The translations under genes and the position numbers were made by a program. The notes under the pieces are model-generated. The model searched no databases, had not been told where the DNA came from, and saw only the letters and a program-made list of their open reading frames with translations. From assembly GCA_963674965.2 (NCBI GenBank), contig CAXXFL010000006.1, positions 448,001-512,000 on the forward strand: a stretch of 64,000 nt of DNA, read 5' to 3'. This document shows positions 1-64,000 of the stretch, piece by piece. How positions within the stretch are numbered: the stretch's first letter is position 1; every line of letters starts with the position of its first letter. The DNA is from a bacterium. Lineage in GTDB: Bacteria > RBG-13-61-14 > DATKZS01.

Positions 1-215
1 GCCCGGTAATGCTCCTTCTCCACCGCCAGCCTCTCGCTGAAAATACTCGGCTTGAGCATGGCCATCTCCAGCTTGCCCACGTGGATGCCATCCTTGATCG
101 CGGCCTCCACCATCTCCTCACGGCTCAGGCAGGCGTAATCGAGCTTTTGAGCCAGCCGCTCGGCCATCTCCTTGCCCCCGGAGTAGGGGCCTCTTGAAAT
201 ACAAATAATCTGCAT
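1..215 (-). CDS. Cytidylate kinase-like family protein, 5' part (runs off window start)
   Basis: Manual translation from ATG at 215: MQIICISRGPYSGGKEMAERLAQKLDYACLSREEMVEAA..., a P-loop-like ISRxxxSGG start typical of this family; AAGGAAG RBS upstream; not in the ORF track because it is open-ended. Confidence 0.8.
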   Translation of the reverse strand, partial: MQIICISRGPYSGGKEMAERLAQKLDYACLSREEMVEAAIKDGIHVGKLEMAMLKPSIFSERLAVEKEHYR

Positions 216-229
216 CGCAACTTCCTTTG

Positions 230-697
230 TTAACTTCCCGAGCCGCCGACGTCCCGGCGACCGTCCCCGTTGCCCACCGGCGACGTCTTCCTGGAGGGAA
301 CTATCACCGGACATCCCAATTTATCTTGAATTTTCAGCAGCCAATGAGATTTGTGCCGCCTGGTCTTCTCGTCCATCAAGTCATGGCCGCCGCCCCACAC
401 GATCGACTGGACCCCGCCCGACTCGGCGAAGTACTTCATAAGCTCCGAGGAAAAATCCCCCGTCCTTACAAGGCCGTCCACGGAAATACCTTCCTTTTTC
501 ACGGACTCGACCTGGCCATTAAGATCATTCATGGCCGCGTCCAAATTCTGGCCATCATCGGGACCGGGACCGTCGGAGGATAAAAGGCGGAAAAGTACTA
601 TCGAGGAATCGGTGCGCTGAGCAAGGCCCACGGAGTATTCTATCGCCTCCGAGCGCGCCTCGTTTTGATCGAACAGAACTAGAATTTTTTTCGCCAT
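230..697 (-). CDS. Universal stress protein (Usp)-like protein
   Basis: MAKKILVLFD...A.EYSVGLA... and C-terminal CPVIV match the Usp fold pattern; start moved to ATG 697, downstream of the sigma54 promoter. Confidence 0.75.
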   Translation of the reverse strand: MAKKILVLFDQNEARSEAIEYSVGLAQRTDSSIVLFRLLSSDGPGPDDGQNLDAAMNDLNGQVESVKKEGISVDGLVRTGDFSSELMKYFAESGGVQSIVWGGGHDLMDEKTRRHKSHWLLKIQDKLGCPVIVPSRKTSPVGNGDGRRDVGGSGS

Positions 698-733
698 AAT
701 TGTTTTTCCAAGATGGATTTGTAATCCCATTAA

Positions 734-749
734 GGCAACGGGCGTGCCA
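734..749 (-). promoter_or_regulatory. sigma54 (-24/-12) promoter for the usp / cytidylate-kinase-like operon
   Basis: Minus strand reads TGGCACGCCCGTTGCC, matching TGGCACG-N4-TTGC; 37 nt upstream of the usp ATG. Confidence 0.85.
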
Positions 750-841
750 TGCGGAAAAAATTAAATTGCAAGTAGCTGAAATAAATAAAATAAATCTTGT
801 CTTTTGAACGACATTTTAATCTTGCATAAGCGGGGGTTTCT

Positions 842-949
842 CGTTGCAGATTTCAACGGCAAGATGGCATAAAATGTTTAAGCGTAAGATTTAAAAGGCA
901 TTAATAGTGGAAGGTGAATATTACAACGCTCATGTTGCGAAATTCAACG
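842..949. promoter_or_regulatory. Three GTTG-N7-CAAC-type palindromes, likely enhancer (UAS) sites of a sigma54 activator
   Basis: GTTGCAGATTTCAAC (843-857), GGTGAATATTACAAC (913-927), GTTGCGAAATTCAAC (934-948); 100-200 bp upstream of the sigma54 promoter with an AT-rich tract between. Confidence 0.65.
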
Positions 950-950
950 G

Positions 951-2306
951 TCAGTCCTCGATCTCGGAGCGCTTAAGGTGACGCCATAAGGTCGCCCGGT
1001 CGATCTCGAGCAGCTTGGCCGCCTGTGTTTTGTTCCGGCCCGTTTGCTTTAGCACCCATTGGATGTACTCGCGCTCGATTTCGCTGAGGGGCTTGATCTT
1101 CTGGTCCGGATAATCGAAGGAAAAGAAGTCCATCTCCGAGAGGTCGGAGGGAAGGTCCTCGACCTTGATCTCCTCGCTCCGCGCCATGGCCACGGCGTGC
1201 TCGATAATGTTCTCGAGCTCGCGGGCGTTGCCCGGATACTCGTAGTCCATAAGCAGCTTCATGGCCTTGTCGGAGACTCCCTTGATATCCCTTCCCGACC
1301 GCCTCGCCGCCCGGTCCAGGAAATAGTGGGCCAGGAGGGCGACGTCCCCGCCCCGCTCTCGAAGCGGCGGGATATGGATCGAGATCACGTTGAGGCGAAA
1401 ATACAGGTCCTGCCGGAATATCCCGGCCTTGACCGACTTCTTCAGGTCCTGGTTGGTGGCCGCGATGACGCGGACGTCGATGGGCACGGGCTGGTTGCCG
1501 CCGACCCTTATTACCTCCTGTTCCTGGACCGCCCGGAGCAGCTTGATCTGCATGGGCATGGGCATGTCGCCCACCTCGTCGAGGAACAGGGTCCCGCCGC
1601 TGGCCGTCTCGAGGAGCCCGGCCTTGCCCGAGTCCGCGCCGGTGAAGGCGCCTTTTTCGTGCCCGAAAAGCTCGTTGGCCAGAAGCTCGTCGGTAAAGCC
1701 GCCGCAGTTGATGGCCAGGAACTTCCCCTCCGCCCGAACGCTGTGGCGGTGCATGATGGAGGCGGCCAGTTCCTTGCCCGTGCCGGACTCCCCGGTGATG
1801 ACCACGTTGCAGTCGGCCTTGGCGGCCTGCTTGAGGAGCTTGACCACCTCGACTATGCCGGGGCTGCGGCCTATCATGACCGGCTCGCCCGGATCGGCTC
1901 GAAGCCGCGACTCGAGGTCCTTCACCTGCTCGCGGAGCCGCCGCTTCTCGATCGCCCGGCTGGCCAGGTGCCGGACCTCGTCGGGGCGGAAGGGTTTCTC
2001 CAGGTAGTGGTAGGCGCCCCTCTTCGTGGCCTCGATGGCGGTGGGGATCGAGGCGTAACCCGTGACCACTATCACCTCCGTGTCCGGATACTTGAGCTTG
2101 ATCTCGGAAAGAAGCTCGAGCCCGCTCATGGGCTCCATGATAAGGTCCGTGATCACGAGGCTGAAAGACTCGCGGGAAAGAAGTGACACGGCCCCCTCCC
2201 CGTCCTTCACCACCCGGACCTTGTAGCCGTCCTTGGACAGGAGACGCCGCAGGTTCTTGCCCGCGGTCTCGTCGTCGTCAACGACCAATATAGCAATTTC
2301 ATTCAT
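951..2306 (-). CDS. NtrC-family sigma54-dependent response regulator (REC-AAA+-Fis HTH)
   Basis: N-terminal VVDDD receiver, GESGTGKE Walker A, ELFGHEKGAFTGA, FLDEVG, YPGNARELEN, C-terminal NKTQAAKLLEIDRATLWR HTH. Confidence 0.97.
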   Translation of the reverse strand: MNEIAILVVDDDETAGKNLRRLLSKDGYKVRVVKDGEGAVSLLSRESFSLVITDLIMEPMSGLELLSEIKLKYPDTEVIVVTGYASIPTAIEATKRGAYHYLEKPFRPDEVRHLASRAIEKRRLREQVKDLESRLRADPGEPVMIGRSPGIVEVVKLLKQAAKADCNVVITGESGTGKELAASIMHRHSVRAEGKFLAINCGGFTDELLANELFGHEKGAFTGADSGKAGLLETASGGTLFLDEVGDMPMPMQIKLLRAVQEQEVIRVGGNQPVPIDVRVIAATNQDLKKSVKAGIFRQDLYFRLNVISIHIPPLRERGGDVALLAHYFLDRAARRSGRDIKGVSDKAMKLLMDYEYPGNARELENIIEHAVAMARSEEIKVEDLPSDLSEMDFFSFDYPDQKIKPLSEIEREYIQWVLKQTGRNKTQAAKLLEIDRATLWRHLKRSEIED

Positions 2307-2501
2307 CTAACGCTCCCCGGGCAATCCGCCCGGAATGAACGCGAGTATAACAAAATCGAACTAACCTGACAAAAGTGGAGATCATAGAAAGGAATGGCCG
2401 GGTAAAGCGAATGGTTATATAATATAGCATATCAATTCAGTCGCGGGCGCGTCAAAAAAGCCCGGGGCCTGAAAGCCCGCGTAAAAGAGCTATTAAAACC
2501 G

Positions 2502-2539
2502 CGGTCCCCATCCGACTGCTAAGGGGCGGATGGGGACCG
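2502..2539 (-). terminator. GC-rich hairpin downstream of the GH97 gene
   Basis: CGGTCCCCATCCG (2502-2514) and CGGATGGGGACCG (2527-2539) form a perfect 13-bp stem; short T run follows on the minus strand. Confidence 0.55.
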
Positions 2540-2555
2540 GGCTGCTTGCAAGGTT

Positions 2556-4439
2556 TCAGCCGGGCGTGATCATGGCCACCAGGCCGCCGCCGGGTCGCAT
2601 GGCGGCCTCGATCTTTCCGTCCGAATCGAGCTCGATCTCTTGGCGCCTGAACGCCGCGGGGTTGTCCATTTCGTCGGACAGGACCACGGCGTGGCCGGGA
2701 CCGTCCAGGAAGTCGGTCTCGATGGTTATGTCCCGCCGTCCGCTTCCGTTCAGCACGCCAACGTACCACACGTCTCCCTTGCGCCGGGCAAAGGCCGCCA
2801 GTTCTCTTATCTGGCTCTGAGGGAGGACTATGGTCTCGTCCCAGGTGGCGGGAAGCTTTTTCATGATCTCGATGGCGGGAGCGGCCGGCGGGTTTTCAAG
2901 GTACATCTCCGGCTTGTCCGCGTAGTGGGTGACCGAGGAGAAAAGCGCTATGGGCAGGGCCAGTTGATGGGCGTAGCTGGTCTTGCCGAGCTTTTTGGGA
3001 TTGAAGGTCACGGGCGTGTAGTCGGCATGTCCGGCCAGGAGCCTGGTAAAGGGCAGTCCGCAGTTGTGCTCGGGCGTAAGGGGTTTCAAGGAGAACTTGT
3101 TGTACTCGAGTCCACGGACTCCTTCCCTGGTCATCTCGTTCGGATATGTCCTGGACTCGCCCGCCGGCTTGTTGGCGCCGTGGAAGTTGATCATCAGCTT
3201 GTGGCGAGCCCCGTCAATCAGCGCCTTCTCGTAGAACTCGAGTTTCTTGTGGCTCTCGCTGTCCATGAAGTCGATCTTAACCCCCACGGCCCCGGTTTGC
3301 TTGACGTTGGTGAAATAATAGTTTCGCCGCTCGTCGTCCAGGATCATCTGGTGGGCCTTCCACACCCACACGTCCACGCCCTTTGTCTTGGCGTAGTCCA
3401 CCAGGTCCGCCATCACGGCCCACTTGTCCTTGCCCAGGCCGCCCCACCGCTCCCATCCGTCGTCGACCAGGATGTACTCGAAATTGAGGGCCGCCGCCGC
3501 GTCCACGTATTCCTTCTGGCGCTCGGGGGGGGAGGTGTTTTCCGACCACCAGGACCACAGCGACCTGCCGGGCTTGATCCATTCCTCCGAGCCCTCGAAA
3601 AGCCCGGGGTCGGGAGCGGGACTAAGGTTATGGACCGCGTCGCAGTTGACCAGCCCGTTAAGGTCGTCGGCCGTCATGATCACTCGCCATGGCGAACGGA
3701 CCATCCCGTCTCCGTCGGGGGCCACGCTCCAGGTTTTATCGTCCTTGAACTCGGCCTTGAAAAGACCACCGCCCGCGCCGTCGAGGGACATGCCGCTCCA
3801 GCCGTGGACGTCGGCCTCCGTCACGGCGGCGTAGCCCGAGCCGGGAAGCTTGAAGGTAATGGGAACGGCCACGTCGGCGCCAAGCAGGTCGGCGGGCGTT
3901 TGTCGAATCCAGCCCTCGTGGTTTCGAAGGTTCTTATGGTAATAAGCCACGCTTTTCCTGGGGACTTTAAAACTCGTGGCCTCCCCCTTTACCTCGAGTG
4001 GCGAAGACGAGGCCACCACGTACCTGAAGGCCGCCGCGTCGTCGTAAACCCGGACCTCGAGACTCCACCGGTTTCCAATTGGCAAGAGCGCGCTCGAGCA
4101 ATGGTCAACCGCCACCGAGTGAGCGCCGCGAAGGGGGCTTTCGGTTTTTATGGTCAGGACCTTGTAAGTCCCCTCGACCCGGGCGCCAACGCCCATGTCT
4201 CCGGCGTCCGTCACAAGGCCCAGGCGCGAGCGCTCGATAATCGCCTTGCCCGCGCGTCGCATCTCGTAACAAAGACATCCGTCCGGGACGGTCATGACCG
4301 TAAACTCGACGGCCCCCTTCGGGCTTTTTACCGCGGCCTTCCCACCGGCGGCCTCCTCGGCCCCGGCCTCGAGCACGGCCGTGAAAGTGGACGCCGCCGC
4401 GCCCGCTCCTATTACTTTAATGAAATCTCGTCTGTACAT
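2556..4439 (-). CDS. Glycoside hydrolase family 97 (alpha-glucosidase/alpha-galactosidase), Tat-exported
   Basis: MYRRDFIK twin-arginine signal; WIKPGRSLWSWW, LVDDGW, GVKIDFMD, NFHG, REGVRGLEY, PFTRLLAGHADYTP motifs of GH97. Confidence 0.93.
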   Translation of the reverse strand: MYRRDFIKVIGAGAAASTFTAVLEAGAEEAAGGKAAVKSPKGAVEFTVMTVPDGCLCYEMRRAGKAIIERSRLGLVTDAGDMGVGARVEGTYKVLTIKTESPLRGAHSVAVDHCSSALLPIGNRWSLEVRVYDDAAAFRYVVASSSPLEVKGEATSFKVPRKSVAYYHKNLRNHEGWIRQTPADLLGADVAVPITFKLPGSGYAAVTEADVHGWSGMSLDGAGGGLFKAEFKDDKTWSVAPDGDGMVRSPWRVIMTADDLNGLVNCDAVHNLSPAPDPGLFEGSEEWIKPGRSLWSWWSENTSPPERQKEYVDAAAALNFEYILVDDGWERWGGLGKDKWAVMADLVDYAKTKGVDVWVWKAHQMILDDERRNYYFTNVKQTGAVGVKIDFMDSESHKKLEFYEKALIDGARHKLMINFHGANKPAGESRTYPNEMTREGVRGLEYNKFSLKPLTPEHNCGLPFTRLLAGHADYTPVTFNPKKLGKTSYAHQLALPIALFSSVTHYADKPEMYLENPPAAPAIEIMKKLPATWDETIVLPQSQIRELAAFARRKGDVWYVGVLNGSGRRDITIETDFLDGPGHAVVLSDEMDNPAAFRRQEIELDSDGKIEAAMRPGGGLVAMITPG

Positions 4440-4492
4440 GATCGTCCTTTCCAACGTTAAAGTACCGGCCCCGGGGGGGGCCTTCGCTCCAT

Positions 4493-5473
4493 CTATTTAA
4501 CCGTCGCCTCGACCACCCCGGTGAAGACGTTGGCTTTAAGTCTTATGGTTATTGGCGACTTGCCGTAGGCCTCGTTCACGTAGGCGCCGCCCTCGTATTT
4601 TAGTCCGTCAACGTTCACGGTCCCCACCTTGGATTTGGCCTCGAGCCTGACGCCCACGTCCCGGGGAAGAGTCAGGGTTATCTTTCCGGCCCTGGTGTTG
4701 AGGTTGCCGGTCACGACCTTTTTCCAATCGCCGCTTAAATCGGCGTTGATGGAGCCGGTGGTGGATTTAAGATCTATGTTTCCGCCGCCGTCGTATGTCC
4801 CCTTCATCTCGAGCTTCAGAGCTCCGGCGGCGCCGTCCAGGTCCACGTCCACGGCCGAGCCGAAGTTTCCCGAGGCCAGGACCGCGAGGGACCCTCCGTT
4901 TACCCGTCCCCTCAGGGAGGTCAACTGGGGATAGTCGCCCTCCATCTTCACGTCCACGTCTCCCGCGTCGGTCTTGAAATGGACCGTCTGAAGAGATGGA
5001 TACCTGCCGGCCATGTCAATGATATTGTCTCCCGCGTCGGAATCGAGGTCGAGCGTTTTGAGGTCGAGTCCCTCCAGGATGAGCCTTGACTTGCCCGCGT
5101 TAAGATCGACCTTCAGGTCGATGGGAAGGCCGTTATTCAGCTTTATGTCCCATTCGTTTTCCCTGTAGGCCACGTGGCCCTTGACGGCCTCCTGCCTCAC
5201 CTCGAGGCGACCGTGCCCTTCAACCACCTCGTAGCCGACGTCGGGCTTCCAGGCCTCGTGGCCAAAGCGAAACTCCGCGTCCATAAGGTCTTTGGCCCCG
5301 CCCTTGACGGTAAGCTCGCCGTGAAGCATCTTTAAAAACACGGAGGCGCCTTGCGCGCCGCCTATCTCAACGTTTTTCGTCTCGATGCTGAGCTTGGCCC
5401 AGGCCGCGGCGCTCGCGGCCAGAATGACGAACGACAAAGCGATCGCTTTCTTCCCTCTCAGTAACGGATTCAT
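4493..5473 (-). CDS. Exported beta-repeat protein (toast-rack / DUF4097 adhesin-like)
   Basis: Signal peptide ending AAAWA; repeated (D/N)AG-x-x-x-(I/L/V) beta units; AGGAGG RBS before ATG 5473. Confidence 0.65.
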   Translation of the reverse strand: MNPLLRGKKAIALSFVILAASAAAWAKLSIETKNVEIGGAQGASVFLKMLHGELTVKGGAKDLMDAEFRFGHEAWKPDVGYEVVEGHGRLEVRQEAVKGHVAYRENEWDIKLNNGLPIDLKVDLNAGKSRLILEGLDLKTLDLDSDAGDNIIDMAGRYPSLQTVHFKTDAGDVDVKMEGDYPQLTSLRGRVNGGSLAVLASGNFGSAVDVDLDGAAGALKLEMKGTYDGGGNIDLKSTTGSINADLSGDWKKVVTGNLNTRAGKITLTLPRDVGVRLEAKSKVGTVNVDGLKYEGGAYVNEAYGKSPITIRLKANVFTGVVEATVK

Positions 5474-5746
5474 GCGTCTTCCTCCTTTAGCGTGAAACGC
5501 CCGGCCATTGGTTACATTGAATGTATTCACAGGACATGGGATTTTGCCCGTTTCCCCTTATGTTGTATACCACGTCAAGATGAAAATACAATATGGGGGA
5601 AGGCCGCCCCGTTGGCGTCCGTATGATTATTTTCCCCGAGCCTAAAAAGTTCAGTTGCTTAAAACTCCCAGTCTGTCGTATTATTATGTTCGAGACCGGG
5701 GCCCCATTTAGCTGGGGCGTTTGGTTTTCTCGCTAATTCACGGAAC

Positions 5747-6871
5747 ATGACGGACATGACCAAGGAAACCTTGAAGTTTGGGCGATACGAGGCCATAGGC
5801 GAACTTGGCCGCGGCTCGATGGGCGTGGTTTACAAGGCCCGCGACCCGGTCATAGGGAGGATGGTCGCCATCAAGAGCATCCCCGAGACCTTCGGCCTGC
5901 GCGACAACAAAAGGGAGGAGTTCATACGGCGCCTTCGCCAGGAGGCCATGACGGCCGGACGTCTTCAGCATCCCTCCATCGTGACCATCCACGACGTGGG
6001 CGAGACGGAGATCGGCCCCTTCATCGCCATGGAGTACCTGGACGGGGTCACCCTGCGGGACGTGATCTCGGCGGGCAAGCAGCTCAGTATGCCCCAACTT
6101 CTCGACATCGTGACCCAGGTGGCGGACGGCCTGGACTACGCCCACTCGAAGGCCATCATCCACCGCGACGTCAAGCCCGCGAACCTGATGATAGTGGCCG
6201 ACAACCGGGTGAAAATAATGGACCTCGGCATAGCCCGCATACCCATGAGCGAGCTTACCAAGGAGGGCAAGCTGGTGGGGTCGCCGAGCTACATGTCGCC
6301 CGAGCAGCTTACGGGCAAGAAGATCGACGGACGGTCGGACCTTTTCAGCCTGGGCGTGTGCGTCTATCAGCTTATGACCTTTAAAAAGCCTTTTCCCGGC
6401 GAGTCGATCAGCGAGATATGCTACAAGATCGTCAACGACGACTTCGTAGCTCCCTCCGAGCACTGGAGCGACGCCCCTCCCGAGTTCGACGACTTTATGA
6501 GGGTCGCCCTGTCCAAGCGCCCGGAAGACCGCTTTCAGACGGGCAAGGAACTGGTGGACGCGTTGATGGTGGTGGCCGAGCGCTCGGGCATAGACTTAAG
6601 TCCGTCCGAGGACCTGGAGACGGCGACCTCCAGCATCAAGGTCTCGGCCATGTCCGGCCGCAAGGACGATAAAGGGACCGTCTCGAACCCGGCCATGACC
6701 CACAGCTCCACCATAGACACAATCTTCAAGGACCTGACCTATACCGCTCGCACGGTGGACCTTAGCAAACAGAGCGCGGCGGGCTCGTCGGGCCCGAGCC
6801 CGTGGATGATAATAGTGGGCGCCGCCCTTTTGGGCGCGGCCGTTGTCGCCCTTCTTCTTTGGCTATTTTAA
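5747..6871 (+). CDS. Hanks-type Ser/Thr protein kinase with C-terminal membrane anchor
   Basis: LGRGSMGVVY, VAIK, HRDVKPAN, DLG (DFG variant), GSPSYMSPEQ, SDLFSLG; terminal hydrophobic helix. Confidence 0.97.
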   Translation: MTDMTKETLKFGRYEAIGELGRGSMGVVYKARDPVIGRMVAIKSIPETFGLRDNKREEFIRRLRQEAMTAGRLQHPSIVTIHDVGETEIGPFIAMEYLDGVTLRDVISAGKQLSMPQLLDIVTQVADGLDYAHSKAIIHRDVKPANLMIVADNRVKIMDLGIARIPMSELTKEGKLVGSPSYMSPEQLTGKKIDGRSDLFSLGVCVYQLMTFKKPFPGESISEICYKIVNDDFVAPSEHWSDAPPEFDDFMRVALSKRPEDRFQTGKELVDALMVVAERSGIDLSPSEDLETATSSIKVSAMSGRKDDKGTVSNPAMTHSSTIDTIFKDLTYTARTVDLSKQSAAGSSGPSPWMIIVGAALLGAAVVALLLWLF

Positions 6872-6886
6872 GGAGGAACTTTTCCC

Positions 6887-7819
6887 ATGAGACTACGGTG
6901 TCCAGGCTGCAAGGTCACGCTCCAGGTTGAGGAGCACCTTGAGGACCGCAAGATGCTTCTGCAATGTCCGGACTGCATGATGGTGTTCATGTCCCGCGAC
7001 GCCGAGAGGGTCGCCGAGGAGGACAACCAGGTCGTCTTCGAGGCCCCCGAGGACGCGACCCTTCTCACCACCGACTACGCCGCCACCGGGGATTCCCGGG
7101 AGTTCCAGTGGAACCTGCCCGGGGCCAGCGTCACGGTCATCGAGGGCGACAACCAGGGCGTTCACATGAAGCTCCGGAAGGGAAGCATGGTTTTCGGCCG
7201 CAAAGGCGCCGACCTCGAGATCGAAGACAAGGCGGTGAGCCGGAAACACTGCGAGATCGCCCGGCGCGACGACGGCTGGTGGGTCAAGGACCTGGGATCG
7301 ACCAACGGGACCTTCGTGAACGGCGATAAGATAGGCGAGTTCAAGCTGCGGCACCTGGACGAGATCAGGGTGGGCAAGACCAGGATACTATTCGCCGAGA
7401 CCATGGCGGAAAAGGACCACACCCTCGCCGAGCGCGAGGATGAAGAGCGTCCGGGCGGCGACGAGACCAAGATCAGCGAGGATGGGCGAGAATCCGAGCG
7501 GCCCCTGCCCCAGGGACGGGAGTTCTATTTCGAGTTTATGACCGGCGCGAAAAAGGCCAGGAGCTACCAGTTCGAGAGGTCCAAGGTCATCCTCGGGCGG
7601 GGCGAGGAGGCCGACGTGCTCCTGGACGACGAGGGAGTCTCGAGAAAGCACGCCCTGGTCGAGGTATACTCGCGCGACCAGGTATACATCCAGGACCTGG
7701 CCTCCCACAACGGGACCTGGCTCAACGGCATCAAGACCAAGAACACCAAGCTCCTTCACGGCGACCTCATCCGCATGGGAGACACGGTGCTTAAGTTCAT
7801 CGTCAAGGATTCTCCATGA
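6887..7819 (+). CDS. Zinc-ribbon plus tandem FHA domain protein
   Basis: CPGC...CPDC N-terminus; two FHA signatures (GR...VSRKH...DLGSTNGT and GR...VSRKH...DLASHNGT); AGGAGG RBS directly after the kinase stop. Confidence 0.95.
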   Translation: MRLRCPGCKVTLQVEEHLEDRKMLLQCPDCMMVFMSRDAERVAEEDNQVVFEAPEDATLLTTDYAATGDSREFQWNLPGASVTVIEGDNQGVHMKLRKGSMVFGRKGADLEIEDKAVSRKHCEIARRDDGWWVKDLGSTNGTFVNGDKIGEFKLRHLDEIRVGKTRILFAETMAEKDHTLAEREDEERPGGDETKISEDGRESERPLPQGREFYFEFMTGAKKARSYQFERSKVILGRGEEADVLLDDEGVSRKHALVEVYSRDQVYIQDLASHNGTWLNGIKTKNTKLLHGDLIRMGDTVLKFIVKDSP

Positions 7820-7822
7820 AAA

Positions 7823-7851
7823 TCGCCGGGGCCTTTCTCGGGTCCCGGCGA
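7823..7851. terminator. Hairpin between convergent FHA and MCP genes
   Basis: TCGCCGGGGCC-TTTCTCG-GGTCCCGGCGA stem-loop. Confidence 0.55.
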
Positions 7852-7871
7852 CTTGATATTACTTGGGCAAA

Positions 7872-9779
7872 TTAGAACTCGCTCAATATCTCATGTTCAT
7901 CCATCTCGAAGTCCCGCGGATTGATGGCGGCGGAGCCGTTTCCTTTCCCGCCCCGGGCCTCGGGAGCATAATCGTCTTGCCCACGGCGGCGGGAGGGCGA
8001 TGGATTTTTGCCCCTGGAAGCCGCGGCCTTGCTCGGTACAGCGCTCTTTCGTCTCGCGTCTTTTCCTGCCCCGGCCGATCCTCCGATCACTCCCAGCAGC
8101 TCGTTGACCATTCCCCTCAAGGCCTCGGACTGGGCGTTCAGTTCCTCGGCCGCGGAGGCGCTTTCCTCCGCGTTGGCCGCGTTTTGCTGGGTGGACTGGT
8201 CCACCTCGCTCATGGCCAGCGTCATCTGGTCGATACCGCTCGACTGTTCCTGGGAGGCCGCGGCTATCTCGGCCACCAGTTCCCCCGCCTTCTTGGCGGA
8301 CGCGGTTATTTCCTCGAGCGACCTGGCCGCCTCGTTCGCCACGGAGACCCCCTTTTCCGAGTTGCCGATGGACTCCTCGATCAAGGCGGAGGTGTTCTTG
8401 GCCGCCTCGGCCGAGCGCTGGGCCAGGTTCCTGACTTCCTCCGCCACCACGGCGAAGCCCTTGCCCGCGTCGCCGGCCCGGGCCGCCTCGACCGCCGCGT
8501 TCAAGGCCAGGAGGTTGGTCTGGAAGGCAATCTCGTCGATGGTCTTGATGATTTTCGAGGTCTCGTCGGAGGAACGCTTTATCTCAACGATGGCCTGGTT
8601 GAGCCTTTGCATGGCCTCCTGGCCTTTGGATACCTGCCTGCCCGTTTCCTCCATCAGGAAGTTGGCCTGGTTCGAGTTGTCCGCGTTCTGCTTGGTCATG
8701 GACGACATTTCCTCCAGGGAGGATGAGGTCTCCTCCATGGCCGCCGCCTGCTCCGAGGCCCCCTGCGCCAGGGACTGACTCGAGGAACTGACCTGGCGAG
8801 AAGCGTCCAGCATCTGAATCCCCGCGTCCTTAAGCCCCGAGGCCACCCGATAGACCACCTTGTAAACGTTGCCCGTAACCAGCCAGGTAATAAGGGTGAT
8901 TATGATCATGGCCCCCAGGCCCAGGACCGCGGAATAGGCCCTGATCTTTTTGACCGGAGCCAGAAACTCGGCCGACTCGACCGTGCCCGCCAACACCCAG
9001 CCGCTGCGCTCGTCGGTTACAAAATGGGCTATCTTGTCCACGCCTTCCCAGACGTAATCGATCTTGCCGTTTTTCTTCTCGAGGATGCTCTTCCCGAAGT
9101 CCCAGTCCGCCAGGTTGGTGTTAAGGATGTTTTTCTCGTCGGGATGGGCCAGCACCACGCCGGCGTCGTCCATCATGTAGAGGTAGCCGCTCTGGCCCAG
9201 CTTCACGTGAGATATTACGTCCTTGGAAAACTCGATCAACTCGACCGGAGTGCCCAGAATTCCCACGAGCTTCCCGCCGTCCAGTATGGGCGCGGTGATG
9301 AGCGCGACGGGACGGCCCGTGGCGGGCGACTTTTTGGCTCCTCCCACCCAGACCTTGCCCTCCTGGGCCTTCTTGACGTTAACGGCGTACTCCGGAAGCT
9401 CGCCGACGGGAATGCCCACGGACTTGCCCTGGATGGAGTCCACGAATATCTTGCCGTCTTTATCGGCCAGGAAGACGTTCTCGTAGGACGAGTTGAACTT
9501 ATGCATCTTCTCGAGGGTGGACCTGGCCAGGTCCATCTCTTCCCCTTGGCAGGCCTTCTTGAAAATGGGGGTCTCGGCGAAAACCTGGGCCTGGTTTTCC
9601 CGGTAGGAAATCCAGCGTTCCAGTTCGTCTCCGGTTTTGGTCACGATCTGTTCCATGCTGCCGTCAAGCTGGGACAGGATCGTCTTCGTGGCCACAAAGT
9701 ACGTGACAACGGCTAACGTCCCGATGGTCAAGGCGCCGATGGGTAGTATGGTGGCCAACAGTTTACCTCTGAAACTCAT
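7872..9779 (-). CDS. Methyl-accepting chemotaxis protein with periplasmic dCache sensor
   Basis: Two TM helices flanking a Cache-like region ([23 protein letters not shown]); signalling motif [37 protein letters not shown]. Confidence 0.97.
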
Positions 9780-10203
9780 TTAAATCTCCTCCTTGCAGTT
9801 CGCGATAATATTTGCCCTGTCTTTCAGCCAGGATAGGCTTGTCCGCCGGCGCCGGAAATTATTATTAAAGCGCCCGAAAGCGGAAAAAACATAACTTACC
9901 CCATTGATAGAAATTTCCATGCCTATTGAATAATTTTTCCCAAAGTTTTTTTCCGTTAATTTGCGGCTGGTTATTGACGCTCTAGGCGGATAAAAATGGA
10001 GAGGGGGGTGGGCTTTGTCAGGATTGGCAAATCAAAATCTCTCAATAATTGGAGAGAATTGAGATCGATCGATAAGGAAGAATAACGGTTGGGAGGCACG
10101 TCTCAAGATGGGCTTCTACCCGCCTTTCCATGGCGGCGAAAAACAAGGACTTTATCTTTTATATTTTCATGCTACTATTTTATCGTTTCCGCGAGAAGGT
10201 TTT

Positions 10204-11214
10204 ATGCCGATATTTAAGGTCATAATCGAAAGCCATGTTTCCCTGGAACCGACCGGTCCGTTCATCTTGAAGTTCGCCAAGGCTTACGGGATGAGCGCCG
10301 AGGAGTCCCGCTCCTGGATCGAGTCTCGCTCCCGCGTGATCTACGAGTTCGACACCTTCGAGGAGGCCCAGAAGGCGCGCCACTTCCTCGAGACCATCGG
10401 TGGGGCCGCCATGGTCAGGGAGGAAGGCGAGCCGGCGGCCCCGGTCTACTCGACCGAAATATTCTCCGGCCCGGAGAAAACCCGGTCCGCCCCCTCCGCG
10501 CCCCCCAGCGAGCCCTGTCCCAAGTGCGGCGCCACGCTGGCGGGCCTTCCCCAAAAATGCCCCGCCTGCGGCATCCTGATCGGACCTTACAAGGACGCCC
10601 AGCTTCGCCTCAAACAACGAGCCGCCCAGCGGACGCCCGCGATCGCGTCGCCGACGCCGCCACCCCCTTCATACGGCGCTTATTATGAGGAAAAGGACGC
10701 GACGCCCGAGAAGAAAAGGATATCGACCGGCCTCATCGTGGCGCTGACCGCCGCCGCCCTGCTCCTGCTTCTTCTTGTCGTCTCCGGTTCCATAGTGGTG
10801 AAAAGGGTCCGCCAGGCCCGGATAGCTTATAAAGAAAACTCCAGGGAAGTCGAGGAAATCAGGACCCAGTACCGCAACTATCAGAACGTATCCATGCAGG
10901 TTGAGGCCAAGACCAACCTTATGGGCATATTCATCACCCAGATGGCGCATTTCGGCGAATACAACTCCTACGCGGACAACTTCGAGGATTTGAGATGGGG
11001 CCCGGAGGGAAGACACCGCTATTCCTACTACCTGGCCGACGACTCGATCCTGGCGCCGGTCAACCCTCAGGAACTGCCCGAGGAGATATACCTCGAGGCG
11101 GACGATCATGGGTTCCAGGCCGCCGCCGTGGCCAATCTCGATTCCGACTCCGACCTCGACGTGTGGATCATCGACGATAGAAAAAACTTAAGGAATGTCA
11201 TGAGCGACCTGTAG
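10204..11214 (+). CDS. Membrane protein: N-terminal domain, zinc ribbon, TM helix, C-terminal type IV pilin-like head domain
   Basis: CPKC...CPAC; TM at LIVALTAAALLLLLLVVSG; EAKTNL..IF..Q..HFGEYNSY...RYSY...FQAAAVANLDSDSDLDVW resembles the head of deltaproteobacterial/Myxococcus PilA. Confidence 0.7.
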   Translation: MPIFKVIIESHVSLEPTGPFILKFAKAYGMSAEESRSWIESRSRVIYEFDTFEEAQKARHFLETIGGAAMVREEGEPAAPVYSTEIFSGPEKTRSAPSAPPSEPCPKCGATLAGLPQKCPACGILIGPYKDAQLRLKQRAAQRTPAIASPTPPPPSYGAYYEEKDATPEKKRISTGLIVALTAAALLLLLLVVSGSIVVKRVRQARIAYKENSREVEEIRTQYRNYQNVSMQVEAKTNLMGIFITQMAHFGEYNSYADNFEDLRWGPEGRHRYSYYLADDSILAPVNPQELPEEIYLEADDHGFQAAAVANLDSDSDLDVWIIDDRKNLRNVMSDL

Positions 11215-11224
11215 CCGCTTGCCG

Positions 11225-11258
11225 AAAAAAGCGGCCCGGACATGGGTCCGAGCCGCTT
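11225..11258 (-). terminator. Intrinsic terminator after pilY1 (possibly bidirectional)
   Basis: AAAAAA-GCGGCCCGGAC-ATGG-GTCCGAGCCGC-TT; T6 follows the stem on the minus strand. Confidence 0.7.
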
Positions 11259-11280
11259 GGATCAGCCGTGGCCGCGAGGT

Positions 11281-14200
11281 CTACTGGATGATCTCGTCTC
11301 CCCAGGAGAGTGGAGTGGCGGGGGTAAACTCGGGCTCTTTGAGTAATTCCGGCTCTCCTTCCGGACTGGTGTCGAAAAGTCCTCCTCCCGACTCGCCGAA
11401 GTTGGAGGTGGAAAGCTCACGGTCCTCCGTTTCTTCGACGTACGATCCTTCCTCCATGACCGCCTCTCCGGTCAGATAGTTGAGGGCCCAAAGCCTGACC
11501 TTGCCGTAATCGCAGGGGTTGCTGCCCTGCTCGGGCAGATAGGTTTTGAACCACAACTCTCCCGAGACGACCGCCAGTTCGGTAATGGGCTTTTCTCCCG
11601 GCTCGAACTCGATGGGCCACAGCGCGGAGTCCCCGCTGATTTCCTCGGGTATTGGCTCGGCGTAGGAGCACGCGGTGGAACCAGGGACGTCGTCGTCCAT
11701 GAGCGCGTACATGTGGTTAACCACCGTCTCGTCAAGGGCGACCTCGGAAAGCTCGACGTGGCCCGTATAGAAGTAGACCAGCTTGGTCCGGTTGGGACCG
11801 GCCACCAGCCGGGGGTGGTACCAGATGGGCTTACGCCAGTTGGGGTTGTCCTCGGAGCCCGTGCCTCCAGTGTTGGGGTCGTCCGAGCTGTCGAAGAACA
11901 GGCAACGCTTCCAGTTGTCCGGATCGGGGTCGGAGAAGTTGAACTTCCATATCCTGCCGTCCAGGTCTCCTATGTAGGCCCAGTCGTAGGACCCGTTGTA
12001 ATCGGAGTCGTACAAGATGGGAGAACCCGGGACCTCGTTCATGTTGGTGTCGCCGCTGTACACGAGCGGGTCGAAGCCGCTAACCTGGTCCGCGCCTGGA
12101 AGCTCGAAGGACTTCAAAAGGTCTCCGGTCAGCGCGTCGATCACGTAGAAATATCCTCCCAAATCCGGGTCGTCATGGTTGGGTTTCATGCCGCCTCCGA
12201 AGAAAGCCGCGTTGACCAGATCGACGTCGGCCCCGTCCTTGTAATAGAGGAAACCGACCTTGGGCTTGGACCAGGTCTGACCAAGGTGCTCGTCGGTAAA
12301 GGTCCAAAGCGGTTCCACGTTGTCGCCCGAGCCGGCAACGGAGTTGGCGTCCGTTATATCGAGGGCGAAATATTCGGTCCCGCCGCCGCCAAGGCCGGAT
12401 ATGAGCACGGTCTTCCACGTCGAGTTGTCGTCAAGAACGTCGGCCGCCACCGGCTCGCCGTCGACTCCGTAAATCTGGATGCCCGAGCGCAGGTAGTGCA
12501 GCTTGTCCAGGACGCCGGGGGGAATAAAGGCGAACATTTCCTCGCCTCCGTCAAAGTCGGAAATGTCCTTGACGGCGAAGGCGTGGAGCAGGCCGTACAT
12601 GGTGCCCACGTAGGCGATGGTCGGCCTGCCGGCGTTATCGAGGGCGAAGTCCCTGTATCCGGGCATCGAGTAGTAATCGAAATTGGAGGGATTCTTGACG
12701 ATGATGGGGGCCGAGTGGTAAACGGGACCCAGGGCCCACTTAACCTGGATTTCGCTGGACTCGAAGGAGGCCCCATCCTCGACGTTGACAAAGTCGATAA
12801 GCTTTTGGGCCTTTTGCGCTCTAACCGAGGAGTTGGATCCCCAGAAAATCTCGTCCGGGTCGAAGTAATCCACCAGGGTCGAGGCGCTGGAGGTCGTGAA
12901 ATCGACCTTGTCCAGGCCGCCCAAGCCGTCGGGAACGGCCGTAAAAACGTTACGGCTGGAAGGCGTCCGGTCGTTAAGCATGATAGCCGCGTTGCCGCCG
13001 CCGTCGCCGTCCTCCCAGGCGTAGCTCGGGGTATCGGACTCGATGTCAAGGGTCCAGCCGTAAAGGTTTCCTTTCCAGAGAGGATAGAAACCGTCTATGT
13101 CGAACCGGGTGGTCAGGATGATCCCCTCGGATATCGACACCTGGGGGGCCGAACGAACGTACTGGCCTTTCATGATCGAGTTCATGATCAGACCAAGAGC
13201 GGTGATGAGACCGTCTTTATTGTCCGCATCGAAAAATTCCGTGATATCGTAGGGGTCGTCACTCATGTCCGAGGCTGCAGCCATGGACACCAACTGTTTT
13301 CCACCATTAGTGTTTGGGTCACTGACGTCTCCTCCGAAGCCGATAAAGAAGCTCTTGACGCCGGTGATGGAAGGATAAGGCGCATCCGTGTCTCCGCCGT
13401 TTTTCAGCCAGTTGACCCACTGTACCTGCCTTAGGATAATACTATCTACCTGGGAGGAACTGGGAGAGCCGGTGTAGTAGCCGAGGGGCTCGCCGTCGGT
13501 CTGCTCGCCGTCGGTCAGGAAGATAAGGAAGTTCCTCCGGCACCCGTTCTCGTAATAGGGGTCATCCTGGATGATATGGTCGTTCTCGGAGCCGGTGGCG
13601 GTGGGATAACCCAGGTCGTACTGCATGTTGTGGTTGCCCGTGTAGCCGGACAGGGAACTGAACAGGTAGTTCTCCCTCGGCACGTGCGCCTGGAGGTCGT
13701 CGTTGAAGAAGTACCGGTAAATGTCGTGAAGCGCCGAGGCGATGGGCGTGGACCCGTTCGGGTTCAGGTCCGAAGTGCTCGCGATGTATTCCTGGAGTAT
13801 CTCGTTCAGGGTTTCCTTGTCGTAAGCCGCGTAAGCGGGAAAATCGGACCAGGCGAAGACGTTCGCCATCAGCTTGCCGCCGATGTCGTCACCCTCCGAG
13901 TCGCGGGGGAAATCCTCGCCGTTATAGCGGAAGGCCATGACGCCGTAGTTCACTTTCTTGTAGGTGTCCAAGAAGCCCAGGTCCTCGAACCCGGCCCGGT
14001 CGTAATAAAGGGAACCGAAGAAACCGCCGAGGGTGTTCCCGTCGCGAGGCCCGAACCAGGGCGTGGTCAGGTCGATGTCGTTCTCGGAGACACCGCTTAT
14101 GCCCACGGCCGTCCGGATGTACTCGTCCAGCCTTACCCCGCTCGAGTCGTCCAGGATGAACTCGTGGGGCTCGTCGGGCAGGTCGCCCGAGCTCACCGCC

Positions 14201-15450
14201 TGGGCGTAGGGGATGGCCCCCACGATGGCGTCTATTATTTCCTGGTCCGTGGGCGGCGGAATCTCCACCACCGGCTTGGGGGCGTTGCCGCTACTGTCAC
14301 AGCCGAAATAAACCACGTACTGGGTCGAGTAGTTGCCGTCATTGGTAAGCCTGCCGCTCCAGTCCCAGGTCCAGTATTTCCCTCCCCAGGCGTTCTCGAG
14401 CGGATAGTCTCCCCGAATCTCACGGAAGGTCGTTCCCGCTCCGTCCCATGTGGCCGGGCACCAGTATTCCTTTTCCTTGCCCGCCACGTGCATGTCCAGC
14501 CAGTCCTGCCAGGATATCTTGTTCTGCTCGATAAGCAGGGCCGTGCTTCCCGCGGGCAGGCTGGCGTCGTTGGCCAGGTTGGTCATGACCTCATCGTAGA
14601 GGATAAACCTGGGAGTATCGTTACTATAGTCGGGGGTCGTTTTATTCGGTATATATCCCGCGCTCCAGTTCCAGTTGGCGAAGAAAAGCTCGCCCCGGCG
14701 CCAGGTACCCCACGGGTCCTGGTACCAGCGGCTTCCATCGGCGGAACGGTACTGCACGGGCACAACGTAGTCGGGAAGAAATTCTCCGGCCGGCGCTCCC
14801 TGTTCCTCATACTTCCAGTAGGCTATTAAGGCGTCGTAAAAGGTCATGGCCCCCGAGTCGGAGCAGTCGGCGTACATCCATATCTCGCGCGTGCCGGAGG
14901 GCCCGTCGTCGTTGACCGTATGGTCGCCCATGAACTTGATGCACTCGGCGTCCATCTCGCGCAGGTATCCGTCAAGGGTGGACAGGGCGCCGAAAACGTC
15001 GCTGTCGTTCCTGGAAACGTCGTCGGGGCTGAGGAAAACGAAGGCCGTGCCCCCGTCGTCCGCGGTAAATGTGCCCCCCCCGACTTCATCGACCAGGAAG
15101 ACCCTGAGAAGGCCCTCGTCTATGTCGTCGAGCACGTTGTACTCGCCCTGGGTGGCGAGGTCGTAATGGGGAATGTAGACCTGGTCGCCCGTGAATCGGG
15201 TGGAACCGTCCGGAAAGTAGACGTACTGCACGCCCGACCCGGTGAGAACGGTGCGCACCACGTCCATCCTGGTCCCGTCGGATCCGCTGGCCCAGTTCAT
15301 ACTTCCCGAGGTGTCTATCATGAGCATGATGTTGGGCGCAACGCTGACGCCGGAGTAGAACGGAAGGTCCGCCGCCTGTCCCATGGCCTGGCCGGCGAAG
15401 AGCGCGGCGAAAAGGGCCGGGACCAACGCTAAAAGTTTATATTTTTTCAT
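11281..15450 (-). CDS. pilY1: Type IV pilus tip adhesin PilY1/PilC (vWA plus beta-propeller)
   Basis: Signal peptide; PNIMLMIDTSGSM MIDAS, TPIASAL, IFLTDG vWA motifs; GLLHAF, GEEMFAFIP, YGVDG, YFALDIT, LGQTWSKP, YIGDLDGRIWK propeller motifs; follows pilV-W-X. Confidence 0.92.
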   Translation of the reverse strand: MKKYKLLALVPALFAALFAGQAMGQAADLPFYSGVSVAPNIMLMIDTSGSMNWASGSDGTRMDVVRTVLTGSGVQYVYFPDGSTRFTGDQVYIPHYDLATQGEYNVLDDIDEGLLRVFLVDEVGGGTFTADDGGTAFVFLSPDDVSRNDSDVFGALSTLDGYLREMDAECIKFMGDHTVNDDGPSGTREIWMYADCSDSGAMTFYDALIAYWKYEEQGAPAGEFLPDYVVPVQYRSADGSRWYQDPWGTWRRGELFFANWNWSAGYIPNKTTPDYSNDTPRFILYDEVMTNLANDASLPAGSTALLIEQNKISWQDWLDMHVAGKEKEYWCPATWDGAGTTFREIRGDYPLENAWGGKYWTWDWSGRLTNDGNYSTQYVVYFGCDSSGNAPKPVVEIPPPTDQEIIDAIVGAIPYAQAVSSGDLPDEPHEFILDDSSGVRLDEYIRTAVGISGVSENDIDLTTPWFGPRDGNTLGGFFGSLYYDRAGFEDLGFLDTYKKVNYGVMAFRYNGEDFPRDSEGDDIGGKLMANVFAWSDFPAYAAYDKETLNEILQEYIASTSDLNPNGSTPIASALHDIYRYFFNDDLQAHVPRENYLFSSLSGYTGNHNMQYDLGYPTATGSENDHIIQDDPYYENGCRRNFLIFLTDGEQTDGEPLGYYTGSPSSSQVDSIILRQVQWVNWLKNGGDTDAPYPSITGVKSFFIGFGGDVSDPNTNGGKQLVSMAAASDMSDDPYDITEFFDADNKDGLITALGLIMNSIMKGQYVRSAPQVSISEGIILTTRFDIDGFYPLWKGNLYGWTLDIESDTPSYAWEDGDGGGNAAIMLNDRTPSSRNVFTAVPDGLGGLDKVDFTTSSASTLVDYFDPDEIFWGSNSSVRAQKAQKLIDFVNVEDGASFESSEIQVKWALGPVYHSAPIIVKNPSNFDYYSMPGYRDFALDNAGRPTIAYVGTMYGLLHAFAVKDISDFDGGEEMFAFIPPGVLDKLHYLRSGIQIYGVDGEPVAADVLDDNSTWKTVLISGLGGGGTEYFALDITDANSVAGSGDNVEPLWTFTDEHLGQTWSKPKVGFLYYKDGADVDLVNAAFFGGGMKPNHDDPDLGGYFYVIDALTGDLLKSFELPGADQVSGFDPLVYSGDTNMNEVPGSPILYDSDYNGSYDWAYIGDLDGRIWKFNFSDPDPDNWKRCLFFDSSDDPNTGGTGSEDNPNWRKPIWYHPRLVAGPNRTKLVYFYTGHVELSEVALDETVVNHMYALMDDDVPGSTACSYAEPIPEEISGDSALWPIEFEPGEKPITELAVVSGELWFKTYLPEQGSNPCDYGKVRLWALNYLTGEAVMEEGSYVEETEDRELSTSNFGESGGGLFDTSPEGEPELLKEPEFTPATPLSWGDEIIQ

Positions 15451-15500
15451 GACCATCCCTCCTTGTATAGGTCTTTTCATTTGCCTTGAAACCCTCATAT

Positions 15501-16049
15501 TCAGTCTATCGCGGCCTTGGCCTGCGCAATTACCTCGACGGTGCGGGAAATAACGGGCGAACCCAGTCCCGCTCCTCCAACCCTGACCACCCCGGTGGAC
15601 CGGACGATGAACTGGCCCTTGGGGCTGGAGACGTCAAGGGCCTCTCCAGCGTCGGCAAACCCCTTGGCTATGCCGCCCTCCGGGTCCGCGTTGAGGACAA
15701 CAACCGTGAACTGGAGGTGGTCCTGCGCGGTCCGGGCGGTGTTGTTCGTCGAATCGAGAGTCACCAGCACCGACGAGGTGTTGCCGTCCATAAGGGCCGC
15801 CCCGATGTTGGTCTGGCCTATGCCCACGAGGCCCGAGTCGCTGGCCGCCCAGGCCATGCCCACCATGACTCCCTCCTCGGCCGCGGAAAGGGCCTCCTCC
15901 GCGAGGCGCAGGTTCCGCGAGGAGTGGATGTCGATGGTCGAGACGCTTATAAGCCCGAAACCCAAAAAGGTGAGCACCAAAAGGAAGATGATGGCCACGA
16001 AAAGAGCTTGTCCCTTTTGGCCTTGCGATGCTTTTCTCGAAGTGTTCAT
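15501..16049 (-). CDS. pilX: Minor pilin PilX
   Basis: KG|QALFVAIIFLLVLTFLG prepilin-like start lacking Glu5; ALSAAEEG motif; position between pilW and pilY1. Confidence 0.88.
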   Translation of the reverse strand: MNTSRKASQGQKGQALFVAIIFLLVLTFLGFGLISVSTIDIHSSRNLRLAEEALSAAEEGVMVGMAWAASDSGLVGIGQTNIGAALMDGNTSSVLVTLDSTNNTARTAQDHLQFTVVVLNADPEGGIAKGFADAGEALDVSSPKGQFIVRSTGVVRVGGAGLGSPVISRTVEVIAQAKAAID

Positions 16050-16077
16050 GATATTTCTCCTTTCCTCGCGCCCATGT

Positions 16078-17160
16078 TCAGGGCGTGCATCCCACTATCT
16101 GGCAGTCGAAGGACTCGACGCTCAGGTTTCTCGGCTTGACCGTGGTGGAGAACCTTCTCCTGATGGGCCGGTCCTCATCCCGGAACTTGTCCGACCGGGT
16201 CCAGAGGCTGACCGTCACCGACCTTAACCGGCAGGGGTTGCAAAGTATGCCTTCCTCCGCCATGATTTCCCCGGCCGACAAGGCGGCCTTGGTCGCGTTC
16301 GCGTTCCGGTAGGTCACCTGGAAATCGTCCACCCCCCGGGCCAGGATAAGGTTCTGGTCATCGTCGTCCAGGTCGCAGCCCGCCGCCGTGCAGTTGCACA
16401 TGTAAAGGTTGTATTCCTTATTGCCCCGGTCGTCGGTCTCGTCGGTGTTGACGTAATAAACGCGCCGGTAAAAGGGAGAGATGATGGCCTTATTGCTCAC
16501 GGCGGTACTGAAGGCGCCGCTGATGGTTATCAAGTCTCCCGAGACCGAGGATATCTCGTACATGTTGGAGCTGAATCCCTCGGAGACCACCAGCCAGCCG
16601 GGCTTGTTGAAATCTGAGGCGTCCGTGAACATGGCCCCGTCCCCGGAAAGAACGGTAATGCTGTTGGTCCCCGCCCCGGCGCCAAAAGTGGGGTAAGTGG
16701 TCTGGCGCTGGAAATTGCCCCATATCTCGACGGCGTCGGTATATTCATCTCCTCCCCCCCGGGAGGAGTTGGCGTTGGTTTTAATATCGTTACCCAGGGT
16801 CACGGACTCGCTGACGCCCACGATGACGCTGTTGCCGTTCTTGACGCTTATCACGGGGTATACCTGGTTGGGGTTAATGGGGTTGGCCAGGTTGGCCACG
16901 CCGCGGGGGGCCCCCGTAAAGCCGGCCATTCGGAGGTCGCGGGCGATCATATAAAGGGCCATACGGGCCGAGGCCTGGCTCCGGGCCAACTCGGACTGGG
17001 TCTGGAAGGTCTTGGACTGGTCGGTGAACACGCTGACCATGGCCGTGAGCACGATGGCGGAGATGACCAGGGCGATGAGGAGCTCGATCAGGGTAAAACC
17101 GCTTTTACCGCTTTTTCCCATTGGATTGTTTTTCATGCCGATCATTTTTCCACTCCTCAC
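16078..17160 (-). CDS. pilW: Minor pilin PilW (exact start uncertain among several Met)
   Basis: SG|FTLIELLIALVI prepilin motif; IARDLRMAGF motif; LARGVDDFQVTY near the C-terminus. Confidence 0.9.
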   Translation of the reverse strand: MRSGKMIGMKNNPMGKSGKSGFTLIELLIALVISAIVLTAMVSVFTDQSKTFQTQSELARSQASARMALYMIARDLRMAGFTGAPRGVANLANPINPNQVYPVISVKNGNSVIVGVSESVTLGNDIKTNANSSRGGGDEYTDAVEIWGNFQRQTTYPTFGAGAGTNSITVLSGDGAMFTDASDFNKPGWLVVSEGFSSNMYEISSVSGDLITISGAFSTAVSNKAIISPFYRRVYYVNTDETDDRGNKEYNLYMCNCTAAGCDLDDDDQNLILARGVDDFQVTYRNANATKAALSAGEIMAEEGILCNPCRLRSVTVSLWTRSDKFRDEDRPIRRRFSTTVKPRNLSVESFDCQIVGCTP

Positions 17161-17795
17161 ATGTTATATTGCGTGGTGCTCTCGATAACCACGTGATGGG
17201 CGCCCATGCTCCTGAAGGCGGAGAAGCTCCAGTCCTGCTCGAGGTTGACGCTGGCCGGCCTGTCCTTGGGGTTCTCCCACCAGATGACCTCGACCGTGAT
17301 GAGAAGCTGGCCCGGGGCCGGGATGGGAATGTTGGTCACGTCCAGCGCGGCGGTACTGGCCCCTCCGTTCTCGATCGTCCAGCGAAGGTAATACCTGGTG
17401 TCGATCCCGCCATCGGCCCTGGTCCGCCCGAACTCGTCCACCGGGTCCGAGAAGTAATGCCAGTCCGAGGGAAGGCCGTCGCCCGCCGCGACGGTCCGGT
17501 TCGAGTTCGAGTTGTCGTCAAGGTAATGGTTCAGGTTGGGGTTGTCGTCCCTGATGACGGCCCCATCAACGTAGGGAGCGTCAGTGGGGCGAGTATGGTC
17601 GAATGGCAGGGCTTTCAGAAACTCCATTTGCCGCTGGGCGAGCTGGGTCGCCGCCGTCATGTGCTTGCTGAACTGGATTCCCCTGATGGCGGCGACCTGG
17701 AGCTGGGCTATGGCCAGAAGACCCACCGCGAGAACCACCAAGGCGAATAAAACCTCGATGAGGCTGAACCCGCCGTCCCTTTGTCTACTCCTCAT
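17157..17795 (-). CDS. pilV: Minor pilin PilV
   Basis: GG|FSLIEVLFALVVLAVGLLAIAQLQ; ATQLAQRQMEFLK; AGGAGG RBS before ATG 17795. Confidence 0.88.
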   Translation of the reverse strand: MRSRQRDGGFSLIEVLFALVVLAVGLLAIAQLQVAAIRGIQFSKHMTAATQLAQRQMEFLKALPFDHTRPTDAPYVDGAVIRDDNPNLNHYLDDNSNSNRTVAAGDGLPSDWHYFSDPVDEFGRTRADGGIDTRYYLRWTIENGGASTAALDVTNIPIPAPGQLLITVEVIWWENPKDRPASVNLEQDWSFSAFRSMGAHHVVIESTTQYNM

Positions 17796-17892
17796 TACGT
17801 CCGGCCTCCTTTGCGATTTATTTGGCACGTTATTTCCAAATGTTTCCGATTTATTACGCTTTTTCATGTCTACCCTTTCGCATAACAGGACA

Positions 17893-17908
17893 AGCACCTT
17901 TTGTGCCA
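17893..17908 (-). promoter_or_regulatory. sigma54 promoter for pilV-W-X-Y1
   Basis: Minus strand TGGCACAAAAGGTGCT (GG-N10-GC) about 100 nt upstream of pilV, with a long AT-rich region upstream. Confidence 0.7.
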
Positions 17909-19007
17909 AAGACCATCATTGATTTTCATATTTAATTTATTCCAATATTACAGCCTCTTACATGATAACGCCAAGACCGAACAAACGGTAAAAATGAACT
18001 TTTTGCATACCTTTTCCTGGACTGAAATAATGACGGATTTTAAAGATGAATCCAAAGCTTGATTTAGACGTCGAAATTTTGAACGAGGATTCAGTAAAGG
18101 AAACGGGCGTTTTGCCACCCTTCATGGCGGCGTTAATGTAAGCCATTAATATTAATAATAAATTACCAAGCGATAAAAATGCCCGAATAAAATGGGGGAC
18201 AAAAACAAAAAGGCATAAACCGGAAAGTAAAGCGGACCGAATTACTCCGCAAATTTTTCATAGTTGTTCTAAGCGAAAAATCTCTAAAATGGGAATCTCA
18301 AGGGGTTTGACAAGAACATTCGATGAATGCCATCACAAAAACAGCTTTTGTCCGCATTATAAGCCAGACGTTTTTCTCGATTTAAAGAAACATATTTTAT
18401 AAATTATTTCAATAACTAAAGCAATAAATAAATTCTTTCCCGGCCCTTCCCGTATCCATTGTAAATCCGAAGCGCAAAGCCTTTTATCCGACACTTTCGT
18501 TACCATGAAAATATTTCATACTCATTTTAAACGCTTTAAAGCCGAACAACGCGTTCTTTTGAATTTAACCCGCCGCTTTTATAAAAGGTGGCTTTCCATT
18601 CGGGCACAGCCAAGAGGTCCGGCCTTTGAACCATCATCCGGACGAGACGCGGATCGGTCATATGATTGCGAGTTTTTTGGCGCTCCAGCTTGAACTGGAT
18701 TTGCAACGTCGGATCGAGGAAAGAACCGGCGCGCCGATCGCCCGGATGGAAAACCCATGATTCATACCGATCGTTAAAATAAGCCCCTCCGTCCCGCTTC
18801 CCATCCGAAAATCACGGACCTCAAATCAAAGCAAAACCAAGACCGAATATACCCCCAAGTCCCGGCGATGAAAAAGCCAATCTTCCATGCAAAGATACAG
18901 GCGCCGGAGGCCGCGGAACTTTAGCCCCGGCAAGCGGTAACGCCGGCGCGACGCCCGGCGTGGTATTGACGACCCGGCCAAAGTATAATAGGGCAAATTG
19001 AAAAGGA

Positions 19008-21188
19008 GTGAATTCCATGGCCGGTGGAAACGAAACGGATAGTAAAAAACTGCTCGCCCTTATGGGCAGGATATTCGAGATGGGTAGGGGCAGACCCATC
19101 CCGTTCGGGGCGACCATCAAGCGCGGCGGCGTCAACTTCGCCGTCTTCGCCGGCAACGCCACCGAGGTGTCCCTCGTTCTCTTCGTGCCGGGGGAGGACG
19201 AGCCGGTAATGGAAATACCTCTCGACCCCAGGTTCAACCGCACCGGCGACGTCTGGCATACTTTCGTCAGGGGCCTGGACCCGGGCGTGACCTACGGCTA
19301 CCGGGTGGACCGAAAGCCGAACGCCAACCCGAAAATCCATCGCTACGACCGCTCGAAAATTCTCATAGACCCCTACGCCAAGGCCCTGGCCGGAAACGAG
19401 GAATGGGGAGCGCTAAAAGGTCCGGAGGGTTTTCTCTTCCCCGACACCTACAAGCAGCTTCACGGACTCGTGGTGGACGACGTCTTCGACTGGGGAAACG
19501 ACCAGCCCCTCAACGTGCCCATGTCCGAGACCGTCATTTACGAGCTGCACGTGAGAGGATTCACCCGCCACGACTCGTCCTCGGTGTCCGCCCCCGGCTC
19601 CTACGCCGGGCTCATCGAGAAAATCCCTTACATGAAGGAACTGGGAGTCACGGCGGTCGAGCTTTTGCCCGTGAACGAGTTCGACGAGAACGAGAGCGAC
19701 AAGAAGGACCCCGCCACGGGCGAGCGCCTTTTGAATTACTGGGGCTACAGCCCGATCAACTTTTTCGCTCCCAAGGCCAGCTACTCCTCGAGTTTAAAGC
19801 CGGGCTCCTGCGTCCACGAGTTCAAGAGCATGGTCAAGGCCATGCATGAGGCCGGCCTCGAGGTGATCCTGGACGTGGTCTTCAACCACACGGCGGAGGG
19901 CGACGAGCGCGGCCCCACCCTCTCCTACCGCGGGCTGGACAATGAGGTCTACTACATGATCGACCCGGCCACGGGCGAGTACCACAACTTCTCCGGCTGC
20001 GGCAACACCCTTAACTGCAACCATCCCGTGGTGCGCGACCTCATCCTCGACGCCCTGCGCTACTGGGTCATTGAGATGCACGTGGACGGCTTCCGCTTCG
20101 ACCTGGCCTCCATACTCGGGAGAGGACGAGACGGCGAGGTCCTGGCCGACCCTCCCCTGCTGGAAAGGATCGCGGCCGACCCCGTCCTGATGGACGCCAA
20201 GCTCATCGCCGAGGCCTGGGACGCGGCCGGGCTCTACCAGGTCGGGACTTTCCCCTCCTGGGGCAGATGGGCCGAGTGGAACGGAAGGTATCGCGACGAC
20301 GTGAGACGCTTCGTGAAAAGCGACCCGGGCATGACCGAGAGGATCGCCGCCCGCCTGATGGGAAGCCCGGACATATACGCCAACAGCGGCCGCGAGCCTT
20401 GCCACGGGATCAACTTCATCACCTGCCACGACGGCTTCACCTTGAACGACCTGGTCTCGTACTCGAAAAAGCACAACGAGATGAACGGCGAGGATAATAG
20501 GGACGGCTCGGACGTGAACTTCTCCTGGAACTGCGGCCACGAGGGACCGGTGGACGACATGGAGCCCGTCGGCGAGATATCCACGCCCGGCGAGGTTCAA
20601 AAACTCCGGGACCGGCAGATGAGGAATTTCATCGCCATCCTTTTCCTGTCGAGGGGCGTTCCCATGCTGGCCGCGGGCGACGAGTTTAAAAGGACGCAAA
20701 AGGGAAACAACAACGCCTATTGCCAGGACAACGAGGTCGGTTGGATCGACTGGGGCCTGTTCGACGCCAACATGGACCTCCACCGCTTCACGGCCCAGAT
20801 GATCAGGTTCCGGAAAGCTCACCCGTCCCTTCGCCACGACCTCTTCGAGAAGGAGCCGGGCAAGACGGACTTCTCCGTCACCTGGCACGGTCCCGAGCCC
20901 TTCAAGCCCGACTGGTCCGAGAGCTCGAGGACCCTGGCCATGATGATCCAGGAGGAGGCCGCCCAGGATAACGCGGCCGACGACCTTTACGTGGCCATGA
21001 ACTTCTACTGGGAGCCCGTCAATTTCATCCTGCCCTCCCCTTCCAAGGGACGCAAGTGGCGCCTGGCGGTGGACACGTCCCTGCCCTCCCCCGCCGACGC
21101 CCTCGAGCCGGGAACGGAAAAACCCATCCCCCACCAGTCGAGCTACCTCGTCGCTCCCAGAACGGTGATGGTACTGGTGGGCCGATAG
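19008..21188 (+). CDS. glgX: Glycogen debranching enzyme GlgX (GH13)
   Basis: IYELHVRGFT, NYWGY, DVVFNHTAEG, DGFRFDLASIL, IAEAWD, NFITCHDGFTLNDLVSY, QKGNNNAYCQDN. Confidence 0.97.
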   Translation: MNSMAGGNETDSKKLLALMGRIFEMGRGRPIPFGATIKRGGVNFAVFAGNATEVSLVLFVPGEDEPVMEIPLDPRFNRTGDVWHTFVRGLDPGVTYGYRVDRKPNANPKIHRYDRSKILIDPYAKALAGNEEWGALKGPEGFLFPDTYKQLHGLVVDDVFDWGNDQPLNVPMSETVIYELHVRGFTRHDSSSVSAPGSYAGLIEKIPYMKELGVTAVELLPVNEFDENESDKKDPATGERLLNYWGYSPINFFAPKASYSSSLKPGSCVHEFKSMVKAMHEAGLEVILDVVFNHTAEGDERGPTLSYRGLDNEVYYMIDPATGEYHNFSGCGNTLNCNHPVVRDLILDALRYWVIEMHVDGFRFDLASILGRGRDGEVLADPPLLERIAADPVLMDAKLIAEAWDAAGLYQVGTFPSWGRWAEWNGRYRDDVRRFVKSDPGMTERIAARLMGSPDIYANSGREPCHGINFITCHDGFTLNDLVSYSKKHNEMNGEDNRDGSDVNFSWNCGHEGPVDDMEPVGEISTPGEVQKLRDRQMRNFIAILFLSRGVPMLAAGDEFKRTQKGNNNAYCQDNEVGWIDWGLFDANMDLHRFTAQMIRFRKAHPSLRHDLFEKEPGKTDFSVTWHGPEPFKPDWSESSRTLAMMIQEEAAQDNAADDLYVAMNFYWEPVNFILPSPSKGRKWRLAVDTSLPSPADALEPGTEKPIPHQSSYLVAPRTVMVLVGR

Positions 21189-21263
21189 AACTCCGGCCGT
21201 TTATATTAACGGCTTGCTTGCTACACAACGAAACGCGAGGAGCGTCGGCGATAAAAGGAACTC

Positions 21264-21389
21264 AGCCCGCGGCTTCGCCGCTCATGCAGGATGGGCGACC
21301 CCGGCTTGAAGCTCTTAAACTTTTTTTCAGCCGCGGCACAAATCAGGGTCGCCCACGCATCTTGCGTGGGTGAGCGAAGCGAACGGGCT
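21264..21389 (+). repeat. Long imperfect hairpin carrying a REP-like unit
   Basis: Nested arms AGCCCG/CGGGCT, CTTCGC/GCGAAG, GCTCATGCAGGATG/CATCTTGCGTGGGT (G-U pairs), GGCGACCC/GGGTCGCC; first 25 nt recur at 22947-22974 and 23060-23087. Confidence 0.7.
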
Positions 21390-21585
21390 CCCGGCCTCGG
21401 AATTAAACGCGTTTGTTGTCAACAAAAAAGAGGCGGCGCGTAATAATGATCCCAATCTCGCGGGACCGGGTCGTCCTTCCATTGGCCAATAGTATTTTTA
21501 TGCAGAATGGAACATATGCCCGGAAGCGGCCGTCTTAACCCTATCTCCGACCCGTATTTATCGAACAGAACAAAGGGGGACAAAG

Positions 21586-22332
21586 ATGAGTCATTCAATG
21601 AAAACCTTGGCGCTGGGACTGATTCTCGCGATGGGATGCGCGTCCGGAGCGCTAGCCGAAGAAAGCCGGGGTCCCGGTCTAATCACCGTCAGCGGGGAAT
21701 CTCGCGTTATGGTAACGCCGGATATAGTCATAATATCCTTTGGCGTGGAGACGGAGGACCTCGACGTCGAGAAGGCCAGGAGGGAAAACGACGAGATTGT
21801 GAAAAGAGTATTCGATACGGCTCGAAAGCATGGAATTGAAGATAAAAATATTTCAACGGACAGCCTGTCGCTGCGGCCCAGCTACAATTACAAAAAGCGC
21901 GAAGAAAACGGGGCCCGTGTCGTGGACTCCTTCGTAATTACTAAAAACGTCAGGATTATATTGCACGACGCGTCAAAGTACGAGGCCTTGCTCATGGAGT
22001 TGATAAATTGCGGAGTAAAATACGCCTATAACGTGCAGTTCCAGGTCGCCGACCTTAATGAATATCGAGAGCGGGCGAGAGATTTGGCCCTAAAAGCCGC
22101 TCGGGACAAGGCGGAGAAAATGACCGGGGCGCTCGGCCAAGGCGTGGGTAAAGTATACTCGATAACCGAGAACGCGAATGTTTCCAGTTATGGAGGCGGA
22201 TATTACGAACGGCCGAGGTACTTTAACGTGGCCGTGGAAGTCCAGCCGGAGGGCGCTCAGGACCTTGAAGTCACCGCCCTTGGACAAATACCCATCAAGG
22301 CGAGCGTGACCATAAGTTTCGAGATAGAGTAA
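21586..22332 (+). CDS. SIMPL domain (DUF541) periplasmic protein
   Basis: Signal peptide; ITVSGESRVMVTPD, ALKAARDKAEKMTGALG...VYSITE, ASVTISFEI. Confidence 0.92.
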   Translation: MSHSMKTLALGLILAMGCASGALAEESRGPGLITVSGESRVMVTPDIVIISFGVETEDLDVEKARRENDEIVKRVFDTARKHGIEDKNISTDSLSLRPSYNYKKREENGARVVDSFVITKNVRIILHDASKYEALLMELINCGVKYAYNVQFQVADLNEYRERARDLALKAARDKAEKMTGALGQGVGKVYSITENANVSSYGGGYYERPRYFNVAVEVQPEGAQDLEVTALGQIPIKASVTISFEIE

Positions 22333-22421
22333 TCTTTGATAGGACGGGGCCGCCGTGCTAATCTTTATCCCTGGCGGCTTTATGTCCGCTTGATTGTGGG
22401 AACATATCCGGGAGGTTTATC

Positions 22422-22901
22422 ATGCAGGTATTGATCCTTTATTATTCCAAGAGCGGGAACACCAAGGCCCTGGCCGAGGAAATCAAAAAGGGAGTGGAGA
22501 GCGTGGCGGGCGTGGCGGCCCTCATGAAGACGCCGGCCGACGTGACCAAGGACGACTTCACGGACTCGGCGGGTATCATAGCCGGCTCCCCCGTATATTT
22601 TGGGGTCATGGCCTGGGACCTGAAAAAGATATTCGACGAGTTCGTGGGCGTGAGAAAGAAAATGGAGGACAAGGTGGGCGCGGCCTTCGCCACCTCGGGA
22701 GACGCGACGGGCGGCAAGGAAACCACCATCATGAGCATCATCCAGTGCCTGCTCATCTACGGCATGGTCATAGTGGGAGACCCCATGTCAGCCACCGGCC
22801 ACTACGGCGTGGCCTGCGTGGGAAAACCCGACGACAAGACCTCCCAGAACGCCCAGAAGCTAGGAAAAAGGGTGGCCGAGCTTTGCAAGAAAATCGGATG
22901 A
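22422..22901 (+). CDS. Flavodoxin-fold NAD(P)H-dependent oxidoreductase (WrbA-like)
   Basis: YYSKSGNTKALA FMN-binding loop; GSPVYFG; KVGAAFATSG...GGKETT. Confidence 0.9.
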   Translation: MQVLILYYSKSGNTKALAEEIKKGVESVAGVAALMKTPADVTKDDFTDSAGIIAGSPVYFGVMAWDLKKIFDEFVGVRKKMEDKVGAAFATSGDATGGKETTIMSIIQCLLIYGMVIVGDPMSATGHYGVACVGKPDDKTSQNAQKLGKRVAELCKKIG

Positions 22902-22946
22902 GCCGATAAAATCATTTTCTCGGGGTGGCACATCTATTGATAACAA

Positions 22947-23087
22947 GCATGGGCGGCGTAGCCGCGGGCTGAGCATTGCCGTTTTCCAAATCGAGCACGG
23001 ATTAATTGTTTTACTTTTCCATTTGCAAGAGGGCCTTTCATTAAATTGACGCCGGAGGCGTTCAGCCCGCGGCTTCGCCGCCCACGC
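22947..23087. repeat. Inverted pair of 28-nt REP-like units about 85 nt apart
   Basis: GCATGGGCGGCGTAGCCGCGGGCTGAGC (22947-22974) is the reverse complement (25/28) of GTTCAGCCCGCGGCTTCGCCGCCCACGC (23060-23087). Confidence 0.8.
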
Positions 23088-23148
23088 GACATTGAAGACA
23101 ATAATGCGCTGGAATTTTATGGCACGCGAAATCGTTAGATCATTTCTA

Positions 23149-23928
23149 TTATCCGCCGCTTATAAAGCGTGAACTGGCTATTCCCAGGGTGAGGGCAAGC
23201 ACTCTAGCGGCCCCGGCCTTTTTTAAGGTCCGGGCGCACTCGTTAAGGGTGGCGCCGGTGGTCCTGACGTCGTCGACCAGAAGAACGGTCTTGCCTTTTA
23301 TGTCCACGCGGCCGTTGGCCGTAAATGCCCCCTTGACGTTGGCGATCCTTTGGGGCCGGGTCAACCCGACCTGGGGCCTGGTCTCGCGCTCGCGGGCGAG
23401 GGCCTCGGCAAAGAGGGGAACGCCCCTGGCTTTGGCCGCGGCCCTTGCCAGGTCCACGGCCTGGTTGAAGCCACGCTCGCGGACGCGACCGGCGTGGAGA
23501 GGCACGGGAACGACCAGGTCGATATTTTCCTCGTGGAAATTTATCGAGACGGCCTCGGCCGCGAGCGCCCCCAGCGAGGCGGCCGCGTCTCTTTTGCCTC
23601 TGAACTTGAAGGCCTTGATCGTCTCCGCCAGTTGTCCCTCGTAGACGGCCAGGGACCTGGCCGCGTCCCAGGCGGGCCGGTCCTTGAGGCAGTGGCCGCA
23701 GACGCCGGAGGCGGGAAGGCTTGGGCCTTCCATGGGCCGGCCGCAGACCTTGCAGACGTCCTCGCCCAGTATCTTGAAGGTCCCCTGGCAGCGCGGGCAA
23801 AAACCGCGATCATCCTTTCCTCCGAGCGGGGCGGCGCAGGCGGGGCAAAGGGGCGGCCAGATGATATTCCAGACCGTCCCGGCGAAGTCGGCCGTCCATG
23901 CTGAAACGCGGCGGAGGGGAGCGTTCAT
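23149..23928 (-). CDS. comF: ComF family protein (double zinc ribbon plus phosphoribosyltransferase domain)
   Basis: CPAC, CPRC, CKVC, CGHC; VPVPLH..R..ERGFNQA; LLVDDVRTTGATL; the upstream extension of the tracked ORF is antisense to the GT gene. Confidence 0.93.
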   Translation of the reverse strand: MNAPLRRVSAWTADFAGTVWNIIWPPLCPACAAPLGGKDDRGFCPRCQGTFKILGEDVCKVCGRPMEGPSLPASGVCGHCLKDRPAWDAARSLAVYEGQLAETIKAFKFRGKRDAAASLGALAAEAVSINFHEENIDLVVPVPLHAGRVRERGFNQAVDLARAAAKARGVPLFAEALARERETRPQVGLTRPQRIANVKGAFTANGRVDIKGKTVLLVDDVRTTGATLNECARTLKKAGAARVLALTLGIASSRFISGG

Positions 23929-24060
23929 CGAGTAATCCCATGTCCATGGCATACATAAATGATATAGCCTTGTCAGGATTGATTGCAAATCGGGCGACCC
24001 ATCCCCCGCCCCCGCCTTTATCTCTTTCCCTTCATCCGGCCCGATGCTATACTTCGATGC

Positions 24061-24490
24061 ATGAAAATATCCGTCGTTGCCCTGGGCTCGCGCGGAGACG
24101 TCGAGCCTTTCGTCGCGCTGGCCCTGGGTCTCCAGGCCGCCGGACATGAGGTCAACGTGGGCGCGGGGTCCGACTTCGAAAGCTTCGTCACCTCGCGGGG
24201 CCTGGCCTTCAAGGCCGCGGGGGGTGACATGCAAAAGGCGCTCAGTTCTTCCGAGGGCAAGGCCTTTTTCAAGTCCAAGAACCCCGTCACCTTCGTTCGC
24301 CGGCTTCGCTCGGCGGCCGAGCCCGTATTGGACACCATGCAGGAGGACCTCCTGGCCGCGACCGCCGGCTCGGACGCCTGCGTGTTCTCCTATTTGTGCG
24401 GCCCGGTGGTGGATATCCACGAGGCAACCGGCCTTATCGCCTTTATGGGCCTTCTCATATCCACGGCGCCCACGCTCGAGTTCCCCATCC
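24061..24490 (+). pseudogene. Glycosyltransferase (GT1/GT28 N-terminal, sterol glucosyltransferase-like), truncated by IS66
   Basis: MKISVVALGSRGDVEPFVALALGLQAAGHEV motif; the reading frame enters the IS66 terminal repeat at 24491 after about 143 codons; no 3' half on the far side. Confidence 0.88.
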
Positions 24491-24573
24491 GTAAGCGTCC
24501 GGCCAACCACATCTTGTAAATTTCCCTTGGCAATCCATAATGATGCTCATCGAATCGATAAGGAGGGGTGAGT

Positions 24574-24800
24574 ATGCCGAGGGGCGTTGGAGTTGGCGGT
24601 GACCGGGCCAGGTTTTGGCGGGGGAAGTTGCGGGAGCATAGTTGGAGCGGCTTGTCGGTGAGCGCGTTTTGCCGGCGGGAGGGATTTTCGCCCGGCAGTT
24701 TTTATCGGTGGCGGCGGATTCTTGCGGAGCGTGATGGCGTTATTGAATCGCGGGGTTGTTTGCCCGCGCCCGGCCCGGCGGAGGCTTTCGTTCCGGTTTC
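24574..24800 (+). pseudogene. tnpA: IS66 TnpA N-terminal fragment
   Basis: FWR...SGLSVSAFCRREGFSPGSFYRWRR...AFVPV HTH pattern; AGGAGG RBS. Confidence 0.85.
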
Positions 24801-25514
24801 GATTACACCCGGACCCGGGAGCGCGCCGGCCCGGAAAAGTTTTTGGCGGGATTTGAAGGATACCTTCAGGCCGACGCTTATTCCGGTTACGACAAACTTT
24901 ACGAGCCCTCTCCAGGCGTCCCGGGCAAGGTGATCGAGGTCGCATGCTGGGCGCACGCGCGGCGCAAGTTCGTCGAGTCAGAAACGAGCGATTCCTCGCG
25001 CTCGCTGACGGCGGTCGCGTGGATCAAGATTCTTTACGAGGTCGAGAAAGAAGCCAGGGAAGCCGGGCTTTGCGCGGAAGAATTTCGCGAAATTCGTCGG
25101 GAAAAAAGCAGGCAATTACTCGAGGATTTTGGCGAGTGGCTGCGCGGCCAGCGGGCGGAGGTCCTTCCCAAGAGCCCGATCGGCCAGGCCATCGCCTACG
25201 CGCTTAGCAACTGGGCCGCGCTTTACCGCTACGCGGACGACGGCGATCTGGCCATCGACAACAACGCCGCCGAGCGCGCCCTTCGCGGGGTCGCGGTTGG
25301 CCGCAAGAACTGGCTCTTCGCGGGCGGCGACCGGGGAGGCCGTACCGCCGCTATCCTCGCCAGCTTCACCCAAACCTGCAAATCCCTCGGCGCCGACCCC
25401 TTCGCCTACCTCCGCGAGGTCCTCGCCCGCATCGCCGGCCACCCCATGAAAAATCTCTCCGACCTCCTCCCAGATCACTGGCAGGCCGAACAAGACCAAG
25501 CCCACCAAACATAA
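24798..25514 (+). pseudogene. tnpC: IS66 transposase TnpC C-terminal fragment
   Basis: GYLQADAYSGY, CWAHARRKF, PKSPIGQAIAY, IDNNAAERALR.VAVGRKNWLF. Confidence 0.93.
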
Positions 25515-25593
25515 ACGCCAGCGCACTCTCCGCGCAACAAATCCATTTGCAATAAGCTCTCCGACTGCAGGGCGCTGTTGGCCGGACGGTTAC

Positions 25594-27225
25594 AATAATA
25601 ATACGTTAAATTAAGATCATAGGCTTCTCCAATAAAGAAATGGTCAATTAAAGTAACGCCCGCTCTATCTAACAAACTCCCGAAGGCAAAGTAAAAAAAG
25701 GTGTCCGTTACTGAACCAATAGTAGAGGTCAATGCCTTAGTGGAACCAAGACCATTATAATGGAAGAACGAGACCTCGGCCTTTTCCTGACAGATCAGAT
25801 CGTCTCCAAATGTATAAGCACTTTTTAAACCTGCTCCGCGTCGGTTTCGCGGAGGGCTTGGGAGTAGCCGGTCTGGTTGTTGTTGTCGATGAGGAAGCGG
25901 GTGACGCCGTCGGGCGTCCGCTTGTATATGCGCTCGCCGCGGAAGTCGTAGGCGTAGGCGGCGGCGAGGGCGGCGTCCTTGTCGGCGCGGGCCATCTTGT
26001 TTTCGAGGTCCCATTCGTATTGCCACGTCTCGCCCGGCCCGGCCTTGCCGGCCATATTGCCATTATCGTCCCACGCGTAGGACGTGACTCCCGAGGCCGC
26101 CGACTCGGTGAGGAGCCTGTCGTTCGCGTCGTAGGCGTAGGCCGTGACCAGGCCGCCCGCGTTCATCTCGAGGCGGTTCCCGAAGGCGTCGTAGTCGTAC
26201 TCGATCCAGTAGGTACGGTCGGGCTCGGGGGAGGTCCGCGCCTCGCGGGTGAGACGATACAAGTCGTCATACCCGTAAGCGCACTCGTCCTCGATCACCG
26301 GCCGCTCGGCCGTGTCGCCCTCCGCCTCCTTCGGCTCGCGGTAGCGCTCGATGATCCCCGTCCGGTTCCCCGCCGGGCCAAGCGTGTACTCGTAGCTCGA
26401 TATCAGCCCGCCCGGCCCCGAGTTCTCGAGGTAGGTCAGGCGGTTCAACTCGTCGAACTCGTATGTGGCCAGCGTCCCGTTCGGATAGGCCATGCTCTTT
26501 CGGTTGCCCACCGCGTCGTAGGCATACTGCGTGATTCCGTTGTCGTCGGTCACGGTCGCGAGGCGGCCGAGCGCGTCGTGGGCGTAGGTCACCACGTGCC
26601 CGCCCGAGTAGGCCGTCTCGATAAGGGCCCCGGCGATATCGTACTTATAGGCGATATACTGCCCGTCCTCCTTGTCGTCGCGGAGGAGCTGCCCGGTGAC
26701 GTCGTCGTAGGTGAAGACGCGGTCCCGATACGGCTCGCCCGCGCCGAACTCGTAGCCAATATAAATCACGCGGACGAGCTGGCCCCGGCCGTTGTATTGG
26801 CGGCCGATGGTCTTGCCGTCCGGATAGGTCCGGAGGGTCTCGCGCTTCATCTCGTCGAACTCGTAAATGACGGTCCGGCCGTTGAAGTCGGTATGGGACG
26901 AGGCCATGCAGCAGTCCCGGTATTCCCACGTCTCGGCCATGCCCTCGGGCAGGGTCCGCGAGGTCTTGCGGCCAAGCTCGTCGTAAGTAAAGGAGGTAAC
27001 GTGCCCGTTGGGATCGACGATCGAGAGCAGGTCCCCACCCGCGTCGTAGGCATAGCGGGTCTCTCCCCCCTCGGCGTCGTCCACCCCGATGAGGCTACCC
27101 ATCTCGTCGTAAAGAAACTCGGTCCTCACGCCCGCCTGGTCCACCTCGGCCACCTTCCTCCTCGAAAGCCGCTTATACCTGATATTATCCCTTACTTCAT
27201 TATTTTCTATAGATATACACCTCAT
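25594..27225 (-). pseudogene. RHS/YD-repeat module 3: long core fragment, frameshifted near 25825 and cut by IS66 before its C-terminal domain
   Basis: Many YD repeats (YAYDAGGDL, FTYDELGR, YAYDAVGNR); continues in another frame as AYTFGDDLI...FFHYNGLGSTKALT...FIGEAYDLNLTYYY, ending at the IS66 end. Confidence 0.88.
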
Positions 27226-27262
27226 TTAATAGGTCTAGCTATTTTAAAATATCTGTGAAGCT

Positions 27263-27778
27263 CTATTTAGTATATAATATATTGATATTATCAGTATCAT
27301 GGATAATACTTAGTTCGATTAGATAATATCTGCTATGCTCAAAAAGGTATAAACGATTACCACAGTTTCTAAATATAGCAGGGAAAGAATTTCGGGTCAT
27401 TTCGGAATCAAAGATAAAAACGGCATATTTATTTTCAGTAAAATGGCTTGTAAATGGTACAATTGTTGCTTCTGCCCAATTAAAGGTGCTGTCATTACTT
27501 GTGTCATATATCGCTATCTCACTAGAATATAATAATATATCAGACCTAATTTTAATCACTCTAACTATGTCGTTATTATCACATATTACATGTATTTTAT
27601 AAAGCGGGTTATACTTATGCCATAGAGTAATGTATCCTTTGTATTGTGAAACTGGACGTTTAATTATACAGTTTAATTGCTTTTTTAACATAATGACATC
27701 GATTAATATATATAATATTACAATAGTAGAGGTGACTAAAAAGAGTTTTTTTAATCTTGTTTTATTATTAGATATCAT
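27263..27778 (-). CDS. Putative immunity/partner protein of RHS module 1 (N-terminal TM, AT-rich)
   Basis: Starts 5 nt after the RHS-CT stop with a GAGGA RBS; low GC; shares the LYxxID...LWxxYNPLY block with 30828-31355. Confidence 0.75.
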   Translation of the reverse strand: MISNNKTRLKKLFLVTSTIVILYILIDVIMLKKQLNCIIKRPVSQYKGYITLWHKYNPLYKIHVICDNNDIVRVIKIRSDILLYSSEIAIYDTSNDSTFNWAEATIVPFTSHFTENKYAVFIFDSEMTRNSFPAIFRNCGNRLYLFEHSRYYLIELSIIHDTDNINILYTK

Positions 27779-27782
27779 TGTA

Positions 27783-28565
27783 TTAGTCCTCAACGTACCT
27801 GTTATATACATTTTCCCAATCAGGATTGATGTCTAATGCTTTGTTGTTTTTAGCATCCCATTTATAGATATCATAGAGAGGATCAGTAAATACAATAGAC
27901 CTTCTGTTAGGAAATTTAGCCCCCCATGAAGCTGGATTACCATGTGCATTATATAATGGATCGAATTCTTGGATCATACATATTTCCCAGCATGCTTTTG
28001 AATAGGTGATATTTTCAATGCCATCTTGAAGAATTGGATCATTATTATTCATTTCAGAATATCTGAGCTTAGAAAAAGCGCTACTCATCCTTGCTCTATT
28101 ATTAGCTGGATTGATTTCTACAATACAAGCACACGTCAATAGCAGATTTGCATTGCTTTGACATTGTGCTGGAGTCCCCATACAAATCTGAGGCCCTTCG
28201 ATGTATATAGTAGCTTTAACGCTGTAAATAGGCGCGCTCTTGATAAATGAGGAAATACAGCTACTTAAAATTGCAATCACAATTATAATTATAACAACAG
28301 CTATCAAAAGTTCCATCAATGTAAAAAAGCCTGAAAAATCCGTAAGTATAATTGGATTATTGTTTACATATGAATATTTATTAAGTGAGGAAGACATGTA
28401 ATACACGCCATAAAAAGGATCGAGAGACGCGAATATCCCATTCACCGGATCATACAACCTCGCCCTCAGATAGTAATACCCTATATTGAAATCGTAGGCC
28501 TCGCCGGTGAAGAGATGTGAGAATTCGGTCGTGCCGGTCCTGGCGAGTATTTGGCCGAAGGCGAG
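27783..28565 (-). pseudogene. RHS module 1, 3' part: core end plus C-terminal domain starting with a pilin-like helix (separated from its 5' part by IS3)
   Basis: FTGEAYD...YYYLRARLYDPVNG.F.SLDP...Y.Y..NNP...TDFSG core signature followed by F-FTLMELLIAVVIIII. Confidence 0.88.
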
Positions 28566-28814
28566 TGTCCTGGTTCAGCGGGAAATGGAGTACCCCCGCT
28601 TTTGCTAAGTGAGTACGGCCTTCGCACTCACCCTCAAGATTCCGCCCTTCGGGCGGGAGTTTTAAGAAGGCATTGGGGGTCTATCGTTTGATGAGTTTAG
28701 GCCGGGCGCTGAGGGTGTTCCCCAACGCCCTCTCATCAACGCGATGAGCCCCGCCGGGCTATCCCTCGGCGGGTTGCTCTCCAGCAGTGCCCGCCTCTGT
28801 TTCACCCGGCAAGC
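28566..28814 (-). ncRNA. Candidate structured non-coding RNA in the IS3 3' end
   Basis: About 250 nt with no plausible ORF after the orfB stop, almost fully covered by nested helices; expression not shown. Confidence 0.4.
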
Positions 28815-29810
28815 TCAGGCTACTCCAACCGCCAACGCCATGTCAAGCCCGCCGCGTTCGACCATCCGCCGCCGCTTCCGCTCTTCCCGCGCCGCTTCCA
28901 GCTTCAGGTCCCGAGCCGCCCAAATCTCCGCCTCCCGGCCAGCCAGTTTGTCCGCCGGCGCAATGTAACCGATCGCGCTGTGCAACCGCACGTTGTTGTA
29001 ATGCTCCACATACTCGCCCACGATCCGTTTGGCCTCATCCAAACTAAGCGGCGTCTTCGGACGGATGCATTCCTTCTTCAGCGTTTGATACCACCGCTCC
29101 TTCTTGCCGTTGCTTTGCGGATAGTACGGCGAGGTCCGAACATGCGTCATCCCGCTCACTCGGATGAACTCCTTGAAATCCCGGGCGATGAACTGCGGCC
29201 CATTGTCCGAGATGATGCGAGGCCGAGCAGCCGGATACTTCTCCTTCGCCCGCTCCAGGATCACTTCAACCTCCCACTCCTTCATGCTCTCTCGAATGTC
29301 CCAGTGGACCAGGTAGCGGCTTTGGCCGTCAATCACGCTGAACAGGTAATAAAACGTCCCGCAAATATTGATGTGGCTCACGTCAATGTGCCAGTGTTCA
29401 TGCGGCCTTTCGGGCTGCTCGAAACCCGTGCCCTTCAGCGACGGCTGGCCCGAAAACCGACCCAGCAAACCCGCTTCCGACAGCACCCGGTAAACGCTCG
29501 CCGGAGACACGCATACCAGATTCTCATCAAGCATCATGAACGCCAGCCGGCGGTAACCCTCCAGCGGGTGATCGAAATGATAGCGGATGATCGCCTGCTT
29601 CTCCCAATCCAAAAGCCAATGGTCCCGAGGGACCTTGCCGTTGTGCTCGTTGGCCAGGCCGTAGCGCTTCTTCCAGTCGTAGTACTTCGAGCTCGATATC
29701 CCCAGCCAATCGATCAGACGGGCCGCCGGAAGCTCCGCGCGGGAAAGCCAGTAGCCGACGTAGTCAACCACCTCGTCCCGCGTGTCGGGGGGGACCCATG
29801 CGGCCCTCAG
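28815..29810 (-). CDS. IS3 OrfB DDE transposase/integrase core (translated by -1 frameshift from OrfA)
   Basis: WHIDVS, IISDNGPQF, YPQSNGKKERWYQTLKKE, YNNVRLHSAIGY..P. Confidence 0.95.
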   Translation of the reverse strand: MRAAWVPPDTRDEVVDYVGYWLSRAELPAARLIDWLGISSSKYYDWKKRYGLANEHNGKVPRDHWLLDWEKQAIIRYHFDHPLEGYRRLAFMMLDENLVCVSPASVYRVLSEAGLLGRFSGQPSLKGTGFEQPERPHEHWHIDVSHINICGTFYYLFSVIDGQSRYLVHWDIRESMKEWEVEVILERAKEKYPAARPRIISDNGPQFIARDFKEFIRVSGMTHVRTSPYYPQSNGKKERWYQTLKKECIRPKTPLSLDEAKRIVGEYVEHYNNVRLHSAIGYIAPADKLAGREAEIWAARDLKLEAAREERKRRRMVERGGLDMALAVGVA

Positions 29811-30115
29811 AGGTCCCCAAGCTCTTTTTTTAACTTGACGTGGTCCTCCATCAGCTCTGAAATCACCTCGTCCTTCTTCCGAAGCTTGGCTTCCAGCGCC
29901 TCGATCCGCTCTGCCTCGCGCCGCTCCGGCCGGGAGGGCTGCCGTTCGAAGGCCGCCGCGCCGTTTTCAAAGAACTGCTTCTGCCAGTTGTAGAACTGGG
30001 TCGGCTGAATCCGCTCCTGCTCGCAAAGCTCCGACACTGCCACCTTGTCAACCAGGTGCCGCCTCAGCACCCGAACCTTCTCCTCCGCCGTAAATCTTCT
30101 TCGTCTCCCTTCCAT
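29807..30115 (-). CDS. IS3 OrfA (HTH plus leucine zipper)
   Basis: RRRFTAEEKVRVL...VSELC...QFYNWQKQF; A7G slippery site at 29824-29831 at its 3' end. Confidence 0.93.
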   Translation of the reverse strand: MEGRRRRFTAEEKVRVLRRHLVDKVAVSELCEQERIQPTQFYNWQKQFFENGAAAFERQPSRPERREAERIEALEAKLRKKDEVISELMEDHVKLKKELGDL

Positions 30116-30183
30116 CGTCCCGCCTCCTTCTCGATATAACTATCCTCGCGGAGGCGTTCTCCATTTTCAACTGAGGCAGGACA

Positions 30184-30748
30184 CGAGGTAGTCGACGGCG
30201 TCGGTGACGTCTCCGGCGATGGAGGTGAGGGCGCGGGTGGAGCCGAGGCCGTCGTAGTGGAAGAAGGAGACCGCCCCGGCTCGGGTCTGGCTGATGAGGT
30301 CGTCGCCGAAGGCGTAGGCGGCAAGCTCCGCGCCGGAGGCGTTTGTCTCGCGGGCCACCTGCGAGTATCCAGTGCGGTTGTTGTTGTCCACCAGGTAATT
30401 CACGCTCTCCCCCGGAGTCGTTTTCCTTATCCGCTCGCCCCTGTAATCGTAGGCGTACTCCGCCTCGAGGGCGCCGTCCTTCTCGGCCCTCGCCATCTTA
30501 TTATCACATGTCCACTCGTAAACCCAACTCCCCTCGGGGCCCGCCTTCCCCGCCATGTTGCCATTATCGTCCCAACTATAAGACGTAACCCCCGCCCCCG
30601 AGGATTCGGACAAAAGCCGGTCGTTGCCGTCATGGGCGTAAGTCGTCACCGCCCCGCCCGCGTTCATGGACTTCCTGTTCCCGAAGGCGTCGTAGTCGCT
30701 CTTGAAAAAGATGTCTCCACAATTTGCCATAAAAATTCTCACGTACAA
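30184..30748 (-). pseudogene. RHS module 1, 5' part (core fragment interrupted by IS3)
   Basis: YDAFGNR, YAHDGNDRL, YSWDDNGNM, FFHYDGLGSTRALT; near-identical to 32085-32545. Confidence 0.9.
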
Positions 30749-30827
30749 TTTAGTGACACTACTAAAAGTAAATTAAAATGACCTGCTCGCTATGCTCGCC
30801 CACATAGGCGAACAATGAATTACCTGT

Positions 30828-31355
30828 TTAGTCATAATTTATTATTGATGTTCTATAATATATTTTTTTATTTGAACGATTCCAGATATAAAATACTTTT
30901 CTTTTATTATTATTGTCATAGGCATAATGCCAGCATATTTGAATATTTGTATTGAATCGCCACGTGATAAGATTTGTGTGAGGCCATATTTCGTAGCTAC
31001 TATGATGTATCTTTCCGTGATCCTCATCCGCGTAAAAGAAGATATTATTTAAGCCAATAAATGACTTGCCATCGTATTCGTAATACCTTATATTTTTTTT
31101 ATATGTGGAGTACAGAGGATTATATCTGTACCATAATATAAGATTTTTATCAATCGTAGATATATTTTTATTAATTGATGTTTTCGCTTGAGTAATGCCG
31201 CATAAAATATCTATTGCGGTGTACAATGTAAATATAAATGTCAAAAACGCCGCGATATAGTATTTATATTTATAAATAGTCTTACCAATCCTCTCCAGTT
31301 TTATCAAGATATAGTCTATTCCAGTTATCAATTGATTTGAACTCTGTGTTTCCAT
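30828..31355 (-). CDS. Putative immunity/partner protein of RHS module 2 (start uncertain)
   Basis: Overlaps the RHS-CT stop; very AT-rich; TM segment then LYTAID...LWYRYNPLY, paralogous to 27263-27778. Confidence 0.7.
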   Translation of the reverse strand: METQSSNQLITGIDYILIKLERIGKTIYKYKYYIAAFLTFIFTLYTAIDILCGITQAKTSINKNISTIDKNLILWYRYNPLYSTYKKNIRYYEYDGKSFIGLNNIFFYADEDHGKIHHSSYEIWPHTNLITWRFNTNIQICWHYAYDNNNKRKVFYIWNRSNKKIYYRTSIINYD

Positions 31356-32545
31356 CTTTTTTATTTACCTCCAATGTTCCAATCTTATCTGGTTTCTCAT
31401 TATTCAGAAAATGAACTTTTTCATTGTCCGGCAGAGTGACTCCCCAGCCCTCAGTTAAAGAAAGGTCTTCAACAAGCGGCCCATAGCAGTATTTGTAACA
31501 TGTAGCAATACAAGCATCCTGTATGCTAATCTCATCGCCTAATTGACTGCCATAATTATCATGCATATCTCGAGTGTAATCCATGTACCTTTCTTTAATA
31601 TTGTATGCCGAGATATTCTCTCTATGATATCCGATTAAACAAAAACGTTCAGCAGTATATTCTGCTTCTATTTTGATAATATCTGGGTTTCGTAAGGCAA
31701 TTGCACTTGCACCACCAGTCGCTTTATAAAGAGGACGCGCTGTAATATTATATTTTCTGGTGTCCTGCCAAGATTTGGCACAAGGTAGGGCCAAAAGGAC
31801 TAATATGGTAAGAACTATTAATATAACTGCAAGTTTAATAAGATTAAAATAGCCTGATAAATCTGTAAATAAAATAGGATTATTGTTTACATATGAATAT
31901 TTATGAAGAGAGGAAGACATGTAATACACGCCATAAAAAGGATCGAGAGAAGCGAACATCCCGTTCACCGGATCATACAACCTCGCCCTCAGATAGTAAT
32001 ACCCTATATTGAAATCGTAGGCCTCGCCGGTGAAGAGATGTGAGAATTCGGTAGTGCCGGTCCTGGCGAGGATTTGGCCGAAGGCGAGGTAGGTGACGGC
32101 GTCGGTGACGTCGCCGGCGATGGAGGTGAGGGCGCGGGTGGAGCCGAGGCCGTCGTAGTGGAAGAAGGAGACCGCGCCGGCGCGGGTCTGGCTGATGAGG
32201 TCGTCGCCGAAGGAGTAGGCGGCAAGCTCCGCGCCGGAGGCGTTTGTCTCGCGGGCCACCTGCGAGTAACCAGTGCGGTTGTTGTTGTCCACCAGGTAAT
32301 TCACGCTCTCCCCCGGAGTCGTTTTCCTTATCCGCTCGCCCCTGTAATCGTAGGCGTACTCCGCCTCGAGGGCGCCGTCCTTCTCGGCCCTCTCCATCTT
32401 ATTATCACATGTCCACTCGTAAACCCAACTCCCCTCGGGACCCGCCTTCCCCGCCATGTTCCCATTATCGTCCCAACTATAAGACGTAACCCCCGCACCC
32501 GAGGATTCGGACAAAAGCCGGTCGTTGCCGTCATGCGCGTAAGTC
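31282..32545 (-). CDS. RHS orphan module 2: 5'-truncated core plus C-terminal domain with a pilin-like helix
   Basis: Open frame with YYYLRARLYDP...DP...NNPILFTDLSG then Y-FNLIKLAVILIVLTILVLLALP; core similarity begins abruptly at about 32545, with no clear start. Confidence 0.85.
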
Positions 32546-32812
32546 TACGGAAAGGATGGCTTTTAAAAGATTTTTCGGCCATGAAAGGGCTGGACAAGCG
32601 GCGACTTGGATTGGCGACGCGCGGCAAGGTTCGCCCTTCATGGACGGGGAAGAAATTTTCGGCTACGGCTACTCAAAGGGTAAATCCCTTCGGTCTTTTT
32701 TGCAGACCTCCATGAGCCGAACATCCCAAGTTTTCCAAAATGGGGAAGTCCACCTCTCGCTCCCTTGCCAGTTCCCTCGGGATAATCGTAAACTTATCTG
32801 GAAGGGACCTTT

Positions 32813-33559
32813 ATGAAAGACGACTGGTACAAGGATTTTTTCGAGGGCGTGGCCCTGGATTTCTGGCGCCAGGCCATGCCTCCTCTTCAGACGGGGGTCG
32901 AGGCCGACTTTATCGTGGACGCGCTTTCGCCGCCCAAGGGGGGAAAGCTGCTGGACTGCCCCTGCGGCGACGGCCGGCACATGGCCAAGCTGGCCTCCCG
33001 CGGCTTCCGGGTCACGGGGGTGGACGTCTCGCGCTATTGCCTGGAGGCGGCCCGGGCCCGGCTCGAGGAGGCCGGGCTTTCGGACATGGCCGATCTTGTC
33101 CAGGCCGACATGACGGACATGGACGTGGGCGAAGGTTACGGCGGCGCCTATTGCATGGGCAACAGCTTCGGCTACCTGGACCGGGGCGCCATGGATCGCT
33201 TTCTCGGCGCGGTCAGCCGGTCCCTGTTGCCGGGGGCCGGGCTGATACTCGAGACGGCCATGGCGGCGGAGAGCTTCTTCCCCACCTTCCAGGAGCGCGA
33301 CTTCATGAAGGTGGGCGACATAACCCTGCTCATGCGGCACGAGTACCACCCCGGCCAGAGCCGCCTGGACACGGAGTACACCTTCATCCGGGACGGCGAG
33401 GTCCAGGTCCGGGGCTCGCGCTACTGGATTTTCACCATGGGCGAGATAAAGAGGATGATCGGGAAGGCGGGCATGAAGATGGACGCCGTCTTCGGCGCCC
33501 CCGACAAAAGACCCTACCGCCTCGGCTCCCCCGCCGCCCTGATCGTGGCCAGGAAATGA
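32813..33559 (+). CDS. Class I SAM-dependent methyltransferase
   Basis: LLDCPCGDGRH motif I, VTGVDVS, QADM, GNSFGY. Confidence 0.92.
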   Translation: MKDDWYKDFFEGVALDFWRQAMPPLQTGVEADFIVDALSPPKGGKLLDCPCGDGRHMAKLASRGFRVTGVDVSRYCLEAARARLEEAGLSDMADLVQADMTDMDVGEGYGGAYCMGNSFGYLDRGAMDRFLGAVSRSLLPGAGLILETAMAAESFFPTFQERDFMKVGDITLLMRHEYHPGQSRLDTEYTFIRDGEVQVRGSRYWIFTMGEIKRMIGKAGMKMDAVFGAPDKRPYRLGSPAALIVARK

Positions 33560-33822
33560 CGCGGGAGATAAAATGGAAGAGCAATATCAAGAGAATGGAA
33601 GCGGGGAAGATATTCCTCCCGTACACCCTCCAGCCTCGCGCGATGAGGAAGACCAATCCGGCGGTCCTCAATGGCTGATTGCCTTTGCGCGGACTATCTT
33701 CATCAATTTTCTGATGTTGGGAGGAGTTGTCCTGTTTCTGTCCTTCTTGCGTGAGTTTGGAATATTCACTTTTGGAGAACCGGGCGGAATGGGCAAGGCT
33801 GATTTTAAAGGAGGAGAAAATA

Positions 33823-34542
33823 ATGGCGTATCGGAAAATCTTATTAAGGCCTGTTCACGTGACCATTTCATGTCTTTTTATCATCTTACTTATGCTATTC
33901 GCTGGGCCTTCATGCAGGATGATGTGCATGAAACCGGACAGGGATGGAATCTTTGAAGATACCGACTTCTCTCATCCTCTCCATAAGGCGGCCGCCCTTG
34001 GCCAAGTTGAGGAATGTAATAAAATCCTCGACCAGGGAGTTGACGTTAATTTATTGAACAAAGGCAAGCGGTCTCCTCTTCACATGGCCGCGATCACTGG
34101 CCGGCGGCAGGTGGCGGAATTGCTTATCGAGAGAGGAGCTGATATTGAAATGCAAAATCCATTCAAGGAGACGCCTCTTCAGTTAGCGGCGGAATACGGC
34201 AAACTTGATACCGTTAAGCTGCTCGTTGAAAAAGGCGCTAACCTTGAAGCGAGTAACTGGTTCGGAAGCACGGCCTTGCATAACTCCATTGGGAAAGGCC
34301 ATGACGAAGTTGCTATTTTTCTGATCGAAAATGGCGCGGACATTAACGCGCTCAATAACGCCAAGCAAACGCCCCTGGCCAGGGCCGCTCTTTTCGACAG
34401 GCTGAAGATAGCTGAAGCGCTTATCGAGAAAGGCGCCAAGGTAAATACCATTGACGAATACGGCAAAACTCCCCTCCTTACCGCCAAAGACGGCGGAAAA
34501 GAAGAAATGGTCAAGTTGCTCAGAAAGCACGCGTTCAAATAG
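33823..34542 (+). CDS. Ankyrin-repeat protein with N-terminal signal/TM segment
   Basis: About six ANK repeats (PLHKAA, SPLHMAA, TPLQLAA, TALHNS, TPLARAA, TPLLTA); GGAGG RBS before ATG 33823. Confidence 0.92.
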   Translation: MAYRKILLRPVHVTISCLFIILLMLFAGPSCRMMCMKPDRDGIFEDTDFSHPLHKAAALGQVEECNKILDQGVDVNLLNKGKRSPLHMAAITGRRQVAELLIERGADIEMQNPFKETPLQLAAEYGKLDTVKLLVEKGANLEASNWFGSTALHNSIGKGHDEVAIFLIENGADINALNNAKQTPLARAALFDRLKIAEALIEKGAKVNTIDEYGKTPLLTAKDGGKEEMVKLLRKHAFK

Positions 34543-34595
34543 TAGGGCCATGAAAAAAGATGCACTCGGATTAGACCTTTATAATAGTCCCGGCT

Positions 34596-35087
34596 TTATT
34601 CGGATAGTCTCCAACATTCGACGTCCCGGTCTTCTCCCTCGCCCCCGCTTACGCCGTCCGCGCCGTAGCTTATTATCGAGTACATCCCATAAACGTCCGG
34701 GCTATGGTAGATATACTCGTTTCCCCATGGATCGAGAGGGATGCCCGCCAAATACCCATCGGGATTGTAATTTTTCGGCTCAGGGGGGATCGAAGGTTTT
34801 TCCACCAGCGCCTGCGGGCCCTGCTCCGTGGTGGGATAGGCGCCGTTGTCCTTGTGATACATTTCAAGGGCGGTCTTGAAATTGACGATTTGAGTTTTGG
34901 CGGCGTTTTGCTTTAATTTAATCCGATCGCACTGAAAAGGGGAAGGATAAATCCTGATACCGGAGAGTAAAAGGAGTAGCAGCAAAGCCAGAATTATCAA
35001 AATCGAACGAATGGCCCTTCGCTTTTTGTTTCCCTTTGTTTGAACGGTATCTTCCTTATCCTCTTTTCTTAACATGGTAATCCCCAC
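34596..35087 (-). CDS. GspG-like (T2SS major pseudopilin) domain protein with atypical N-terminus
   Basis: AKTQI..FKTALEMY..DNGAYPTTEQG..AL...P.DPWGNEYIY.SP...I.SYGADG..GGEGED.D; no G|FTLxE motif. Confidence 0.85.
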   Translation of the reverse strand: MGITMLRKEDKEDTVQTKGNKKRRAIRSILIILALLLLLLLSGIRIYPSPFQCDRIKLKQNAAKTQIVNFKTALEMYHKDNGAYPTTEQGPQALVEKPSIPPEPKNYNPDGYLAGIPLDPWGNEYIYHSPDVYGMYSIISYGADGVSGGEGEDRDVECWRLSE

Positions 35088-35473
35088 CGCCGCGATTTGG
35101 AATCTTCAAATAAAAACCCTGGATGCTAATTAGATTCCCGTCTCGGGAGGTTGTTCCAGATAAAATCCAGAGCGCAACCGAGCCCTCATCAGGGTCATGT
35201 TTCCAAATAACCAATAACTGAACCACCAAGACGCGAAGTAGGCGAAGAAACAATAAAATATCTTTCACCTTTCGAGTTTAAAGACGTCATGATGAATATT
35301 TATCCACATTGTTTTGTAACGCCATGTATGCAAACGTCCGGGCCTATTTTTCCTGAAGGACCTGGAAACTTGACATGAGGGCGAGCTGATAAGTATGCTC
35401 GAAACGTTAAGACCCGGTACCAAGGCTTTCGTACTTGCCCATTAAAAGGACGTATTAAGAGAGGTAAAGCTGA

Positions 35474-36628
35474 ATGAAAAGACGCGATTTTATCAAGGCC
35501 GGCGTGGTCGCCGCTCCTCTTTGCGCGGCGGCGCTTCCCGCCATGGCCAAAAAGCCGCTTCCAAATCACCTTCCCATCATCGACGAGCGGATGAAGCGGA
35601 CCGATTACAAGCCCATTTATGAAGAGCGCGAGATAACCCGGCCGGTCGCCCTTTGCGACGGCGAGGGCAATCTCAACCCCGAGGCCGTGGGCTGGTCCCG
35701 CGTTCCCCTCCAGCGCTGCAACCTGAAGGGGCATTGGGGCCGCAAGAAGAAATGGAACTACTGGAGCTTCACCAGCGAGGAATTCAATTTCAACATCATC
35801 CTTTCCGACGACGACTACGTGGGCATCGGCGGCGGAAACATGCTGGACCTCACCAGGAACGGGCGCATAACCAGGGAGATCATCCGCATACCTTCCCCCA
35901 AAATGAACATGCCCGAGGAGGTGGAGAAGGACATATCCTTTCGCGCCGGCGGGACGTCCTTCTCGATGGTCCACGAGATGGGGGGCATTAGCACGGTTTT
36001 CCACTGCGCCTCCATGGAGGGCGAGGAGGTAAGCGCCGAGTTCTTTATCCACAAGCCGCCCGGCCACGAGAACGTAAACGTGGTGGTCCCCTGGACCAGC
36101 GACAGGTTCCAGTTCACCGCCAAGCAGTACGGGCTTCCCACCGAGGGCGCGATCAAGGTGGGAGCGCGGGAATATAAAATGGACCCCGACAAGTGCTTCG
36201 CCTCCCTCGACTTCGGCCGGGGCATGTGGCCGTACCGGGCCTACTGGAACTGGGCCGCGGGCACGGGCAAGCAGGGCGGCGACGTTCTGGGCGTCAACTT
36301 CGGCTCGAAGTGGACCACGGGGACGGGAAGCAACCAGAACGGCGTGGTGCTCAACTCGAGGCTGTATAAATTCCATGAGGACGTGGAATTCGAGTTCGAC
36401 GCCAAGTCGCCACGGAAGCCGTGGAGGGTACACACGGTCCAATCAAACGACGTCGATATCACCCTGACCCCGCAATTCAACGAGAAGCGGCGCTTGAACC
36501 TGGGCCTGCTCAAGGCCTGCGGTAACATGGCCCTGGGAAGATGGTCGGGCAAGGTTAATCTGGACGGCCGAACCTATGAACTGAAAGACCTCATGGGCTG
36601 GGCCGAGGAGAACGTCTGGCGGTGGTGA
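35474..36628 (+). CDS. Tat-exported DUF2804-like protein
   Basis: MKRRDFIK signal; LNPEAVGWSR.P, KKWNYW, LDFGRGMWPY...WNW, GWAEE...RW. Confidence 0.8.
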   Translation: MKRRDFIKAGVVAAPLCAAALPAMAKKPLPNHLPIIDERMKRTDYKPIYEEREITRPVALCDGEGNLNPEAVGWSRVPLQRCNLKGHWGRKKKWNYWSFTSEEFNFNIILSDDDYVGIGGGNMLDLTRNGRITREIIRIPSPKMNMPEEVEKDISFRAGGTSFSMVHEMGGISTVFHCASMEGEEVSAEFFIHKPPGHENVNVVVPWTSDRFQFTAKQYGLPTEGAIKVGAREYKMDPDKCFASLDFGRGMWPYRAYWNWAAGTGKQGGDVLGVNFGSKWTTGTGSNQNGVVLNSRLYKFHEDVEFEFDAKSPRKPWRVHTVQSNDVDITLTPQFNEKRRLNLGLLKACGNMALGRWSGKVNLDGRTYELKDLMGWAEENVWRW

Positions 36629-36712
36629 ATTAATGGCGGCGGGATGGCTCGCGGAAACGATATCGGATTGTCGCCTTGGGCATATATAATATATCATGGC
36701 CATATGGTACAC

Positions 36713-37025
36713 GGCGGCATTAAGGATGATGGGCGCTTGAACCTTGCCCTGGCGGCTTTGACGTTCGTATTGGCCGCTACCTTAAGGCTGATCGGCCTGC
36801 GACAGGGTCTTTGGCTCGATGAAATCATGTCCGTGCGGGAGTATTTCCACGCGCCCTGGATCGTCCTTGTAACGCGCGTGCCCACGCCCAACCATCACCC
36901 GCTTTACTCGCTTATGGCCAAGCCGTGCATTTTACTTTTAGGCGAAAAGGAATGGACCGTGAGGTTGCCGGCATTTGTCCTGGGGTCCTTGACGCCGCCT
37001 CTACTTTATCTTCGAGGAAGGACAA
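36713..37025 (+). pseudogene. GT-C (PMT_2/GT39-like) membrane glycosyltransferase N-terminal fragment
   Basis: LRL..L..GLWLDE, NHHPLY, EWTVRLPA..G motifs; similarity stops after about 100 aa where the sequence turns AT-rich; boundaries approximate. Confidence 0.75.
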
Positions 37026-37187
37026 CCTGGAACTCATTAAGGCGTCATGCCAATAAACTAAGACCTTTCAATCCTTTGAAAGCGATCAAAACGACGTGCA
37101 TGTCTTCAGATGCCCATGATATTATGTGGCCATGACCACCCGCGTGATCTTTTAATGTCTCATTTATAGGTTGGCCTGTCCGGTTTT

Positions 37188-37231
37188 GGGGTACGGGGAC
37201 AGTATACGGGGGGGTACGGGGACAGTATACG
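37188..37231. repeat. Tandem 21-nt direct repeat GGGGTACGGGGACAGTATACG x2
   Basis: Exact copies at 37188-37208 and 37211-37231; the reverse strand contains the TGTCCCC core seen in nearby RAYT-flanking motifs. Confidence 0.85.
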
Positions 37232-37375
37232 TATCTCGCCTGCATAGCGGGGCGGGGAGTCGATTATAAATATTCCATCAATTTCCATTTTAGATATCCC
37301 AGATTATTTTCAATCATTAGGTACACTGTCCTCAGATATTCCCAGATATCAGATATTTCAAGAGTCTTTTAGGGC

Positions 37376-38518
37376 TTAGCGGGTTTCATCTTGAGCCTCG
37401 CCGAGGCGTTCGGAGACTCTTGGTTTCGGTAGCTGGAGGGAGGGGACATTTTGTTGAATGAATGACTCCAGCGCTTTTGCCGTTATTTTATGAGCGATCG
37501 GCGACGGGTGGGGGTCGTCAGGAGACACTATAAGAACTGACCTTGATTGGGGCCTGTACACCGGATAGAGGTCCAGTACCAGGAAGCCTAATGAACTGGC
37601 CGTGGTTGCGACCCGGTCATGGAGTTCAAGATATGGATACTCCGGCCATTCCTCGTTCCCCAGGTCAGGAAAAATCATGACAATAACGGGTACCTCCCGC
37701 TTACGCGCCCATAATTCGAGCCTCATCATGGCTCGATTGACTGACAACCAGCTTCGGGCGTCGTTATGCAAGTACAAGCAATAGTCGTTTCCCCCTTTCC
37801 TCCAAACTTGATACTTCCATTCGGCCAGGCGTAAAAGCCTTAAAAGATGGGACCGTTGCCAGATTCGGTCCGGTTGGTAAAAGGCCTTAAGGGGCTGCAA
37901 TGGGTCCAACTCGGGATCGTTAAGACAATAACCGAGGACGATAAGATCGGGTTCCATCAATGCCCCTCGATGAAGAAACAGGTTTACCTCGTCCTGGGTG
38001 TTATAACCGCTCACCGCCAGATTGAGGACCTGATATTTTCCGGGCGCCGATCGCTCGAAGAGTTTTTGCAGCTCCGCTTCGAAGGTTTGTTCCTGGTTCA
38101 CGCCCCATCCGAAGGAAATGGAGTCTCCAAGCACCTCAATCCTCCGTACCCCGGCGGGCTTGGCCAACGTGATGGGGGGAGATCGCATGGCCAGATCGTT
38201 GGTGACGATGTGCCAGCCAAAAACGACAATGTCTACATTCGGTCGCAGTTCGTAATACAAGCCGGGAATTGAAGAAGCTTGATGCAGGCCTTGATTCCAA
38301 CCCTTGTTGCCCAGGACGTCATATCCTGGGTCCCACAACGCGGGCTGGCCTAACGCTCGCAGAACTATTTCGGCCAAGAGGAGAGCGAAAAACATCGATG
38401 ACGTTGCCGCCAAAATTTTCCGGCGCGCTCGAGGCCGCGGGGAGAGGGAGGGAGAGTCCTGGTTTACGGCATACTCGGAGTGGACCTTTCTATTCATAAG
38501 CTCCTTGGTGTTTCTCAT
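37376..38518 (-). CDS. SGNH/GDSL hydrolase family protein, membrane-anchored
   Basis: LGDSISFGWGV, VLNLAVSGY, YCLND, DDPHPS blocks; N-terminal TM LLLAEIVLR. Confidence 0.93.
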   Translation of the reverse strand: MRNTKELMNRKVHSEYAVNQDSPSLSPRPRARRKILAATSSMFFALLLAEIVLRALGQPALWDPGYDVLGNKGWNQGLHQASSIPGLYYELRPNVDIVVFGWHIVTNDLAMRSPPITLAKPAGVRRIEVLGDSISFGWGVNQEQTFEAELQKLFERSAPGKYQVLNLAVSGYNTQDEVNLFLHRGALMEPDLIVLGYCLNDPELDPLQPLKAFYQPDRIWQRSHLLRLLRLAEWKYQVWRKGGNDYCLYLHNDARSWLSVNRAMMRLELWARKREVPVIVMIFPDLGNEEWPEYPYLELHDRVATTASSLGFLVLDLYPVYRPQSRSVLIVSPDDPHPSPIAHKITAKALESFIQQNVPSLQLPKPRVSERLGEAQDETR

Positions 38519-38617
38519 TATAGCACGCGCGGGTCCAACTTAAAATTAAATCTGGAGATAAATCTGGAGACATACTTAATTATTGATATACATCTTCCCC
38601 TGTGCCAAAATTTTGTC

Positions 38618-38897
38618 ATGGTCAGGATGGCAAGAGCCGTTGTTCCTCGCGCGCCCCACCACGTTAATTAGCGGGGCAACGGGAGGCAGCAAACCTTTTC
38701 GGTTAGACAAGGTACCCTATAATTTGGAGGACTTTTTGAATCTGTCCGTAATTGGCTCCGAGGTCTCGCGAATAAAAACGAGCGAGCGCACCGAGCGCCC
38801 CCTCTGGGAAAAGGACTTTGTGCGGGACTCGAGACCGCCCTCGGCCGCCGCCTCGCCCCCCAAAAGCCGGGCCGGCCTTAAGCCCGAAAAGAAGTGA
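38618..38897 (+). pseudogene. REP-associated tyrosine transposase (RAYT, Y1 HUH) remnant, internally deleted
   Basis: N-terminus MVRMARAVVPRAPHHVN*RGNGRQQTF and C-terminus ERTERPLWEKDFV / LETALGRRLAPQKPGRP; middle missing; flanked by inverted motifs at 38562-38581 and 38899-38920. Confidence 0.8.
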
Positions 38898-39265
38898 GTT
38901 AAGTATGGATGTCCCCAGATCAACGCCCCCCAGGGTCTGTTGAACGGGAAGCCTTCGGAGTTTATCGCTTTGGATGCCTCCGGCAGAGAATAGAAAAGGG
39001 GCGAAGCTTATAGCCCCGCCCTGACGTCTGGCAGCCCGCGCGGCGCTCAGGTCGCTCTCCAGCGTTGCCCTATCCTCCGGGCGAACAAGGATAAGGTATC
39101 ATGAAATAACCGCCTAACAAAACCCGAAAATGGGGAGCCTCCCTCTCCCCTTGACTTTACTTATCATGGATGTCCCCAGATCTCCCTCTAATAATATTGA
39201 AAACTATATCCGATTATTTAAACGTTCCTTAATCTGATTATTTTATAGCGGGTCATCGTTGTTCC

Positions 39266-40711
39266 TTACCTCTCGATTCCCGCGGCGGCGGCCATGACGT
39301 CGAAGATCATGGAGTTATCGAGAAGGGTCGTGCCGGAGTGCCACGAACCCTGACGGAGGATGAATCCTCTCGATCCGGGCCCGGTGGCGTATACCATAAC
39401 CAGTTCGTTCGTATGGGAGCCGGGGCCGTAAGTGACCTCGCCGTCGGGATAGGACGATCCGGCCTGAGCGGGTAGGTCTCCCCTGCCCAGGACGGGAGCG
39501 TCGGTCAGGCGCATGAGACCGTTGCCGTGGTCCGAGGTGACGATGACCAGGGTGTTCAGGCGGGTAACGCCGTCTCCGGGCCGGTCGATAAAGTCCATGG
39601 CCGCGGATACGGCCCGGTCCAGGTCCCAGACGCACCCTATCATGCGGGCGTAGTCCCGGTTGTGGTTGGCCCAGTCCAGGTCTCCCTGCTCCGCCATGAG
39701 GAAGAAGCCGTCCTCATCGCGGCTGAGAATTACCAGGGCCGCCTCGACCGCCTCGGCCAGGGAGGGATTTTCCATCTGGACTGAGAACCCCGGCGAGCCG
39801 GGGGCGTCCACCGGCGCCGGCGATTCAAAGTTCCCTCCCGCCCCGCCGAAGATACCGAACAGTTTCTTGTCCGGGCCCAGTCCATAGGCGCGGTCAAGCA
39901 GGGCCGAACCGCCGTCCACCGACGAGGTCCTTTCGACCAGTTCGTACTCGGTTGAAGAACGGAGGGCCGTTAGCTGGTCCAAGGAAACGTATCCGCCCGT
40001 CCAGTCCGGATGTCCGCCCCCGATGACTACCTCGGGCCGGGTGGCATGGATGATCTCGTCGCCTATCTCGAGGTAGTTGCCTCGATTCACGTTATGGCTG
40101 ACGAAGGCCGCGGGGGTGGCGTGGGTTAAGGGAACGGTCGAGACCACGCCGATGGCCGCGCCCCATTTCGCCCGCATAAGCTCGGCGATGGTTATCAGTT
40201 CGCCTCCCGCGGGGTCCCCTCTCAGCCAGGACACGTTGCCGCCGTCGGTCTTATGGCCCGTGGACATGGCGGTGGCGGCGGCGGCCGAGTCGGTGGCCGC
40301 CCCGGTAAGATATTCCGCCAGACCGGACTTGTCCAGGGGCCATGGCGCCAGCCCTCCCAGCGCCGGATCGTAGCCCGTAAACGGGTCGAATGTCGCCTCG
40401 TTGTAGGGCGGCCGGCTGAAAGCTCCCGCCAAGGCGTTATAGGTATCGACGTCCCAGGTGGCCGCGCAGCCCCGGCAAGGGAAGGAGTGCCAGGTCAGAG
40501 AGTAGTCTTCGCCATGAAGATAGCGGCTACCGGCTATCTCGTGGACAAGATGCATTCCGTCGCCAATGAAAAGGATGACGTTTCTGGTCCTCGAGCGGGC
40601 CAGGCCGCGGGAGGATGACTGGTCCTGAAAGCGGACCTCACATCCGCTAGAGGCCAGAGCAGCCGCGAATAAGACAAGGACCGAGACCCCGCTCAGGATT
40701 TTTTTCCCCAT
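39266..40711 (-). CDS. Alkaline phosphatase (PhoA family), probable lipoprotein
   Basis: NVILFIGDGM, TDSAAAATA, THATPAAF, EQGDLDWANH, VTSDHG, SHTNELV; signal peptide ending SSGC. Confidence 0.95.
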   Translation of the reverse strand: MGKKILSGVSVLVLFAAALASSGCEVRFQDQSSSRGLARSRTRNVILFIGDGMHLVHEIAGSRYLHGEDYSLTWHSFPCRGCAATWDVDTYNALAGAFSRPPYNEATFDPFTGYDPALGGLAPWPLDKSGLAEYLTGAATDSAAAATAMSTGHKTDGGNVSWLRGDPAGGELITIAELMRAKWGAAIGVVSTVPLTHATPAAFVSHNVNRGNYLEIGDEIIHATRPEVVIGGGHPDWTGGYVSLDQLTALRSSTEYELVERTSSVDGGSALLDRAYGLGPDKKLFGIFGGAGGNFESPAPVDAPGSPGFSVQMENPSLAEAVEAALVILSRDEDGFFLMAEQGDLDWANHNRDYARMIGCVWDLDRAVSAAMDFIDRPGDGVTRLNTLVIVTSDHGNGLMRLTDAPVLGRGDLPAQAGSSYPDGEVTYGPGSHTNELVMVYATGPGSRGFILRQGSWHSGTTLLDNSMIFDVMAAAAGIER

Positions 40712-41165
40712 TCATTTTTCTCCAATGAAGACGATACAAGATGAAACCATTTTCAAATACTCCGCTCGGACCGACTAGCCACCCGATTCTTAGGATATCA
40801 CGAATAAAACTCGGCGCTCCTATTTCTGGGATGATCGGCGCCAGGACGGGGACGTCCCTCGGTTCATCCAGCAATCCGACCAGTCTTTGAACCGCCGAGA
40901 GAAGCGGTAAGGTCACCGCGCCCGTCACCATTCCGGCGCTGGACGGCTGTAACCGGGGCTGTGGAAGGTTCAGTACTCAATACCCCGGGTAGTGCCTCTA
41001 TGTATACCCCCTCCTCATGTTTGTCGATTGGTTTTCTTGACACGAGGCGGATTTATTGGTAATCTCGTTATGCTTTCAAGAGCATAACGAAAGGGCCATG
41101 AAAATTCAGTCAATATAAGCTCCTCGGCCGGAGGCCCGGCGAGGATATAACCATGGAGGTCAGTC

Positions 41166-42737
41166 ATGAGTGAAGCCGCTAAATTGGCCGAGTATCGCGA
41201 GTATAAAGTCATCGACCCCGCGACGGGGAAGGAGATCGCGTCGTATCCGCTGATGGACGCAGGGCAAGTGGACGAGAAAGTGGCGTCCGCCAGGAAGGCC
41301 TTCCCCTCCTGGAGCCAAACCAGCTTCAAGGAGCGCTCGAAAATAATGCTCGAGGCTTCCTCCTATCTGGCGGAAAACGCGGGCCGCTACGCTGACGATA
41401 TCGCGGCCGAAAACGGCAAGACGCGCTTCGACGCCCTCCTGGCCGACGTCTACGCCACGGCCGACCTCATGAAGTACGTGGCCAAGAACGCCGAGAAATT
41501 CCTCCGCCCCGTCAGGGTCTCCGCCGGCCTGGCCCTGCCTTTCCGCAAGGCCTATTTCCGCTACGAGCCCAAGGGCGTCATCGGGATCATCTCGCCCTGG
41601 AACTACCCGTTCAACCTCTCGGCCGGGCCCGCGGTCCAGGCCATCATGGCGGGGAACTCGGTCGTGCTCAAGCCGTCCTCCCAGACCACCAGGAGCGGGA
41701 TCATCACCAAGGAGATACTCGGCCGGGCGGGCCTTCCAGAGGGAGTCATCGAGGTGGTAACGGGAAGCGGCTCGGTATCGGGCCAGGCCCTTATCGAGCA
41801 TGACGACCTGGACATGCTCTATTTCACGGGCTCGACCCAGGTGGGGCGCGAGATATACATCAAGGCCGCCGAGCGCATTATCCCCGCCGTGATGGAACTG
41901 GGAGGAAACGACGTGGCCATCGTGACCAAAAACGCCGATCTCGAGCGGGCCGCCAACTGCCTGGCCTGGTCGTCCTTTACCAACTGCGGCCAGACCTGCA
42001 TCTCCACCGAGCTCATCCTGGTCCAGCGCGAGGTTTACGACAAGTTCGTCGAGAAGTACACCCAGGTCGTAAGCGCCATCAACCTGGGCAAGGAGGCGGG
42101 CGAGATCGGGGCCATGACCATGTCGTCCCAATTGAAGATCGTGGAGGACCAGCTCGAGGACGCCAGGCAAAAGGGCGCGAGAATCCTGACCGGCGGCAAG
42201 AAGCCGGAGGGACCGGGCCTTTTTTACCCGCCCACCGTCATCGTCGACGCCAAGCCGGACATGAAGCTCATGAAGGAGGAAACCTTCGGGCCCCTCAAGC
42301 CCATCGTCGCCTTCGATAACATCGACGAGGCCATCGAAATGGCCAACGACTCCGAGTACGGTCTCTCGGGATCGGTCTTCACCAAGGACCTCGAGGAGGG
42401 CAGAAAGATCGCCTACCGTATCAAAACCGGCTCGGTCAATATTAACGACTCCATGATGACCCCCGCCATCCCGGCCCTGCCCTTCGGCGGCGTGAAGAAG
42501 TCGGGCATCGGCAGGAACCACGGCCGCCAGGGCATGAGGAACTTCTCCGATATCAAGTCCGTCACCGAGTATAGCGGCGGCGTCAAAAGGGAACTCTTCT
42601 GGTACCCCATCCCGCCCGGCGCCGACAAGCTCATCGAGAAAGTCCTCGTGATCCTCTACTCTAATAAAATCTCCGCCAAGGTCTCGGCGGCGTTGTCGTC
42701 AATCGGGCTGGCGGGGAAGTTGTATAGGAAGATGTGA
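41166..42737 (+). CDS. NAD(P)-dependent aldehyde dehydrogenase
   Basis: ISPWNYP, LKPS, FTGSTQVG, MELGG, GQTC, EETFGP, PFGGVKKSGIG. Confidence 0.97.
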   Translation: MSEAAKLAEYREYKVIDPATGKEIASYPLMDAGQVDEKVASARKAFPSWSQTSFKERSKIMLEASSYLAENAGRYADDIAAENGKTRFDALLADVYATADLMKYVAKNAEKFLRPVRVSAGLALPFRKAYFRYEPKGVIGIISPWNYPFNLSAGPAVQAIMAGNSVVLKPSSQTTRSGIITKEILGRAGLPEGVIEVVTGSGSVSGQALIEHDDLDMLYFTGSTQVGREIYIKAAERIIPAVMELGGNDVAIVTKNADLERAANCLAWSSFTNCGQTCISTELILVQREVYDKFVEKYTQVVSAINLGKEAGEIGAMTMSSQLKIVEDQLEDARQKGARILTGGKKPEGPGLFYPPTVIVDAKPDMKLMKEETFGPLKPIVAFDNIDEAIEMANDSEYGLSGSVFTKDLEEGRKIAYRIKTGSVNINDSMMTPAIPALPFGGVKKSGIGRNHGRQGMRNFSDIKSVTEYSGGVKRELFWYPIPPGADKLIEKVLVILYSNKISAKVSAALSSIGLAGKLYRKM

Positions 42738-43086
42738 GGGAAGCCCCAGGTAACGCGCGCGGGTACCGCGAGAAAGAATCGTTTTTTGAGCCGCCGCGGG
42801 AATCGAGAGGTAAGGAACAACGATGACCCGCTAAAAAAAATTGATAAAGGCAAGCCCTGATAAGCGGAAATATAAAAAAGAAATCTTCCGGCGCGTCTCT
42901 GATTGTCTTTTCAAAAATATTGGCCTTTATGGCCGATCCTCGATCAAAATTTTTCAGTTCCATGTATATTTTAATATACAAGCGGTCAAATGAAGGGGGA
43001 AGCTTTTCTAAAGCAATCCCCTCTTTCAAATCGTGTTATTATCTATAGTGGCTCACGCTTTTGCCGGCGTGGAGCGGGCGGCCCAA

Positions 43087-45819
43087 ATGAACAAGAGGAA
43101 AAAGGTCCTTCTGTCACTATTAATCCTTTTCTTGGCGCTATCATTTTGCCAGAGGCGAGAGCTTTATGATTTTTTCGCTGGTTGGGAAGAAAACCTGGAG
43201 TTTGCGGCCGACCGGTATTATCACATCCGGACCAGCCGCATGGATTTCATGGGCATTCATTACGTGGCCTCGCGAGGACAGGCCGAGGCCGCCAAAAGGA
43301 TACTGGAGAAAAATCCCGGGGCGGCCGACTCCAGGGATTATCGAGGCCGGACCCCAATCTTCAAGGCGGTAAAAAGGGGAAGCTACAAGACCCTGGAAGT
43401 GCTTCTTTCAGGCGGGGCCGACGTGGCCGCCCGGGACTACCTGGGCAAGACCTGCATGGACGTCCTGGCCGAAAGCTCTCCCGCCATGTCCGCCCATCGG
43501 CGCGAGCTGGTCGAATCCGAGTTGTCCCAGTGGCGACACCGGCGCGCCTCCGCCGAATACGCCGAGCTTAAGAAAATAATAATAGCGGGAGACTTGAAAC
43601 GCCTTCGCTACTCCTGGAAAAAAATACCCCCCGAGATTGGCGAGATAATAGTCCAAAAGGACAACGAGCGGACGCCAAGTCTTTTAAAGGTGGCGGCGGA
43701 AAAAGGCGACGCCGATATATGTCTTTTCCTTGTCTCCCTGGGCCAGGACCCTTATCGCGCCGATTCCCGCTCTCCATCCGCTCTCTCCCGCGCCGCGAAA
43801 AACGGCCACGTCGAGGCGGTCGAGGCTTTGTTGACCAACCGCCCGAGCCTCCGAAATGAGGACGCTCCCGCCAACGACCCGGTCATGGCCGCGCTTAAAG
43901 CCGGACGTCCAGAGGTGGTAAAGACGCTTATCCGGCGCGGGGCCGACTATTCGGCCGTGGATGAAAAAGGGCGTTCCATACTCCACCTGGCGGTCGAAAG
44001 CGGCATGGACGACCTGGCCGGGTTTCTGGCCCTCAAGTCTCGTTTGGCGAATAAAAAGGACAAAGGCGGTTTGACTCCCCTTTTTTACGCTCTGTTCGCG
44101 GGCAAGGTCGAACTGGCCAGGACCATGATAGACAACCGGGCCGACCTCGGCTTGTGCGACGGCGAGATGCTTCTCATCCACGCGGCCCAAAAGGGAGACC
44201 TTAAGACGGCCTCTTTCCTTCTGGACCATGAGGATGGAAATTACATGGATATCGACGGCCAAAGCTCGCTTGGAAAAACCGCCCTCTTCGCCGCGGCCGA
44301 AAAAGGCGAGGAAAAGGTCGTCGATTTCCTGTTAAGCCGAGGCTCCCTGGCCGATGCTCGCAACGAGCGGGATGGCATGACGGCCCTGCATGAGGCCGCC
44401 TCGCTCAATTACCTGGGGGTCGTCAAGGTCCTGCTGGACAAGGGCGCCGACGTGAACGCCCTGGATGACAAGGCCTACTCTCCATTGCATTACGCCGCCG
44501 CCAACGGGCGGCTGGAGACCATCGAGGAGTTAGCCCGGCGCGGGGCGCGACTGGATGGAAGTTCCCACGGGCCCGCTCAGCCGCCTCCCCTGGCTTTCGC
44601 CGTGTCTTCCGGCATGGCCGAGGCCGTGACTTTGCTTCTCGATCTTGGCGCCGGGGCCGTGAACGCCCGGCTCGACTCGGAGCCAGGCGGCGAGGACCAG
44701 GCGAAATTATCGAACGCCTCTCTACTTCACCTGGCGGTTGGCCGCCGCGACAAGGACATAGCCCGGACCCTGATCGAGCATGGGGCCGACCCTAACGCCG
44801 GAGATTGCCGCGCCGAGTTCATGGGTAATTCCCACGAGGATATAACGCCCCTTCAACTGGCCTTGCTTGCCGAGCGCGAAATATCCATCGACATGCTCGA
44901 GACCCTTCTAGAGGGGGGAGACGGCCTCGAGAAGACGGACTCCCTGGGCCGAACCGCTCTGATGTACGCCGCGTACGGAGGATCAAAGGACGCGATCGAG
45001 TTTCTCCTTGAAAGAGGCGCCGATCCCGACGCCAGGGACCGGGATGGAAGGACGGCCCTGCATTGGTTCGCCATGGGTCCGCACAGATACTGGTGGAGAG
45101 GCAATACCGACCTGGAAGCGGCGAAAGTCCTTCTTGCCTCGCCGGCCGAGATTAACGCCCCGGATAATGACGGGAATTTGGCGCTTCACCTGGCGGCAAA
45201 CAAGGGAGACTCTTCTCTAATCGGGATTCTTTGCGAACATGGCGCCAACCCGAACCTAAGAAATATAAAAGGTCTCAACTCGATACACCAATTGTCCGGC
45301 GTCGACCGCCGCATATTTGGTGAATGCTTGGAAGCGCTGGTCGCCGGAGGAGGAGACGTGGACGCCAGGTTCCCCGACGGTGAAACCTTCCTTCTCAAGG
45401 CCGCGAAAATGAGAAATCACTTGGCCATCGAAGAACTGCTGAAAGCGGGAGCGGACGTTAGGCTTAAGGTGAGGAGCTTTGTCATCGATGACGTCGAATT
45501 TAAGGAATCCACATTTCTTCATCTCGCCGCCGCCCAATATGACCCAAGGCTTACAAGCGCCCTTTTAAAGACGGATGCCGACGTGAACGCGCCGGATAAA
45601 GACGGCAAAACTCCATTGCATTGGATGGTCCCCACCCTGGAAGATTATCAATCCGACAACTATTTGGCCGAGTACCCGTCTCTCGCGGCTCTCCTTGAAA
45701 GAGGCGCCGATCCCCGCCGCAAGGATAACGCGGGCAAATCCCCTCTCGACCTCGCCCGAGAACTCGGCAACCGCGGCCTGATTACCGCGCTGGAGGAATC
45801 GCGCGGGGAGAATGAATGA
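43087..45819 (+). CDS. Large exported ankyrin-repeat protein
   Basis: Signal peptide MNKRKKVLLSLLILFLALSFC; many ANK repeats (GRTPIFKA, GMTALHEAA, SPLHYAA, GRTALMYAA, GKTPLHW). Confidence 0.93.
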   Translation: MNKRKKVLLSLLILFLALSFCQRRELYDFFAGWEENLEFAADRYYHIRTSRMDFMGIHYVASRGQAEAAKRILEKNPGAADSRDYRGRTPIFKAVKRGSYKTLEVLLSGGADVAARDYLGKTCMDVLAESSPAMSAHRRELVESELSQWRHRRASAEYAELKKIIIAGDLKRLRYSWKKIPPEIGEIIVQKDNERTPSLLKVAAEKGDADICLFLVSLGQDPYRADSRSPSALSRAAKNGHVEAVEALLTNRPSLRNEDAPANDPVMAALKAGRPEVVKTLIRRGADYSAVDEKGRSILHLAVESGMDDLAGFLALKSRLANKKDKGGLTPLFYALFAGKVELARTMIDNRADLGLCDGEMLLIHAAQKGDLKTASFLLDHEDGNYMDIDGQSSLGKTALFAAAEKGEEKVVDFLLSRGSLADARNERDGMTALHEAASLNYLGVVKVLLDKGADVNALDDKAYSPLHYAAANGRLETIEELARRGARLDGSSHGPAQPPPLAFAVSSGMAEAVTLLLDLGAGAVNARLDSEPGGEDQAKLSNASLLHLAVGRRDKDIARTLIEHGADPNAGDCRAEFMGNSHEDITPLQLALLAEREISIDMLETLLEGGDGLEKTDSLGRTALMYAAYGGSKDAIEFLLERGADPDARDRDGRTALHWFAMGPHRYWWRGNTDLEAAKVLLASPAEINAPDNDGNLALHLAANKGDSSLIGILCEHGANPNLRNIKGLNSIHQLSGVDRRIFGECLEALVAGGGDVDARFPDGETFLLKAAKMRNHLAIEELLKAGADVRLKVRSFVIDDVEFKESTFLHLAAAQYDPRLTSALLKTDADVNAPDKDGKTPLHWMVPTLEDYQSDNYLAEYPSLAALLERGADPRRKDNAGKSPLDLARELGNRGLITALEESRGENE

Positions 45820-46155
45820 ATTGCTTTGAGAGCCGCGGCGGCCGATCGGTTTTTTTACCTTCTCATTTTCGCGATAGCGCGATTGACGTCATTGCCTTTG
45901 CTCGGCCGTGACAGGCATGAATATGACCCTGTATTCCTCTATTTTACAATCCATCGAATTCACGGGAACGATCATTATTCCCTTTATGGACTTCATGGCT
46001 ATCTAATCCGGATAGTTGGCAACTGGAATAATTATCTTCTTTTATTTAAATGCCGTTCATAAGTAACTTTATTTAAAAGCATTTTTACAATATCTTTTAT
46101 CTTTTTTCCCGCGAGAGCAATATTTGCGCCTTTCACTGGCAAAAAAATTAAAATC

Positions 46156-46183
46156 GTGTTACCGTAAATAGATCGATTAACCT
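46156..46183. promoter_or_regulatory. Candidate NikR-type operator GTGTTA-N16-TAACCT
   Basis: Imperfect palindrome with a 16-nt spacer, the same geometry as the E. coli NikR site GTATGA-N16-TCATAC, directly before the exbB RBS. Confidence 0.45.
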
Positions 46184-46188
46184 CAGGA

Positions 46189-47139
46189 GTGGAAATTATG
46201 CGCTATATCATTCCAGTTTCGCTGGTTGTTATTTTTCTTTTAGCCCCGTCAGTCTTAATAAAGGCGCGGGATATAGACGCGCCGGCAATTTCCGCGGGAG
46301 ATACCGTTTCAAAAATTGACGGAACAGCCACTGAAAACCAGCCATCGAAAGCGGGTACGGTAAAAGATGACGGTGATGCAAATCGCAAGTCTGAAAATAT
46401 AATTCCACCTAAAACCGATGAAGCACAAACCAGCGACCTTGTGCCCCGCTTGATGGGCCTTATGGAGGCGGGTATCGACTGGGTCCTCTGGCTGCTCTTT
46501 GGACTTGGCGCCATATGTCTTTTTCTTTTTATCGAGCGGACAATCTATTTCCTTATATACGCCGGCGGAGTCGCGAGAGCGCGGGAGACTCTTTGCGAGC
46601 ATCTTTCCCAGGGAGACTTGAAAAGGGCTCACGACTATTTCAAGGGCCGCCGGGAGATAGCGGCGAGGATAATCACTGAAGCCATTTCCAACGGCGGATG
46701 CGCTCCCGAGGCGGTGGCGGAAATGATAGACGGCCGGCTGATAGTGGAGCGGCAACGCCTGGAGCGCGGCTTAAGCGTGGTGGGGACCATAGGTTCCAAC
46801 GCGCCCTTTATCGGCCTTTTTGGGACGGTTCTTGGCATCATAAAAGCTTTCCATGATTTGTCCATCGCTCAGCAGGCTGGACCGGCGGTGGTGATGTCCG
46901 GAATCTCCGAGGCCCTGGTCGCCACCGCCATTGGGCTTTTGGTGGCCATCCCGGCGGTAGTGGTCTTCAACGTCTTCAAGGCCCGCTCGCGATCAGTTAT
47001 CGCGGGAGCGGAATCGGTTTTCAAACTCTACCTTAGTCATCAGTTGAATATCTGCCTCGGCGGGATGGAGAAATATTCTTCTCACCAGCCTCAACTCGAG
47101 GGCGGCGCGTTCGAATCGGAGTCGCTTCATGAAATCTAA
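46189..47139 (+). CDS. exbB: MotA/TolQ/ExbB proton channel protein with N-terminal extension
   Basis: TIGSNAPFIGLFGTVLGII.AF, GISEALVATAIGLLVAIPA. Confidence 0.93.
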   Translation: MEIMRYIIPVSLVVIFLLAPSVLIKARDIDAPAISAGDTVSKIDGTATENQPSKAGTVKDDGDANRKSENIIPPKTDEAQTSDLVPRLMGLMEAGIDWVLWLLFGLGAICLFLFIERTIYFLIYAGGVARARETLCEHLSQGDLKRAHDYFKGRREIAARIITEAISNGGCAPEAVAEMIDGRLIVERQRLERGLSVVGTIGSNAPFIGLFGTVLGIIKAFHDLSIAQQAGPAVVMSGISEALVATAIGLLVAIPAVVVFNVFKARSRSVIAGAESVFKLYLSHQLNICLGGMEKYSSHQPQLEGGAFESESLHEI

Positions 47140-47530
47140 GTGGGATGATGAGGAGGTTATAGCCGACATCAACGTCACTCCTCTCGTTGATATCATGCTC
47201 GTGCTATTAATTATCTTCATGGTAACCACGACTTTTATGCTGTCGCCGTCGATACCCGTTGAACTTCCCAGGGCCATGTCCGCCGAGGACCCGCCGGCGC
47301 GGGCCTTCGCCCTGGTCCTGGACAAGGACGGGACCCTGTATCTTAACGGCAACGAGACTTCTTTCAAGGAGGCCTCGGCCGAGTTACAAAGAGCTCTGGA
47401 TCGGGACCCCAAGATGCAGGCGATAATCGCGGCGGACGGCTCCGTCGATTATCAGAGCGTTATCAGTCTGATCGACCTGGTAAAGTCATCCGGCGTCAAG
47501 GACTTCGCCCTTAACGTGCAAAAAGAGTAA
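47129..47530 (+). CDS. exbD: ExbD/TolR biopolymer transport protein
   Basis: INVTPLVDIMLVLLIIFMV; AD..V.Y..VI. Confidence 0.95.
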   Translation: MKSKWDDEEVIADINVTPLVDIMLVLLIIFMVTTTFMLSPSIPVELPRAMSAEDPPARAFALVLDKDGTLYLNGNETSFKEASAELQRALDRDPKMQAIIAADGSVDYQSVISLIDLVKSSGVKDFALNVQKE

Positions 47531-47533
47531 ACC

Positions 47534-48376
47534 ATGGAACGAAGGTTAATTATAAGGGGCGCAAGTCGGTCGAGTCGGGCGGCAAACGGCCTTCGAGGCG
47601 AGCCGCTCAGATATTCATGGAAGGAAGAAAGATATCTCGCTTTGCGCGCTTTCGCGCTTGTCTTAGCGGTGACGGTCATCCTGGCCGGCGCTCGTGGTCT
47701 CTCCAAGGCTTCAACGTCGCCCTCCAGGCGCGACGCGTCATATCTGGTGAAGATTACCGATCGGAAAATCGACTTTCCCTCCGCGAAGCCGCCACCCGCT
47801 CCAGACCCGATCAAGCCCGAGGTAATCCCCGAGCAACCGGCCCCCAAGCCGCCGCCGAAGGCCGTCAGGAAGAGGAAACCCAGACGAAGCGCCAAGGAGG
47901 CGGCGATAAAATCGAGGCCTCGGACTCACAAGTCCGCCGATGAACCATCGGACAATCCCCCAAAAGAAGTATTCGGCGTGGACGCAAACTCGGTGGTAAA
48001 GGGAGGCGGCCAATCCACTCCCGTGGGCAATACCTTAATGAAGGAACCCGAGAGGGAATTTACGCCCCCTTGGAAGGTCAAGAGCGTCTACAATCCTCCC
48101 GAGGTGGATAAGGCCCCCCGATATAAAAAGGTGATCAAGCCCTCCTATCCGCGACCCGCCAGAATTCAAGGCGTGGAGGGAGTCGTAAAGATCAGCCTGG
48201 TCGTGGATGAAAATGGGAACCCGACTAGAATCAGAGTCACGAAAGGAATAGGCCACGGCTGCGACGAGGCCGCCCTTCGAGCGGTGGGGAATTATCGGTT
48301 CTATCCCGGTATTATCGACGGCCGGCCGGTCAAGGTCAGGGTCGTCGTCCCTGTGAGGTTTAGCCTCAATGATTGA
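47534..48376 (+). CDS. tonB: Energy transducer TonB
   Basis: TM, Pro/Lys-rich linker, YPRPARIQGVEGVV C-terminal domain. Confidence 0.92.
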   Translation: MERRLIIRGASRSSRAANGLRGEPLRYSWKEERYLALRAFALVLAVTVILAGARGLSKASTSPSRRDASYLVKITDRKIDFPSAKPPPAPDPIKPEVIPEQPAPKPPPKAVRKRKPRRSAKEAAIKSRPRTHKSADEPSDNPPKEVFGVDANSVVKGGGQSTPVGNTLMKEPEREFTPPWKVKSVYNPPEVDKAPRYKKVIKPSYPRPARIQGVEGVVKISLVVDENGNPTRIRVTKGIGHGCDEAALRAVGNYRFYPGIIDGRPVKVRVVVPVRFSLND

Positions 48377-49385
48377 GCGCGGCCTGACGGCGGCTTACTT
48401 CCAGAGCTTGCGCAAAAAACGCGCTCTTTTGCTCGTCCTGATTCTGTTGATTCTGATTGTGGCCGTGTACGCCATAGTCCAGGGGGCCTATGAGATTTCG
48501 ATAAAGGAAGTCCTGCTGGCCCTGACCGGACAATCCGAGGGACCAAATCGCGTGGTAGTGACCAGCATCCGCCTCCCGCGGGTCGCCGCTTCCATTGTCT
48601 GCGGAGTCTGTCTCTCCCTTTCGGGCTTGTGTTTGCAGTCGGTGCTGAAAAACCCTCTTGCCTCGCCCATGACCCTGGGTATAAACCATGGCGCCGCTTG
48701 CGGAGCGGCTTTGTCCATTGTCTTTTTCGGCTCCCGGGTATTTTCGACTACGGCCTTTGCCTTCATTGGCGCCATGTCGGCGACCATGGTCATTCTCGTT
48801 CTGGGCAGGCTCAAACGCCTGTCGGCCGAGGCCATTATTTTAGCCGGCGTGGCCATGTCGTCGTTTTTCCTGTCGGCCACCACTCTGATTCAATACCTGG
48901 CCTCGGAGACCGAGCTGGCCATGGTGGTTTTCTGGACCTTTGGCGACGTTGCGCGCTCGAGTTGGAAAGAGATCGGCCTTACGGCCGTTGCCGCTTTTCC
49001 CGCCCTGGTCTTGCTTTATATTTTCAGATGGGACCTTAACTCCATGGCCTCGGGGGAGGAGACCGCCAAGGGACTGGGGGTCAACGTTGAACGACTGAGG
49101 CTGGGGGGTTTAATCGGAGCCGCCCTGGTGGCGGCCCTGGCCACCGCTTTTCACGGGAACATCAACTTCCTCGGGCTGATCGCCCCCCATATCGCCAAGC
49201 GGATGGTCGGCGAGGACCACGGAATTCTGATTCCGGTCACGGTGGCGGTCGGGGCGCTGCTCATGCTCACCGCCGACACGGCGGGCAAGGCGGTGGTCGG
49301 GTCGGGCGCCCTGCCCGTGGGCGTGATCACCTCTTTTCTGGGCGCTCCCATGTTTATATACCTCCTGGTGAAGGGGTACAAATGA
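48369..49385 (+). CDS. FecCD/BtuC-family ABC transporter permease
   Basis: IRLPRV, LKNPLASP.TLGI..GA, FLGLIAPHI, PVGVITSFLGAP. Confidence 0.96.
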   Translation: MIERGLTAAYFQSLRKKRALLLVLILLILIVAVYAIVQGAYEISIKEVLLALTGQSEGPNRVVVTSIRLPRVAASIVCGVCLSLSGLCLQSVLKNPLASPMTLGINHGAACGAALSIVFFGSRVFSTTAFAFIGAMSATMVILVLGRLKRLSAEAIILAGVAMSSFFLSATTLIQYLASETELAMVVFWTFGDVARSSWKEIGLTAVAAFPALVLLYIFRWDLNSMASGEETAKGLGVNVERLRLGGLIGAALVAALATAFHGNINFLGLIAPHIAKRMVGEDHGILIPVTVAVGALLMLTADTAGKAVVGSGALPVGVITSFLGAPMFIYLLVKGYK

Positions 49386-50134
49386 GGCTTTCGGTTGAGG
49401 ACCTTCGATTTTCCTACTTCAGCGAGACCACGCTGGAGAACGTGAGCTTCACTCTTCATGAAGGCGAGATCATGAGCATCCTCGGGGTGAACGGGGCGGG
49501 GAAATCCACCCTGCTCAAGTGCGTGAACAGGATACTCAAGCCGAAGGGCGGCTCCGTCCTGGTCGACGGCGAGGACGTTCTGAAATTAGGCCGCAGGCGG
49601 ACGGCCCGGAGAATAGGGTACGTGCCTCAAAACTGCTCCGAAACGGGCCTCACCGTTTTCGAGACGGTACTCATGGGCAGAAGGCCTCACGTCCAGTGGG
49701 CCATGACCGACAACGACTATCGCCTGGTTGAAGAGACCATGCAAAGGATCGGCATCGAGCACCTGGCCATGCGGCCGGTCCATGAACTCAGCGGCGGGGA
49801 GGCGCAAAAGGTCGCTATTGCCCGGGCCCTGGCCCAGTCTCCCCGGCTGCTTCTGCTGGACGAACCCACCAGCAGCCTGGACCTGAAAAATCAGCTCGAG
49901 GTGATGGAGCTTATCCGATCGATTGTGGCCGGACGAGGATTGTCGGCCTTGGTCGCGATTCACGATATCAACATGGCCCTGCGCTTTACGGATAAATTCC
50001 TCTTCTTAAAGGACCGCGAGATTTTCGCCATCGCCGACAAGAACCGGCTGAGCGCGGAGATTATCAGCGAGGTTTACGGAGTAAAGGTGTCGCTGGAGGA
50101 GTTCGGCGGTAACGCCATCCTTGTCCCGCTGTGA
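49382..50134 (+). CDS. ABC transporter ATPase (iron-chelate/cobalamin type)
   Basis: [31 protein letters not shown]. Confidence 0.96.
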
Positions 50135-50150
50135 ATTCAAGGAGATGAAA

Positions 50151-51245
50151 ATGAAGAAAATCGCTCGCTTGTCGTTCCTGATGGTTTTATTAACGAGCTT
50201 CGCGGCCTTTGGCTCGGGCGAGAAAACCGTGACGGTCACCGACATGGCCGGCCGGGAGGTCACGGCCCCCTTTGATCCCGCGAGAATCGCGTGCATCAGT
50301 CCGGGAACGCTCAGGCTTATCGTATACCTCCAGGCGGAACAAAAGGTCGTGGGCGTGGAGGAGATGGAGAAGATGACTTCACGGGGTCGGCCATACTGGA
50401 TCGCCCATCCCGAGCTGGCCGAGCTGCCTCGATGCGGACCGGGAGGTCCCTCGAGCATCAACAAAAAGCCGGACCTGGAAGCCTTGCTTTCCGTCAAGCC
50501 CCAGGTGATTTTCGTAACCTACATGGACGCGGCAATGGCCGACGAGGTGGAGAAGACTATCGGCGTGCCGGTGGTGGTGTTGAGCTACGGGTCCTTTGCG
50601 ACTTTCGATGAAACGGTTTACGACGCCCTGCGCGTGGCGGGCAAGGTCCTGAATCGGGAAAAGCGGGCCGACGAAGTGGTGGCCTACATCGAGTCGCTGC
50701 GAAGGGACCTGGCCAAAAGGACCAGCGGGCCGGCCGATGCGGATAAGCCGTCCGTGTACGTGGGCGGCATTGGCCATCGCGGGGCTTATGGACTTGAAAG
50801 CACGGAGTCGAGCTACATTCCCTTCGATTGGGTGGGAGCCGACAACGCGGCGGAAAAAGCCGAGGCCGCGGCCGGGAGCCACGTGTTCATGGACAAGGAA
50901 ACCCTTCTGAAACTCGACCCGGACGTAATCTTTATCGACGGCGGGGGCCTGGTCCTGACCAGGAAGGACTATAATAAAAAGCCGGAATTCTACAACGCCT
51001 TGAAGGCCTTTCAAAACGGGCGGGTATACACGCTTTTGCCTTTCAATTACTACACCACCAATATAGGGACCGCCATGGCCGACGCCTACGCGATCGGCAT
51101 GATCCTTTATCCAGACCGGTTCGAAGACGTGGACGTGGAAAAAAAGGCCGATGAAATATACGGCTTCCTTGTCGGGTCCCCAGTATACGGGCGGATGAAA
51201 GAGGACTTCGGGCCCATTGGGAGCAAGCCGACCTTTTTGAAATAA
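50151..51245 (+). CDS. Periplasmic metal-chelate binding protein
   Basis: Signal peptide; TVTDMAGREV, EALLSVKPQVI, ETLLKLDPDVIFID. Confidence 0.92.
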   Translation: MKKIARLSFLMVLLTSFAAFGSGEKTVTVTDMAGREVTAPFDPARIACISPGTLRLIVYLQAEQKVVGVEEMEKMTSRGRPYWIAHPELAELPRCGPGGPSSINKKPDLEALLSVKPQVIFVTYMDAAMADEVEKTIGVPVVVLSYGSFATFDETVYDALRVAGKVLNREKRADEVVAYIESLRRDLAKRTSGPADADKPSVYVGGIGHRGAYGLESTESSYIPFDWVGADNAAEKAEAAAGSHVFMDKETLLKLDPDVIFIDGGGLVLTRKDYNKKPEFYNALKAFQNGRVYTLLPFNYYTTNIGTAMADAYAIGMILYPDRFEDVDVEKKADEIYGFLVGSPVYGRMKEDFGPIGSKPTFLK

Positions 51246-51311
51246 AAAGAGACCGCCGTCCGTTACGTTGCGTATCGATTTTTGATTCCGAACCATGTCC
51301 CGAATTATTCA

Positions 51312-51357
51312 TTGACAAGCGCGCGGTCGCGTGCTATTTTATTTAAATTCGTAACAA
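51312..51357 (+). promoter_or_regulatory. sigma70 promoter for the TonB-dependent receptor, overlapped by a GTGCTA-N15-TAACAA palindrome
   Basis: TTGACA (51312-51317), 17-nt spacer, TGn-TATTTT; half-sites resemble the operator at 46156. Confidence 0.55.
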
Positions 51358-51396
51358 GCCATTCGGCCTGACAATTCAGATGTATGGAGGGTAACG

Positions 51397-53628
51397 ATGA
51401 AGAAGTTTTTTAAGATTGCCGCGATAATCATCACATTGATCCCCTGCTCCCCGGTCCTGGCCGGGGAACCGCAAGAAGATGGAGAGCAAAACGCCGGCGA
51501 TGAATACGCCATGGAGGAGGTCGTGGTCAGCGGCGAAAAAATCGTCATTCCCACCAAGCAGACCGACGACACCGTCTATACCGGAGCCGAGGTCACCAAA
51601 GAGGGGATAAAGGCGCGGGGCCAGGGGGCCTGTGTCAGCGTTTACAACGCGGTGGACATCCTGCCCGGAGTAGTGGCGGAAAGCACGGACCCCTATGGAC
51701 TGGCGGCGGAGCAAAGCCAGATTCGCACCCGCGGGGTCCGGGGTTACCTGGGATCGATGACGGTGGAGGGCGTGCCCAATTACGGCGGCAACCCCATGGG
51801 ACCCAGGGACTATATCTACGACATGGAAAACATGGACGGTATCGCCGTGTACAAGGGAGCGGTCCCCGGAGACCTCGGCATCGGCGTGGGCGCGCGGGGA
51901 GGCGCGATCGAACTCAGGCCCCGCTGGCCGGAGGAGGAGTTCGGAGTCGATCTGTCCCAGTCCTTTGCCGAGAACAAGTACACCCGCTCGTTCGTCAGGA
52001 TGGACTCGGGCGAACTGCCCGGCGTGAATACCGCCCTGGCGGGGTCCTACTCTTTCAGCCAGACGGACAAGTGGAAGGGACCGGGAGAGATCGGTCCTCG
52101 CAACAACGCCTCTTTCATGCTCAGCCAGCCGTTGGGCGATCAAGACGTCATCAAGCTCTGGTACAACTACAACTACCTCAAACAGGACCTGTACCGCCCG
52201 CTTACCTACGATGAGGTCGAGGACCTGCACGGCAATTATAACCTTGATTATAACGATGAATTGACGGGGACCAAGGCGGACGACCTTTATTATTACGAGT
52301 ACAACCGCGGCAAGTACGCCAACCAGGACGTGATGGCGGTGGTACCCATATCTTTTTCCGATTCATTTCGCCTGACCTTCAAGCCCTACTACTCGGAGGA
52401 GGACTCGGAAATTTCCCAGGGAGTGGCTTCCATGGGCGGGAGCGTGCAGGTACGGACCAGGGAGATCGAGCGTTACGGCGTGATTTCCCAGTTGGACTGG
52501 AAGCTGCAAAGCATGACCATTGGCCTGGGTTACTTTTTCGAGTCATCGGACATGGAAATCGCCAACCAGTTTTACGACCCCGTCACCCTGGCTTTCAAGG
52601 GTTACGGAATGTACATGGAAAACGAATCTCCGGGACTGGTGAACAGCCCGTATATAAAGCTGGCCGGCGGCCATGACAAACTGGACTGGCAGGCTGGTCT
52701 CAAGTACTTCCACTACCGGGACCCGGAAAGCCAGGGCTACATTTCTCCCCCTCCCGATTATGTCCTGGTCAAGGCCGATGACCTGGTGAGGGAGGAAAAG
52801 GTGTACGAGGCTTACCTGCCCACCCTGGGCGTAAGCTATCACCTAAGCGACTCGGCGGAGGTCTACGCCAGTTACGGCAGGAATCACATCAGGCCCTACG
52901 CTTACATGCCGCTGATCAATCTGTACAACCAGAATAGGACCACGTTCCAGAACGCGGGCATTACCCTTGATGAACTGTTCGACAACTACGACATGGAAAT
53001 ATCGGACTCCTACGAGGTGGGGGCCCGTTTCCACGACGAGCGGATGGACCTGTCCGGGTCCTTGTTTTACGCCACGCACGATAACCTCATCACCCCGGTT
53101 TACGATCCCCGGGTGGACCTGACCTATAATCAGTTCGTGGGCGAGGCCGCGGGTTACGGCGTCGAGCTGGTCACGAACTTCTATCCGATCGATAATTTGA
53201 CCATCTTTGTCAACCCCGCCTACACCTCTCTGACTTATGACGAGGACATCTCTTACCAGGGCCAGACCCTGGAGGTCAAGGGGAGCCAGGTCGTTGACAC
53301 TCCGGAGTGGACGGTCAAGGGCGGCGCGATAGTTTCCCATGACGGCTTCGAGTTCGTATCGCGTCTTAGGTATATTGGAGACAGGTACGCCGACGTGGAG
53401 CACGAGGAAAAAATCGACGGATATTTCGTAACCGATCTGAAGCTGGGATACACGGCCAAAAATTACACGACGCTGGACGCGCTGACCCTGTCGGTCGAGG
53501 TAAACAACGTCTTTAACGAGGAATACGTTTCCAACATCAACTCTTCCGACACCACCATGGCCGGCGCCTCGAGTTTCCAGGTGGGAGCGCCCAGGACGGT
53601 CCTCTTTAACGTGTCGGCTGAATTTTAA
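51397..53628 (+). CDS. TonB-dependent outer membrane receptor
   Basis: Signal peptide, EEVVVSG TonB box, plug motifs (ILPGV, IRTRG, VYKGA), NNVFNEEY...GAPRT...terminal F. Confidence 0.96.
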   Translation: MKKFFKIAAIIITLIPCSPVLAGEPQEDGEQNAGDEYAMEEVVVSGEKIVIPTKQTDDTVYTGAEVTKEGIKARGQGACVSVYNAVDILPGVVAESTDPYGLAAEQSQIRTRGVRGYLGSMTVEGVPNYGGNPMGPRDYIYDMENMDGIAVYKGAVPGDLGIGVGARGGAIELRPRWPEEEFGVDLSQSFAENKYTRSFVRMDSGELPGVNTALAGSYSFSQTDKWKGPGEIGPRNNASFMLSQPLGDQDVIKLWYNYNYLKQDLYRPLTYDEVEDLHGNYNLDYNDELTGTKADDLYYYEYNRGKYANQDVMAVVPISFSDSFRLTFKPYYSEEDSEISQGVASMGGSVQVRTREIERYGVISQLDWKLQSMTIGLGYFFESSDMEIANQFYDPVTLAFKGYGMYMENESPGLVNSPYIKLAGGHDKLDWQAGLKYFHYRDPESQGYISPPPDYVLVKADDLVREEKVYEAYLPTLGVSYHLSDSAEVYASYGRNHIRPYAYMPLINLYNQNRTTFQNAGITLDELFDNYDMEISDSYEVGARFHDERMDLSGSLFYATHDNLITPVYDPRVDLTYNQFVGEAAGYGVELVTNFYPIDNLTIFVNPAYTSLTYDEDISYQGQTLEVKGSQVVDTPEWTVKGGAIVSHDGFEFVSRLRYIGDRYADVEHEEKIDGYFVTDLKLGYTAKNYTTLDALTLSVEVNNVFNEEYVSNINSSDTTMAGASSFQVGAPRTVLFNVSAEF

Positions 53629-53653
53629 TAACGGTAAGCAATGGAGACATGGA

Positions 53654-54205
53654 ATGGAAAACAACCCGGAAATATCCAAGCCCCTGGAGCTTTATCCCGT
53701 TGGCGTGGTAAAAAGTCCTATCAAAAAACCCATGCTCCACGCCGGCAAAACGGATTTGGAGCTTAAGGAGGGAATAGAGAGGGCCAAATCTCAAAGAAAA
53801 GAGATTGATGAAAACGTCGTCGAGTTGGTAATCCTTCCGGAAATGTCGGACCTCCTTGACGGCGTCGATGGATTCTCTCATATCCTTGTTTTATACTGGC
53901 CGCATTTGATCGACCAAGAGCGGCGTAGCCTCCTCAAGGTCCATCCCATGGGGCGCAAGGACCTTCCCATGCAGGGCATTTACGCCACTTGCAGCCCGGT
54001 CCGGCCCAACCCAATTCTGGTAACGGCGGTCCGACTTCTCGAAAGAGACGGAAACATACTCAAGGTAAAGGGACTCGAGGCGGTTGACGGAAGTCCCATC
54101 ATCGACATTAAGCCATATTCAAAGCATTACTATCAAGTTGAAAACCCAACCGTCCCGGCGTGGATGGAACAAATCCACCGCGAACTTGAAGAAGGAGGGT
54201 CTTGA
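53654..54205 (+). CDS. TsaA/TrmO (YaeB)-family SAM-binding protein
   Basis: PVGVVKSP, GFSHILVLYW.H, GIYATCSPVRPNPI, GLEAVDGSPIIDIKPY. Confidence 0.92.
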   Translation: MENNPEISKPLELYPVGVVKSPIKKPMLHAGKTDLELKEGIERAKSQRKEIDENVVELVILPEMSDLLDGVDGFSHILVLYWPHLIDQERRSLLKVHPMGRKDLPMQGIYATCSPVRPNPILVTAVRLLERDGNILKVKGLEAVDGSPIIDIKPYSKHYYQVENPTVPAWMEQIHRELEEGGS

Positions 54206-54831
54206 AAATGACGTCTGAAACCTCAATGCCGCCCACCGCCGATGAAATTTTTTCCGGTGAAGATTTCAAACGCTGCGCCGACTTTCACGGACATATATGC
54301 CCCGGTCTTTCCCTGGGATACAAAGCCGCCAGGGCCGGCATGGCCTGGCTCAAGGAGAACCGGTCCGAGGACGAGGAACTCGTGGCCATAGTCGAAACCG
54401 ACGCCTGTTCGGCCGACGCCATACAGGTCCTCACGGGATGCACTTTTGGCAAGGGTAACTTTTTTCATAAGGACCATGGAAAAATGGCCGTGACCTTCTT
54501 CAGCCGCAAAACGGGCCAGGGAGTGCGCGTGTCTCTTAAGCCCGGGGCTTTCGCGCCCGATCCCGAGCACGTGGCCTTGATTCAAAAATTTATCTCCGGT
54601 GAAGCCACCGACGATGAGCGGGGGCGTTTTCAAAAACTGCACCTCCAACGGAGTCGCGAAGTGTTGGAGACCCCTGACGGCGAGCTCTTCATTTGCTCGC
54701 CGGTTCGGACCGAACCCCCGCCCAAGGCCAGGATCGAGCCGTCGGAAATATGCCCCGTCTGCGGCGAGCCGACCATGCCTTCTAAGATGGAAACAACGGA
54801 TGGGCGGAGGGTTTGCAGGAGTTGTCTCTGA
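54202..54831 (+). CDS. FmdE-family protein with C-terminal zinc finger
   Basis: FHGHICPGL..G, VETDACSADAIQVLTGCTFGKGN, CPVCGE...CRSC. Confidence 0.93.
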   Translation: MKMTSETSMPPTADEIFSGEDFKRCADFHGHICPGLSLGYKAARAGMAWLKENRSEDEELVAIVETDACSADAIQVLTGCTFGKGNFFHKDHGKMAVTFFSRKTGQGVRVSLKPGAFAPDPEHVALIQKFISGEATDDERGRFQKLHLQRSREVLETPDGELFICSPVRTEPPPKARIEPSEICPVCGEPTMPSKMETTDGRRVCRSCL

Positions 54832-54832
54832 C

Positions 54833-55807
54833 ATGAGCGGGACGCCCCGCGAAAAGACGGAAACCGTTTCCTTCGGATGCCGACCTCACGGCCACGTATT
54901 GACGTCAAAGCATCAACGCGCCAACGAGCGCCGGACATGGTTGGTACTCGGCATTACGCTGGTCACCATGGTTTTGGAAATCGTTTGCGGCCTGCTTTTC
55001 GGATCCATGGCCCTGTTGGCCGATGGCTGGCCCATGGCCAGCCATGCCTTGGCCATGGGCGTCACCGCGCTGGCTTATTATTTGACCCGTAAGCACCAGG
55101 ACGATCCCCTATTTACGTTCGGCGCCGGTAAGATAGGAGACTTGGCGGGGATCGGCAGCGCTCTATTGCTTTGGTTCATCGCGGTCCTTATGGCCTATGA
55201 ATCCATTATCCGGCTTGTTCATCCCGTGACCATACGTTTCGGGGAGGCTATGATGGTGGCCGGCATCGGACTGGCCGTTAATCTTGCCAGCGCGATGATC
55301 CTCAAAGAGCATACCCATGAGGACGAACGAAATCACTGCAATCACGACCATAATATTCGAGCGGCCTATCTTCACGTTCTGGCGGACGCTCTTACTTCCA
55401 TTCTGGCCATCGTGGGACTGGGAGCGGGGATGCTGTGGGGTTGGTCTTTCCTCGATCCGCTGATGGGCATCGTGGGCGCGGCCCTGATCAGTCACTGGTC
55501 CTGGGGCCTGTTGCGGCGGACCGGCAACGTATTACTGGACAGGACAACCGACGAAGGCATGGCCCGCGAGATTTCTGACGCTATCTTTGCTTTTGATGGA
55601 GTCCGCAATGTCGATTTGCACGTATGGAGGGTGGGACCAGGGCATTTCAGTTCCATCGTCTCGCTTATCGCGCCGGACGGGCAAACTCCAGATGATTTCA
55701 AGTCCCGATTATGCAACGTCAGCGGTCTGTCGCACGTGACTATTGAAGTAAATCCATCCGCCGGAAATCAAAACATCAAGAGAGAAAAATATGCCGCCAA
55801 AACGTAA
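54833..55807 (+). CDS. dmeF: CDF-family Co(II)/Ni(II) efflux transporter, DmeF-like
   Basis: GSMALLADGW.MASHA, FTFGAGKI, DHNIRAAYLHVLADALTS, DLHVWRVGPG, SHVTIEV. Confidence 0.88.
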   Translation: MSGTPREKTETVSFGCRPHGHVLTSKHQRANERRTWLVLGITLVTMVLEIVCGLLFGSMALLADGWPMASHALAMGVTALAYYLTRKHQDDPLFTFGAGKIGDLAGIGSALLLWFIAVLMAYESIIRLVHPVTIRFGEAMMVAGIGLAVNLASAMILKEHTHEDERNHCNHDHNIRAAYLHVLADALTSILAIVGLGAGMLWGWSFLDPLMGIVGAALISHWSWGLLRRTGNVLLDRTTDEGMAREISDAIFAFDGVRNVDLHVWRVGPGHFSSIVSLIAPDGQTPDDFKSRLCNVSGLSHVTIEVNPSAGNQNIKREKYAAKT

Positions 55808-55852
55808 TGGGCGGCTTGCGTGAAGAACGTCTTTCAAGTAAAGGAGCATCAA

Positions 55853-56974
55853 GTGAAAAAAAAGATTTGTGGATCGATCGGAAAACAAAGGTATTCATGC
55901 TTTTGGCTGGTGATTTTGCTTGCAACGTTAAGTTTGTGCGCCTTCTCCTTTAAGGTCGTGACGGCGGCTTCCGTTTACGATTCATGGTCGGCTATTGGAA
56001 AAGTTGCCGCTGAACGAGCCTTGGGCATGATTAAACGGGCGGGAGCAACGCCCGCCAAGGGAAATCTCGTCGTCATCACAAACGCGGGATACGCGGAGGT
56101 GAAAGGGTCCTCCACTCAGGCCGCGCTCGATGGACTGTCGGACGCCGCGGGAGCAAGCAGGGGACGCAATACTCTCGTCGAAGTTCATTCCTCTCCCTGG
56201 TCCCCGCTCTGGTTTGCCGTTTACGATAAAGCCTCGGGTAACTGCGCGTACTTGGAGGTCAATCCGGATGTCGCGGAATTGTCAAAGGATGCATCGAATT
56301 TATTCAAGGTATCGGCGATCGAAAAAATCGACGCGGAACGTCTTTATAAAAACGCCGATGATTATAAAGCTATATTTAAGGAAAAAATATTTGGCGGCAA
56401 TGAGTTCAGGATCATTACCATAGCCAACGCCGTCTCCAAGGGAGCGCCTAACGCGGTCGTCAGGGCCTTCGAGTTCCACGACCACTACTGCCCCGGAGTG
56501 ACGTCGGGCGTCATGATGGCCAACTACCTCAAGAAAAATTTCCCGGCCGGCGATTCCGGATACTTCGTTCATAGCGTCGACCCATGGTGCAAGGAAGACG
56601 CTCTTATTACTCTGCTCAACGCGACGCCCGGTAAAAAAGGCTACGCGGTCAGTTACCCGAGCGACGAGGACAAGAAGGACCTGACGGAGGACGGTAAAAA
56701 AGCTTCTACCATCGTCTATCGCCAGAACAACGAGACCGGAATTTGGGAGGGAATGGTTCTGGCCTTTGACTGGAGCGCCGAGACCGGTTGCGAGCAAACC
56801 GGGAACATGGCGGTGGACAAGCTCTGCGCGGATATGTGGTATCTCGACCGCCTCGACCGCCCCGAGGATTTCGTCAAGGTCCTGAAAACCTTCGAGATGC
56901 CAAAGGACGTCTCGCCAAGAGATTGGGCCAGGCCGGGCGTGGACCCGCTGGAAAAGCTCGGCATGAAAAAATAG
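55853..56974 (+). CDS. Exported FmdE-domain protein
   Basis: Signal-like N-terminus; VITNAGY; EFHDHYCPGVTSG and PWCKEDA FmdE-type His/Cys motifs; AAGGAG RBS before GTG 55853. Confidence 0.8.
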   Translation: MKKKICGSIGKQRYSCFWLVILLATLSLCAFSFKVVTAASVYDSWSAIGKVAAERALGMIKRAGATPAKGNLVVITNAGYAEVKGSSTQAALDGLSDAAGASRGRNTLVEVHSSPWSPLWFAVYDKASGNCAYLEVNPDVAELSKDASNLFKVSAIEKIDAERLYKNADDYKAIFKEKIFGGNEFRIITIANAVSKGAPNAVVRAFEFHDHYCPGVTSGVMMANYLKKNFPAGDSGYFVHSVDPWCKEDALITLLNATPGKKGYAVSYPSDEDKKDLTEDGKKASTIVYRQNNETGIWEGMVLAFDWSAETGCEQTGNMAVDKLCADMWYLDRLDRPEDFVKVLKTFEMPKDVSPRDWARPGVDPLEKLGMKK

Positions 56975-57371
56975 CCGGCCCGTCACGCCGGTCGTCCCAT
57001 ATAAACAGCGGCCAATGAAAAGGATAAAGTTATTGTCGAGCGCCAATGGCCTTATTCCCGAAAGGAAGCGATCGCCAGGGACTTCTTTGAGGATATGTCC
57101 GACGAGAAGCGGTGGCCGGAATTGTCCGAGTGGGAATTCCCGATCGCCTGGAGGGCCATCCTTGAATTGGAACCGGCGTCCGGCAAGTGAAGCCCTTGGC
57201 CATAGTTTAGTCCTCCTTATCGCCATGCTTTTTTTGTAATAAAATTATCCCGCGGCGAGGAGGACTTTTCATTCAAAAGCTATCTTGGACAAGAGTGAAT
57301 ATTACTCAGGACTCAAAGCCGGGGGCTTTCAAGCGCGCGTTTATTTACAATCACTTGAGGCCGTTCATGGC

Positions 57372-58799
57372 TTAGCTTTTTTTCATGGGTATGTCCCACT
57401 TCTTCATGTATTTCCATATAGTGGTGTGACTGCATCCCAATCTTCTTCCCACCATTGACTTATTCCAGTCGCATTCCTCAAGGAGATTAACGAGTTCTTG
57501 CCGGGTCATATCTTTTCTTTTTTTCTTTTTCGCGTTTTGTCCGAGGTTGTTGTACTGTATTCTTCTAACCTCGACCGGAATGTCGAAAAGTTCAATCCGG
57601 TTATGCTTGCATATCACGAAGGCGTGCTCGATGGCGTTTTCGAGTTCCCTTATGTTTCCCGGCCAGTGGTACTCCATGAGGACCCTCATTGCTTCCTCGG
57701 AAATGCACGATATATCGCGGTTGTTCTCGCGGTTGAACCTTTTGATAAAGTGGTCGACCAGAAGGGGGATATCGCTTTTATGATCACGCAAAGGCGGCAT
57801 ATGAATCGTGAAAACCTTGAGTCGAAAATAAAGGTCCTCCCTGAACGCTCCCTTTTTTACCAGTTCCTCCAAATTCCTGTTAGTGGCGGCTATGACCCTG
57901 ATGTCGATCTTTCGTTGCCGGGATTCGCCTATCCTCTCGATGGCGTGGTCCTGGAGCACCCGGAGCAGTTTCACTTGGATGACGGGAGATATGTCGCCTA
58001 TCTCGTCGAGCAGGATCGTGCCGCCGTGGGCCTCTTCAAACCTTCCCACCCGGCTTCGAAACGCGCCGGTAAAGGCGCCCTTGACGTGACCGAACAGCTC
58101 GCTTTCAAGCATTGACTCGGGCAAGGCCGAGCAATTTACCATTATCAGCGGGTGCGGCTCCCGGGCGCTTTGATAATGGATGGCCCCGGCGGCCAGTTCT
58201 TTTCCCGTGCCGCTTTCTCCCTGGACCAGGACGGTGGCGTTGCTCGATGCCCCCGCTCTCCTGATGGCGTTATAGACCCTCTTCATGGGGAGACTTTCCC
58301 CAACGATGTTGCCCAGGCTGTGATGCAGTTTTTTATGTTCATTCTCGGCTTTGGCCTTTATCTTTTGAACCGAGGTTATATCCGTCACGCTCTCGACCGC
58401 TCCAATGATCCTGCCGTTTTTATCCTGGATCACGCGGGCGTTTTTAAGCACCGGCACGAACCACCCGTTTTTATGGCGGAGCATGCACTCCATGTCCTTG
58501 ATCTCGCCCTTGACGAAAAGTCCGCACGCTTCGACGTCGCTGGGGCAGACCTCTCCGTTCCTGTACTGGAACTGCAAAAGGCTGGGATGCTTGCCCAGCG
58601 CTTCTTCCCTTGAATAGCCGGTGATGTTTTCCATGCTCTTGTTCCAGAGAATAACGCGCGTAGCCCTGTCTATTACGAAGGCGCCGTCTGGAAAGGTGTC
58701 GATAAGTATTTCGAGAAGAGAAGACTCGAGGTCGTCCTTTATCGATTCCTGAAATTTTCTTAATACTTCCATTTTTTTGTTTTCCGGTATTTTAAGCAA
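57372..58799 (-). CDS. PAS-domain sigma54-dependent transcriptional activator
   Basis: PAS (WNKSMENITGYS.EEALGK), GESGTGKE, ESELFGHVKGAFTGA, WPGNIRELEN, C-terminal HTH. Confidence 0.96.
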   Translation of the reverse strand: MLKIPENKKMEVLRKFQESIKDDLESSLLEILIDTFPDGAFVIDRATRVILWNKSMENITGYSREEALGKHPSLLQFQYRNGEVCPSDVEACGLFVKGEIKDMECMLRHKNGWFVPVLKNARVIQDKNGRIIGAVESVTDITSVQKIKAKAENEHKKLHHSLGNIVGESLPMKRVYNAIRRAGASSNATVLVQGESGTGKELAAGAIHYQSAREPHPLIMVNCSALPESMLESELFGHVKGAFTGAFRSRVGRFEEAHGGTILLDEIGDISPVIQVKLLRVLQDHAIERIGESRQRKIDIRVIAATNRNLEELVKKGAFREDLYFRLKVFTIHMPPLRDHKSDIPLLVDHFIKRFNRENNRDISCISEEAMRVLMEYHWPGNIRELENAIEHAFVICKHNRIELFDIPVEVRRIQYNNLGQNAKKKKRKDMTRQELVNLLEECDWNKSMVGRRLGCSHTTIWKYMKKWDIPMKKS

Positions 58800-58982
58800 A
58801 GATTGAGGTGGATAAATGAAAAAAGTCCGGAAATTATTTTCTCGCCGCCAGGCGGAAAATATCCTCAGCCCGGCGATGGCGCGGCTGGAACCATCCGCTT
58901 TTTCGCGATTATAATTATTTTAAAGCTTATATAACATGATATTACGTTCGGCGCGTTTTTCAAGTATCCGCCTTTTTACATC

Positions 58983-59870
58983 CTAAAACCTGGCGTTTAC
59001 CGCGTCCCTGGGCACGCTGCATATGGACGCGACTTCCCTTGCGTTCTCGCCCATGCACAAGGCAAGAATCTGGTTGTAGTCGAAAACCGGTATACCGTAG
59101 GCGCCGTTTCCGCCGCTCAAATGTTTTTGTACGTTGTCAAGGTGCATGAGGCAGGTTATGCATGAAACCACGATCAAGTCCGCCTTGGTTTCGTTTTTGA
59201 TGGCGTCAAGTTTTTCCTTGGCGTACCGTTGGGCCTCAGGGGCCGAGGTGTTATGAAATCCTCCCGCCCCTCCGCAGCATTGGTACTCCCTGCTGAAGGA
59301 GTCGACCTCAGCGCCCAGGGCCTCGACCAAGTCCCTGAGAATGTGCGGGCGCGCGGGAGGAGAGTCGAAACCGACCAGTTCGCTGGGAAACAAGGTATGG
59401 CACGGGTACTGTACCACGGCGTGGAGGCCCTCGAGGCTCTTGCCGATGGTCCTGGATATCTTGTCAAGCCCCACCTCGTTATACAAAACGTCGGTTATGT
59501 GACGGACCTTGGCCTTGCCCGTCACGCTTCTTCCCGTCGGCTCGAGCAGCTCGTTGACCCGGTCCTTTCTTTTCTCGCTCGATAGAATGTGCTCACGCCC
59601 GGTCTGTAGCGAGCTGTAGCATGATCCACACTCGACGAGCAGGTCCAGCCCTTTTTTTTCGGCCAGGGAAAGGTTCCAGCCGCTCACGGCCAGATGGGAA
59701 TCGTCGTCGTTTGACGGGAAAGTCCCGAAAGCCGGACAACAGACGAAACCCTCCAGGTCCACCAGGTCGACGCCCAGCCGGGGCATGGTCGTTCTTATCG
59801 CCCTCTCCACGTCCGGGCGCAGAGCCGGGGTATTGCATCCCAAGAATAGTCCGATTTCCATTTTATGCAC
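58983..59870 (-). CDS. hdrB: Heterodisulfide reductase subunit B-like (CCG domains)
   Basis: FLGC, CCP, ECGSCY, YPCH, CCGGAG, SCITC. Confidence 0.9.
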   Translation of the reverse strand: MHKMEIGLFLGCNTPALRPDVERAIRTTMPRLGVDLVDLEGFVCCPAFGTFPSNDDDSHLAVSGWNLSLAEKKGLDLLVECGSCYSSLQTGREHILSSEKRKDRVNELLEPTGRSVTGKAKVRHITDVLYNEVGLDKISRTIGKSLEGLHAVVQYPCHTLFPSELVGFDSPPARPHILRDLVEALGAEVDSFSREYQCCGGAGGFHNTSAPEAQRYAKEKLDAIKNETKADLIVVSCITCLMHLDNVQKHLSGGNGAYGIPVFDYNQILALCMGENAREVASICSVPRDAVNARF

Positions 59871-60372
59871 CCTTAAACATGAATTCGTTGTCGCTGATGA
59901 TCTTGGTCTTCATCAGCATTTGTCTGAATTTCTCCAGAAGATCGGGATACTCCCCTAAAACCGGCAGCTTTTCCGGAAGCCCGAGTTCCTTTCTCTGCTC
60001 GGTGTTTCTCTCAACCGGCTGGGTGTATCCCCTGTTATAAATTTCCACGATCGACGGTGGAATCCGAGTGGAATCGTTCGCGCACTGCCACTTTCTGATG
60101 GCCAGACAAAGCTCGAAAGGCTTGACGTCCATGGGACACATTTCCTCGCAGCGCGAGCAGGTCACGCAGGTCCAAGGCGTGTCCTCATCGAGAAGCTCGT
60201 CCTCCATGCCCAGGATGACCATGCGCGCCAGGTTCCGGATGAGAAGCGGAGGGTCCGCGTTTGAAGCCGGGCAGCCGGAGATACAGGCTCCGCAATTGAA
60301 GCAATAGCGCAGGTTGGGATTGTCGTAAACCTCGCTCCATAAATCTTTCTTCGCTTCCTGCAAATCAACCAA
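59863..60372 (-). CDS. hdrC: Heterodisulfide reductase subunit C-like (2x 4Fe-4S)
   Basis: CFNCGACISGCP and WTCVTCSRCEEMCP; AGGAGG RBS before TTG 60372. Confidence 0.9.
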   Translation of the reverse strand: MVDLQEAKKDLWSEVYDNPNLRYCFNCGACISGCPASNADPPLLIRNLARMVILGMEDELLDEDTPWTCVTCSRCEEMCPMDVKPFELCLAIRKWQCANDSTRIPPSIVEIYNRGYTQPVERNTEQRKELGLPEKLPVLGEYPDLLEKFRQMLMKTKIISDNEFMFKGA

Positions 60373-60389
60373 GTCGGGACCTCCTGAGT

Positions 60390-63300
60390 TTACAAGACCG
60401 CGCCGACGCTCTCGTCCCTTAATTTCGCGTCGATCACGGCCATGGTTTGTTTTTCGTTCCAGCCTAGGACCTCGGCCGCGTTGTTCGGGCAGCTTACCGC
60501 GCACATGCCGCATGCCTGACAAGCTTCCGGGTCCACCATGATTTGGTTTTTAACCTCGTCGAAGGAGCGGGCGTTGTAGGGACAGACCTCCACGCATCGC
60601 CGGCAGCGGGAACAGAGCGAGTCATGCACCACCGAAACCACCCGGGGCGTGTGAATCTCGCCGCGGGAAAGATACTCGTAGGCCTTTTGCGCCGCGGCCT
60701 CGGCCTGCATTATGGCCTCGTTGACCGTCCGCGGCGAGTGGGCCAGGCCGGCCATGAAGACGCCCAGCCTGTTGGATTCAACCGGCCTCCATTTCGAGTC
60801 GGCCTCGACGAAAAAGCCGTCGGCGTTCAACTCGACGTCAAAGACGCGGGCGAGGGAGGCGTTGGATTCGCTGGGCTCGATCCCGGTGGCCAGGATTACC
60901 CGGTCGGCCGCTATTTCCATGGGCAGGCGCAACACGTGGTCGGTAAATCTCACCACCGGTTTATCGGCCCCGAGCTCGACTTCAGGCTTGGAGTCAAGCT
61001 CGTAATTCACGAAGATAATCCCCTCGCCGCGCGCCTTGGTGTAATATTGCTCGAAGTAACCGTAGGTCATCATGTCCCGGTTCAGAATGAACACTCGCGT
61101 CTCGGGGTTTTTTTCACGGATTTTAAAGGCGTTCTTGAGAGCGCCGGCGCAACACACGCGGCTGCAATATTCCCTTTGTCCCCTCTCGCGGGAGCCGACG
61201 CACTGGATCATGACCACGTTTTCCAAACCCCCGGCGTCGATCTCCCCGGAGGAGAACTTTTTTTCAAACTCCGACTGGGTCAGGACACGGTCGGATTTTC
61301 CATGAGAATATTCATCGGTTTTGCCCTCGCGTCCCCCCGTGGCCAGGATAACGGCCCCGTGCTCGATTTCCTTGGTTTCCCCTCCTCCGACGTTCCTGAT
61401 CGTCGAGACGAAACATCCCAGCGCCCCGTCGCTTCTGGCGACCTCGTGGTTGAAATGTACCTCGATGCCGTCGCTGTCCTGGACCTCATTGATCAAACTT
61501 TCCACCATGCCGGAGGTGTTCAGGTTGTCAACCGTGTATTGAAGCTCCGTTCCCGCGTGCCCTCCCAGCCGTCTGGACTTCTCGATGAGGTGAACAAAAA
61601 CGCCTCGCTCCGCCAGGGAAAGGGCCGCCTTCATGCCGGCCACTCCTCCTCCCACCACCAGGGCCGACTGGTTGATGGGAACGATATTTCGATGAAGGGC
61701 CCTGGCAAGCCTGAGCTTTTCCTTGTTGACCTGAATCTCCTCGACGATTTTTCCGATCCAGCCCTTGTCATCCGGATCGGACAAGCCGTTTCTCGCTATA
61801 TCCAGCAGGTTGAAGACCTCGACCAGGGAATAATTGAAGCCCGCGTCGAGCGCGATATGCTTTAGTTTCCGCTTGTACACGTAGGGCAGGCAGGCGCCGA
61901 AGAGCAGCCGGTTGCACTTGGTTTTGCGGAGTATTTCCTCGAGTTCCTCCCTTTGCTCCTCCCGGCACAGGGAATCCAGGATATGGACCTCGTCCACCCC
62001 GTGCAGGCCCTTTAGCTTGGCCCCCAGAGGCTCGAGGTCGAGACCCTCGGGTATCTTCTCGTCCTTGCAGCGGCAAAGGATGGCGGCGACGCGAGGTTGT
62101 TCGCGATCCACGTCCTTTTCCTCCACTTCCTTTTCCATTATTCTGGGCGCGTTGATACGCCTCAAAAGCTTGGAAGCTTCCCCGGAGGCCGCGATGCCGC
62201 TGGTGATGGCCTCGCTGATATCGGTCAGTCCCATCAGGGAACCGCAGATATATACGCCTTCCTTGACCAATTTCACCTTGCTGAAGTCCTCGTTTTTAAG
62301 AAGACTCGAATCCGTAACCTCCGTGTCCAGCAACTCGGAGATTTTTTTATGGTCCTCGAAGGGAGCCTGTCCGGTCGAGAGCACCACCATGTCGAACTCG
62401 TCCCTCTTGAACTCCCCGGCGCGATTGTCGTAATACCTGATAGTAAGGGTCCCGTCCGGGTCCTTGAGTACTTCCTGCGCCCTGCACCTGACCAGCTTGA
62501 CGCCGTATTCCTTTTCGGCCATTTCGCGATAGCGGTAAAAATCCTTTCCAAAGGTTCGCATGTCCATGTAGAAGATGGTGGTTTCCATTCCGGGTCCGCC
62601 TTCCTCGTGGGCCAGCACGGCCTCCTTGAGCGCGAACATGCAGCAGATGGAGGAACAGTAATCCCTCCCGTGGCGGCGGTTCCTGGACCCCACGCACTGT
62701 ATCCATGCTATGCGCTTGGCCGGCCTTCCGTCCGAGGGGCGGTGAATTTCCCCGTCGTAAGTCCCGGACCCGCTCAATATGCGCTCGAAGGCCAGGGAGG
62801 TCACGACGTCCTCCGACACGGTGTAAGGCTTGGCGTCGTCCTGGGTACCGGGGTCGTAAAGAGAGACGCCGGAGGCCATAATGATCGCGTCGACTTCAAC
62901 CAGTTCTATCTCGTCCCGGGCCTCGAGGTCGATGGCGTCGGTAGGACAGACCTTGAGACACTCGCCGCACTTGTCGCAGGCGTCGACGTCCACGACCAGC
63001 ATCTGGGGCACGTTGTGGGGCACGGGCTGGTAAATGGCCTTCCTGTCGGTGAGCCCGTGGTTGAACTCGTCCGGCGCCGTCACGGGGCAGGCCTCGACGC
63101 ACTCGCCGAACCCGTTGCAGATGTCGGGATTCACGTGGCGGGCGCGTTTCAGGAGTTCCACTTGGTATTCACCGGCGCTTCCTTTTATTGACTTCACCTC
63201 GGTAAAGGGCATTATTTCGATGTTGTCGTGGTAAAGGCTTTTTCTCATGCAGTGCTGGGAGGCATATTCTCTTCCCACCATGGGCAGCATCCTGCACATG

Positions 63301-63476
63301 CCGCAATGGTTGGTGGGAAACTGGTGGTCGAGTTTGGCGAGTATTCCCCCGATGTGGGGAGAGGACTCGGCTAAAATCACCTTATAACCCGTTTCAGCGA
63401 GCTCGAGCGCGGCCTTGATCCCGGCGATTCCAGCCCCCACCACGAGCACCGTGCCGACTCTTTCCTGGTCTGCCAT
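60390..63476 (-). CDS. hdrA: Heterodisulfide reductase subunit A-like protein with duplicated FAD module
   Basis: Two GxGxAG FAD motifs, two QCVGSR...YCSxxCC motifs, inserted and C-terminal ferredoxin motifs. Confidence 0.93.
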   Translation of the reverse strand: MADQERVGTVLVVGAGIAGIKAALELAETGYKVILAESSPHIGGILAKLDHQFPTNHCGMCRMLPMVGREYASQHCMRKSLYHDNIEIMPFTEVKSIKGSAGEYQVELLKRARHVNPDICNGFGECVEACPVTAPDEFNHGLTDRKAIYQPVPHNVPQMLVVDVDACDKCGECLKVCPTDAIDLEARDEIELVEVDAIIMASGVSLYDPGTQDDAKPYTVSEDVVTSLAFERILSGSGTYDGEIHRPSDGRPAKRIAWIQCVGSRNRRHGRDYCSSICCMFALKEAVLAHEEGGPGMETTIFYMDMRTFGKDFYRYREMAEKEYGVKLVRCRAQEVLKDPDGTLTIRYYDNRAGEFKRDEFDMVVLSTGQAPFEDHKKISELLDTEVTDSSLLKNEDFSKVKLVKEGVYICGSLMGLTDISEAITSGIAASGEASKLLRRINAPRIMEKEVEEKDVDREQPRVAAILCRCKDEKIPEGLDLEPLGAKLKGLHGVDEVHILDSLCREEQREELEEILRKTKCNRLLFGACLPYVYKRKLKHIALDAGFNYSLVEVFNLLDIARNGLSDPDDKGWIGKIVEEIQVNKEKLRLARALHRNIVPINQSALVVGGGVAGMKAALSLAERGVFVHLIEKSRRLGGHAGTELQYTVDNLNTSGMVESLINEVQDSDGIEVHFNHEVARSDGALGCFVSTIRNVGGGETKEIEHGAVILATGGREGKTDEYSHGKSDRVLTQSEFEKKFSSGEIDAGGLENVVMIQCVGSRERGQREYCSRVCCAGALKNAFKIREKNPETRVFILNRDMMTYGYFEQYYTKARGEGIIFVNYELDSKPEVELGADKPVVRFTDHVLRLPMEIAADRVILATGIEPSESNASLARVFDVELNADGFFVEADSKWRPVESNRLGVFMAGLAHSPRTVNEAIMQAEAAAQKAYEYLSRGEIHTPRVVSVVHDSLCSRCRRCVEVCPYNARSFDEVKNQIMVDPEACQACGMCAVSCPNNAAEVLGWNEKQTMAVIDAKLRDESVGAVL

Positions 63477-63486
63477 TTCTCGTCTC

Positions 63487-64000
63487 CTAGCCGGCCTGTC
63501 CGGTCACTTCGGCAAACTCGTCCTCGAAGAACACCGAAAGCGGCTGAGGTTCTTCCAGGTCTCTTCCCGGCTCGTACTCGAACCTGGCCTGGGTCCTCAT
63601 GGCCATGGACCGGAACAAGGGAGCCAGCTCGATGCCGTTGGGGCACGCGCTCGAGCACTGGCCGCAGCCGACGCACAAGGCGCTCATGTGCAGCATGCGC
63701 GTCATATGAAACATGAGGGTGTCGCTGGGAATCTTGAAAAAACCGTGCTTGTCGGCCCAGTTCATGTATTTGTCCCCGGGGTGCCGGAAGGTATCGGTCA
63801 CGAACACGCATTCCTTGCAATAGCAAACCGGGCAGGCCACCCGGCAGTTGTAGCAGTTAACGCATCCGGCCAGATGCTCCTCCAGCTTTCCCACCTCGTC
63901 GATCTTCTCATCGAACTCGGCGAGGACCGCGTCTCTTGTCTCGACTCGCCTGCTAACGATCTCCTCGACGGCTTTTTGCCTTTTGGCCGGTTCCTCTTCC
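63487..64000 (-). CDS. 4Fe-4S dicluster protein (FdhB/FlxD-like C-terminus), 5' end outside the window
   Basis: CVNCYNCRVACPVCYCKEC, FHMTR..H....CVGCGQCSSACP; frame open to the window edge; directly upstream of hdrA. Confidence 0.85.
   Translation of the reverse strand, partial: EEEPAKRQKAVEEIVSRRVETRDAVLAEFDEKIDEVGKLEEHLAGCVNCYNCRVACPVCYCKECVFVTDTFRHPGDKYMNWADKHGFFKIPSDTLMFHMTRMLHMSALCVGCGQCSSACPNGIELAPLFRSMAMRTQARFEYEPGRDLEEPQPLSVFFEDEFAEVTGQAG

Follow-up and report, generated by a model that had tools for sequence, protein, structure and literature searches.

The question raised by this locus is whether RHS proteins carry a cargo that, once released, would begin like a mature type IV pilin. 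The window, that is, the whole stretch of 64,000 nt analysed (GCA_963674965.2, contig CAXXFL010000006.1, 448,001-512,000 forward; all positions below are within it), contains two RHS modules, from which, according to an earlier note, core autoproteolysis would free a pre-processed pilin mimic starting at Phe1 (F1). The coordinates and strings quoted there were correct, the F1 codons starting at 28325 in module 1 and at 31848 in module 2, and both modules are encoded on the minus strand. The stop-to-stop ORF of module 1 (28574..27783, -) reads ...NNNPIILTDFSGF/FTLMELLIAVVIIIIVIAILSSC and that of module 2 (32544..31282, -) reads ...NNNPILFTDLSGY/FNLIKLAVILIVLTILVLLALPC, the slash separating core and cargo. 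The features of the array are listed in Table 1.

Table 1. Coordinates of the RHS array and adjoining elements in the window
Feature	Position	Strand	Characteristics
Module 2 RHS fragment, 5'-truncated, 232 aa	31849..32544	-	RHS_repeat; Rhs_assc_core; ends ...NNNPILFTDLSGY
Module 2 cargo CT2 (P0002), 188 aa	31285..31848	-	helix FNLIKLAVILIVLTILVLLALP at 31783-31848, then Cys-containing domain; stop codon 31282-31284
Immunity-like ORF 2, 175 aa, ATG 31355	30828..31355	-	one predicted membrane helix; start overlaps CT2 end by 74 nt
Module 1 RHS fragment, upstream part	30185..30772	-	RHS_repeat 41.7 bits; broken off by IS3 after ...DAVDYL
IS3-family insertion sequence	28566..30184	-	HTH_Tnp_1; rve 71 bits
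IS3 orfA	29807-30139	-	
IS3 orfB	28815-29966	-	
Module 1 RHS core end	28326..28565	-	...LAFGQIL...NNNPIILTDFSGF; Rhs_assc_core; both Asp positions
Module 1 cargo CT1 (P0001), 180 aa	27786..28325	-	pilin-like helix FTLMELLIAVVIIIIVIAILSS at 28260-28325, then Cys-rich domain; stop codon 27783-27785
Immunity-like ORF 1	27263..27811	-	one membrane helix; ATG 27811 inside CT1 overlap, second ATG 27778 directly after CT1 stop
Third RHS fragment, 466 aa of YD repeats	25825..27225	-	RHS_repeat 146 bits, 12 stretches; 3' end truncated (...LRETDAEQV, stop)
IS66 transposase fragment	24756-25514	+	adjoins third RHS fragment

Both modules are 5'-truncated cassettes made of a core end, a toxin and a membrane-anchored immunity-like ORF. 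No full-length rhs start was found upstream of module 2, where a plus-strand methyltransferase gene sits upstream of 32544; IS3 lies within module 1 and the IS66 fragment beside the array. On this basis the array is, judged from its sequence, a group of orphan (silent) toxin/immunity cassettes of a surface-type, non-T6SS RHS subfamily. Since the modules are 5'-truncated and IS3 is inserted into module 1, no cargo would be released from them as they stand, and the release proposed in the earlier note does not apply to these copies. The ends of the IS3 element, read from the sequence, are GTGTCCTG...CAGGACA with a CTC duplication on both flanks, and a repeat finder gave no inverted repeat of at least 14 bases. 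The array has a low G+C content relative to the genome, with insertion sequences in its surroundings. The DNA of the two modules is near-identical (few mismatches in the aligned block) through the F1 codon and parts ways exactly past it.

The genome contains 31 Rhs_assc_core matches in three RHS subfamilies, of which one truncated match was excluded from the count (6 + 24 junctions). FT[LI]xE[LI] followed by a hydrophobic helix opens three of the six cargos of the window's subfamily, the main gene having (Y)SLIEIM. A pilin-like start is thus present at 3-4 of 6 junctions of this subfamily versus 0 of 24 in the other two, and the FT[LI]xE[LI] start with its helix was found in none of 14 cargos across five related genomes. 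The full-length gene of the subfamily is located ~370 kb from the array on the same contig and encodes a protein of 2,900 aa with Transglut_core, Big_7 and DUF6531 domains, RHS repeats and an N-terminal hydrophobic anchor; neither a PAAR nor a VgrG domain was found in it. Its pilin-like start precedes sub-threshold PT-TG and EndoU matches.

As the earlier note had stated, both core aspartates are retained in modules 1 and 2, whose Rhs_assc_core (NCBIfam) scores are 56.6 and 56.2 bits (cut-off 32.5). The match ends at residue 82 of the module 1 ORF (profile position 75/76), which makes F84 the first post-core residue. Relatives were collected by the RHS part alone; from the best 150 representatives, two sequences of the genome itself were dropped, along with two whose C-termini were short and one that could not be mapped. 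The 145 foreign relatives kept from these best 150 all have D at -5 and G at -2 (145/145), and a wide range of residues occurs at P1 (L 30, E 22, N 19, K 15, Y 15). The predicted cut one residue past the G agrees with mapped sites, namely in P. laumondii Rhs1 (catalytic D1338, toxin start A1343; PMC8636562) and in Tse5 (L1168-I1169; PMC10684867). By analogy with these sites, autoproteolysis would expose F1 in the mature-pilin register, as had been proposed. The G lies at -2 rather than -1 and a basic leader is absent, so prepilin peptidase would not be involved.

For the module 1 cargo, the resemblance of the start sequence to pilins is beyond chance. Pfam N_methyl aligned to it with 11.2 bits (E 0.29, cut-off 21.2), residues 84-103 falling on profile positions 7-26, and position 7 of this profile is mature F1 in the window's real pilins. 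When a pilin HMM trained on the ten prepilins of the genome was searched against its 51,083 ORFs, module 1 ranked 11th in exact register (12.2 bits), just after the ten training sequences, and was the top non-pilin match. The pilin PilE1 was its top PDB match (E 0.78), with residues 1-31 of the two aligned one to one. All these HMM scores of the window modules fall under the curated thresholds. The pilin-like start had been claimed for both modules, and the claim did not hold for module 2, which has a Lys at position 5 (K5), no N_methyl match up to E 10 and no match of the pilin HMM at its junction. By its sequence, the module 2 start is indistinguishable from a generic membrane helix and not pilin-like beyond chance; the proximity of full-length CT2 to pilin clusters in a language-model look-up (0.94, 154 shared features) is a lead only. 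CT1 had no Pfam matches beyond the helix and no Atlas match without it, and no pilin globular (head) domain was detected in the cargo. The AlphaFold model had a pLDDT of 44.9, too low for use.

Sequence comparison indicates that the feature is broader than the two modules of the window and belongs to a clade of related RHS proteins elsewhere. Among the 145 relatives from the best 150, F1 is present in 70, S/T2 in 65 and L/I3 in 71. Glutamate stands at position 5 in 34 of them, and nowhere else across positions 1-28 does it occur in more than 8. Exact register of the motif was seen in 21 relatives and a shift of +1 in 4, with none at the remaining shifts from -4 to +7. E5 is coupled with S/T2 (30/65 vs 4/80), as expected of a capping box. 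The increase in basic residues from position 26 and the proline maximum at 22-23 resemble the end of a membrane span. Many cargos with E5 look amphipathic and not membrane-spanning, only 12 of the 34 having at least 18 uncharged residues past E5, and in many cargos one face of the helix is lined with S/A/G, at positions 7, 11, 14 and 18 (e.g. FSLISVSISVAIVGILASIAY, FTLIEINISISIQSTI).

N_methyl matched four of the 145 cargos (4/145 at E up to 1), and every other Pfam family matched at most one. All individual scores lay under the Pfam cut-off, at 9.0-14.1 bits, while the real minor pilins of the window reached 28.7 and 34 bits. A profile built from the 145 cargo starts alone retrieved type IV pilins or pseudopilins as the first 22 of 31 PDB matches (best E 2e-5, 28.4 bits), and in 16 of these 22 chain residue 1 or 2 fell on profile position 14-15, which is the cargo F1. 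Similarly, when the 51,083 ORFs of the genome were ranked by an ungapped cargo profile, its two major pilins took the top two places and HMM position 1 fell on F1; without the 38 most pilin-like cargos a pilin still ranked first, weakly (7.5 bits). The PSSM score was best at shift 0 (-13.2 vs -15.0 for the runner-up), the register match to pilins extends over positions 7-22, and single cargos such as P0082 and P0086 copy the pilin helix through P22-x-Y24. At the level of the clade, the resemblance in sequence is significant. The cargo starts are like the alpha1-N of type IV pilins and T2SS pseudopilins (PF07963 N_methyl, TIGR02532) in F1, S/T2, L/I3, E5 and L6 and in a hydrophobic helix with I12, I13, I15, L16, A17, I19, A20 and a Pro maximum at 22, each at its pilin position when counted from the free N-terminus. 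Unlike in pilins, the N-terminus would come from RHS autoproteolysis, F1 and E5 are partially conserved, scores are under the family cut-offs and no head domain was found.

The domains behind the helix were scanned in 23 relatives. In three of them it precedes PT-HINT with an AHH nuclease, a colicin/pyocin DNase or an Aspzincin peptidase, and no recognised cargo domain was found in the other 20. As the cargos are this diverse (DNases, peptidase, unknown), the helix appears to be a shared module, and its presence before unrelated toxins, including cytoplasm-acting DNases, favours a generic delivery or insertion module over a dedicated pilus poison. CT1 and CT2 form one rare family, of which P0013 was the only other member found; CT2 aligns over its full extent with CT1 and with the P0013 C-terminus in 17 invariant columns, with conserved Cys and WG and with residues conserved all along the 160-aa domain. 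Immunity-like ORFs 1 and 2 are homologous (BLASTP E 1e-5) and have one membrane helix apiece, the topology being judged by eye; no Pfam or NCBIfam family was found for ORF 2. In the 2012 polymorphic-toxin survey, transmembrane or secreted immunity proteins accompany surface-acting toxins.

The explanation that we favour, and to which we give about an even chance, is that the pilin-like start is a shared membrane-insertion or anchoring helix of the released cargo, of the same design as the pilin alpha1-N. The RHS-core aspartyl autoprotease would cut one residue past the invariant Gly, and the freed, encapsulated cargo would have F-[S/T]-[L/I]-x-E-[L/I/M] as its first residues, in a helix that starts at residue 1 and continues as a hydrophobic or Ser-striped stretch. 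S/T2 and E5 may form a capping box and F1 and L6 a hydrophobic staple, Glu5 could neutralise the free alpha-amine, and small residues along one face would allow helix packing. In CT1 and CT2 the helix would hold the Cys-rich toxin domain at the cytoplasmic membrane of the target, on its outer face, and there the putative membrane-anchored immunity protein would meet it. In the case of other cargos (DNases, EndoU), membrane entry would begin with the helix. Precedents for membrane-inserting RHS cargos are Tse5-CT of P. aeruginosa (PMC10684867) and the BiTLP-CTD of Bacillus inaquosorum (PMC13018210), both of which are described as hydrophobic and as targeting the cytoplasmic membrane from its periplasmic or outer side. 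Against an anchor stand K5 in module 2 and the low proportion of E5-bearing cargos with a long uncharged stretch; moreover, a plain anchor would neither need the in-register resemblance across 7-22 nor lead the cargo-only profile to pilins as its first 22 PDB matches, and this leaves room for a functional link to the pilus machinery.

Such a link would be closest in true mimicry, in which RHS autoproteolysis yields a PilD-independent 'mature pilin' N-terminus and the target's own type IV pilus/T2SS machinery in the inner membrane then handles the cargo, which could be a poison subunit or a hitch-hiker or could use the machinery as receptor or translocon. The profile searches with their aligned start residues, the N_methyl matches, the register over 7-22 and the proline maximum speak for it. 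Pilus assembly requires E5, however, and E5 and F1 are far short of invariant in the clade, module 2 has K5, and individual scores stay well under those of real pilins. Unrelated enzymes rather than a head domain follow the helix, generic helix capping could account for the S/T2-E5 coupling, and there is no genetic link, unrelated genes lying between the array and the PilY1/X/W/V operon of the window (11281-17909). We regard mimicry as unlikely. Somewhat less probable still is that it is the RHS protein that makes use of the motif, as a P1'-P6' preference of the autoprotease or a docking or packing segment in the shell, with no role after release and a coincidental likeness to pilins. Its tie to the cut site, its restriction to one subfamily in the genome and the position of F1 within the DNA block common to both modules would fit, but the variable P1 suggests that the protease is not sequence-selective, F1 is missing from half of the clade and E5 from three quarters with D and G still invariant, and the 20-residue helix and the profile-level match to pilins are left unexplained. 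That the helix is itself the toxin, its Ser-striped or small-residue face oligomerising into target-membrane pores as in Tse5-CT with the rear domains accessory, accords with the one-sided S/A/G pattern and with the membrane-active cargos described in PMC10684867 and PMC13018210, but is very improbable given the recognised enzymes behind several helices, the conservation throughout the 160-aa domain and the separate immunity-like ORF behind each cassette.

The pilin-like start of RHS cargos seems previously undescribed, as the earlier note had supposed: full-text literature searches gave no description of it, and 'pilin' does not occur in the first 300,000 characters of the 2012 polymorphic-toxin survey or in the BiTLP paper (PMC13018210). 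N-terminal 'cytoplasm-entry' domains of CdiA-CT toxins are globular and exploit specific inner-membrane proteins. The RHS module resembles them as a variable delivery module that opens the released C-terminal piece and is swappable among toxin domains, but it is a single helix. Tse5-CT (PMC10684867) and BiTLP-CTD (PMC13018210, density ending at L2144) are likewise described as freed by a DPxG-type cut; the predicted membrane segment of BiTLP lies ~20 residues past the cut, whereas here the helix begins at residue 1. The array itself is like the orphan rhs-CT/rhsI of Salmonella Typhimurium, as far as the available part of PMC3967940 describes them, in its 5'-truncated core homologous to the main gene, divergent C-terminal toxin, small immunity gene, low G+C relative to the genome and surrounding insertion sequences. 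Unlike those orphans, which lie downstream of the full-length rhs, it is remote from the main gene, is of the surface type and non-T6SS, and its cargos begin with a pilin-like helix.

The two minus-strand RHS cassettes of the window, modules 1 and 2, each carry RHS sequence, a predicted cargo (CT1 and CT2, respectively) and a small ORF after the cargo, referred to here as immunity-like ORF 1 and 2. The RHS sequence ahead of the cargos amounts to 232 aa in module 2 and to approximately 280 aa in module 1, where it is split by an IS3-family element. An N-terminal secretion or delivery region with a full YD shell, as expected of a complete gene, was found in neither module, and no rhs start lies upstream of 32544, where a plus-strand methyltransferase gene is found instead. 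With no upstream rhs start and such short RHS parts, modules 1 and 2 are orphan RHS toxin/immunity cassettes and not complete toxins, and module 1 is additionally broken by the insertion. A promoter and terminator scan of positions 27000 to 33000 yielded no usable start for either orphan module, its matches being AT-rich consensus noise. From ~0.58, the G+C content drops to 0.25-0.35 within the cassettes. Modules 1 and 2 are near-identical in DNA sequence through the F1 codon, with few mismatches in the aligned block, and diverge from cargo residue 2 (cargo residues are numbered from the predicted RHS self-cleavage).

Features of the RHS array (window coordinates)
Feature	Position	Strand	Remarks
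232-aa RHS fragment fused to cargo CT2 (module 2)	32544-31285	minus	
Immunity-like ORF 2, 175 aa	31355-30828	minus	one membrane helix
Module 1 RHS fragment, upstream part	30772-30185	minus	interrupted by IS3-family element
IS3-family element inside module 1	30184-28566	minus	ends GTGTCCTG...CAGGACA, CTC at both flanks
Module 1 RHS remainder with core end	28565-28326	minus	
Module 1 cargo CT1	28325-27786	minus	
Immunity-like ORF 1	27811 or 27778 to 27263	minus	membrane helix
Third RHS fragment, 3'-truncated	27225-25825	minus	adjoins IS66 transposase fragment
IS66 transposase fragment	24756-25514	plus	

The short ends of the IS3-family element were read by eye, the repeat finder having detected no inverted repeats in it. 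When read from their first ATG, the immunity-like ORFs overlap the toxin ends by 74 nt (31282-31355) and 29 nt (27783-27811); use of the second ATG of immunity-like ORF 1, at 27778, leaves a 4-nt gap in place of the overlap. Genes for a class I methyltransferase (32792-33559, plus strand) and a 271-aa ankyrin-repeat protein (33727-34542, plus strand) directly adjoin the RHS array.

Both modules match the RHS repeat-associated core (TIGR03696), with 56.6 bits for module 1 and 56.2 bits for module 2 against a cut-off of 32.5, which was confirmed in a whole-genome search. In the module 1 ORF the match stops at residue 82, profile position 75 of 76, so that F84 is the first post-core residue. The strings quoted in the earlier note and its positions for the cargo Phe, 28325 and 31848, proved exact on re-reading of the sequence, and both core-end Asp residues are indeed kept in the two modules, as is the Gly. 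The Asp at -5 and the Gly at -2 are invariant in all 145 foreign relatives (RHS proteins from other genomes whose cargo starts were compared), while the residue at -1 is variable. The Pro of the second DPxG motif is replaced by F or L in modules 1 and 2, as it is in 12 of these relatives. By analogy, a predicted cut one residue past the Gly is in line with passages of PMC8636562, PMC10684867 and PMC13018210: the catalytic D1338 of Photorhabdus Rhs1 is in the second DPLGL and the toxin starts at A1343 (PMC8636562), Tse5 is cleaved between L1168 and I1169 (PMC10684867), and the density of BiTLP ends at L2144 (PMC13018210).

The module 1 cargo begins with F1, T2, L3, E5 and L6, and 23 uncharged residues follow E5; module 2 has F1 but K5. 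Residues 84-103 of the module 1 ORF align with positions 7-26 of Pfam N_methyl (PF07963) at 11.2 bits (E 0.29; cut-off 21.2), position 7 of this profile corresponding to F1 in the real minor pilins of the window. TIGR02532 scored 7.8 bits (cut-off 16.3), and the matches of further NCBIfam pilin models begin at residue 84, with E-values of 0.07-3. Since generic membrane families match module 1 as well as N_methyl or better (EMC3_TMCO1, E 0.0088), the single-sequence evidence from this module is weak alone. Neither N_methyl nor TIGR02532 matched module 2 at E up to 10. From the ten prepilins of this genome (residues 1-24) a pilin HMM was built and searched, with filters off, against 51,083 six-frame ORFs of at least 60 aa. 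The ten training pilins came out on top (25-40 bits) and were followed at rank 11 by module 1 (12.2 bits), F84 falling on HMM position 1. Two further RHS junctions in this genome ranked 18 and 42, both in exact register, and there was no match at the module 2 junction. The pilin-like N-terminus that the earlier note had ascribed to both cargos is thus recovered by HMM scoring, in register although below the Pfam cut-off, in module 1, and not in module 2.

Type IV pilins and pseudopilins have a short basic leader with Gly at -1, the prepilin peptidase site, whereas the helix of modules 1 and 2 lies within an RHS polypeptide, with Gly at -2 and F or Y at -1. With scores below cut-off, no Gly at -1, no leader and no head domain found, the two modules fall outside the pilin family as judged by these features. 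A recent fusion with the pilin genes of this genome looks unlikely, judged on G+C alone, the DNA of the cargo helix being AT-rich (25-28% G+C). The window also contains a type IV pilus minor-pilin operon (11281-17909, minus strand) with a PilY1-like gene (1,405 aa), a PilX-like gene and two prepilin genes whose products score 34 and 28.7 bits with N_methyl. It is located ~8-10 kb from the RHS array, with isoamylase, SIMPL-family and phosphoribosyltransferase genes and the IS66 fragment in between.

The genome contains 31 matches to TIGR03696, and reading of all 31 junctions separated them into three subfamilies. The six core ends found in a regular-expression census constitute just one of these subfamilies and not the entire RHS set; this subfamily includes the window modules. 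A hydrophobic helix follows in each of its cargos, which start with FTLMEL, FTLFEL, FTIYEI, (Y)SLIEIM, FNLIKL and MPSLIS. The motif was present in none of the 24 junctions of the other two subfamilies (one truncated match excluded), where the starts are unrelated and mostly polar. It was also absent from 14 junctions of five related genomes, although several of these are hydrophobic; the caution of the earlier note, that such helices often follow DPxG, is therefore justified in general. The pilin-type start is specific to one RHS subfamily of this genome. Two more junctions of this subfamily gave sub-threshold N_methyl matches, of 14.1 bits (E 0.036, in register) and 9.0 bits. Its full-length RHS protein, of 2,900 aa (L001:7626-16328, minus strand, corresponding to G000:C6:849626-858328), has a hydrophobic N-terminal anchor, Transglut_core, Big_7 and DUF6531 domains and RHS repeats. 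The (Y)SLIEIM start of its cargo is followed by two hydrophobic segments and then by PT-TG (21.1 bits) and EndoU (20.3 bits), both slightly below their cut-offs. A cut directly after the Gly of this protein would again put Glu at position 5.

For the census of foreign relatives, the RHS part of module 2 was used as query without its cargo, to keep the cargo from biasing the outcome. The search of 1.84 billion representatives yielded 118,112 matches at E up to 1e-3, of which the best 150 were retained. The cut was mapped in 149 of them via local alignment of the last 90 core residues; after exclusion of four rows, two of them belonging to this genome and two having under 40 residues past the cut, 145 remained. 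Among these 145, F1 is found in 70, S/T2 in 65 and L/I3 in 71. E5 is found in 34, every other position from 1 to 28 having at most 8 Glu, and it is coupled to S/T2, being present in 30/65 cargos with S/T2 versus 4/80 without. Farther along the helix, I12 is found in 45, L16 in 54 and A20 in 34 cargos; Pro occurs 10 times at position 22 and 8 times at position 23, and at most 3 times elsewhere within positions 1-25. Lys and Arg increase from position 26. The pattern [FMLYW][ST][LIVM]xE[LIVMF] was found in exact register in 21 of the 145 cargos and shifted by +1 in 4, but at no other shift from -4 to +7. The pilin HMM reached at least 5 bits in 19/145 real, 2/145 reversed and 5/725 shuffled sequences, and at least 8 bits in 8/145 real, no reversed and one shuffled sequence. 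Taking either the motif (21) or at least 5 bits with the pilin HMM (19), with two cargos satisfying both, 38 of the 145 are pilin-like, and the cargos of P0082 and P0086 copy the pilin helix as far as P22 and Y24. The conservation of F1, E5 and P22 among homologues, on which the earlier note had made its proposal depend, is partial, with F1 in 70, E5 in 34 and P22 in 10 of the 145.

Profiles made from the cargos themselves pointed back to pilins. An ungapped HMM covering residues 1-24 of the 145 foreign cargos, with no pilin included, was run against the 51,083 genome ORFs. The two major type IV pilins of this genome came first (12.4 bits, E 0.097) and second (10.9 bits), position 1 of the HMM falling on the mature F1 of both; module 1 ranked fourth. 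After removal of the 38 pilin-like cargos, an HMM of the remaining 107 still placed a major pilin first and in register (7.5 bits), a weak but consistent result. A MAFFT profile of the 145 cargo starts was compared to all 177,635 distinct PDB sequences and gave 31 matches with E-values of 10 or less. Type IV pilins or pseudopilins occupy all of the top 22 places, among them Geobacter PilA, PAK pilin, PpdD, gonococcal and meningococcal pilins, GspG and MshA, with 2e-5 (28.4 bits) as the lowest E-value; they are followed by PsaK and CydC, with E-values above 1.6. In 16 of the 22, chain residue 1 or 2 falls on profile position 14-15, the column of the cargo F1. The E-values of short hydrophobic profiles need caution, and the rankings are the sturdier result. 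In a register scan with a pilin PSSM, using the cargo composition as background, shift 0 was best for positions 1-6 (-4.97 versus -10.2 or worse) and also for positions 7-22 alone (-13.2 versus -15.0 for the next shift). When the cargos were compared singly to Pfam, 4 of the 145 reached N_methyl at E up to 1, the sole family matched by more than one cargo.

Past the helix, CT1 and CT2 contain no Pfam or NCBIfam domain. Homologue searches returned only the query itself, both for CT1 among proteins of near length and for CT2 scored within its 420-aa ORF. Compared to longer proteins, the module 1 ORF matched P0013, P0012 and P0159, with the cargo domain common to P0013 only. A full-length alignment of CT1, CT2 and the C-terminus of P0013, a metagenomic 490-aa orphan-like RHS fragment, has 17 invariant columns, three Cys and a WG pair among them. 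A related-locus search of genome contigs identified two loci, in a Gammaproteobacteria MAG and a Clostridia MAG. The immunity-like ORFs 1 and 2 are homologous to each other (E 1e-5) and match no known family in Pfam or NCBIfam. Both window cassettes are ordinary orphan RHS modules with a rare, uncharacterised toxin/immunity family. An AlphaFold2 model of CT2 on the 3-sequence alignment had a pLDDT of 44.9, too low for the model to be usable. In an Atlas language-model look-up with whole CT2, N_methyl/FimT/GspH clusters made up 21 of 30 matches (0.94, 154 shared features), which by the statistics of the tool is a lead only; a look-up with residues 26-180 of CT1, from which the helix was removed, gave no usable match. 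The cargos behind the pilin-like start of the relatives are unrelated to one another. A recognised cargo domain was found in 3 of the 23 scanned, namely PT-HINT with an AHH nuclease, a colicin/pyocin DNase and an Aspzincin peptidase. Full-length relatives have N-terminal regions of adhesin type (cadherin-like, FG-GAP, Big, PKD, SLH, Transglut_core, DUF6531); neither a PAAR nor a VgrG domain was detected in those scanned. By eye, the cargos of P0006, an orphan module of G000:C1 (L002:11380-12108), and P0082, a 3,510-aa cadherin/FG-GAP RHS protein, have the common motifs ..IAYIHG.. and ..(I/V)GH.. past the helix.

The helix accompanies many toxins, its position is fixed to the new N-terminus and it occurs in one RHS clade; we therefore read it as a cargo delivery module. 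The pilin alpha1-N and the RHS cargo helix have the same design, and our preferred reading, to which we give an even chance, is that the cargo helix works like pilin alpha1-N in a membrane. A hydrophobic residue followed by S/T-x-x-E and a further hydrophobic residue forms a hydrophobic staple plus capping box, which is established helix chemistry. Cargo positions 1-6 are a textbook case of this arrangement, with which the coupling of S/T2 and E5 fits. The Glu one turn from the free alpha-amine could neutralise the amine, allowing the N-terminus to be buried, and the stretch of ~20 apolar residues, with Pro or Gly next and basic residues after that, resembles a membrane span. For CT1 and CT2, action at the outer face of the cytoplasmic membrane is suggested by the Cys-rich domain together with the membrane-anchored partner ORFs; the 2012 polymorphic-toxin survey likewise infers surface action from TM or secreted immunity proteins.

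Alternatively, in a large clade of RHS toxins displayed at the cell surface, the aspartyl protease might produce a ready mature-pilin N-terminus (F1...E5...P22), bypassing prepilin peptidase, and the inner-membrane machinery of the target's type IV pilus or T2SS might handle the cargo as a pilin after its arrival in the envelope. The cargo would then be either a poison subunit blocking assembly or a passenger using the machinery as receptor or translocon. The in-register likeness up to position 22 and the PDB result exceed what an anchor needs; however, F1 and E5 are only partially conserved, module 2 has K5 and the cargos are diverse, and we consider such handling unlikely. That the motif serves cleavage or packing only appears more improbable still, and that the helices themselves form a pore is the least probable of these explanations.

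A full-text literature search found no description of an RHS protein with a pilin-like cargo start; in the one paper matched, the word pilin stands in a reference title only. The word 'pilin' is absent from the first 300,000 characters of the 2012 survey and from the main text of the teneurin-like protein paper (PMC13018210), the supplementary alignments of which could show such N-termini. Single scores all fall short of their thresholds, and the feature therefore escapes standard annotation, which may be the reason no description turned up. The cleavage, localisation and toxicity of the module 1 and 2 cargos are predictions from sequence.

To our knowledge, it is not known how RHS and teneurin-like toxins outside the T6SS deliver their cargo into or onto the target. 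The conserved, position-locked N-terminal module, exchangeable between toxins, offers a handle on this question; it would arise only through self-cleavage, and its build is that of the helix most conserved in bacterial pili. If the link to the pilus is true, it would represent a new kind of toxin-receptor relationship and make pili and secretion machines a new class of entry sites or targets for polymorphic toxins. If it is false, this would still be a clean case of one helix design having arisen or been reused in two unrelated settings.

Besides the window, RHS loci of this genome are located at C2:79-100 kb, C6:735-750 kb, C4:370-381 kb, C2:10-17 kb and C6:882 kb. Between the arrays at C2:79-100 kb and C6:735-750 kb, eight junctions can be paired by identical cargo starts, the ninth of each array being twinless; the two arrays resemble the products of a recent, large duplication comprising a main gene and approximately eight orphan cassettes. 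In a related genome, two loci (L011 and L016, G012:C106) have junctions with ...DPTGH before and AFLEALAISLAIIFAAVAIISLP after the cut; this cargo start is a hydrophobic helix with Glu at 4 and Pro at 23, off the pilin register by one residue.
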